A DNA stretch of 33,425 bases, taken from an uncultured Coriobacteriaceae bacterium (GTDB taxonomy: Bacteria > Actinomycetota > Coriobacteriia > Coriobacteriales > Eggerthellaceae). A model generated the notes under the pieces. It was not told the origin of the DNA. It did no database searches and was given only the letters and a program-made list of their open reading frames with translations. The stretch spans positions 1 through 33,425 of the forward strand of contig CAMORQ010000001.1 in NCBI GenBank assembly GCA_946623915.1, read 5' to 3'. Of this stretch, positions 1 through 33,425 are shown in pieces (positions within the stretch are counted from its first letter, which is position 1; the number at the start of each line of letters is the position of its first letter). The position numbers and the translations under genes are program-made.

Positions 1-1
1 C

Positions 2-754
2 GCTGCCAAGAACGAACTGCCCAACGTGGTGGCCGTGCTGCAGCCTCAGTCCCAGATGGAAGCCCTCGGCTACAACGACCTGTGGTACGGCTGGGATATG
101 AACAAGTACCTGCCCTCCTTCGTGTCCCCGACCGAAGTGTTCGACGGTGCCATGATTTCTGGTTCGTTCATGCCTGCTTCTTCTAAGTGGTCCACGTACG
201 AAATGCAGAACTTCCCCATCCTGAAAGAACTCTTCGCCTACGATGGCGTCGAATTCAACTTCATCGGCGTGATCATGTCCAACCTCAACGTTGCTCTGGA
301 CCAGAAAGAGCGCTCCGCCATCATGGTGCGCAATATGGCCCTCAACGTCGGTGCCGACTACGCGATCGTTGCCGAAGAAGGCTACGGCAACCCCGACACC
401 GACTACGTGCGTTGCATGGTCATCCTGGAAGACGCCGGCATCCCCGTGGTGGGCGTGTCCGACGAATCCAATGGCCGCGACGGTTTCGGCCAGCCGCTGG
501 TTGTGCTCAACGAAAAGCTCAACGCGCTCGTCTCCACCGGCAACGTGGGCGAACTGTCCGACCTTCCCGCCTGCGCTACGGTTATCGGCAACCTGGAGGC
601 AATGAACCGCGACGGCATGTCCGGGTCCTGGGGTTACGACGAAATTCTGGGCAAGTCCGCTCGCGACGATGGCTCCATCATCATGGAAAACAACAACTGG
701 TTCTGCGGCAATCACATCGCTGGTTTCGCCGTGAAGACCATTGTCGAAGCGTAA
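2..754 (+). CDS. grdI: glycine/sarcosine/betaine reductase component B alpha/beta-subunit family protein (GrdE/GrdG/GrdI family), C-terminal part. The 5' end lies outside the window.
   Basis: The reading frame is open from base 2. By eye the translation aligns with the C-terminal half of the complete paralog at 21716..22999 (shared EEGYGNPD motif, SDESNG vs TDECSG). A selenoprotein B gene follows 16 nt downstream. The GrdI-like (betaine-type) assignment is inference: Phe (167..169) sits where the paralog has its proprotein-cleavage Cys. Confidence 0.8.
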   Translation, partial: AAKNELPNVVAVLQPQSQMEALGYNDLWYGWDMNKYLPSFVSPTEVFDGAMISGSFMPASSKWSTYEMQNFPILKELFAYDGVEFNFIGVIMSNLNVALDQKERSAIMVRNMALNVGADYAIVAEEGYGNPDTDYVRCMVILEDAGIPVVGVSDESNGRDGFGQPLVVLNEKLNALVSTGNVGELSDLPACATVIGNLEAMNRDGMSGSWGYDEILGKSARDDGSIIMENNNWFCGNHIAGFAVKTIVEA

Positions 755-770
755 GAAAGGGGGATGCAAG

Positions 771-2102
771 ATGGCTAAGAAAGTAATCTACTACGTCAAC
801 CAGTTCTTCGGCGGCATCGGCGGTGAAGATACAGCAGACTTCGAGCCGGAAATCCGCGAAGGCGCCGTGGGCCCCGCTATGGCCGCCAACGCTGCTCTCG
901 AGGATGCCGAGGTAACGCACACCGTCATTTGCGGCGACAACTTCATGGGATCCAACACCGACGAAGCGCTCGAGCGCATCGCTGGTATGCTCGAAGGCAA
1001 GGAAATGGACCTGTTCATTGCTGGTCCTGCATTCCAGGCCGGTCGTTACGGCGTGGCCTGCGGTAACGTCTGCAAGATGGTTGCCGAAAAGTTCGGCGTT
1101 AAGACGCTGACCTCCATGAACGTGGAAAACCCTGGTGTTGACATGTTCAAGGCCTACACCATCATCATGGACGGCGCGAACGCCGCTGCGCAGATGCGCA
1201 AGGACATGAAGAACATGATGAAGGTCGCCAACAAGATTCTTGCTGGTGAAGAGCTCGAGGGTCCCAAGGCCGAAGGCTACTTCGCAACTGGCCGCCGCAT
1301 CGAGAAGTTCCTCGAGGACGTTCATGAAAACACCGCGGCCGCTCGTGGCGTTGCCATGCTGATCAAGAAGATCAAGGGCGAACCCTATCAGACCGAACTG
1401 GAAATCCCCAAGAAGGACCTGGTTCCCGTGGCCGAGCCTGTGGCGGACCTGTCCAAGGCCAACATCGCTATGGTCACCACCGGCGGCATCGTGCCGGTCG
1501 ACAACCCCGACCGCATCCAGTCTGCTTCGGCTACTCGTTGGGGCCGCTACAACATCGCTGGTGTCGATGCGCTCCCCAATCGCGCTGCCAACGGTTACAA
1601 GACCATTCACGCGGGCTTCGACCCGGCTGCTGCCGACGCGAACCCCAACGTCATCATGCCCATCGACGCTATGCGCGAATACGAAAAAGAGGGCAAGATC
1701 GGCAAGCTGCACGACTACTTCTACAGCACGGTAGGCACCGGCACCACCGAGTCCGAAGCTTCCCGCATGGCTGAAGAGATCATCCCCTACCTCCAGGAGG
1801 ACGGCGTCGACGCCATTATTTTGACCTCCACTTGAGGTACGTGCACACGTTGCGGTGCAACGATGGTCAAAGTATTCGAACGTGCCGGGTTCCCGATTGT
1901 GCATATGTGCAACCTGATTCCCGTGTCCACAACGGTTGGCGCCAACCGTATGGTGCCCACCATTTCCATCCCCTATCCTCTGGGCGACCCGAACACCCCC
2001 GAGGAAGAGCAGTGGAAGCTGCGTTTCCACCGCGTAGGCGTAGCGCTTGACGCGTTGGCCACGCCGGTCGAAGAGCAGACGGTCTTCAAGGTAAAGATTT
2101 AG
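771..2102 (+). CDS. grdH: glycine/sarcosine/betaine reductase selenoprotein B family (GrdB/GrdF/GrdH), with in-frame TGA (1833..1835) read as selenocysteine
   Basis: Track ORFs 741..1835 and 1863..2102 are in the same frame and separated only by a TGA. Read-through gives LTST-U-GTCTRCGATMV, the UxxCxxC redox motif of selenoprotein B. ATG 771 is preceded by GAAAGGGGGA. A SECIS-like hairpin lies 13 nt after the TGA. The betaine-specific (GrdH) label is inferred from the partner subunit and the adjacent BCCT transporter. Confidence 0.88.
1848..1862 (+). promoter_or_regulatory. SECIS-like hairpin (CGTTGC-GGT-GCAACG) directing Sec insertion at TGA 1833..1835
   Basis: A 6-bp stem with a GGT apical loop starts 13 nt 3' of the TGA. 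The identical sequence lies at the same distance from the TGA of the paralog (24069..24083). Confidence 0.7.
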
Positions 2103-2111
2103 TGTTCGCAA

Positions 2112-2154
2112 CAGGAGGAGGCGTGCAGGGGAACGCCGCCTCCTCCTGCTTTTG
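2112..2154 (+). terminator. rho-independent terminator-like hairpin after selenoprotein B gene 1
   Basis: CAGGAGGAGGCG (2112..2123) pairs with CGCC(G)CCTCCTCCTG (2134..2148) and is followed by CTTTTG. Confidence 0.6.
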
Positions 2155-2358
2155 CACGCAAGGTAGGCACTCGGCCTGGTTTGCGTGCACAAGAGGAATC
2201 GAGCCCATCCTTATTCTGCAAGGGCTTGTGGAGACCGTTTCCGTTTCTGCGTCTTAAGAGGATGTGGGTCTCCGTGCGCCAGTTCTTCATGTTGGTGCAT
2301 TCAGAAATAGACAATGCGTCTATATGCGACGCATGAATCGTGTAAGGGGACGATTAAA

Positions 2359-3927
2359 TTGAATAGTAACGAATTCAAGAACCCTGTATTCATTATCGGC
2401 CTTGTGTTGGCTGCGGCCCTTTCCATTTGGGGTATTGTGGGCACTCAGAGCTTCACCGATGTTTCTAACGCCCTGTTCGGCTTCCTGACCGCCGACTTCG
2501 GCTGGCTCTACCTGCTGGTCATGCTGTCCTTCGTGTTCTTCTCTATCGCGCTGGCGGCGTCGAAGTACGGCAGCATCAGGCTCGGTCCGGACGACTCGAG
2601 GCCCGAGTATTCCACTATGTCGTGGTTTGCCATGCTGTTTGGCTGCGGCATGGGTGTCGGTCTGGTGTTCTGGGGCATCGCCGAGCCCATTTCCCACTAT
2701 GTGGGTCCGATGGCTGGCATCGAGCCTTCTACGCCCGAAGCTGCCAAATTCGCCATGAGCGCATCGTTCATGCACTGGGGCCTGCATCCGTGGGCTGGTT
2801 ATGTAGTCGTGGGTTTGGCTCTCGCCTACCTGCAGTTCCGCAAGGGTAAGCCGGCTCTCATTTCTTCGGCTCTCGAACCGCTGATTGGCGAAAAGAATGC
2901 AAAGGGTATCATCGGCAAGGTCGTCGACATCCTGTCCATCTTCGCGACGGTGGCTGGCGTGGTTACCTCGCTTGGCTTGGGCGTGCTGCAGATCAACGCT
3001 GGTGCGAACTACCTGTTCGGCATTCCGGTGAACCTGGGCGTGCAGATTGCCATCATTGCGGTCATTTCCGTTATTTACATCGGCTCGTCCGTTGCTGGCA
3101 TCGACAAGGGCATCAAGGTCATCGGCGACCTGAACCTCTACATTGCCATTGGCGTGCTGGTTGTGTGCTTCCTCGTTGGCCCGAAGGTCGACGCGTTGAA
3201 CAACCTGGTTGGTGGCCTGGGCGACTACTTCGGCACGTTCTTCCAGAGCTCGCTGGGTTTGAGTGCCTACGGTGACAACGGCTGGATGCTCGGTTGGCGC
3301 ATCTTCTACTGGGCTTGGTGGATTGCGTGGGCTCCGTTTGTGGGCGTGTTCATCGCTCGCATTTCTCGTGGCCGCACTGTGCGCGAATTTGTGGCAGGCG
3401 TGCTGCTGGTTCCCGCTGTGGCATCTATCCTGTGGTTTGCGGTTCTCGGCTCCATGGGCTTGTCCTTGGCCGAAACCGGCATACTGAACGCCGAGCAGGT
3501 GGCTGGTATCGCTGCTTCGCCTGAAACCGGTTTGTTCCTGGTGCTTGGTCAGTACCCGCTTGGCATGATCATTTCCATCGTCGTGCTGGTGCTCATCTGC
3601 ACGTTCTTTATCACGTCGGCGAACTCCGGTACGTTCGTGCTTGGCATGCTGTCTTCCGATGGCAACCTGAACCCGTCGAACGCCAAGAAGATCCTCTGGG
3701 GTGTTGTGCAGTCCGCTTTGGCTGTGGCCCTGCTTATGGCAGGTGGCCTGAAACCGCTGCAGACCATTTCGATTGCGGCGGCGTTCTTGTTCATCTTCAT
3801 CATGATTGCCATGATGTTCTCGCTGGTGAAGGCACTTCGGGCCGACAAGGATACGCCTAATGTGGGCGACCCGGATTTTGTGGCTGATCCCAGCGTTGCG
3901 GCTATGGAGGCTGCAGCCAACGAATAA
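2359..3927 (+). CDS. BCCT-family (betaine/carnitine/choline) transporter
   Basis: Polytopic membrane protein. It shares long identical blocks with the second BCCT gene at 12556..14136 (WFAMLFGCGMG, LEPLIGEKNAKG, FYWAWWIAWAPFVG, FFITSANSGTF). A TTG start at 2359 is preferred: AAGGGGA lies 8 nt upstream and the N-terminus then aligns with the paralog. ATG 2314 lies inside a hairpin and is the alternative. Confidence 0.88.
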   Translation: MNSNEFKNPVFIIGLVLAAALSIWGIVGTQSFTDVSNALFGFLTADFGWLYLLVMLSFVFFSIALAASKYGSIRLGPDDSRPEYSTMSWFAMLFGCGMGVGLVFWGIAEPISHYVGPMAGIEPSTPEAAKFAMSASFMHWGLHPWAGYVVVGLALAYLQFRKGKPALISSALEPLIGEKNAKGIIGKVVDILSIFATVAGVVTSLGLGVLQINAGANYLFGIPVNLGVQIAIIAVISVIYIGSSVAGIDKGIKVIGDLNLYIAIGVLVVCFLVGPKVDALNNLVGGLGDYFGTFFQSSLGLSAYGDNGWMLGWRIFYWAWWIAWAPFVGVFIARISRGRTVREFVAGVLLVPAVASILWFAVLGSMGLSLAETGILNAEQVAGIAASPETGLFLVLGQYPLGMIISIVVLVLICTFFITSANSGTFVLGMLSSDGNLNPSNAKKILWGVVQSALAVALLMAGGLKPLQTISIAAAFLFIFIMIAMMFSLVKALRADKDTPNVGDPDFVADPSVAAMEAAANE

Positions 3928-4003
3928 CCTTGACTTGGCTATGACCAAAGAGCACGCGCATCCTGTGGTCCTATAGCCGATTGTAAGGGTTAGATATCTA
4001 AGG

Positions 4004-4033
4004 GCTGGCTCGCTTATGCGAGTCAGCTCTTTT
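4004..4033 (+). terminator. rho-independent terminator after BCCT gene 1
   Basis: GCTGGCTCGC-ttat-GCGAGTCAGC (one G-T pair) followed by TCTTTT. Confidence 0.65.
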
Positions 4034-4119
4034 GGTCTGCGGGCGTGCGGCAGCATCGAACCGCACGTGTTTAAAGAAGCACGTGTTCGTCTACACAAAC
4101 ACACAGAACAAAGAATAAA

Positions 4120-4148
4120 ATTATCGCGATAATAAAATGCGTTATACT
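4120..4148 (+). promoter_or_regulatory. 14-bp perfect palindrome ATTATCGCGATAAT (4120..4133) overlapping a candidate promoter (-10-like TATACT, 4143..4148)
   Basis: The palindrome and the -10-like hexamer can be read directly. They sit in an AT-rich island 38 nt upstream of ATG 4186. No good -35 is present, so this is probably operator plus promoter. Confidence 0.35.
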
Positions 4149-4185
4149 ACACCTACGTCTGTAAAGCGCAGAGAAAGGGTGCAGA

Positions 4186-4542
4186 ATGGATTTTTTGGAA
4201 ATGACGCCAGAGCAGCTTAAAGAAGTGGTCATGCTGTCGTCGGCCGAAGAAATGCAAGCCTATTTGGACAAGGAGGGCGTTAGCCTGCCCGAAAAGGCGC
4301 CAGTTGAATGGCCGGCGGAGACCGAGAAATTTACCCGCATGCTGTGGCAGAAAATCAAATTCCCTCCGCGTGAAGTGTGCGGTGAAGGCGAACATGATTT
4401 CAAGCCGACGGGAAAATGCGAAATGTCGCGTAACGCCGCAACGATGCCCGGGTCGTGCTTCAGCAGGGAATTTCGCTGCTCTTCTTGCGGAACGATCATG
4501 TGGGTTCGTGACAAAGAGCCTCAGACTGAAGCGGCCGAATAA
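4186..4542 (+). CDS. hypothetical small Cys-rich protein (possible zinc-ribbon C-terminus)
   Basis: ATG with AGAAAGGG upstream. The C-terminal half carries C-x12-C ... C-x6-CxxC. The N-terminus (TPEQLKEVV..SAEEMQAYLDKEGVSL) resembles a Nif11-type helical leader. No family can be assigned from sequence alone. Confidence 0.55.
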   Translation: MDFLEMTPEQLKEVVMLSSAEEMQAYLDKEGVSLPEKAPVEWPAETEKFTRMLWQKIKFPPREVCGEGEHDFKPTGKCEMSRNAATMPGSCFSREFRCSSCGTIMWVRDKEPQTEAAE

Positions 4543-4563
4543 ATAGTTCGACTTCTGCTTGCG

Positions 4564-4597
4564 GCGGGGTGGTGCAACACGCATCGCCCCGCTTTTT
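4564..4597 (+). terminator. weak terminator-like hairpin (GCGGGG...CCCCGC + TTTTT)
   Basis: A 6-bp GC stem with a large loop followed by T5, 20 nt after the stop at 4542. Confidence 0.35.
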
Positions 4598-4767
4598 CGT
4601 GCAAAATATGCCAAAGGGGTCGTGCTTAATGTCTCCCCGCCGAATGTGACACCAACGCGTCGTTGCTGTCACGTTTGGATAATTCCGTGTTCTGCAACTC
4701 ACCTGTGCAGCGGCACATGCCGCAGGTATAATTTTGGTACAGAGATAATCCGTTCGAAAGGATGCGT

Positions 4768-5379
4768 ATGTCCAGAATCGTGTGGACGCGGCAGGTGCCA
4801 CAGGTGTGGGACGAAATCCAGGAGACAGGCCGTTATCTGGTGCTGGAAGAATACGTTCGTGCAAAGAACGGCGAGATTTCGGACTACTACATCGAGTTAT
4901 ACCGCTGGTTCACCGAAGAAGCACGCAGTCGTGTGTCTATGCCGGAAGAGGCGAAGTTTCCCATCTGGGTCACGGTGGACGAGGGTCAGAAGCTCGCCCC
5001 CGCTCCGCATACAATTGGTTTCACGCTCGAAGTGCCTGATGACGCGATCGTCATAGTCGATTACGACAAATGGGGCTATCGCGTGAACCACTGGTACGTG
5101 CCGCGCGACGAAGCGGACGAAAAGGCTCACAATGAAGAACTGGCTCGCTACGGTATCGGTAACGAAGCGGCCCTTATCACGGGCGAGCAAGGCAATTTCT
5201 ATCCGCAGATAAAGCGCAAGATACAATCGAGCTGGCAACGCGTGTTCGATGGTCCCAACGAGCGCATGGATCTGAACGTGGGAGCCATCTGGCAGATAAT
5301 CCCGGAATGGGTTAAGGACGTGGAATTCTACGACGAAACATATGCCGACCAGTGGACAGAAGGCTACTACGACGATTAA
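4768..5379 (+). CDS. DUF3841-like protein (paralog 1)
   Basis: Family recognised by eye. It shares the YPxxKRxIQxSWQRxF motif with the next gene. ATG 4768 is preferred over 4762 because GAAAGGA lies 5 nt upstream. Confidence 0.7.
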   Translation: MSRIVWTRQVPQVWDEIQETGRYLVLEEYVRAKNGEISDYYIELYRWFTEEARSRVSMPEEAKFPIWVTVDEGQKLAPAPHTIGFTLEVPDDAIVIVDYDKWGYRVNHWYVPRDEADEKAHNEELARYGIGNEAALITGEQGNFYPQIKRKIQSSWQRVFDGPNERMDLNVGAIWQIIPEWVKDVEFYDETYADQWTEGYYDD

Positions 5380-5423
5380 TGCGACAGAATCAGCATGTTG
5401 CTGTCATATCGGGGAGGAATCCG

Positions 5424-5987
5424 GTGTCTGAAACCATCACTCTCTACACTCAGCAGGCCCAAGTGGTGCTCGACGCTATAGAACGCGATGGATATTCGCG
5501 TGTGAAATGGGAGTACATTCAATCGAAGTACGGCGACGACTCGTGGGCGTTTCGCCAGGCGTATGCGTTCTTTGCGCAGAATGCACCCACTTATGTAGCG
5601 CCTCCCGAAGGTGCCGAGTCGGGCATTTGGTGCTACTGCGATCAGCGTTGGGCCGTGGCGGCGGCGGGCGGTCACCTGCTGAAGCTGGAGGTTCCCCGCG
5701 AGAAAGCGGTCCTGTTCGACTCTCGTATCTGGAACAAAATGCTCAATCTGCAATATGTGGGTAAGGATGAGGCCGACGAAGAAGCGTTCGAATCGAAGCT
5801 TGCGAGCATGGGTATAAAGAACGCGGCCGAAGCGTTCAGCACGTCGTTCTATCCCATGGCGAAGCGGGAAATCCAGCAAAGCTGGCAGCGTTTGTTCGGT
5901 TCGGCGGACCAGTGTCCCGAAACCTACGTGATGGCGGGTCTGTGGGAATTGCGTCGTGAATGGCTCGTCGACACCATGGGCCTTTAA
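5424..5987 (+). CDS. DUF3841-like protein (paralog 2)
   Basis: Same architecture and shared motif (YPMAKREIQQSWQRLF). GTG 5424 is preceded by GGGGAGGA at 5 nt. The alternative start ATG 5379 overlaps the upstream stop (TAATG). Confidence 0.7.
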   Translation: MSETITLYTQQAQVVLDAIERDGYSRVKWEYIQSKYGDDSWAFRQAYAFFAQNAPTYVAPPEGAESGIWCYCDQRWAVAAAGGHLLKLEVPREKAVLFDSRIWNKMLNLQYVGKDEADEEAFESKLASMGIKNAAEAFSTSFYPMAKREIQQSWQRLFGSADQCPETYVMAGLWELRREWLVDTMGL

Positions 5988-6181
5988 CCGTATCGAAAGA
6001 TAGTCCTCGCCTGTCGTGCAGCTTCGATTACAGGCTGACCACTAGCGGCCAACACAGAATCCACGCAGCTAATTACATTTTCAAGAGCCCGTTATAATTT
6101 GTGTTTGAAGTGGTATGATTATGAAACGTAATAGCAGTTTTCGTACCATAAACGCAGCCGCTCGAACGTGGAGAAGGCCCT

Positions 6182-7081
6182 ATGGATTTTAAACAATTGC
6201 GATCGTTCGTCGCGGTTATACGCTACGGCAGCTTCACGACGGCAGCCGAAAAGCTGCGTATTTCGCAGCCGACGGTCAGCACGCACATTCGCACTCTTGA
6301 AGAAGAACTGGGTACGCCCTTGGTGCTGCGCAATGCCAAACGTGTAGAGCTTACCCCTAGCGGTTACAAGATGTTCGATCAGGCTGAATCGATGTTGGCG
6401 ATGCACGACCGCATGATTCAAAGCATGCGGCAACGAGAAAGCGATGCCATCTACCTAGGGGCGTCATCGATTCCTTCTGGCTACATCCTGCCTACGATAC
6501 TAGCAGGGTTTTCCGAAGAGCATCGCGACACGCGCTTCATCATTTCCCAAGACCCAAGTCAGACCGTCATCGACGGGATGGTGTCGGGTCTGTACGATCT
6601 GGGATTTGTCGGCATGCCAGTAAAAGAAGACGCGTTGGAAAGCACGCCGTTTTGTGCGGACCGCATCGTGTTGGTCACGGCCAATAACGAACGTTATAAA
6701 AACGTCGATCGCACGGATGCGCGCTCCTTGGCTCAGCTGCTGGCCAGGGAACACGTGATTATGCGCAAGAACGGCAGCGCTACGCGTGCAGCCGGGTCGC
6801 GCGTGCTGGAGGCCCTTGGTCTGGAGGAATCGGATTTGAACATCGTGGCGCATCTGAACGACCAGGAGGCTACGAAGAATCTTGTCCAGGCAGGATTGGG
6901 CATCGCGCTTATGTCGGAGCTCGCCGTGCGCCGCCGCGTCGAGGGCGGCTGGATGCTTGCGTTCGACATTCCCGGCGTGGACACGGTGCGCCAATTCTTC
7001 GTGCTGACGCGCAAAAACGTTGCGCTCAATGAACGGACGGAAGCGCTGCGCGAGTATGTGCTTTCCCATCCCGTGCTTTAA
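6182..7081 (+). CDS. LysR-family transcriptional regulator
   Basis: Typical LysR N-terminal HTH (MDFKQLRSFVAVIRYGSFTTAAEKLRISQPTVSTHIRTLEEELG), about 300 aa long, with GGAGAAGG before the ATG. Confidence 0.9.
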   Translation: MDFKQLRSFVAVIRYGSFTTAAEKLRISQPTVSTHIRTLEEELGTPLVLRNAKRVELTPSGYKMFDQAESMLAMHDRMIQSMRQRESDAIYLGASSIPSGYILPTILAGFSEEHRDTRFIISQDPSQTVIDGMVSGLYDLGFVGMPVKEDALESTPFCADRIVLVTANNERYKNVDRTDARSLAQLLAREHVIMRKNGSATRAAGSRVLEALGLEESDLNIVAHLNDQEATKNLVQAGLGIALMSELAVRRRVEGGWMLAFDIPGVDTVRQFFVLTRKNVALNERTEALREYVLSHPVL

Positions 7082-7150
7082 ATGCGCTCGGTATAATGGT
7101 AATCCCGATTAGAGGACGGATGCTTTCTAGCGTTCGATGAAGGAACAAGT

Positions 7151-8581
7151 ATGGCTCAAACTCCCAATGTTGAACTGCTCAAACAACTTCCTCAGGTAGA
7201 GGAAGTGCTGCAACATGCTGCAATTGTCGGACTGCAGGGCATTCCGCACGACGTCGTCGTTGACGCCGTGCGTGCGCAAATCGATGCTTTGCGCCAACGC
7301 ATTCTCGGCGGCGCCGAGCCGGACGTGGAAACAGATGCCATTGCCGAAGCGGCTGCGGCACGCGCTTCGGGCTTGAACGCCCCATCGCTGCGTCGCGTGA
7401 TTAACGCATCGGGTGTGATCATTCACACCAACCTGGGCCGCAGCGTCATGGCGCAGGCAGCCATCGACGCGGTGAACGAAGTGATTGCGGGCTATTCGAC
7501 GCTCGAATACAGCGTGGATTCCATGGCGCGCGGAAGTCGTCACGACCATTGCGAGCCGCTGATCCGCGCTCTTACAGGAGCGGAGGCGGCCATTGCCGTG
7601 AACAACAACGCTGCTGCGGTCATGATGGTGCTCTCGGAATTCGCTGCCGGCCACGAAGCCATCGTTTCGCGTGGGGAGCAGGTGGAAATCGGCGGGTCGT
7701 TCCGCATCCCCGACATCATGGCGCAGTCGCACGCGAAGATGGTTGAAGTGGGCGCAACGAACAAGACGCATTTGTCGGATTACGAACGTGCCATCACCGA
7801 CGATACCGCTATGCTGTTGAAGGTCCATCCATCCAACTACCGCATGACGGGATTCACCGAATCGGTGTCCATCAGGGACTTGCGTGTGCTCGTCGACGAA
7901 CGCAAAGCGTCCGGTGGGCAAGACATCTTGGTCTACGAAGATCAGGGCTCTGGTGCGTTCCTGCGCCTCGAGGCGTTCGGCAGCTATGCCGAGCCCGCGG
8001 TGGCGGAGTCGCTGAACGCCGGCGCCGATATCGTATCGTTTTCCGGCGACAAACTGCTTGGTGGCCCGCAAGCCGGCATCATCGTTGGGCGCAAAGACCT
8101 TATCGATCGGCTGAAAGCGAACCCTCTTGCGCGCGCTATGCGCTTGGACAAGATGACGCTGGCGGCCCTCGAGGCCACGCTGCGCCTCTACCTGCAAACC
8201 GACGTGGCTATGGAAAGCATACCGACGGTGCGCATGCTTACCGAAGAGGCCGATTCGGTGAAAGTCCGCGCCGAAGCGCTGAAGGCCGCCGTGGAAAAGG
8301 TTGTGCCAAGCGATTGCGCCGAATTGGCCGTGGTGTCCGAAACATCGCGTGCCGGAGGCGGAGCGCTTCCCATGTGCGACATCGACACCTACGCGCTGGA
8401 GGTGCGTTTCAAGAAAGGTGACGCGCAGGGCTGCGAAGAGCATCTGGTGAAGGAAAGCCCCACACCCATTATTGCGCGCATCAGTCAGGAAACCGTGCTT
8501 TGCGACGCCCGGACCATTCAGGACGAGAGCGAAATCGAGGCAATCGCCGAAGGCTTCGCCAGCTACTTTGCCAAAATGTAG
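7151..8581 (+). CDS. selA: L-seryl-tRNA(Sec) selenium transferase
   Basis: Diagnostic SelA blocks: VINASGVIIHTNLGRS and the PLP-lysine region FSGDKLLGGPQAGIIVGRKDLI. About 476 aa, located directly upstream of selB. Confidence 0.93.
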   Translation: MAQTPNVELLKQLPQVEEVLQHAAIVGLQGIPHDVVVDAVRAQIDALRQRILGGAEPDVETDAIAEAAAARASGLNAPSLRRVINASGVIIHTNLGRSVMAQAAIDAVNEVIAGYSTLEYSVDSMARGSRHDHCEPLIRALTGAEAAIAVNNNAAAVMMVLSEFAAGHEAIVSRGEQVEIGGSFRIPDIMAQSHAKMVEVGATNKTHLSDYERAITDDTAMLLKVHPSNYRMTGFTESVSIRDLRVLVDERKASGGQDILVYEDQGSGAFLRLEAFGSYAEPAVAESLNAGADIVSFSGDKLLGGPQAGIIVGRKDLIDRLKANPLARAMRLDKMTLAALEATLRLYLQTDVAMESIPTVRMLTEEADSVKVRAEALKAAVEKVVPSDCAELAVVSETSRAGGGALPMCDIDTYALEVRFKKGDAQGCEEHLVKESPTPIIARISQETVLCDARTIQDESEIEAIAEGFASYFAKM

Positions 8582-8695
8582 GACGGAAGGGCGCCACGGA
8601 GCAGGCCGAAGGGTTTGGATGCCTCGACAGCATCGGCAAGCAGGTCTTCAAAAGTCCCCGGACATGCTCCAGGCGTCTTCAACGAAAGGACAGCA

Positions 8696-10624
8696 ATGAC
8701 CGACCAAGTGCAACCGAACCTTGTTTTAGGCACTGCCGGGCATATTGATCACGGCAAGTCGTCCCTTATCATGGCGCTTACTGGGACAAACCCCGACCGC
8801 CTAGTCGAAGAGCGCAAGCGCGGCATCACCATTGAGCTGGGTTTCGCGCGCCTCGACCTGGGCGACGGCCGCTCTATGGGCGTGGTCGATGTTCCAGGCC
8901 ACGAGAAATTTGTGCGCCAGATGATTGCCGGTGCTACCGGCATCGATGTGGCGCTGCTTGTCATAGCGGCCGATGACGGCATCATGCCCCAAACGCTCGA
9001 GCACATCGCCGTGCTGCAAACCCTCGGTGTGCCCACCTGCGTGGTCGCGTTGACCAAAATCGATTTGGTCGATGCAGACTGGGTGGGTTTGGCGAAAGAC
9101 GAAATCCACGCGTTTTTGGCCACTACGCCGTATGCCGACGCGCCCATCGTCCCTGTGTCGTCCCGCACGGGCGAAGGTGTGGAAGATGTCAGGGCGGCCC
9201 TCGCCGAAGCCAGCAAGCACGCAACCGCACTGCACCGGTCGACTGCGCTGCGTCAGCCGGTCGATCGTGTGTTTACCATCAAGGGCGCTGGAACGGTTAT
9301 CACCGGAACGCTGTGGAGCGGCACGGCACACGTGGGCGATAGCGTGGAAGTGCTTCCGAGCGGCAAGCTAAGTCGCATTCGTTCCATACAGATGCATGAT
9401 CAGCCAGTTGAAGAGGCGCCGGCGGGAAACCGTGTCGCCTTGAACCTGAGCGATGTGAAAACCGACGAAATAGCTCCTGGCGATTTCCTTGCAACACCGG
9501 GCCTTATTCAGCCCACGCAGGCTTTCGATGCCCAATTCACCTATCTCGACACGGCAAAATCGGGCAAACCGCTTGAGAGCGGCGTGCGTATGCACATAGC
9601 CCACGGCACTAAAGAGGTGCTTGGCCGCGTGCTGTTCGCCGATGGGCTCGAATCCCTCGCGCCTGGACAGACGTCGTTGGCGCAGATTCGTCTGGAAGAG
9701 CCGCTTCCCGTCTCGATGGGCGACCGTTTCATTGTGCGGACGTACTCGCCAGTGTTCGTGGCAGGTGGAGGGCAGGTGCTTATGACACACCCGCGCATGC
9801 GCACGACGCTCTACGGCGATGCCGAGGTGCTCGAAGCCCTTGCTGCAGGTGATTTGCAAAAAGCATGCGAGTTGGCGCTTGAGGCGCAAGGTGCTCCTGT
9901 CACTGCTGATCAGCTCGCGCATTTGTTTGGCACCGACCCGGCGCTTGTGGGCGAGTGCTTGCAGGCTGCGGTGACCAACGGCAGCGCACTGATGCTCGGG
10001 GGATCGAGCAGCTATTTCACGACCGAGTCGGGACGCCAGCACGCCCTTGCCGTGCTCGAGACGGCCCTGAAGGACTTCCATGCTGCCGAACCGTCCAAGA
10101 TGGGTCTTCCAAAAGAAGAACTGCGACAGCAAGTGTTCCCGCGGATGGACGCAGCATGCCTGGATCTGCTGCTTGGCGAAGCACAGGCAGCCAACATCGT
10201 TGCCGAGAGCGCCGGGCTAGTGGGCCATGCGTCGTCGCAAGGTGCTGCACAGCAGGCCGAAATCGATGCTGCCGAAGTAGTGCTGAAAGCGCTTTCCGCA
10301 GCGGGCCTCGTGCCGCCAGACGTGAAGGAGCTAGCCGCAGAAGTGGGGTTGGACCAATCCCTCGTGCGCCGTGCTCTTGCGCGCCTGCGCGACGAAGGCC
10401 GCGTGTGGCGACTGAACACCGAAACCTTCTATGATGCCGAGCAAATCGACGCATGCCGTGAACGCATCCGCGCGCATCTATCCGCAGGCGGTGACGGCAC
10501 CATGGCAGGCCTGAAAGAGGTAATGCAGCCAGGCATCAGCCGCAAATACGCCATGCCCCTGCTAGAAGCCTTCGATGCCGAGGGCCTCACCGTCCGCGAA
10601 GGCGACGCCCGCGTCCTAAAGTAG
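8696..10624 (+). CDS. selB: selenocysteine-specific translation elongation factor
   Basis: GTPase G1-G4 motifs (GTAGHIDHGKSSL, DVPGHEKF, LTKIDL) followed by a long winged-helix C-terminal extension. ATG 8696 with GAAAGGA upstream gives the canonical short N-terminus. The track start 8615 adds an implausible extension. Confidence 0.92.
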   Translation: MTDQVQPNLVLGTAGHIDHGKSSLIMALTGTNPDRLVEERKRGITIELGFARLDLGDGRSMGVVDVPGHEKFVRQMIAGATGIDVALLVIAADDGIMPQTLEHIAVLQTLGVPTCVVALTKIDLVDADWVGLAKDEIHAFLATTPYADAPIVPVSSRTGEGVEDVRAALAEASKHATALHRSTALRQPVDRVFTIKGAGTVITGTLWSGTAHVGDSVEVLPSGKLSRIRSIQMHDQPVEEAPAGNRVALNLSDVKTDEIAPGDFLATPGLIQPTQAFDAQFTYLDTAKSGKPLESGVRMHIAHGTKEVLGRVLFADGLESLAPGQTSLAQIRLEEPLPVSMGDRFIVRTYSPVFVAGGGQVLMTHPRMRTTLYGDAEVLEALAAGDLQKACELALEAQGAPVTADQLAHLFGTDPALVGECLQAAVTNGSALMLGGSSSYFTTESGRQHALAVLETALKDFHAAEPSKMGLPKEELRQQVFPRMDAACLDLLLGEAQAANIVAESAGLVGHASSQGAAQQAEIDAAEVVLKALSAAGLVPPDVKELAAEVGLDQSLVRRALARLRDEGRVWRLNTETFYDAEQIDACRERIRAHLSAGGDGTMAGLKEVMQPGISRKYAMPLLEAFDAEGLTVREGDARVLK

Positions 10625-10640
10625 CAGCCCCATACCCAGA

Positions 10641-10844
10641 AGCGACAGCGAGCGCGAGCAATACCCGCAGGTCCCGCCAGGCCCCCGCGTGCCGCCCGGG
10701 ATGCGCGAGGCGGGCAGCGCAGCGGCCCCGCCCTCCCGCAGGTCCCGCCAGGCGCGCGCCCGGACCAGCGGCAGCGAGCGCGAAGCGCGAGCGACCCGCG
10801 TCCCGCAGGTTCCGCCAGGCTCCCGCGTGCAGGTTCCGCCAGGC
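10641..10844. repeat. degenerate GC-rich direct repeats, core CCCGCAGGTYCCGCCAGGC
   Basis: Core copies lie at 10664..10682, 10735..10753 and 10802..10820, with a partial copy at 10829..10844. A larger imperfect unit (AGCGRCAGCGAGCGCGA...CCCGCGTGC) occurs at 10641..10692 and again at 10767..10830. The repeats lie in the non-coding gap between the convergent selB and AraC genes. Confidence 0.6.
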
Positions 10845-10904
10845 GTTTTGTCTAGCCCGCAGAATGCGGGCGGTGGGCATGGTCGAAGAGTCAGCGAAAG
10901 CGGC

Positions 10905-10992
10905 GGAGACACCCATAATTGCCCCGCCCGCGCACCGAGCGTACTTCGCTACGCGCAAGAGTGCGCGACAAGGGGCAAGGATGGGTGTCTCC
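10905..10992. other. 88-nt rod-like imperfect hairpin (four nested helices)
   Basis: Pairings: GGAGACACCCA (10905..10915) with TGGGTGTCTCC (10982..10992); TTGCCCC (10919..10925) with GGGGCAA (10972..10978); GCGCAC (10930..10935) with GTGCGC (10961..10966); GCGTA (10939..10943) with TACGC (10950..10954). Confidence 0.55.
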
Positions 10993-11046
10993 GTCGCTTG
11001 CAGCGTCGGCCGAAGGCGCCGTTCGCTCCCGCGAACGGCGCAGCGG

Positions 11047-11967
11047 TTAGGCGGGGCCCAGAGCCGGCTCGTCTTCAGAGATTTGCGCGCGGTATTCGCT
11101 GGGTGTTACGCCGCGTTGCTGTTTGAAGATCTTGTTGAAGTAGCTGTGGTCGGAAAAGCCGACCTCGTGGCAGATGTCGCCAATGCTTTTGTCGGTGTCG
11201 GCAAGCATCTTCGCCGCTAGGTTGATGCGAAGCCCGTTCACGTAGCTGCGGAACGGCGTGTTGAATTGGTTCGAGAAGATGCGACTGACATAAGAAGGAT
11301 GAACGTAGACGTGCTTGGCAACCATGTCGAGCGACATTTCGTTGTCCGTGAAGTTGTTGACCACAAACTCCTGCACCGAGCACACGATGTCGTCATCGGT
11401 ATCGCCCTCGAAACGATTGCTTGCGATATCGGCGTCCATGCTCAGAGACTTGAATACCAGGTTTTCATCGGTGACCAGCGCGTTGATAACCTTCGCGATA
11501 GTCATGATCGACGAAATGTTGCCTTTAGGCAGATTGTCCAGGTACTCCTTCAGCTCGTCTAGCTTTTGAGCGTCGGCGCCTTGCGAAAGGAAGCCATGGC
11601 GCAAGAGCAGCTCGTCGGATTCTGCGGTCATGATGGGGCCAATTTGCAGTGCCGCAACGTATGTACCGTTCTCGTAAGCGGGGACGATAATGTTGGTGAG
11701 GCCGTGCGGGCAGTTGTAGACCGCGAACGTTTCCTTGTTTACGTCCTTAGAAATATCTTCGCAACGCGTAAAGAAATGGTCGATGCTGTTGGTTTTGCCG
11801 GTGATGTCTTCCATGCGCTTGCAGAAGCATTTCCCCAAATGGTTAGGAGGAAGCTCGAGAGAAATCTGGGATTCGGGTCCTACGAGAACGCAGTCGTATC
11901 CGAGGACATTGCTTACCAGGTACGCACATGCGTACAGGCTTTCAACCATTGACAAGGAAGAAGGCAT
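11047..11967 (-). CDS. AraC-family transcriptional regulator with N-terminal PocR-type sensor domain
   Basis: The C-terminus has the AraC double HTH (VAKHVYVHPSYVSRIFSNQF...GFSDHSYFNKIFKQQRGVTPSEYR). The N-terminal ~170 aa look PocR-like (NCPHGLTNIIVPAYENGTYVAALQIGPI). AAGGTGG lies 5 nt before the ATG. The gene is divergent from the BCCT/MttB cluster. Confidence 0.85.
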   Translation of the reverse strand: MPSSLSMVESLYACAYLVSNVLGYDCVLVGPESQISLELPPNHLGKCFCKRMEDITGKTNSIDHFFTRCEDISKDVNKETFAVYNCPHGLTNIIVPAYENGTYVAALQIGPIMTAESDELLLRHGFLSQGADAQKLDELKEYLDNLPKGNISSIMTIAKVINALVTDENLVFKSLSMDADIASNRFEGDTDDDIVCSVQEFVVNNFTDNEMSLDMVAKHVYVHPSYVSRIFSNQFNTPFRSYVNGLRINLAAKMLADTDKSIGDICHEVGFSDHSYFNKIFKQQRGVTPSEYRAQISEDEPALGPA

Positions 11968-12292
11968 GGCACACCACCTTAAACGATAAGGCGCAGTCGT
12001 GTCCTCAGACCAGCTGCGCGGATGGCGACTCGTCTCCCGGCTTATGCACCCAGGGAAAAGGTACAGTCACGGTTGCTGAGAAACAGCCGATGGTTCCCAC
12101 ATCGTTCCGTTAGCCACTACCCGACTCCATGTATCTTGCGTTCGAACATATCAAATCCTGGAATCTATATCAATAATCATGATTACTCGATTTGGCAAAC
12201 GGACAGAACTTCCAACGGTTTTGCCGCATCGCGTCGCGCAAGGTTCACAAGGTTCGTGTTTGGACAGAAGGGCGAACCTCGATGATGCGCTA

Positions 12293-12329
12293 TGTTATGC
12301 AACCCTTTTCAGCAAAGCGGTGCATAACA
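12293..12329. promoter_or_regulatory. 9-bp inverted repeat TGTTATGCA-N19-TGCATAACA just upstream of a candidate promoter
   Basis: Perfect arms at 12293..12301 and 12321..12329. Their position next to the -35-like hexamer at 12339 suggests an operator or activator site. Confidence 0.35.
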
Positions 12330-12338
12330 GACTAAATT

Positions 12339-12366
12339 TTGTAAGACGGCTGTTTTTTTCATAATA
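12339..12366 (+). promoter_or_regulatory. candidate sigma-70-type promoter TTGTAA-N16-ATAATA for the BCCT gene
   Basis: The hexamers can be read directly at 12339..12344 and 12361..12366. This would give a leader of about 185 nt before ATG 12556. Confidence 0.35.
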
Positions 12367-12555
12367 GTTCGGTAGGAATCTTTTGCACTTATCGCGAATA
12401 TGCATGCCGCGGCAAATTAATTCTCAAAAGAGCCAAGTGCACTAGCCCGTGAATTCCTATCTTACGCGACACCGTTTCGGTATCGTCTAAAGACGTCTCG
12501 CACGTGAATACATCTGTTGGGGTGCGAGTACGCTTCGTCAGAGAAGGGGGATGCA

Positions 12556-14136
12556 ATGGACGACAAAACCAATGGGCAAAGCCAATCAAAGTTTTGGAAC
12601 CCGGTGTTCATCATTTCTTTGGCCATTTCGCTGGTCATTGTGGTGTGGGCAGTAGGTTTCAACGAGAATTTCTCGGTGGTGTCCAACGAAATTCTGAACT
12701 TCCTTGAAGTGAACTTCGGTTGGCTCTACCTGCTTTCGGTGCTGGCATTCGTGTTCTTCAGCATTGCCATCGCCGCAAGCAAGTACGGCAAGATCAAGCT
12801 GGGACCCGACGACTCCGAACCGGAATACAGCACCATTTCCTGGTTTGCGATGCTGTTCGGCTGCGGCATGGGCATCGGCCTTATCTTCTGGGGCCTGTCC
12901 GAGCCGATTTGCCATTTCGCGGCGCCAATGGCCGGCATCGACCCCGGTACTGACGCTGCAGCGATGTTCGCCATGCGCTCGACGTTTATGGACTGGGGTT
13001 TCCACGCTTGGGCAATCTTCTGCGTTATGGGTCTGGGACTGGCCTACGTAAGCTTCCGCCTGGGTAAACCGCAGCTGGTGAGCGCCGTGCTCGAACCCCT
13101 GATCGGCGAAAAGAACGCTAAGGGCTGGCTGGGCAAATTGGTCGACATCCTAGCTATCTTCGCTACGGTGTGCGGTATCGTTACCTCGCTCGGTTTGGGC
13201 ACCATGCAGATCGGCGCCGGTCTCGAGCATATGACTAATGGCGCTATTCCTAACACGCTCGTAACTCTAGTTGCTATCGTGGTGATCATCTCGGTCGTGT
13301 ACATCGGCACGGCTGTTATCGGCATCGACAAGGGCATCCAGACGGTCGGCAACATCAACCTGGTGCTTGCTGTTGCGCTGGTGGTGCTCTGCTTCGTCCT
13401 GGGACCCTCTATTGACCAGCTGAACAACCTGGTCGGTGGCCTCGGTGCTTACTTCCAGAACTTCTTCCAGGATTCGCTGCTGCTTTCGGCCTACGGCGAC
13501 AATAGCTGGTCGCTTGGCTGGCGCGTGTTCTACTGGGCATGGTGGATCGCATGGGCTCCGTTCGTGGGCATGTTCATCGCCCGTATCTCCAAGGGCCGCA
13601 CCATCCGCGAGTTCGTCGCTGGCGTTATGCTGGTCCCCTCCATCGTGGCCATCGTTTGGTGCGCCGTTCTCGGTTCGATGGGCATCAGCCTGTGGAAGAA
13701 TGGCGTGTTCAGCTTCGAGCAGCTCGTGACGCTTTCCGGTACCCCCGAAGTGGCGCTGTTCGAAACATTTAGCCACTATCCGCTCGGCATCGTGATTTCT
13801 GTGATCGCCATCGTGTTGGTGTGCACCTTCTTCATCACGTCGGCAAACTCGGGCACCTTCGCACTTTCGATGCTGTCTTCTAACGGCGACCTGAATCCGT
13901 CCAAGACCAAGATGCTGTTCTGGGGCCTGGTTCAGTCCGCTCTGGCGATCGGCATGCTTATGGCCGGTGGTCTGAAGCCGCTGCAAACCATGTCAGTAGG
14001 CTCTGCCTTCCCGTTCATGTTCGTGCTTATCGCGGTGATGTTTGCCATACCCAAAGCGCTTGCCAGTGAGGATAAGGCGAAGGTGGGCAGTGCGGACAAC
14101 ATAGTCGAATTGCCCAGTCAGGTGCAAAACGAATAA
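12556..14136 (+). CDS. BCCT-family (betaine/carnitine/choline) transporter, paralog 2
   Basis: Same conserved blocks as 2359..3927. ATG 12556 is preceded by GAGAAGGGGGA. The track start TTG 12517 is less likely. Confidence 0.9.
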   Translation: MDDKTNGQSQSKFWNPVFIISLAISLVIVVWAVGFNENFSVVSNEILNFLEVNFGWLYLLSVLAFVFFSIAIAASKYGKIKLGPDDSEPEYSTISWFAMLFGCGMGIGLIFWGLSEPICHFAAPMAGIDPGTDAAAMFAMRSTFMDWGFHAWAIFCVMGLGLAYVSFRLGKPQLVSAVLEPLIGEKNAKGWLGKLVDILAIFATVCGIVTSLGLGTMQIGAGLEHMTNGAIPNTLVTLVAIVVIISVVYIGTAVIGIDKGIQTVGNINLVLAVALVVLCFVLGPSIDQLNNLVGGLGAYFQNFFQDSLLLSAYGDNSWSLGWRVFYWAWWIAWAPFVGMFIARISKGRTIREFVAGVMLVPSIVAIVWCAVLGSMGISLWKNGVFSFEQLVTLSGTPEVALFETFSHYPLGIVISVIAIVLVCTFFITSANSGTFALSMLSSNGDLNPSKTKMLFWGLVQSALAIGMLMAGGLKPLQTMSVGSAFPFMFVLIAVMFAIPKALASEDKAKVGSADNIVELPSQVQNE

Positions 14137-14147
14137 CTAGCCTTTAC

Positions 14148-14175
14148 GCGCGCGCCGGCTGCTACCGGCGCGCGC
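14148..14175 (+). other. perfect 11-bp GC hairpin GCGCGCGCCGG-ctgcta-CCGGCGCGCGC (no T tract)
   Basis: Lies 12 nt after the BCCT stop codon and can be read directly. Confidence 0.6.
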
Positions 14176-14224
14176 AGACGCCGCCTGCGTCGGGCATGGG
14201 CGCAGGATCGGTAGTGCAGAAAAG

Positions 14225-14271
14225 ACCGCAGAGCGAATGTGCACCCTTTTTCGCTCCGCGGTTTTTCTTTT
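14225..14271 (+). terminator. rho-independent terminator after BCCT gene 2
   Basis: ACCGCAGAGCGAA (14225..14237) pairs with TTCGCTCCGCGGT (14250..14262) with one mismatch, followed by TTTTTCTTTT. Confidence 0.75.
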
Positions 14272-14468
14272 GTGTGGACTCGCAGACTAGGCGCGCTGAT
14301 ACGGCTCGCGCAGCACTCGTCTTTCCCCACGCAACACTCAAGAGCAAGCATGCTGGTGAAAATAATGACCGTGATAATAATACAAAACACCAGTTCAAGT
14401 GCACATCAAAAAATTCATAGAGTTTTGTTGTCAGAGGTGCCCTTTTTAATTTTTCGCAATTTCGAATT

Positions 14469-14489
14469 CCTATTAATACTGGTAATAGG
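14469..14489. promoter_or_regulatory. inverted repeat CCTATTA-N7-TAATAGG in the AT-rich region upstream of the corrinoid-protein gene (candidate operator/promoter region)
   Basis: Perfect 7-bp arms, 57 nt upstream of ATG 14546. The region contains TAATAC/TAATAG -10-like hexamers. Confidence 0.3.
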
Positions 14490-14545
14490 CGCGTAATGTG
14501 CATGCCATGGAATATCCCGTCAATCGAGGAACAAGGAGGTTTTCC

Positions 14546-15184
14546 ATGGCAACGATCGAAGATTTGGCACAAGCAGTATTTGATGGAAGCACGAGTAAGG
14601 CAAAGAAGCTCAGCCAGGAGCTGATCGACGACGGTATGGCGCCACTCGACGTTATCAACCAGGGTCTGATTGCTGGCATGAGCGAAGTTGGCGCCCAGTT
14701 TAAGGCCGGCACGATGTTCGTGCCCGACATGATGGCAGCGGCCGAAGCGATGACCGCTGGCACCGAAGTCGTCAAGCCGCTTCTGGCCGCCGACGACATG
14801 CAGTCGCTGGGCACCGTGTTCATCTGCACGGTTAAGGGCGACCTGCACGACATCGGCAAGAACTTGGTCGTTATGATGCTCGAGTCCGCTGGCTTCAACG
14901 TGATCAACGCCGGCGTCGACGTGTCTCCCGAAGACATCGTTGCGGGCGTCAAAGAGCATCACCCCGACATCATTGGCATGTCCGCGCTGCTGACCACCAC
15001 GATGCTCCACATGAAGGACACCATCGAGCTCCTGAAGGAAGAAGGCCTGCGTGACCAGGTGAAGGTCATCATCGGTGGCGCTCCCGTTTCTCAGGACTTC
15101 GCGGATGAAATCTCCGCCGACGGCTATTCGCCCGACGCTGTTTCCGCAGCCGATCTGGCCAAGTCCCTCGTCGGTGCCGCATAA
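14546..15184 (+). CDS. cobalamin-binding corrinoid protein of a methyltransferase system (MttC/MtgC/MtqC-like)
   Basis: Carries the B12-binding signature DxHxxG (GDLHDIGKNLV), SALLTTT and IIGGAP, with an N-terminal helical cap domain. ATG 14546 is preceded by AAGGAGG. Confidence 0.9.
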   Translation: MATIEDLAQAVFDGSTSKAKKLSQELIDDGMAPLDVINQGLIAGMSEVGAQFKAGTMFVPDMMAAAEAMTAGTEVVKPLLAADDMQSLGTVFICTVKGDLHDIGKNLVVMMLESAGFNVINAGVDVSPEDIVAGVKEHHPDIIGMSALLTTTMLHMKDTIELLKEEGLRDQVKVIIGGAPVSQDFADEISADGYSPDAVSAADLAKSLVGAA

Positions 15185-15225
15185 GGCATTGGTATCAGTA
15201 CGTCCGATTTTAAGGAGGACCCAGA

Positions 15226-16689
15226 GTGTATAGGACGAGAAGTTTGTACACCACCGCTGGTTTCACCGTTAACCAGCACCTGTTTTGGGAAATGCTGACC
15301 GACGACCAGGCAGAAGCCATCGTCAGCCGTACGCTTGAATTGCTCGAGCGCACGGGCATCGACATCCTCAGCGAAGATGCCGCGAAGACGCTCAAGGAAG
15401 CTGGCTGCCACGTCGACGGCAACCGGGTTCGCATCCCCACCGCCAAGTCCGAGTGGGCTCTGCGCTGCGCTCCTTCCCGCGTGACCCTGTGCGATCGCAA
15501 TGGCAACCGCGCCATGCTGCTCGAAAACAACGAAGCCCACTGGGGTCCTGGCTACACCGCCAAGGAGTTCATGGAGCAAGAGCAGAACATGGACACCAAC
15601 AACAACAAGATTCGTCCGTTCACCATTGCCGACGTTGAAATGTACGGCAAGCTGTGCGACACGCTTCCCAACATCAGCTTCGCCATGCCTGGCGGCTTCC
15701 CCACCGACGTTGACGAAGCCAACGCTGAAGTTGAAGTTTTCAAGACGCTGGTCAAGGCCACGCGTAAGCCCATCGTGCAGAACGTGAAGAACGTCGACCA
15801 GGCCAAGAAGATTATCGAGATGGCTGCCGCCATCGCTGGCTCTCCCGAAAAGCTGGCCATCGACCCGTTCGTGGCCCTGCATGTCGTCGTGAACGAGCCG
15901 CTGCAGATTTCTGCCGAAGCTGCCGATGTGGTTGCTTTCGCTGCTGGTCACGGCCTGCCCATTATCGTTTCCAACGAACTGGTCTCCGGCTTCACCGCTC
16001 CGGCCGAAAGCGCTGGCGTGCTGATGGTGGCTCTGGCCAACTCGATCGCCACGCTGCTCATCGCTCAGCTCGCATGCGAAGGCGCCTCCTTCATCACGGG
16101 TGGCTTCTTCACCAACAACGACACCGTCAACGAGCTGCATCCGTACGGCTCCCCCGAGATCAGCCTCCTCGGTGGCGGCTATGCCAACGTGCTCCGCACG
16201 CTGCGCATCCCGTCGTTCGGCTTCGCTGGCGGCACCGACGCGAAGTGCTCCGACGCCCAGATGGGCCTGGAAGTGGCTCTGTCCACGCTGTGCTCCGGCA
16301 TTTCCGGCACCAACGTCATCCATGGCGCTGGCAACTTCGAGTCCGGCTGCGTATCCAACCCGACGGTTCTCGTGCTCGCCGACGAAATCGCTTGCGAGAC
16401 GAAGCGCATCATGCGCGGCGTCGAAATGGACGAAGACCGTCTGGCCCGCGGCGTTATCGAAGAAGTGAAGCCTGCTGGTAACTACCTTGCTACCAAGCAC
16501 ACCCGTTACTACTTCCGCAGCGAGCAGTTCTGGCCCACGCTGATGAACCGCAAGCGTATCGACGACTGGGCGGCCGAAGGCTCTCTGACCCTTGGTGAGC
16601 GCACGGTCAACAAGATGAACGACCTGCTGGTCAACTATGAGGAAACCCCTCTGCCTGAAGGCGTTGACCTTGACAAGATCGCTGGTTAG
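15226..16689 (+). CDS. MttB-family (trimethylamine methyltransferase superfamily) methyltransferase, non-pyrrolysine type. Probable quaternary-amine:corrinoid methyltransferase; substrate unknown.
   Basis: 487 aa with MttB-family length and N-terminal pattern (LELLERTGIDILSEDAAKTLKEAGCHVDG). There is no in-frame TAG. GTG 15226 follows AAGGAGGA. It lies directly after the corrinoid protein gene. Confidence 0.85.
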   Translation: MYRTRSLYTTAGFTVNQHLFWEMLTDDQAEAIVSRTLELLERTGIDILSEDAAKTLKEAGCHVDGNRVRIPTAKSEWALRCAPSRVTLCDRNGNRAMLLENNEAHWGPGYTAKEFMEQEQNMDTNNNKIRPFTIADVEMYGKLCDTLPNISFAMPGGFPTDVDEANAEVEVFKTLVKATRKPIVQNVKNVDQAKKIIEMAAAIAGSPEKLAIDPFVALHVVVNEPLQISAEAADVVAFAAGHGLPIIVSNELVSGFTAPAESAGVLMVALANSIATLLIAQLACEGASFITGGFFTNNDTVNELHPYGSPEISLLGGGYANVLRTLRIPSFGFAGGTDAKCSDAQMGLEVALSTLCSGISGTNVIHGAGNFESGCVSNPTVLVLADEIACETKRIMRGVEMDEDRLARGVIEEVKPAGNYLATKHTRYYFRSEQFWPTLMNRKRIDDWAAEGSLTLGERTVNKMNDLLVNYEETPLPEGVDLDKIAG

Positions 16690-16713
16690 AGCGAGTAAGG
16701 AGAGGAAGTCGAG

Positions 16714-18195
16714 ATGAGAACTAATCTACGCGCCAACACGGCCGTCAAGATGAATGTCTTTACCGAGCAGCAGTGTCAAGAACTGGTGTTCGCAGCAGAA
16801 GAAGCCATGTGGCTCACCGGTACCGAGTTCCACGATCCCGAGTCCATCGAGATTCTGCGCAAAGCCGGCTGCACGATTGACGGCATCATCGCCCACATCC
16901 CACCGCATATTACCGAGCGCGCACTGCAGACATGCCAGAAGCACATCGTGCTGTGCAATTCCCGCACGGGCGCACGCGAGTTGTTCCTCGAAGGCGGTAA
17001 TTCCTACTTCGGCTCGGGCCCGTGCACCCCGTTTACCCGCAACCCCTACACCGAAGAGCGCCATCGCGCCACTCGTGAAAGCGTTAAGTGGGCTACCAAG
17101 GTCCTCGACGCCCTGCCCAACATCGACTATGCCATGTCGCTGGGCATCGTGCAGGACGTGCCGCTGCTGCTTTCGGACCGTCATGAATTCGAGCAGATGA
17201 TCCTGAACACCGACAAGCCGATCATCACCGTGTGCAACGACCAGTACGGCCAGGAAGACAACATCAAGATGGCCGAGTACATCGCTGGTGGCGAAGAAGA
17301 GCTGCGCAACCATCCGTTCATCTGCCTGTATGCAGAGCCCATTTCCCCGGGCGTCCACTGCATCGAGGCTGCTCAGAAGATGGTGTACGGTGCTCGCAAG
17401 GGTCTGCCCACGATTTACACGCCTTGCATCATGGCTGGCGGCACCGCTCCGGCAACGCTGGCTGGCGTTATGGTCCAGGGTCTGTGCGAATCTCTGTCCG
17501 GTCTGGTACTGGGTCAGTGCGCCGCCGAAGGTTCCCCGTTCATCATGGGCGGTGTGTACACGGTGCTCGACATGGGTTCGACGATCTTCAGCTACGGTGC
17601 TCCCGAGCTCGACCTGATGCTCGCCGGCCTGGCCGACGTGGCTCACTACCTGAAGGTTCCTATGTTCGGTACCGCTGGCTGCACCGACACCTGCGTCATC
17701 GACGAGCAGGCGGGCGTGGAAGCTGCGCTGTCCATGGCTATGACCAACATGTCTGGCGCGAACCTGAACCACGACACCGGTTACGCCGAGTACGGCACCA
17801 CCTCCAACCTCGACCTGGTTGTTATCGCTGACGAGGTTCTGGGTATGGCTCGCCGCATCACCGCTGGCATTCAGACCACCGAAGAAACCCTGTCCCTCAA
17901 AGAGATCGAGAAGGTCGGTCCTGGCGGTCGCTTCCGTGCAGCCGACATCCCCGAGCCCGAGGAAGAGGGCGTCTTCGAGCCCAAGAACTCCCGTGTCGAT
18001 TACCAGGCACGTCTGGTCAACCGCGGCGCGCGCGAGATCTGGGAAAAGGCCGGTGGCAAGACCCTCAAGCAGGCTGCCAACGAGAAGGTTCGCGACATCA
18101 TCGAGAACCACGAGGCCGAGCCGCTGCCCAAGGCGACTGCTGCCAAGATCCGCGAAATGGTCGAAAACGCAGTCGGCCATATGCCGGGCGAATAA
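16714..18195 (+). CDS. second, divergent MttB-family non-pyrrolysine methyltransferase; substrate unknown
   Basis: 493 aa with the same family pattern (GTEFHDPESIEILRKAGCTIDG). There is no in-frame TAG. ATG 16714 follows AAGGAGAGGAAG, 24 nt after the previous stop. Confidence 0.85.
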   Translation: MRTNLRANTAVKMNVFTEQQCQELVFAAEEAMWLTGTEFHDPESIEILRKAGCTIDGIIAHIPPHITERALQTCQKHIVLCNSRTGARELFLEGGNSYFGSGPCTPFTRNPYTEERHRATRESVKWATKVLDALPNIDYAMSLGIVQDVPLLLSDRHEFEQMILNTDKPIITVCNDQYGQEDNIKMAEYIAGGEEELRNHPFICLYAEPISPGVHCIEAAQKMVYGARKGLPTIYTPCIMAGGTAPATLAGVMVQGLCESLSGLVLGQCAAEGSPFIMGGVYTVLDMGSTIFSYGAPELDLMLAGLADVAHYLKVPMFGTAGCTDTCVIDEQAGVEAALSMAMTNMSGANLNHDTGYAEYGTTSNLDLVVIADEVLGMARRITAGIQTTEETLSLKEIEKVGPGGRFRAADIPEPEEEGVFEPKNSRVDYQARLVNRGAREIWEKAGGKTLKQAANEKVRDIIENHEAEPLPKATAAKIREMVENAVGHMPGE

Positions 18196-18309
18196 GCTTG
18201 CAGCCCCTGCGCACTAAGCGCACGCAAGAAGCTTAAAGACATAGCGCGGGAGGGCTGCCTACATGGCAACTCTCCCGTGCGCAGTAGGTTAAAGGGGGGC
18301 AAAGGGAAC

Positions 18310-20349
18310 ATGTCTCTAGTTCTAGGAATCGATACGGGCGGCACCTATACTGACGGCGTGGTGTTCGACCGGGTAAGTCGCAAAGTGCTTGCCAAAGCGA
18401 AGAGCCGTACAACCCGCGAAGATTTAAGCATCGGTATCACAGGCGTCATTGACGCGGTTCAGTTCGACGAGCTGGACAAGATCGAAGTCGTGTCAATGTC
18501 CACCACGTTGGCCACAAACGCCATCGTGGAAGGTGCTGGCTGCGAAGTGGGTCTGTTGCTGTTGGGTTACTACCCCGATGATTCATGGGATGTTCCGGCG
18601 GCAGCGGTCTGCACAATCCCGGGCGGTCACAACGTCAAAGGACAAGCGAAAGAGCCCTTCGACGACGATGCATGCAGGGAAGCGCTCGAATCCATGCGCG
18701 GCGCTGTGGACGCGGTGGCCATCTCCGGCTACTTAAGCGTGCGCAATCCCGAGCATGAAGTGCGCGCAAAAGAGCTGGTCAAGGAAGTATTGGACGTGCC
18801 GACCGTGTGCGCGCACGACCTTACGCGTTCTTTGGGTATCTACGAGCGCACGACTACGGCCGTTCTCAATGCAAAGCTCATGCCCATCATCGCGAACCTG
18901 CTTAAGGCGGTGCGTGCATCGCTGGATCGCAAGAAGATCAAAGCGCCCATCATGGTGGTGCGCGGCGATGGCACGCTCATCGGTGAAGAGAAGGCAAAGG
19001 ACAAGCCGATCGAAACCATGCTTTCCGGCCCGGCCGCGAGCATCATCGGCGCCTCGTTCCTTTCCGACGAATCGGACGCGTTCGTGTTCGACATGGGCGG
19101 TACCACGTCCGACGTGGCTGTGGTCAAGGACGGCATTCCGCGCATCGACGAAGAAGGCGCTTTTGTCGGCGGCTTCTTAACGCGCGTGAAAGCGGCTGCC
19201 ATTTCCACGTTCGGTCTTGGCGGCGACAGCTACATCTGGATGGATATGGAACGTCGATTGAACGTTGGCCCGCAGCGTGTTATCCCCATTGCGGTGGCAG
19301 TTTCGGAGTTCCCGTATCTGTATCGTGAACTCGAAAAAGTGAACGTGCCTTACGGCTACCTGCTGAACTACTGCCAGGTGGTAGACTGTTTCCGCATCAA
19401 CAACACCAACGCGACTGCGGTGTTCAACGAAATGGAGAAGCGCATCCTTTCCGCTCTCGAAGACGGACCGCACAACGTGTTCGAAATCTCCGAGCGCCTT
19501 GACACGCTTCCGAACATGATGAACTTCGACCGTTTGGTCAGTGCGGGCGTCCTCGGCCGCATTTCGGTTACGCCGACCGACTTGCTGCACGCCGACGGCA
19601 CGTTGGATTTGTGGGACAGCAAGGCATCCAAGCTGGCGGTTGGCTTGCTCGCCAAGCGCTTCAACAAGCAGGCAGAGGATTTCCTGGAAGAGGCGAAAGA
19701 CCGCGTGGTCGACGAGCTGTGCTACGCAAGCGTGCAGAGCCTGGTTAACTACGAGGGCGGCGGGTTCGATTTGAAGACAGACCCGGGTGCTGCATTCTTC
19801 TTCAAGAAGCAGCTGCATCCGTCGGAAAACAGTTACCTGTCGGCAAATGTGAATCCTGCCATCCCGCTTATCGGCGTGGGTGCGCCCATTGCGAACTGGC
19901 TACCGCCGACAGCAGAGCGCATCGGGTGCAGGCTGATCGTGCCCGAAAACGCCGAAGTGGCCAACGCCATCGGTTCTGCAGTTGGTCGCGTCATGGAGTC
20001 GGTGAAGATCCTGGTTACCCCGGGCGACAACAACGATGGCTTCAACCTGCACTCTGCCTACGAGATGAAGTTCTTCGCAGACCTGGAAGAAGCTATCGCC
20101 TACGCCATGGAGTTCGCAGAGAACAAAGCGCGCGAAATCGCTCAGGAAAACGGTGTGGCCAATCCGGAAATCACCGTGAACCGCAACGACGTGCTCGCTG
20201 CATCGGGCGACGACGAGAGCGAAGGCGACATCTTCATCGAGTCGAACATCGAGGCGATCGCCACCGATACGCCCGAGTGGGAAACCGAGGAGCGCAAAGA
20301 GCACTTCTTCGTGGACACCCGCGGACGCGGCATGACGATGGACGACTAG
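18310..20349 (+). CDS. hydantoinase/oxoprolinase (HyuA-like, ASKHA-fold) family protein
   Basis: The N-terminus LGIDTGGTYTDGVV is the hydantoinase_A N-domain phosphate-1 motif, and a second ATPase motif (FDMGGTTSDVAV) is present. About 680 aa with no Cys cluster. ATG 18310 follows AAAGGGGGGCAAAGGGA. Confidence 0.75.
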   Translation: MSLVLGIDTGGTYTDGVVFDRVSRKVLAKAKSRTTREDLSIGITGVIDAVQFDELDKIEVVSMSTTLATNAIVEGAGCEVGLLLLGYYPDDSWDVPAAAVCTIPGGHNVKGQAKEPFDDDACREALESMRGAVDAVAISGYLSVRNPEHEVRAKELVKEVLDVPTVCAHDLTRSLGIYERTTTAVLNAKLMPIIANLLKAVRASLDRKKIKAPIMVVRGDGTLIGEEKAKDKPIETMLSGPAASIIGASFLSDESDAFVFDMGGTTSDVAVVKDGIPRIDEEGAFVGGFLTRVKAAAISTFGLGGDSYIWMDMERRLNVGPQRVIPIAVAVSEFPYLYRELEKVNVPYGYLLNYCQVVDCFRINNTNATAVFNEMEKRILSALEDGPHNVFEISERLDTLPNMMNFDRLVSAGVLGRISVTPTDLLHADGTLDLWDSKASKLAVGLLAKRFNKQAEDFLEEAKDRVVDELCYASVQSLVNYEGGGFDLKTDPGAAFFFKKQLHPSENSYLSANVNPAIPLIGVGAPIANWLPPTAERIGCRLIVPENAEVANAIGSAVGRVMESVKILVTPGDNNDGFNLHSAYEMKFFADLEEAIAYAMEFAENKAREIAQENGVANPEITVNRNDVLAASGDDESEGDIFIESNIEAIATDTPEWETEERKEHFFVDTRGRGMTMDD

Positions 20350-20433
20350 GGCTTGCTGCGCTGCCCATCGACAAGAGTGCGGCGCATTTTGATAAACAAC
20401 GGTATGCAACAACAAAAAGAAAGGTAACCACAC

Positions 20434-21249
20434 ATGAGTTTTATCATCATTGCTGAAAAGATCAACGGTTCCGTGCCCCGGACCAAGGAAGCCATTGACG
20501 CTCGCGATGCCGATTACATTCGCCAGATCGCCAAGGCTCAGGCTGATGCTGGCGCCACCTACATCGACGTGAACGCCGGCGTCGAGCCTTCCGAAGAGCA
20601 CGAGGTCATGGAATGGCTGATCGACCTGGTCCAGGAAGTCACCGACACCCCGCTGTGCATCGACAGCGCCGACCCTCAGGTTATGGTCGACATGATGCCG
20701 AAGGCCAACAAGGTTGGCTGCCTGAACTCCGTCAACATGGAAGGCGACAAGTGCGACATCGTGTTCCCGGCCATTGCAGGAACCGACTGGTACGTCGTTG
20801 CCCTTACCTGCGACGAAGAGGGCATCCCCACCGATCCGCAGAAGAAGTTCGAAATCGCCAAGGCAATCATCGCCAAGGCCGACGAATACGGCGTAGACCA
20901 CGAAAAGATTCTGTTCGATCCGCTGGTCACCACGCTCGGCACCAACCAGGATTCCTTCGTGCAGTTCACCGAAGCCACGAAGATGATCAAGGAAGCATGG
21001 CCCGATGTTCACATCACTTCCGGCCTTTCCAACATCAGCTTCGGCCTGCCGAGCCGCAAGACCATCAACATGCAGTTCCTGGCTTTGGCCATGTACGACG
21101 GCATGGACAGCGCCATCATGGACCCGACGTCTCGCGACATGATGGGCGCCATGTTTGCCACGCAGGCCCTGATGGGCGAGGACCCGTTCTGCAAGGATTA
21201 CTTGACTGGCTTCCGCAACGACCTGTTCGGTCCGAAGAAGGAAGCATAA
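20434..21249 (+). CDS. pterin-binding methyltransferase (methylcorrinoid:tetrahydrofolate methyltransferase, MtgA/MtqA/AcsE-like)
   Basis: 271 aa DHPS-like TIM-barrel pattern (IIAEKINGS, YIDVNAG, PLCIDS, SGLSNISFGLP), typical of methyl-THF:corrinoid methyltransferases. Confidence 0.85.
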   Translation: MSFIIIAEKINGSVPRTKEAIDARDADYIRQIAKAQADAGATYIDVNAGVEPSEEHEVMEWLIDLVQEVTDTPLCIDSADPQVMVDMMPKANKVGCLNSVNMEGDKCDIVFPAIAGTDWYVVALTCDEEGIPTDPQKKFEIAKAIIAKADEYGVDHEKILFDPLVTTLGTNQDSFVQFTEATKMIKEAWPDVHITSGLSNISFGLPSRKTINMQFLALAMYDGMDSAIMDPTSRDMMGAMFATQALMGEDPFCKDYLTGFRNDLFGPKKEA

Positions 21250-21295
21250 GGGCGCAAAGCATTTGTACCCGTTTCGAGCTCGCAAGGAGGCTGTC

Positions 21296-21664
21296 ATGTT
21301 GGTAGTAACGAACAACCCGCTTCTCTGTTCCGAACCGAACGCGTTGTTCGTCGATGGCAGCTTCCGCGACGTGCTCGTGAAAGTACGGGACTTGGTGTAT
21401 TCAGGCTACGAGCTGGTCACGCATCCGTTGTTCGCCAGCTTAGGCATGATGTTCTCGCCCTATCGCACGGTAGTTTTGGGTGAGTCGTGCGGTAGGGCGA
21501 GCGACTACGAAATGGAGTTGGTCGAGAACGCCATTGTCACGTACGACCAGGCGACGGAAGGCCGCGTGCGTTTCGCAGAATACGACGAGGACTACGCCTG
21601 GATGGATAGGAGCCTGTACCAGTCTGCCCTGGAAGACCAGGGGCTGGTGCTTAACAGGTACTAG
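21296..21664 (+). CDS. grdX: GrdX-like glycine reductase complex-associated protein
   Basis: About 122 aa with N-terminal LVVTNNPLL and VRDLVYSGYELVTHPL...SPYRTVV, as recalled for GrdX proteins. It sits immediately upstream of a grdE-like gene, as in glycine reductase operons. ATG 21296 follows AAGGAGG. Confidence 0.65.
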   Translation: MLVVTNNPLLCSEPNALFVDGSFRDVLVKVRDLVYSGYELVTHPLFASLGMMFSPYRTVVLGESCGRASDYEMELVENAIVTYDQATEGRVRFAEYDEDYAWMDRSLYQSALEDQGLVLNRY

Positions 21665-21715
21665 GCAATAGGGAGAAGGGAAAAGAGTCGCGATAAGCGA
21701 ACGGAGGTGTTTTGA

Positions 21716-22999
21716 GTGAAGTTAGAACAAGGATTGGTTTACATTAAGGATGTCGTTGGCGGAAGCGAAAACTCCGTCAAGGACGGCGTTCTCACGGTCG
21801 ACGTCGAAGGATTGAAGGCGCATCTGCTCGAAGATCCGAAGGTCAAGGCCGTTGAGGTCGACTTCGCCAAGCCGGGGGATCACACACGCATCGTGCCGGT
21901 GAAGGACGTTATCGAGCCGCGGTTCAATTTCGACCGCGTCAACGGCTTCCCGGGCATGACGGTGAAGTACAACGAATGCGGCAACGGTCGCGTGAACGTG
22001 CTTCGCGGTGCTGCCGTGGTCACCATCGGTGATGCGGTGGGCTTCCAGGAAGGCGTCATCGACATGTGGGGCGAAGGTGCTCTCTGGACGCCGTTCTCCA
22101 AGACATACAACATCGTGGTTGACATCACGCCCATCGACGGCGTCGATCCGCATGAGCACGAGACCATCGTGCGCATGGCTGGTCTGCGTGCAGGCACCTA
22201 TGTGGGCTTGGCGGCAGAAAACGCCACAGTCGACGAAACCAAGGTGTGGGAGCTTGGCCCAGCGAAGGAAGAGAGCGAAAAGTATCCGGATCTTCCCAAG
22301 GTCGCCTATGTGCAGATGACCATCTCGCAGGGTTTGCTGCATGACGTGTACATGTATGGCGTGGACGTGAAGGAGATCATCCCCACATGGTTCCATCCCA
22401 ACGAGGAACTGGACAGCGCCATCGTGTCCGGTAACTGCGTGGCGGCATGCGACAAGATCACCACCTACCAGCATCAGACCAATCCGCTGACCGAAGACCT
22501 CTACGAGCAGCACGGCAAGACCATCAACTACATCGGCAACATCCTGTCGCCCGAACTGACCACGCTCGACGGCAAGTTCCGCAATTGCGACTACACCGCC
22601 AAGCTGTGCGAGCAGCTGGGTGCCGACGGCGTTATCGTGTCCGAGGAAGGCTACGGCAATCCCGACTCCGACCTCGTGATGATCTGCAAGCGCCTCGAGA
22701 ATCGCGGCATCAAGACCGCTCTCGTAACTGACGAGTGCTCCGGTTGGGACGGCACGAGCCAGCCCCTTACCGACACGGCACCTGAAGCCGTGGCTGTGGT
22801 TTCGTCGGGCAACGTGAGCAAGGTTATCGAGCTCGAGCCGGCTGACAAGGTGCTCGGCAATCTGAAGGCTGCCGAAACGGTGGCTGGCGGTTGGGCAGGA
22901 TGCGTCGGCGACGACGGCAGCTTGAAAGTCGAGCTGAATGCCGTCATCGGTGCGACCTCTGAAATCGGTTATCACAACGCTTCCGTGAAGCTGTATTAA
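21716..22999 (+). CDS. grdE: glycine/sarcosine/betaine reductase component B alpha/beta proprotein (GrdE/GrdG-like, pyruvoyl type)
   Basis: 427 aa with the EEGYGNPDSD motif. An Asn240-Cys241 pair (22433..22438) lies at the position I recall for the GrdE self-cleavage site. GTG 21716 follows GGAGGTG at 6 nt. Selenoprotein B follows 16 nt downstream. Confidence 0.88.
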   Translation: MKLEQGLVYIKDVVGGSENSVKDGVLTVDVEGLKAHLLEDPKVKAVEVDFAKPGDHTRIVPVKDVIEPRFNFDRVNGFPGMTVKYNECGNGRVNVLRGAAVVTIGDAVGFQEGVIDMWGEGALWTPFSKTYNIVVDITPIDGVDPHEHETIVRMAGLRAGTYVGLAAENATVDETKVWELGPAKEESEKYPDLPKVAYVQMTISQGLLHDVYMYGVDVKEIIPTWFHPNEELDSAIVSGNCVAACDKITTYQHQTNPLTEDLYEQHGKTINYIGNILSPELTTLDGKFRNCDYTAKLCEQLGADGVIVSEEGYGNPDSDLVMICKRLENRGIKTALVTDECSGWDGTSQPLTDTAPEAVAVVSSGNVSKVIELEPADKVLGNLKAAETVAGGWAGCVGDDGSLKVELNAVIGATSEIGYHNASVKLY

Positions 23000-23015
23000 G
23001 AGAGGGGGATAAGGC

Positions 23016-24317
23016 ATGAGCAAGAAAGTTCTCTACTATCTGAACCAGTTCTTCGGCGGTATCGGCGGCGAAGACATGGCAGACTTCGAGCCCGAGTTCC
23101 GCGCAGGCGAACTTGTGGGTCCGGCGATGGGCATTAACGCCGCAGCAGGCGATGGGATCGAGGCTGTCGGTACGCTTATCTGCGGCGACAACTTCTTTGG
23201 AACGCACGAAGAAGAGGCCAAGGCTTTCATCGCGAAGGTTATCGAAGAGCAGCAGCCCGATATTCTGTGTGCTGGCCCTGCGTTCAACGCTGGTCGTTAT
23301 GGTTTTGCATGCGCTGGTGCGTGCGCAGTTGCCAATGAGGCAGGCGTCATTCCCGTCAGCGGCATGTACGAGGAAAATCCTGGCTTGGAGCATTGCCAGT
23401 CGTTCAGCTGGGTTGCAGCTACGGCTAACGCAGCTGCGCAGATGCGCAAGGCCATTCCCCTTATGGGCAACCTGATTGCCAAGCTGGCAGCGGGTGAAGA
23501 AGTGACGCCCGAAGATGATTCCTACTTCGCGCAGGGTCGTCGCGAGACGGTGCTCGTGGAAGACCGTGGGTCCAAGCGTGCGGTAGACATGCTGCTCGCC
23601 CGCCTGAACGACGAGGAGTTCGTAACCGAGCTGCCTATGCCTTCGTTCGACGAGGTCGAACCTGCTCCGCCGATTGCCGACCTGACCAAGGCCACTATCG
23701 CGCTCGTTACGTCTGGCGGTATCGTCCCCAACGGCAACCCCGACCGCTTGCAGTCGGCATCTGCCCAGCAATGGAACAAGTACGACATCTCCGGTTACGA
23801 CGAGCTGAAGGGCGATTTCTACACGGTCCATGGTGGCTTCGACCCGGTGTACTGCAACGAAGACGCCGACCGCGTTCTTCCGCTCGACGCTTTGCGCGAG
23901 ATGGAAAAAGAAGGCAAGATCGGCAAAGTGTACGACTATATGTACACCACGACTGGCACGGGTACTGCGGTAGCCAACTCCATCCAGTTCGGCGAGGAAA
24001 TCGGTAAAGAACTGAAGGAGGCCGGTGTCGACGGCGTTCTACTCACCTCCACTTGAGGCACGTGCACACGTTGCGGTGCAACGATGGTTAAAGAAATCGA
24101 ACGCTACGGTATTCCGATCGTTCACATGGCCACGATTACAACGATTTCGTCGTCGGTTGGTGCTCGCCGTATTCTTCCGACGGTGGCCATTCCTTATCCC
24201 ACGGGTAACCCGAACCTGCCGGATGCAGAAGAGCATGAACTGCGTCAGAGCATGGTGGAGCGCGCCGTGAACGCTCTAGGCACCGAAATCGAGGACACCA
24301 CCGAATTCGAAGCGTAG
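23016..24317 (+). CDS. grdB: glycine/sarcosine/betaine reductase selenoprotein B family (GrdB/GrdF-like), with in-frame TGA (24054..24056) read as selenocysteine
   Basis: Track ORFs 23016..24056 and 24084..24317 share one frame. Read-through gives LTST-U-GTCTRCGATMV. The SECIS-like hairpin is the same as in the first copy. Confidence 0.9.
24069..24083 (+). promoter_or_regulatory. SECIS-like hairpin (CGTTGC-GGT-GCAACG) for TGA 24054..24056
   Basis: Identical sequence and spacing (13 nt) to 1848..1862. Confidence 0.7.
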
Positions 24318-24348
24318 TGCAAGAGCGTGTCGGACTGAACCCATCTTG

Positions 24349-24388
24349 CGGCGCCTCGGCTATGTGAAGCCGGGGCGCCGTTGCTTTG
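24349..24388 (+). terminator. rho-independent terminator after selenoprotein B gene 2
   Basis: CGGCGCCTCGGCT-atgtga-AGCCGGGGCGCCG (one T-G pair) followed by TTGCTTTG. Confidence 0.6.
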
Positions 24389-24511
24389 CACGCCCCATCG
24401 CATAGGGTGTGCAAAGTGGCGGGGTTGTGTCATGCGCATAGTTCGCAGATGCTTGCATAAAAAGCGGTGGTATCATTATCGAGGTCAGTATTTACTGGCG
24501 TTTTATGCAAT

Positions 24512-24608
24512 GGAGTCGGATGGGTCCTGGTGGGTCCCGCGGCCTTCAAAGCCGTTGTGAGGCGAGCAGAACGTCTCGGGTGTGTTCGATTCGCACACGA
24601 CTCCGCCA
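24512..24608 (+). tRNA. selC: tRNA-Sec (anticodon UCA), 97 nt with encoded CCA
   Basis: Hand-folded cloverleaf. Acceptor: GGAGTCG (24512..24518) with CGACTCC (24598..24604), discriminator G, CCA at 24606..24608. D arm: 6 bp plus a 4-nt loop, GGGTCC-TGGT-GGGTCC (24522..24537, two G-U pairs). Anticodon arm: GCGGC-CTTCAAA-GCCGT with TCA at 24546..24548. Long variable arm: GAGGCG-AGCAGAA-CGTCTC (24559..24577). T arm: GTGTG-TTCGATT-CGCAC (24580..24596). The 6-bp D stem with 4-nt D loop, the long variable arm and the UCA anticodon are tRNA-Sec hallmarks. Confidence 0.85.
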
Positions 24609-24624
24609 CTTCTCTAGGTCAATC

Positions 24625-26256
24625 TTATTTATGAGAGCGTTGTTCCGCGCGGTTGTGCAAGCAGGTGTCAGGCTTCTTGTCGTTGCTCTTGTCTTCGTTT
24701 ATTACGAGCACCACACTGCCAATGGCGTTCACGACGTTTTGAACGCTGCCGAAAAACGCTTCGGTGTAGATGGCGATGGCAAGCGTGTCGAATGTTTGCA
24801 GATAGGTGGTTACGATCAGCAGGCCAATGAGAATCGATCCGGGTTGGTTTGGGGCGCCAAACGACAGGAACAAGACAAGCAAAGCGATAGCCAGGTAGGT
24901 GAGCGTGGAAACGTTTCCCTTGGAGAAAGAAAGCAGGACGAGGGAAACGAACATGATCAGAAAGGCGTTGCCGTCCAGGTTCGTTTGCGCGAGAACTGGC
25001 ATCGATTTTTGCAGGTTTTGGCGGTTGAGCCTGAAATGTTTCGCGCAATACCGGATGTTGAATGGGGTGGCTTCAATTACGGAGCCGATTTTCAGATTCT
25101 CGTGCACAAGAGGTAGAAGCTTTTTTATGAAGGGTACGACTTCGACCCCCCTTATGCGCAGCCGGATAGCGTATGAAATGAACAGGAGCGTCACACCTGC
25201 AACCAAAACGACGAAGTAGGCGGCTATGTAGAGGATTACGGCGAAACCGTAATCTGCGAGTACTTCAAAAATCGCCACAAAGCAGAAGAACGGCAGTGTT
25301 GCCATAACCGCATGGAGCATGCGGGAAAACAAGGCGTAGCAGGCATCGACAGCACCCTTGAGCATATCGAAGTGCTTTCCTGTGGTGCATAGCGCATAGG
25401 TGCCCAGAAGGGCGACCACAATCAGCGGGATAGGCGAAGTTGCACCAAATGCGTCGAATATGTTTGAGGGGATGAATTCGAGAAGGATATCGCCAAAGGA
25501 CCGTTCATCCAGTACGCCTCCGAACAAGTAGGTGGCTAATCCCAGGTCGCCCGAAAGCACCATGCGGGCGAGCGCGAAAGACACGGACGCCAGCGCGATG
25601 GCAAGGATTGAAGTGGCCACCGAGCGTCCTTGCAGCGCACGCACTTCATCGCTGTGCTCGGACACGATGTAGGCATCGGCCAGATTCTTCAGCAGCGAAA
25701 AGAAGGTCATGGGTGCGCCGATCATCAGCACCGCATTCGCAAATAGCCTTTCGAGGGGCAGTAGGACGTGCGTAAGCAAGCTTGCCCGAGTTGTTTCGTC
25801 TACGAGCAGGTTGGAAAGTGCATAAACCACAAGGGCGAGAAGAGCCGCCAATGCGCAAAAGAAGATGGGGATGCGGTAGTTTCGCCTTACGGAAATACGT
25901 ACGGCATTGTTGCCTGAACGATAGCTGTATCCCATTTTGTCGCCATAAGCTTTCAGGATAAGCCCTTCGGGAGAGTCCAGGCTGCCTTCGCTGGGAACGA
26001 ACATCTCGCCAGGGAAGTCGAGCCGAATGTTTACCTCTCCAAGCCTGTTGCTGCCAGATATTGTAAGCAGGGTGTTTTCACCGAATCCTTGGTCCCGCAT
26101 GTCTTGGAAGAGCGCTTCGAACAGGATGCGAACTTCCGAGGCGGCGTTCTGCTCGACATTGCCTTGCACCATCAGGCTGCTTAGAAAGTCAGAAGCTTTT
26201 CCGTAGTCTTCCGGGCAAACGTGAATTTGGGTCGATTGTCGATCTCTTTTGGGCAT
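24625..26256 (-). CDS. dicarboxylate/amino acid:cation symporter (SDF/DAACS)-like membrane protein with an N-terminal ~130-aa soluble extension
   Basis: Multi-TM C-terminal ~410 aa with SDF-like hairpin motifs (SFGAPNQPGS; FFGSVQNVVNAIGS in place of the D..RT..NV.GD motif). ATG 26256 is preferred over the track start 26349, which would overlap the upstream gene. There is no SD; TATAGT lies 7 nt upstream, so the mRNA may be leaderless. Confidence 0.55.
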   Translation of the reverse strand: MPKRDRQSTQIHVCPEDYGKASDFLSSLMVQGNVEQNAASEVRILFEALFQDMRDQGFGENTLLTISGSNRLGEVNIRLDFPGEMFVPSEGSLDSPEGLILKAYGDKMGYSYRSGNNAVRISVRRNYRIPIFFCALAALLALVVYALSNLLVDETTRASLLTHVLLPLERLFANAVLMIGAPMTFFSLLKNLADAYIVSEHSDEVRALQGRSVATSILAIALASVSFALARMVLSGDLGLATYLFGGVLDERSFGDILLEFIPSNIFDAFGATSPIPLIVVALLGTYALCTTGKHFDMLKGAVDACYALFSRMLHAVMATLPFFCFVAIFEVLADYGFAVILYIAAYFVVLVAGVTLLFISYAIRLRIRGVEVVPFIKKLLPLVHENLKIGSVIEATPFNIRYCAKHFRLNRQNLQKSMPVLAQTNLDGNAFLIMFVSLVLLSFSKGNVSTLTYLAIALLVLFLSFGAPNQPGSILIGLLIVTTYLQTFDTLAIAIYTEAFFGSVQNVVNAIGSVVLVINEDKSNDKKPDTCLHNRAEQRSHK

Positions 26257-26324
26257 ATGCAAACTATAGCATGCGCCATGGTCGCAGGCGTCATGCTTGG
26301 CGAAAACCTTGTGGCGATAAAGTC

Positions 26325-27137
26325 CTATCTTACCTGATAGGCTACACAAAACGCATCGTTAGCGGCAAGAAGGTCTGGGGTTAAGCGTGCGCGTATTTGG
26401 GTGGATATGTCGAGGGGCACACCATAGCGGCCCTGCGCAATCGAAGCGGCAATCGCAGCGATGGTGTCGCTATCGCCTCCGATGGAAACCGCCTTGCGGA
26501 TAGCATCTTCAAAACCGGTGCTCTCCAGGAACGCTTTTATGGCCTGCGGTACGCTGCCCTGGCAGCTGACGTCGAACGTGTATGTCGGCCGGATATCATC
26601 GAGTGTGAATTCAAGAGAGTAGCCGCATTTCGTGGCGTAAGCCGCAATGCCTTCGTTGGAGGCGCCGTTGCGCGCAAGCAAAATGCATCCTGCAGTCGTC
26701 GCTGCACCGCGGATTCCTTCGGGATGGTTGTGTGTGACCTTGGCTGTTTCGGCTGCAACGAACTCGACGGCTTCCAGCGATTGGCAGAACCATCCAGCAG
26801 GTGAAACGCGCATGGCAGATCCGTTGCCCCAGCTGTTGTACGGCGCGGCGCTTTCAGCACACAGCCATTTCGCGAACTTCCCACCGTATCCGGCGTTTGG
26901 ATGTGCAGCTCCAAGCTCCCGCATCCTTTCTACGAGAGCGGTGCTTAAAGGAGTCCCTTCTCGCGAATCCATCAGCGCCTGGGCAACGGCGAGCGTCATC
27001 ACGGAATCGTCGGTAAAGGAAGATCCGGGAGGGAGCAGCTCGAAGTCCGTGCGCTTGACGTTATGAAATTCGTACGTGCTGCCGATTACGTCGCCAGCAA
27101 GCGCTCCAAGGATGGGGGCGGCGAGTGTGTTTTCCAT
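26325..27137 (-). CDS. ADP-ribosylglycohydrolase family protein
   Basis: Family motifs are present: GALAGDVIGSTYEF, FTDDSVMT, GNGSAMRVSP, THNHPEG and SIGGDSDTIAAIA. ATG 27137 follows GAAAGGAGCC. The track start 27278 adds a non-homologous extension. Confidence 0.85.
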   Translation of the reverse strand: MENTLAAPILGALAGDVIGSTYEFHNVKRTDFELLPPGSSFTDDSVMTLAVAQALMDSREGTPLSTALVERMRELGAAHPNAGYGGKFAKWLCAESAAPYNSWGNGSAMRVSPAGWFCQSLEAVEFVAAETAKVTHNHPEGIRGAATTAGCILLARNGASNEGIAAYATKCGYSLEFTLDDIRPTYTFDVSCQGSVPQAIKAFLESTGFEDAIRKAVSIGGDSDTIAAIAASIAQGRYGVPLDISTQIRARLTPDLLAANDAFCVAYQVR

Positions 27138-27935
27138 AAGGCTCCTTTCGGTAACGGAAGGAAGACGATTATCGCCTATTCTAGATGGCATGAATAAGTG
27201 CGGCTCCATCGATGTTGTTCTAGGCGCTCCCTTTCTCTTGTTGTCCGACGTTAAGATGCTGATTGCAAACAGCAGCACTTTTGGTTGCCGTTCGCATCCC
27301 GCTGGTTTTCAGTGGTTTGCATACAAAGGCGGCTCTTCGGTAGCATCCGTGGAGGCGATTAGGGCATGGCCGTAGGTGGTTTGGGTAAGCCTCCTTATTT
27401 CGGAGGAAAGTAGGCGATCGCGTCGCGAACCGTGGTGTATGAGGTGGAGAAAGGAAAAGATCACCGCCTGTCCTAGAAAATCGCAGGCGGCCAGCGGGGC
27501 GGAGGTGGCCCGCGCCCCAACCGTATCCCCCAGGTTTGTCTGCACTCGACGGTCGACGAGGGCATCGGTGCGGCAGGCAGGCGACCATCGGCGGCCCAAG
27601 CCGGACCTGGCCCGCAGGAGCCGCCGAAAAGCCAGAAAAGCTCAGAAGACGGTGGCCTGCAGGACGCTTTTGCCTATCTCGAGCAACTCTTGCGCGACAA
27701 CCGCCGATGCCATTCCCAAGCGCGAACAATAACCACTTTTAGCTTGTGTGTCCCACAAGAGGGACTCGAAGGATAGTTTTTATTGCTAGGGTACCTTCTG
27801 GCCCCAGGAGAGGGGTGCAAAACACGCCGGCGGTAAGATGCCGAGTGCGCGAACCTTGAAAACAGAAGAGAGCAGATGGCCCGGTCAGGCAAAGAAGCGG
27901 GAAGTAGCCACAATATCAAAGGGAAAGAGGCATGC

Positions 27936-28532
27936 ATGACATATGGCGATAACGAACGAGTGGGCATATACCGTCAAGACCATGGAGAACGGCTCCTTGT
28001 GGGGGAAGTCAAGAACAAGTTGATGTTCGTGTCGGGGCTTTCGGTGCATGAACAGAAATGGGAAGTCTGGGTCGGAAAAGCGCGCGTGCAATGCGACACC
28101 TTCTTTGGGGCGATGCGCACAGCCAGCAAAATGGCGAAGCGCATTGGCGAGGACTCCGTGTTTTTCAGCGAGATGGAAATGGGCAAGTACGCGCAGGGAG
28201 TGCTGCGCCGCGAGTTCAAGTCGGATTACGTCGTAGGGCAGAAGGTGCAGTTGGATATTCCCGTTGCGCATTCTGCGTTCACGGGGTTAAGCGAGTGCAT
28301 CAGCGCCGAATGCGAAGTGCTCGAGATCTGTAGCATCGGGAACAATGGCTGGTGGATTCGCATGGGATACGAAAACGGCGAATTTGCGGCGCTCGAAGAG
28401 ATGGACGGGCAATTGTCGGTCCAGGCTCCGGTGGGAACGGTTGCTTGGCAGGCCAAAGACGACGAGTTCCTCCTTGCATGCGAAAAAGGCGTGGGGTTGC
28501 ACGTATGCAAATATGGAGCGCGTATCATATAA
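27936..28532 (+). CDS. hypothetical protein
   Basis: Protein-like composition with no motif I recognise. ATG 27936 follows GGGAAAGAGG. The alternative start is 27876. Confidence 0.5.
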   Translation: MTYGDNERVGIYRQDHGERLLVGEVKNKLMFVSGLSVHEQKWEVWVGKARVQCDTFFGAMRTASKMAKRIGEDSVFFSEMEMGKYAQGVLRREFKSDYVVGQKVQLDIPVAHSAFTGLSECISAECEVLEICSIGNNGWWIRMGYENGEFAALEEMDGQLSVQAPVGTVAWQAKDDEFLLACEKGVGLHVCKYGARII

Positions 28533-28687
28533 GGATACACAGGTAAATGTAGAATCTAGAAACGGCTTGGACTGGACGCTTGCAGTAAAAGGGCGCCCTG
28601 GTAACACTAAGGCATTGCCACAGGTCATCTGCACTCTTCTTGTTGGTTAAAGGTTGCGGGCAGCGAAGCAAGCCGTGCGGTTGGCTC

Positions 28688-29347
28688 CTAGCAGGATTCG
28701 TCCGTTGCCGGCTCTGGCAGGTAGCACATCGCAGTGTCTCCGAACGTGCAGACTGCCGAAGCGTTGGTGAATTCGCGCATGCGCTCCACTAAGGCTTCTG
28801 CAGAATCGGCGGGTACGACCAGATGCAGCTTCACCGTATCGGTGAAGTCAGCGCCTTCGAGAGTTGCGCCCCACTTTTCTACGTGTTTGGTAATTGGTTC
28901 GTAGAGTGCATAGGGCACGGTTGCATGCACGGTTTGGCTGGGAACGCGTAAGACGGTGTGGGCGGTATCTAGGGCGTCGCTCGCCGCTTTCGTGTATGCG
29001 CGCATCAGCCCGCCTTTGCCCAGCAGCGTCCCTCCGAACACGCGTGCGACTACACAGGCAACGTCGGCCAGCTCGCGACCCTTGATGGCATTCAGCACTG
29101 GCAGGCCTGCCGTGCCATGAGGCTCCTTGGCATCGGAGTAGAACTCCGACCCGTCGGCGAGCACCCAGGCAGACACATAATGGCTTGCATGGGGAATGCG
29201 TTTCATTATGTCGTGCCGAAACGCCACTGCTTCATCAGCGGATTCGGCGTGCACGGCAAATCCGAAGAACTGGCTTTTGCGGTCTTCGAAGAGCGCTTCT
29301 GCGCATGCGTCGGGCGCTATGGTTCGGTAGGGCTTCATTGCATCCAT
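28688..29347 (-). CDS. yigZ: YigZ / IMPACT-family (UPF0029) protein
   Basis: By recall it aligns with E. coli YigZ: KSQFFGF, HYVSAWVL, EPHGTAGLPVL and VVARVFGGTLLGKGGLMRAY. The start is uncertain (29347 or 29338). Confidence 0.8.
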   Translation of the reverse strand: MDAMKPYRTIAPDACAEALFEDRKSQFFGFAVHAESADEAVAFRHDIMKRIPHASHYVSAWVLADGSEFYSDAKEPHGTAGLPVLNAIKGRELADVACVVARVFGGTLLGKGGLMRAYTKAASDALDTAHTVLRVPSQTVHATVPYALYEPITKHVEKWGATLEGADFTDTVKLHLVVPADSAEALVERMREFTNASAVCTFGDTAMCYLPEPATDESC

Positions 29348-29427
29348 GCAGTTAGGGTACCATGTGTGCTTACGAGTTTGCACGCTGGCTGCGGGTTCGC
29401 AGGCCATGCCAGGAAAGGGTGCTCATT

Positions 29428-29601
29428 ATGTTGAAACTTGTGGGAACGCATAGGGACGGGACGATCGCCGACGAACGGATCCTGCTCGACAGCAACGACA
29501 GGCCCACTTTCTTTTTGTTGGGGCTGGCGGCTTTGGAGCTAACGCTCGATGTGGCGCTGGCTGTCATCCTGGCAAAGACCGTCTTCAAAAACAAGGGGTA
29601 G
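29428..29601 (+). CDS. possible small membrane protein (57 aa, one C-terminal TM helix)
   Basis: ATG 29428 follows GGAAAGGGTG. It has a hydrophobic stretch (FFLLGLAALELTLDVALAVILA). No homolog recognised. Confidence 0.3.
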   Translation: MLKLVGTHRDGTIADERILLDSNDRPTFFLLGLAALELTLDVALAVILAKTVFKNKG

Positions 29602-29791
29602 GCGCAGGATATGCGCCCGAACAGTGCAACGCGCCCAGTACTTCGGTAGGTAAGCGCGTGCAATGCGCCCGAGTGTCTAGGGTGTCGGTGGCGTAGGGCG
29701 GCTTGCCAGGTTGTGCTCGCTGTGTCGTACGTGTCCATCGCGCCGTGCTCGCCCGCTGCGCCGCATGCGCCCACTAGGTCGCGTTTGCTCG

Positions 29792-30943
29792 CTACGATTT
29801 CGCCGGGGCATTTTGTACGTACCAGGCGATAAGGTAGTCCACCACCAGGCCGTAGGATTGGACGCCGACTTCTTCCCCAAACGTCTTCAGATACGTGTCG
29901 TTGACCTGTGTGCCAGTTTCTTTGGCGGGACCCTCGTAGGGAAGGTAGTGCAGGTAGGTGGCGTAACGGTCGGTTGCAATCAAGCGGGCTCCATCGGCAA
30001 AGCTAGACTCTGCGGCCAGGTCGACGATTTGCTGCGCTATGTCGGGGCTATGGGATGAAAGCGCGTTGTGGCAATAGCAAAACGCCAGGTAATACGCCGC
30101 GTATTTGAAGCGGGTGTCATCGTTTGCCGCACAGGCCAAGATGGCGGCGAAATTCGCCTCTTCCTCGCTGGCGATTCCCAGGCGATGGGCTGCTTCGTGG
30201 CACATGGTGAATGGCATTTCCGATGGGGCGCAGTGCAGCGGCACGCTCGATTCCCCCGTTGGGGAAAAGAAAATGCCAACGTGCCCGCTGTAGAGCAAGG
30301 GGTCCCCTGCCAGCACAAGCGCTTTCACGGGCGCAGTAGATCCTTCGAAAACCGGGTAGCGGCCGGCCAGGTTGGCATACGACCCGCCCGCTATGCGCGC
30401 CAGTTCGAAGAAGTCTTGCGCAACCAGGTTGTCTTCGTCATCGCGTGGAACCTGATCGGCTAGCCGTGCGGCTTGCTGGTAGTAGTAGATGCATGCTTCG
30501 ACAAGCTGCTCGGTGGAATACTGCTCGACATCTAAATCCAAGTCACGAGATAGCGGTGGTGCGTAGTGGTTTACGGCCCATCCGCCCACGAACAGGAATG
30601 CCGTTGCGGCGAGCACGCAGAGCACGGTGGACAGCCATGCGAGAATCGAGCGCTTTCGCACGATGCGCGCGGCAAACGACACGACTGCTGCGATAGCCAG
30701 CGCAACCACCAAGAAATCCCACAGGGCAACAGGCGCAACGCTCGCCAACGCCGCCTGCGCTCCCAGCAGGGCCTTCGTGAAGGTGCGGTAGGCGGGAAAC
30801 AGCGCATCCCCAAAATGGGAGAACACCAACAAGAATGCGGGGCAAAGCAGCGCCAAGACGCCCGCCGCGACAAAACGAACTTTCGTCGACGTGCTTATGC
30901 GCCGCGGGGTGTTCGCATTATCTTGTTTCGGAGAAGGGTCCAA
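29792..30943 (-). CDS. DUF3810-like membrane-anchored putative zinc metallopeptidase
   Basis: N-terminal TM helices followed by a soluble domain with HExxH (CHEAAHRLG) and EEEANF, as recalled for DUF3810. The start is TTG 30943. Confidence 0.7.
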   Translation of the reverse strand: MDPSPKQDNANTPRRISTSTKVRFVAAGVLALLCPAFLLVFSHFGDALFPAYRTFTKALLGAQAALASVAPVALWDFLVVALAIAAVVSFAARIVRKRSILAWLSTVLCVLAATAFLFVGGWAVNHYAPPLSRDLDLDVEQYSTEQLVEACIYYYQQAARLADQVPRDDEDNLVAQDFFELARIAGGSYANLAGRYPVFEGSTAPVKALVLAGDPLLYSGHVGIFFSPTGESSVPLHCAPSEMPFTMCHEAAHRLGIASEEEANFAAILACAANDDTRFKYAAYYLAFCYCHNALSSHSPDIAQQIVDLAAESSFADGARLIATDRYATYLHYLPYEGPAKETGTQVNDTYLKTFGEEVGVQSYGLVVDYLIAWYVQNAPAKS

Positions 30944-31045
30944 GCAGCCTACCCGTGTCTGGTGTTTCTTCTATTTACGCTGGGTTCAATGCTATCATCA
31001 AACGCAAGGAACAACCCTATAGGGACACGAGGGAAAGGGGACATC

Positions 31046-31831
31046 ATGAAGTTGTACGTAATCGACCTGGGCAAAATCGTCATGATGAACGACAACCCGG
31101 TGGTTGACGCCAGCAGCGAAGATGTGGAAAGCGCCATCCCGATTCAAGCCTTCCTTATCGACTCTCCCGTCGGCTGGGTTCTGTTCGACGCAGGGTGCAA
31201 CCTGGAAGGGATGGATGGGGCGTGGCCCGAAGAGATCCGCGCCAACCCCTACGTGTACGAAGAAGGCATGACGATCGAACGCCGGCTCGCGGATATCGGG
31301 GTGGCCCTTTCCGACGTGAAGCATGTGGTGCTTTCCCACTTGCACCTCGATCATGTGGGATGCGCTCCGATGTTTCCGGATGCTACCTGGTACGTGCAGC
31401 GCGACGAATACGACCGCACGATGGCCGACTATAAGGCCGGCACGCTTGACATGTTCCATCTGCAATGCGACATGGATGCCATCTGCAGCCAGGATCGCAA
31501 CTGGCATTTCATTAAAGGCGACGAACCCTACGAGCTGTGCGAAGGCCTGACTATCTACGACTTCGGGCCGGGACATTCCTTTGGCATGCTGGGCCTGCGT
31601 GTCGACCTCGAATGCGGGACCTTCATACTCGCGCAGGACACAGTGTACTCGGCCTATCACTTCGGGCCACCGGCGCAGTTCTCCGGCGCGATGGTCGACG
31701 AGCAAGGCTACCTCGACACCATCGAATTCATCCGCGGGCTGGCCGACGAAACGAATGCGACGGTAATCTTTGGGCACGACATGGACCAGTTCCACTCGCT
31801 GACGCTGTCTGACAAAGGGTTCTACGAGTAG
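31046..31831 (+). CDS. MBL-fold metallo-hydrolase (N-acyl-homoserine-lactonase-like)
   Basis: HxHxDH motif (SHLHLDHVG), a downstream GPGHSFG and a terminal FGHD. ATG 31046 follows GGGAAAGGGGA. The track ORF start 30566 is an artefactual Arg-rich extension that overlaps the gene on the other strand. Confidence 0.8.
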   Translation: MKLYVIDLGKIVMMNDNPVVDASSEDVESAIPIQAFLIDSPVGWVLFDAGCNLEGMDGAWPEEIRANPYVYEEGMTIERRLADIGVALSDVKHVVLSHLHLDHVGCAPMFPDATWYVQRDEYDRTMADYKAGTLDMFHLQCDMDAICSQDRNWHFIKGDEPYELCEGLTIYDFGPGHSFGMLGLRVDLECGTFILAQDTVYSAYHFGPPAQFSGAMVDEQGYLDTIEFIRGLADETNATVIFGHDMDQFHSLTLSDKGFYE

Positions 31832-31954
31832 CGAACTGCCCGGATATGGACGATAACGGCACGCGTGGTGCAATCACGCGCGTTGCGCATAAGCGAATGC
31901 GCTGGTGCCCATGCGTGCTACAGCAATCAGTGCTAGCACGAGAAAGGACGCCTT

Positions 31955-32938
31955 GTGAAGCTTCTTGCCATTGGCGATGCGCAGCGCATCCAGAAATATT
32001 TGCCCGATCTGCCTATCGTCGGTCAGGTCGAATTGATGTGCGTGGGCCGTGGGACGCCTGACGCCGACATTCTTGCAACAGCCGCTGATGCCGATTTTCT
32101 GCTTGCGGATGCGGTAAGCCCGGTAAGCGAGGACCTTATCGCTGGGATGCCCAACCTGAAACTCGTGCATTCGGAGGGCGTGGCCTTCGACAAGATAGAT
32201 CTCGAGGCTGCCCGTGCCCGCGACATCTACGTATGCAACAATGCTGGCGCCAACGCTGCAGCCGTGGCCGAGCAGACCATCTTGCTCATGTTGGCCTGCC
32301 TTAAGTTCGCTCGCACGGGCGATGCGGCCGTGCGCGATGGCGAGCAGATTGTGATGAAGGAGCGCTTGATGCTCGAAGGCATCCGCGAATTGGGCGACTG
32401 CACGGTGGGGCTTGTCGGCCTGGGCGCCATCGGGACTCAGGTTGCGCGGCGCTTGGCGGCCTGGGACTGCCCGCTGCGCTACTTCAACCGTAGCCGCCGC
32501 TCTTCCGAGGTGGAAGAAGATCTTGGAGTGGCGTATGTGCCGCTCGAGCAGCTGGCCGCCGAATGCGACATCGTCAGCCTGCACGTTCCCGTGACGCCCG
32601 ACACTGAAAACCTGGTCGACGTAGCCTTCCTCGCGCGCATGAAAGACGACGCCATCCTGATCAATACAGCACGGGGCGAACTGGTCGACCAGCATGCGTT
32701 AGCCGCCACGCTCGAGGCGGGCAAGCTTGCCGGCGTGGGTTTCGACACCCTCTCGCCCGAGCCCGTTCAGATCGATCATCCGCTGCTGAACCTGTCGCCC
32801 GAAGCAACTGCACGCACGTTCTTTTCGCCGCATATCGCTGGCGTTACCGAGGGCATGTTCAAACGGGCCCATCACATGGTGTGGAGCAACATCGCTCGTG
32901 TAGTCGCAGGTGAGACACCCCTCAACATCGTGTCGTAG
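31955..32938 (+). CDS. D-isomer-specific 2-hydroxyacid dehydrogenase family, NAD-binding
   Basis: Rossmann motif GLVGLGAIGTQVARRL, plus the catalytic-region motifs LINTARGELVD and FSPHIAG. GTG 31955 follows GAAAGGA at 6 nt. Confidence 0.85.
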   Translation: MKLLAIGDAQRIQKYLPDLPIVGQVELMCVGRGTPDADILATAADADFLLADAVSPVSEDLIAGMPNLKLVHSEGVAFDKIDLEAARARDIYVCNNAGANAAAVAEQTILLMLACLKFARTGDAAVRDGEQIVMKERLMLEGIRELGDCTVGLVGLGAIGTQVARRLAAWDCPLRYFNRSRRSSEVEEDLGVAYVPLEQLAAECDIVSLHVPVTPDTENLVDVAFLARMKDDAILINTARGELVDQHALAATLEAGKLAGVGFDTLSPEPVQIDHPLLNLSPEATARTFFSPHIAGVTEGMFKRAHHMVWSNIARVVAGETPLNIVS

Positions 32939-33194
32939 TGATACTGTGTACTTAATTTTAGGTACAAGATATACCTAATACTGATAGTTAAAGGCTTCTG
33001 CGGAAGGCTTATACAATGTAGCCAAACTTAAGTACTTCCGACACTTTTATTCAACTGAGGCGCTTGGGGACGACGGGGGTGGATGCATGGGTATTGCATC
33101 AGGTTGAAAAGGACGGTCGCATGCGCAGGGCAGCCCCGCTTTTGACTCGCAACTGCGTGTCGTTCGGGGCCGTTTCGTTGACTGAAAGTATTGT

Positions 33195-33225
33195 ACGTAT
33201 TACACTATATATATACAACGTATTA
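33195..33225. promoter_or_regulatory. direct repeat ACGTATTA x2 flanking a TATATATATA tract (candidate promoter/operator of the antitoxin-like gene)
   Basis: Copies lie at 33195..33202 and 33218..33225, 27 to 57 nt upstream of ATG 33252. Confidence 0.3.
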
Positions 33226-33251
33226 TATCCTTACTGGAGAAAGGCTGGCGC

Positions 33252-33425
33252 ATGTCGGACGTAATGGTGTCTGCGCGCATGAGCGCCGCCAAGAAAGAAG
33301 CGGGCAATCGCGTGCTTGAAGGTTTGGGGTGCAACGCATCCCAGGTAGTCAACGAACTCTACGACTACCTGATTAAGGAAAAGAAGCTTCCGTGGGCGCA
33401 AGAGCAGTCAAGGTCGGACGCTTCG
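33252..33425 (+). CDS. RelB/DinJ-family antitoxin-like protein; the 3' end lies outside the window
   Basis: This ORF is not in the track because it has no stop within the window. My own translation is MSDVMVSARMSAAKKEAGNRVLEGLGCNASQVVNELYDYLIKEKKLPW... It matches the ribbon-helix-helix pattern of DinJ/RelB (V.AR....K..A..VL..LG...S......L.....K.LPF). GGAGAAAGG lies upstream. Confidence 0.55.
   Translation, partial: MSDVMVSARMSAAKKEAGNRVLEGLGCNASQVVNELYDYLIKEKKLPWAQEQSRSDAS

Follow-up and report, generated by a model that had tools for sequence, protein, structure and literature searches.

The DNA analysed (in the following "the window") comprises 33,425 nucleotides, i.e. positions 1 to 33,425 of the forward strand of contig CAMORQ010000001.1 (assembly GCA_946623915.1). 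The host is an Eggerthellaceae bacterium of gut or rumen. The following features were assigned with the profiles and programs given in brackets:

2..754, plus strand: GrdI-like subunit of betaine reductase component B, C-terminal part (Pfam Gly_reductase, 284 bits)
771..2102, plus strand: GrdH-type selenoprotein B of betaine reductase (UGA at 1836-1838; NCBIfam betaine_GrdH)
2314..3927, plus strand: BCCT transporter #1, adjoining grdIH (Pfam BCCT, 611 bits)
7151..10624, plus strand: selA and selB, selenocysteine synthase and Sec-specific elongation factor (Pfam)
11047..11967, minus strand: PocR-sensor/AraC-type regulator, divergent from BCCT #2 (Pfam HTH_18, HTH_AraC, PocR)
12517..14136, plus strand: BCCT transporter #2, predicted betaine-family uptake (Pfam BCCT, 577 bits)
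14216..14276, plus strand: intrinsic-terminator-like hairpin with T run, 3' of BCCT #2
14546..15184, plus strand: corrinoid protein, B12-binding_2 and B12-binding domains (Pfam; DLHDIG motif, DxHxxG)
15226..16689, plus strand: MttB-1, non-Pyl MttB superfamily methyltransferase I (Pfam MTTB, 244 bits)
16714..18195, plus strand: MttB-2, second and more conserved MttB paralog (Pfam MTTB, 241 bits)
18310..20349, plus strand: hydantoinase-A/oxoprolinase-like ASKHA ATPase (Pfam Hydant_A_N and Hydantoinase_A; alternative GTG start at 18277)
20434..21249, plus strand: pterin-binding methyl-corrinoid:THF methyltransferase, MTII (NCBIfam PRK07535; Pfam Pterin_bind)
21296..21664, plus strand: GrdX (NCBIfam GrdX, 99 bits, cut-off 40)
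21716..22999, plus strand: GrdE-type proprotein of Grd component B (Pfam Gly_reductase, 609 bits)
23016..24317, plus strand: GrdB-type selenoprotein B (Sec348, UGA at 24057-24059; UxxCxxC; Pfam GRDB, 494 bits)
24348..24381, plus strand: GC-rich terminator-like hairpin 3' of grdB (folding)
24512..24604, plus strand: tRNA-Sec, selC (Rfam tRNA-Sec, 69.6 bits; ARAGORN anticodon TCA)

The co-directional run at 14546-24317 was found to consist of eight genes at these coordinates (Pfam and NCBIfam profile searches), in the order corrinoid protein, MttB-1, MttB-2, hydantoinase-A-like ATPase, MTII, GrdX, GrdE, GrdB. A sequence-only reading of the window had given the same order and coordinates but a count of nine, which requires that GrdB be divided at its UGA. 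The intergenic gaps measure 16-114 nt (16 to 115 in that reading), and the BCCT transporter and divergent PocR/AraC regulator that it had placed upstream were recovered with Pfam. Both of its flanking terminators correspond to genuine hairpins: those at 14216-14273 (followed by the T run; -25.6 kcal/mol, z -3.83) and 24348-24381 (-30.9 kcal/mol, z -4.19) fold far better than shuffled sequences, 0 of 200 shuffles being equal in either case. Its statement that no terminator lies within the run was also borne out, as consensus matches there were at chance level (16 found, 12.5 ± 4.4 expected) and the MTII/grdX gap showed no structure upon folding (z +0.66). This gap is 46 nt long, is free of hairpins and holds the ribosome binding site (AAGGAGG) of grdX, the ATG of which is at 21296. 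The relative L014, which lacks the methyltransferase module, carries a 321-nt region upstream of grdX that could not be aligned with the short gap of the window and of L005. Judged by this spacing and by the dissimilar region in L014, the MTII-side and grdXEB halves probably form one transcription unit, as had been suggested. The same gene order was found on an independent scaffold (L001) and in L005, a metagenome-assembled genome from another host with proteins 92-98% identical, so the arrangement cannot be put down to assembly.

Within the methyltransferase module, MTII was assigned above the cut-off (PRK07535, 339 bits, cut-off 259), and the corrinoid protein reached 198-212 bits with MtgC-like NCBIfam models, under their cut-offs. 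The hydantoinase-A-like ATPase gave a weak MutL/GlmL match in profile searches and 96 bits with PDB 6YRA; it is a conserved partner of the MttB pair, with 219 of its 679 residues invariant across eight lineages. MttB-1 and MttB-2 share 32% identity, and both are uninterrupted ORFs with Gly and Cys, respectively, at the pyrrolysine position. MttB-1 scored 164 bits with MtgB (2QNE/9YCE) and 174 bits with Pyl-MttB (7XCL). The residues equivalent to Y97/R312/H348/F356 of MtgB are Y/F/H/G in MttB-1 and P/F/H/G in MttB-2, i.e. two and three of the four betaine-binding residues, respectively, are missing. Neither protein is an MtgB ortholog: the pair scored 145-164 bits with 2QNE/9YCE, as against 883 bits for a real one. 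The MtgB-like betaine chemistry proposed earlier is thus not borne out, the full binding set being kept in neither protein; dimethylglycine or sarcosine may instead be the substrates, with glycine as the product.

R312 is kept in every characterised non-Pyl member, and its replacement by Phe in both MttBs means that the substrate might lie outside the carboxylated amines altogether, which counts against the pathway favoured below. The loss of this carboxylate-binding Arg in favour of an aromatic residue, like that of Pyl-MttB, and of the MtgB aromatic cage would suit a purely redox-based coupling: the module would demethylate another amine (e.g. proline betaine, carnitine, choline derivatives or reductase-released methylamines) and serve as a mere electron and one-carbon source, while GrdXEB would reduce environmental glycine, the two forming a co-expressed Stickland-type donor/acceptor pair with no hand-off of product. 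In keeping with such an arrangement, the GrdB ortholog of relatives belongs to a glycine reductase locus of the ordinary kind that has formate-dehydrogenase-like genes in its vicinity, and the neighbouring MttB genes of S. sphaeroides were annotated as trimethylamine methyltransferases by their authors (PMC12456013). We nevertheless regard it as doubtful. The BCCT transporter and the betaine-induced homologous modules of strain DCMF and Sporomusa speak for substrates of the betaine family, trimethylamine is not usable by strain DCMF, and the position of the L090 module beside glycine cleavage genes, with a shared regulator region, is hard to explain without glycine production.

The predicted Sec-containing GrdB and pyruvoyl-type GrdE were both substantiated. 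The in-frame UGA of grdB is followed by a SECIS element (Rfam SECIS_4 at 24057-24094, 55.5 bits, gathering score 38), and the pyruvoyl-forming site of GrdE is Asn240-Cys241 (Cys241 codon at 22436-22438), in agreement with the C. difficile pyruvoyl peptide, which begins at amino acid 242 (PMC9908766). GrdX, the Asn-Cys site of GrdE, and the Sec-x-x-Cys-x-x-Cys motif of GrdB with SECIS right after the UGA are shared with component B of Clostridium sticklandii, C. difficile and Eubacterium acidaminophilum; unlike there, the component B genes of the window are split from grdA/grdC/grdD/trx and lie behind a methyltransferase operon. The scores of GrdE (GrdG model, 495 bits, cut-off 780) and GrdB (GrdF, 563/800; GrdB, TIGR01917 equivalog, 543/602; GrdH, 508/775) stay under every substrate-specific NCBIfam cut-off, which also counts against the favoured pathway. 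The Coriobacteriia orthologs L002 and L006 score about the same with TIGR01917, and GrdBs of ordinary glycine reductase loci show the same score profile. As the window GrdB is moreover orthologous to that of the relatives' core locus, it is, by sequence relationship, a native glycine-type ortholog.

According to the DCMF model and, with glycine as its other option, the sequence-only reading, GrdEB would be a sarcosine reductase, the two MttBs taking betaine via dimethylglycine to sarcosine, which would be cleaved to methylamine and acetyl phosphate. This route departs from the one favoured here in the last intermediate only. Two MttBs would match two demethylations from betaine, and the BCCT transporter is nearest to betaine uptake models (NCBIfam betaine_BCCT, 597 bits, cut-off 650). 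Strain DCMF, furthermore, forms ca. 1 methylamine per betaine, and its predicted GrdGF, which is reported to cluster with "sarcosine reductase" genes of Sporomusa, is strongly induced. Against the sarcosine route stand the GrdG and GrdF scores, the core-locus orthology of GrdB, the lack of an MtgB ortholog in the operon and of the betaine site in either MttB, and the glycine cleavage genes flanking the L090 module; we consider it possible, if unlikely.

The grdI-grdH locus at the left edge of the window is preceded by TrkH, a hypothetical gene and RsgA. This locus was rejected as the source of grdA/C/D, which had been tentatively placed there: it encodes betaine reductase component B. GrdH scored 771.4 bits with betaine_GrdH (cut-off 775) and much lower with GrdF (568) and GrdB (494), and its gene carries SECIS_4 at 1836-1873 (52 bits). 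The GrdI-like gene is truncated by the window edge (the complete copy on L088 encodes 442 aa) and reads SGSFMPAS where GrdE has SGN|CVAAC, i.e. it lacks the pyruvoyl-forming Cys. BCCT #1 reached 634 bits with betaine_BCCT (cut-off 650). The earlier statement that grdA, grdC, grdD and thioredoxin genes are absent from the cluster could be extended to the whole window and 5 kb to its left, where methyl-THF oxidation genes are missing as well; this, too, counts against the favoured pathway. SelA was identified with 466 bits (Pfam), and SelB by its GTP_EFTU and SelB winged-helix domains.

Orthologs of the MttB pair were always found together. In six further Firmicute lineages (Sporomusa sp. KB1, S. 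sphaeroides, Desulfosporosinus fructosivorans, a Dehalobacterium MAG, an Eubacteriales MAG and GCA_000802025) no more than 5 kb separates them from grd genes, in three different gene orders, and in one more lineage they adjoin gcvTHP. A regulator homologous to that of the window flanks the module in L085, L090, L092 and L094. The L090 module is oriented divergently to PocR/AraC-gcvT-H-PA-PB-lplA, and this proximity to glycine-cleavage genes suggests that glycine is the product. Desulfosporosinus possesses, beside the MttB pair and adjoining grd, a true MtgB ortholog (883 bits with 9YCE), which would provide three methyltransferases for three methyl groups. The mttB-grd adjacency thus recurs in Firmicutes and in L001/L005; among Coriobacteriia (Eggerthellaceae) it was found in this species only, a further point against the favoured pathway.

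MttB-2 orthologs of other lineages, including several Firmicutes, are 72-89% identical; towards Firmicute orthologs MttB-2 shows 76-80% identity as against 62-64% for GrdE, and the module appears to have been acquired horizontally. GrdB of the window falls within a group of Coriobacteriia GrdBs located beside trxB-trx-grdA-grdC(-grdD) (L002, L009), and the methyltransferase-adjacent GrdBs of Firmicutes form a separate clade. Taken together, the native GrdB clade and the Firmicute-like module indicate that the linkage arose independently here. It could in principle be an accident, an acquired module having landed by housekeeping grdXEB in a selenium island with no functional or regulatory link; similarity to Firmicute genes is higher for the module than for the Grd genes, and close relatives have one or the other, never both together (in L092/L093, the nearest relative that possesses the module, MttB-2 89%, it terminates with DUF1638 and no grd is present; the nearest grd-bearing relatives lack the module). 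This explanation appears very improbable to us in view of the linkage in six other lineages with differing gene orders and of the terminator-free 46-nt junction, which leaves scant space for a separate grdX promoter. Its recurrence in separate lineages indicates that the linkage is probably functional.

The claim that no known operon couples the two systems is contradicted by the literature. Demethylation followed by sarcosine reduction is described for strain DCMF, with physiological evidence for coupling to Grd cleavage in 'Ca. Formimonas warabiya' (PMC8163858, PMC9768040), and S. sphaeroides KIAC possesses a betaine-induced 58-kb cluster (KIAC18_004056-004100) of opuD, mtgABC, mttBC, grdABCDE, grdACDHI and sel genes (PMC12456013), with homologous loci in S. 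sphaeroides DSM 2875 (L087) and Sporomusa sp. KB1 (L081). Homologous modules and Grd have been tied to betaine/dimethylglycine use by physiology, proteomics and transcriptomics (PMC8163858, PMC9768040, PMC12456013). The pairing is therefore not new, having been described before in Sporomusa and related anaerobes. The Sporomusa cluster shares with the window BCCT/OpuD, MttB-family and corrinoid proteins, the hydantoinase-like gene, grdE/grdB, grdH/grdI and selenocysteine genes (identities: MttB-2 77-78%, corrinoid protein 64%, MttB-1 47%). It differs in that grdE-grdB precede the corrinoid/MttB genes (the compact operon of the window has grdXEB after MTII), in sigma-54 rather than PocR/AraC regulation, in its host (a Wood-Ljungdahl acetogen, not an actinobacterium) and in including grdA/C/D, which lie outside the island of the window. 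In strain DCMF, as proposed here, stepwise corrinoid-dependent MttB-family demethylation precedes Grd-type reductive cleavage, and its methyltransferase cluster likewise contains a corrinoid protein, at least two MTIs, a hydantoinase-like protein (ca. 668 aa), MTII and BCCT. Its reductase cluster trxB-trxA-grdA-grdCD-grdGF, however, lies ca. 50 genes away rather than adjacent, it has a true MtgB, and the closest homolog of MttB-2 found in DCMF, encoded in another cluster, shows no more than 55% identity. The MtgB/MtgC/MtgA systems of Desulfitobacterium hafniense and Acetobacterium woodii share the layout of MTI, DxHxxG corrinoid protein, MTII and BCCT but carry a RACE/RamA-type activase where the window has the hydantoinase-like ATPase.

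On balance, we consider it reasonably probable that the window holds a selenium-dependent island for betaine/N-methylglycine breakdown with a demethylation-to-GrdXEB pathway. The PocR/AraC regulator would control BCCT uptake and the eight-gene operon, the two MttBs would shift N-methyl groups from a glycine-derived amine to one corrinoid protein, and MTII would hand them to tetrahydrofolate, the hydantoinase-like ATPase most likely keeping the system active by ATP-dependent activation of corrinoid or substrate. The demethylated product (glycine favoured, sarcosine as an alternative) would be bound by the co-transcribed GrdX/GrdE/GrdB and reductively cleaved to acetyl phosphate with GrdA, GrdCD and thioredoxin from elsewhere in the genome. 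Of the coupling proposed earlier, the recurrent and probably functional linkage stands; MtgB chemistry, novelty and internal redox balance do not. By our arithmetic, each methyl group oxidised yields six electrons and each Grd cleavage takes up two, so an additional electron sink is needed; betaine converted via sarcosine to methylamine leaves 10 surplus electrons. Oxidation of methyl-THF would supply the electrons, and the large surplus, which strain DCMF directs to CO2 reduction, would here pass to another sink. The obvious candidate is the left-side betaine reductase GrdI/GrdH with its own BCCT, for which the balance would read 6 betaine -> 5 trimethylamine + 1 methylamine + 6 acetyl phosphate + 2 CO2.

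Pfam and NCBIfam scans of the window recovered every gene that the sequence-only reading had named for the cluster. The genes at 14546-24317 (plus strand) follow one another in the order corrinoid protein, MttB-1, MttB-2, hydantoinase-A-like ATPase, pterin-binding methyl-corrinoid:THF methyltransferase (MTII), GrdX, GrdE and GrdB, the first five being referred to here as the module. The run is co-directional as had been described, but it comprises eight genes rather than nine, a ninth ORF being obtained only if the UGA codon of grdB is read as a stop. Two genes precede it:

11047-11967, minus strand: PocR/AraC regulator, divergent from the BCCT transporter
12517-14136, plus strand: BCCT transporter #2 (Pfam/NCBIfam scans)

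The hairpins said to bracket the run were found on both sides: a strong hairpin with a T run 3' of BCCT transporter #2 (-25.6 kcal/mol, z -3.8), and a 14-bp GC-rich hairpin at the end of the eight-gene unit (-30.9 kcal/mol, z -4.2). Terminator-like matches within the run were not above chance, in agreement with the absence of an internal terminator noted before. Intergenic gaps in the unit measure 16-114 nt; the one that joins the methyltransferase half to grdX measures 46 nt and carries an AAGGAGG ribosome-binding site, and no structure was obtained when the gap was folded. The corrinoid protein gene is preceded by an AT-rich leader of 270 nt. No cobalamin or glycine riboswitch was detected in the leader regions, whether the gathering threshold or E≤1 was applied, and a scan for sigma-70 promoters gave no excess over chance (2 matches, 4.9 expected). 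The 10-mer GAATTCCTAT is present at 12451-12460, 66 nt 5' of the start of BCCT transporter #2, and a second copy of it lies at 14464-14473, 82 nt 5' of the start of the corrinoid protein gene. It might be an operator of the PocR/AraC regulator, but about 0.2 matches are expected by chance and no such role is claimed.

The closest proteins were those of Eggerthellaceae MAGs. The MTII-grdX junction is shared by an independent scaffold (L001) and by a MAG from roe deer (L005, 92-98% identity to the window proteins). Because two independent assemblies carry this junction, an assembly chimera was ruled out and the observed gene arrangement was confirmed as real.

MttB-1 and MttB-2 cover nearly the whole PF06253 (MTTB) profile (244 and 241 bits, respectively) and are 32% identical to each other. 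Both ORFs are uninterrupted and have no in-frame UAG where pyrrolysine would be encoded; in HMMER alignments to 7XCL the pyrrolysine column is filled by Gly (MttB-1) or Cys (MttB-2). The adjoining corrinoid protein has B12-binding_2 and B12-binding domains with a DLHDIG (DxHxxG) motif, and MTII matches PRK07535 with 339 bits, over the cut-off of 259. The two MttB proteins are equally remote from the characterised enzymes (145-164 bits to MtgB, 2QNE/9YCE; 174-177 bits to pyrrolysine MttB), and a Desulfosporosinus MtgB ortholog scored 883 bits against the MtgB structure sequence. The betaine site of MtgB has been defined experimentally as Y97, R312, H348 and F356, and every characterised quaternary-amine member is reported to keep an Arg equivalent to R312 (PMC13080624). 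When this site was transferred by alignment, at about 25-30% identity and with the local motif P-x-[R/F]-x-x-G-G clear, the equivalents read Y/F/H/G in MttB-1 and P/F/H/G in MttB-2. HMMER alignments agree with Phe at the R312 position in both proteins, and the same column is Phe in all homologs except one (Leu, in the MttB-1-type protein of comparison locus L080). Judged by these residues and by similarity to DSY3156, neither protein would be classed as an MtgB.

GrdB contains an in-frame UGA within a UxxCxxC motif (TST-U-GTCTRCG in translation), on which the Rfam model SECIS_4 matches at 24057-24094 with 55.5 bits (gathering score 38). This is one of two SECIS_4 elements in the window, the other being at 1836-1873. 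The genes selA and selB occupy 7151-10624, upstream of the gene run, and the gene for tRNA-Sec (selC, 24512-24604) lies 190 nt 3' of grdB; no selD was seen in the window. All three sel genes and both SECIS_4 elements are in the same island as the two selenoprotein genes. Residues Asn240-Cys241 of GrdE correspond to the site at which C. difficile GrdE is cleaved to form its pyruvoyl group, the pyruvoyl peptide of the latter beginning at residue 242 (PMC9908766); the GrdE proprotein is thus predicted to be cleaved between Asn and Cys, giving an N-terminal pyruvoyl group.

The window GrdE and GrdB miss all curated cut-offs (GrdF/GrdG, GrdH and GrdB). GrdB reached 543 bits on the TIGR01917 equivalog (cut-off 602). 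The two Coriobacteriia orthologs tested, those of L002, in which grdB stands beside trxB-trx-grdA-C-D, and of the Adlercreutzia locus L006, scored alike (540-548 bits), so the shortfall reflects divergence of the lineage. On the sarcosine-type models GrdE obtained 495 bits (GrdG, cut-off 780) and GrdB 563 bits (GrdF, cut-off 800); the methyltransferase-adjacent GrdE homologs of Sporomusa and Desulfosporosinus (523-535 bits) and the GrdB of Sporomusa KB1 (609 bits) are likewise under the sarcosine-type cut-offs. Every glycine/sarcosine-type GrdB scored followed the order GrdF > GrdB > GrdH and missed the GrdF and GrdH cut-offs, so the substrate-specific NCBIfam models do not tell glycine-specific from sarcosine-specific proteins. 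A neighbour-joining tree places the window GrdB within the Coriobacteriia clade as sister to the GrdB proteins of L002 and L009, whose genes adjoin trxB-trx-grdA-grdC; this placement supports its assignment as a GrdB ortholog. Since no protein named as coming from 'Ca. Formimonas warabiya' (DCMF) was among the best 120 matches to a Sporomusa GrdE query, the GrdG/GrdF of this organism are not in the tree, which is therefore one without a biochemically characterised reference. In some Eggerthellaceae there are two grdE-grdB sets, the second a divergent paralog (L007 6643-12402, where they stand in tandem; L012; L013), which indicates that component B has diversified within the family.

The selenoprotein at the left edge of the window (771..2102) is the only one scored that departs from this order. 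Scored with Cys replacing Sec, it reached 771.4 bits on the GrdH model (cut-off 775) and far lower values on the GrdF and GrdB models. Its GrdI-like partner (2..754) lacks the pyruvoyl Cys, reading SGSF where GrdE has SGNC; the pair is otherwise consistent with a betaine-type GrdI/GrdH component B. It is followed by a BCCT gene at 2314. The island contains two different component B sets and a full Sec toolkit. The genes grdA, grdC and grdD, which had been suspected at this edge, are not there: neither they nor thioredoxin genes occur in the window or in the adjoining 5 kb on the left, where TrkH, a hypothetical gene and RsgA were found instead.

The sequence-only reading had proposed comparison with related genomes as a check on the mttB-grd adjacency. 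The adjacency did not recur in related Coriobacteriia; it did recur outside them, in six Firmicute lineages. Loci L002-L013, whose GrdE proteins are 74-81% identical to that of the window, are without the module; several of them have grdXEB beside thioredoxin and grdA/grdC/grdD genes and, near by, formate-dehydrogenase-like or selA/selB genes. A tandem DUF3841 pair accompanies the Grd genes (window 4762-5987; L014 155-1295; L088 9473-10692). In L014, a relative without the module (GrdE 92% identical), this pair lies directly 5' of grdX, with a 321-nt region upstream of the latter; in the window, LysR, selA, selB, AraC, BCCT and the module separate the pair from grdX, which suggests an insertion at this point. 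The nearest relative bearing the module (L092/L093, MttB-2 89% identical) has the order AraC-BCCT-corrinoid protein-MttB-MttB-hydantoinase-like-MTII as in the window, and its module ends in a DUF1638 gene, without grd.

Orthologs of MttB-2 (76-79% identity) with grd genes within 5 kb were found in Sporomusa sp. KB1, S. sphaeroides, Desulfosporosinus fructosivorans, a Dehalobacterium MAG, an Eubacteriales MAG and GCA_000802025, in three gene orders. Three other lineages with the module showed no grd in the sequence available, and a scan of metagenome contigs with MttB-2 gave four loci, three on contigs shorter than 5 kb and the fourth a 35% match. The methyltransferase-adjacent GrdB proteins of Firmicutes form a clade separate from that of the window, and identity to the Firmicute orthologs is 76-80% for MttB-2 versus only 62-64% for GrdE. 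Read most simply, these comparisons suggest that the module came in by horizontal transfer and integrated directly 5' of a native grdXEB set, and that the linkage in Coriobacteriia arose independently of the one in Firmicutes. This convergence is the best argument for a functional link between the two systems.

The homologous loci also bear on the substrate of the MttB pair. MttB-1-type and MttB-2-type genes are always adjacent, nearly always with the hydantoinase-like gene. In Desulfosporosinus the pair is flanked by grd on one side and by a true MtgB-MtgC-BCCT set on the other, which would bring the number of methyltransferases to three, as many as betaine has methyl groups. In the Firmicute GCA_032941855.1 (L090, 3544-13706) a module with two MttB-2-type genes and one MttB-1-type gene is divergent from PocR/AraC-gcvT-H-PA-PB-lplA, a link to glycine cleavage and not to glycine reduction. 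These two arrangements favour dimethylglycine and/or sarcosine as the predicted substrates and glycine as the product, in keeping with the assignment of GrdEB to the glycine type. The alternative, in which sarcosine and not glycine is the point of hand-over to the reductase, fits the published DCMF data.

The N-terminal half of the hydantoinase-like protein is an ASKHA ATPase as found in oxoprolinase, hydantoinase A and acetone carboxylase, with a faint likeness to GlmL/MutL, an accessory protein of B12 enzymes; its C-terminal 350 residues or so matched no Pfam family. Comparison of the window protein (18310-20349) with its homologs in L085, L087, L089, L090, L092, L094 and L096, eight lineages across phyla, showed 219 of 679 residues to be invariant, four of them Cys at scattered positions; the protein has no Fe-S motif. 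A single-sequence AlphaFold2 model was unusable (mean pLDDT 34.6). Among the window ORFs scanned there was no activase domain of the RamA/RACE type; clusters of the MtgB type, in contrast, have a RACE activase where the hydantoinase-A-like ATPase stands here. We infer that the protein may have an ATP-dependent activating role. In other lineages further genes recur beside the module:

L086 11641-12297 and L096 13577-14260: small proteins faintly like Met_synt_B12 (MetH reactivation domain)
L086 17634-19101 and L092 14795-15463: DUF1638 proteins

Both kinds may likewise assist the corrinoid system as accessory factors.

We know of no enzyme assigned to the anaerobic demethylation of dimethylglycine and sarcosine. 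The trio of MttB-1-type, MttB-2-type and hydantoinase-like proteins could be such a system, converting these non-quaternary amines into glycine, an idea that we put forward tentatively, as possible rather than probable. It would fit the lack of the quaternary-amine cage and of the conserved Arg in both MttB proteins, an ATPase that would stand in for the usual RamA-type activase, and the repeated linkage to glycine-consuming enzymes.

The central idea of the sequence-only reading, that demethylation hands its product to Grd, is partly supported here and is already established biology; the view that no described operon couples the two systems did not hold. DCMF turns betaine into roughly 2.3 acetate and 1 methylamine; dimethylglycine also supports its growth, and sarcosine is used only when H2 is present. 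Holland et al. proposed that demethylation proceeds stepwise and that sarcosine is then reduced, and they noted that this combination was known earlier from Sporomusa (PMC8163858, PMC9768040). Proteomics of DCMF revealed a cluster of corrinoid proteins, MttB-type methyltransferases, a hydantoinase-like protein of about 668 aa, MTII, MtgB and BCCT transporters, the first half of which is syntenic in S. ovata and Ca. Frackibacter; a trxB-trxA-grdA-grdCD-grdGF cluster lies about 50 genes away, both clusters are strongly induced by betaine, and surplus electrons go to CO2 reduction (PMC8163858, PMC9768040). The Sporomusa sphaeroides strain KIAC has a betaine-induced 58-kb cluster with opuD, mtgABC, mttBC, grdABCDE, grdACDHI and sel genes (PMC12456013). 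A literature search found no paper treating such chemistry in Eggerthellaceae. The window cluster is a compact, independently assembled example of the clusters that combine betaine demethylation with a Grd reductase, a type new to its phylum; the principle of such an operon fusion is not new.

The internally balanced disproportionation that had been proposed fails on arithmetic. Oxidation of methyl-THF to CO2 yields six electrons per methyl group and each Grd cleavage uses two, so conversion of betaine via sarcosine into methylamine leaves ten electrons per betaine. The betaine reductase predicted at the left edge would be a natural sink for this surplus, and the products of 6 betaine would then be 5 trimethylamine, 1 methylamine (or ammonium), 6 acetyl phosphate and 2 CO2. 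Trimethylamine, of which betaine and its derivatives are major precursors, is a substrate for rumen methanogens and has been linked with human cardiovascular risk. The island brings together, in a gut/rumen actinobacterium, a predicted route that forms trimethylamine (GrdHI) and a demethylation route that would spare it. The comparative pattern singles out specific enzymes as candidates for the anaerobic removal of methyl groups from dimethylglycine and sarcosine, and a possible role is offered for the hydantoinase-like protein, which is listed as unknown in published work. We regard the uncharacterised MttB pair and its ATPase, as demethylase candidates, as the most interesting residue of the analysis.

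Two regions beside the cluster were also noted. The G+C content rises to 66% at 10001-11000 (57% for the whole window), over the 3' part of selB and a short ORF (10689-11126) without a Pfam match. Downstream of the run, at 24625-27278 on the minus strand, a sodium:dicarboxylate-symporter-family protein with an N-terminal extension of about 190 residues and an ADP-ribosylglycohydrolase are encoded by ORFs that, as listed, overlap by 25 nt; the same pair likewise lies 3' of grdB on the independent scaffold L001.
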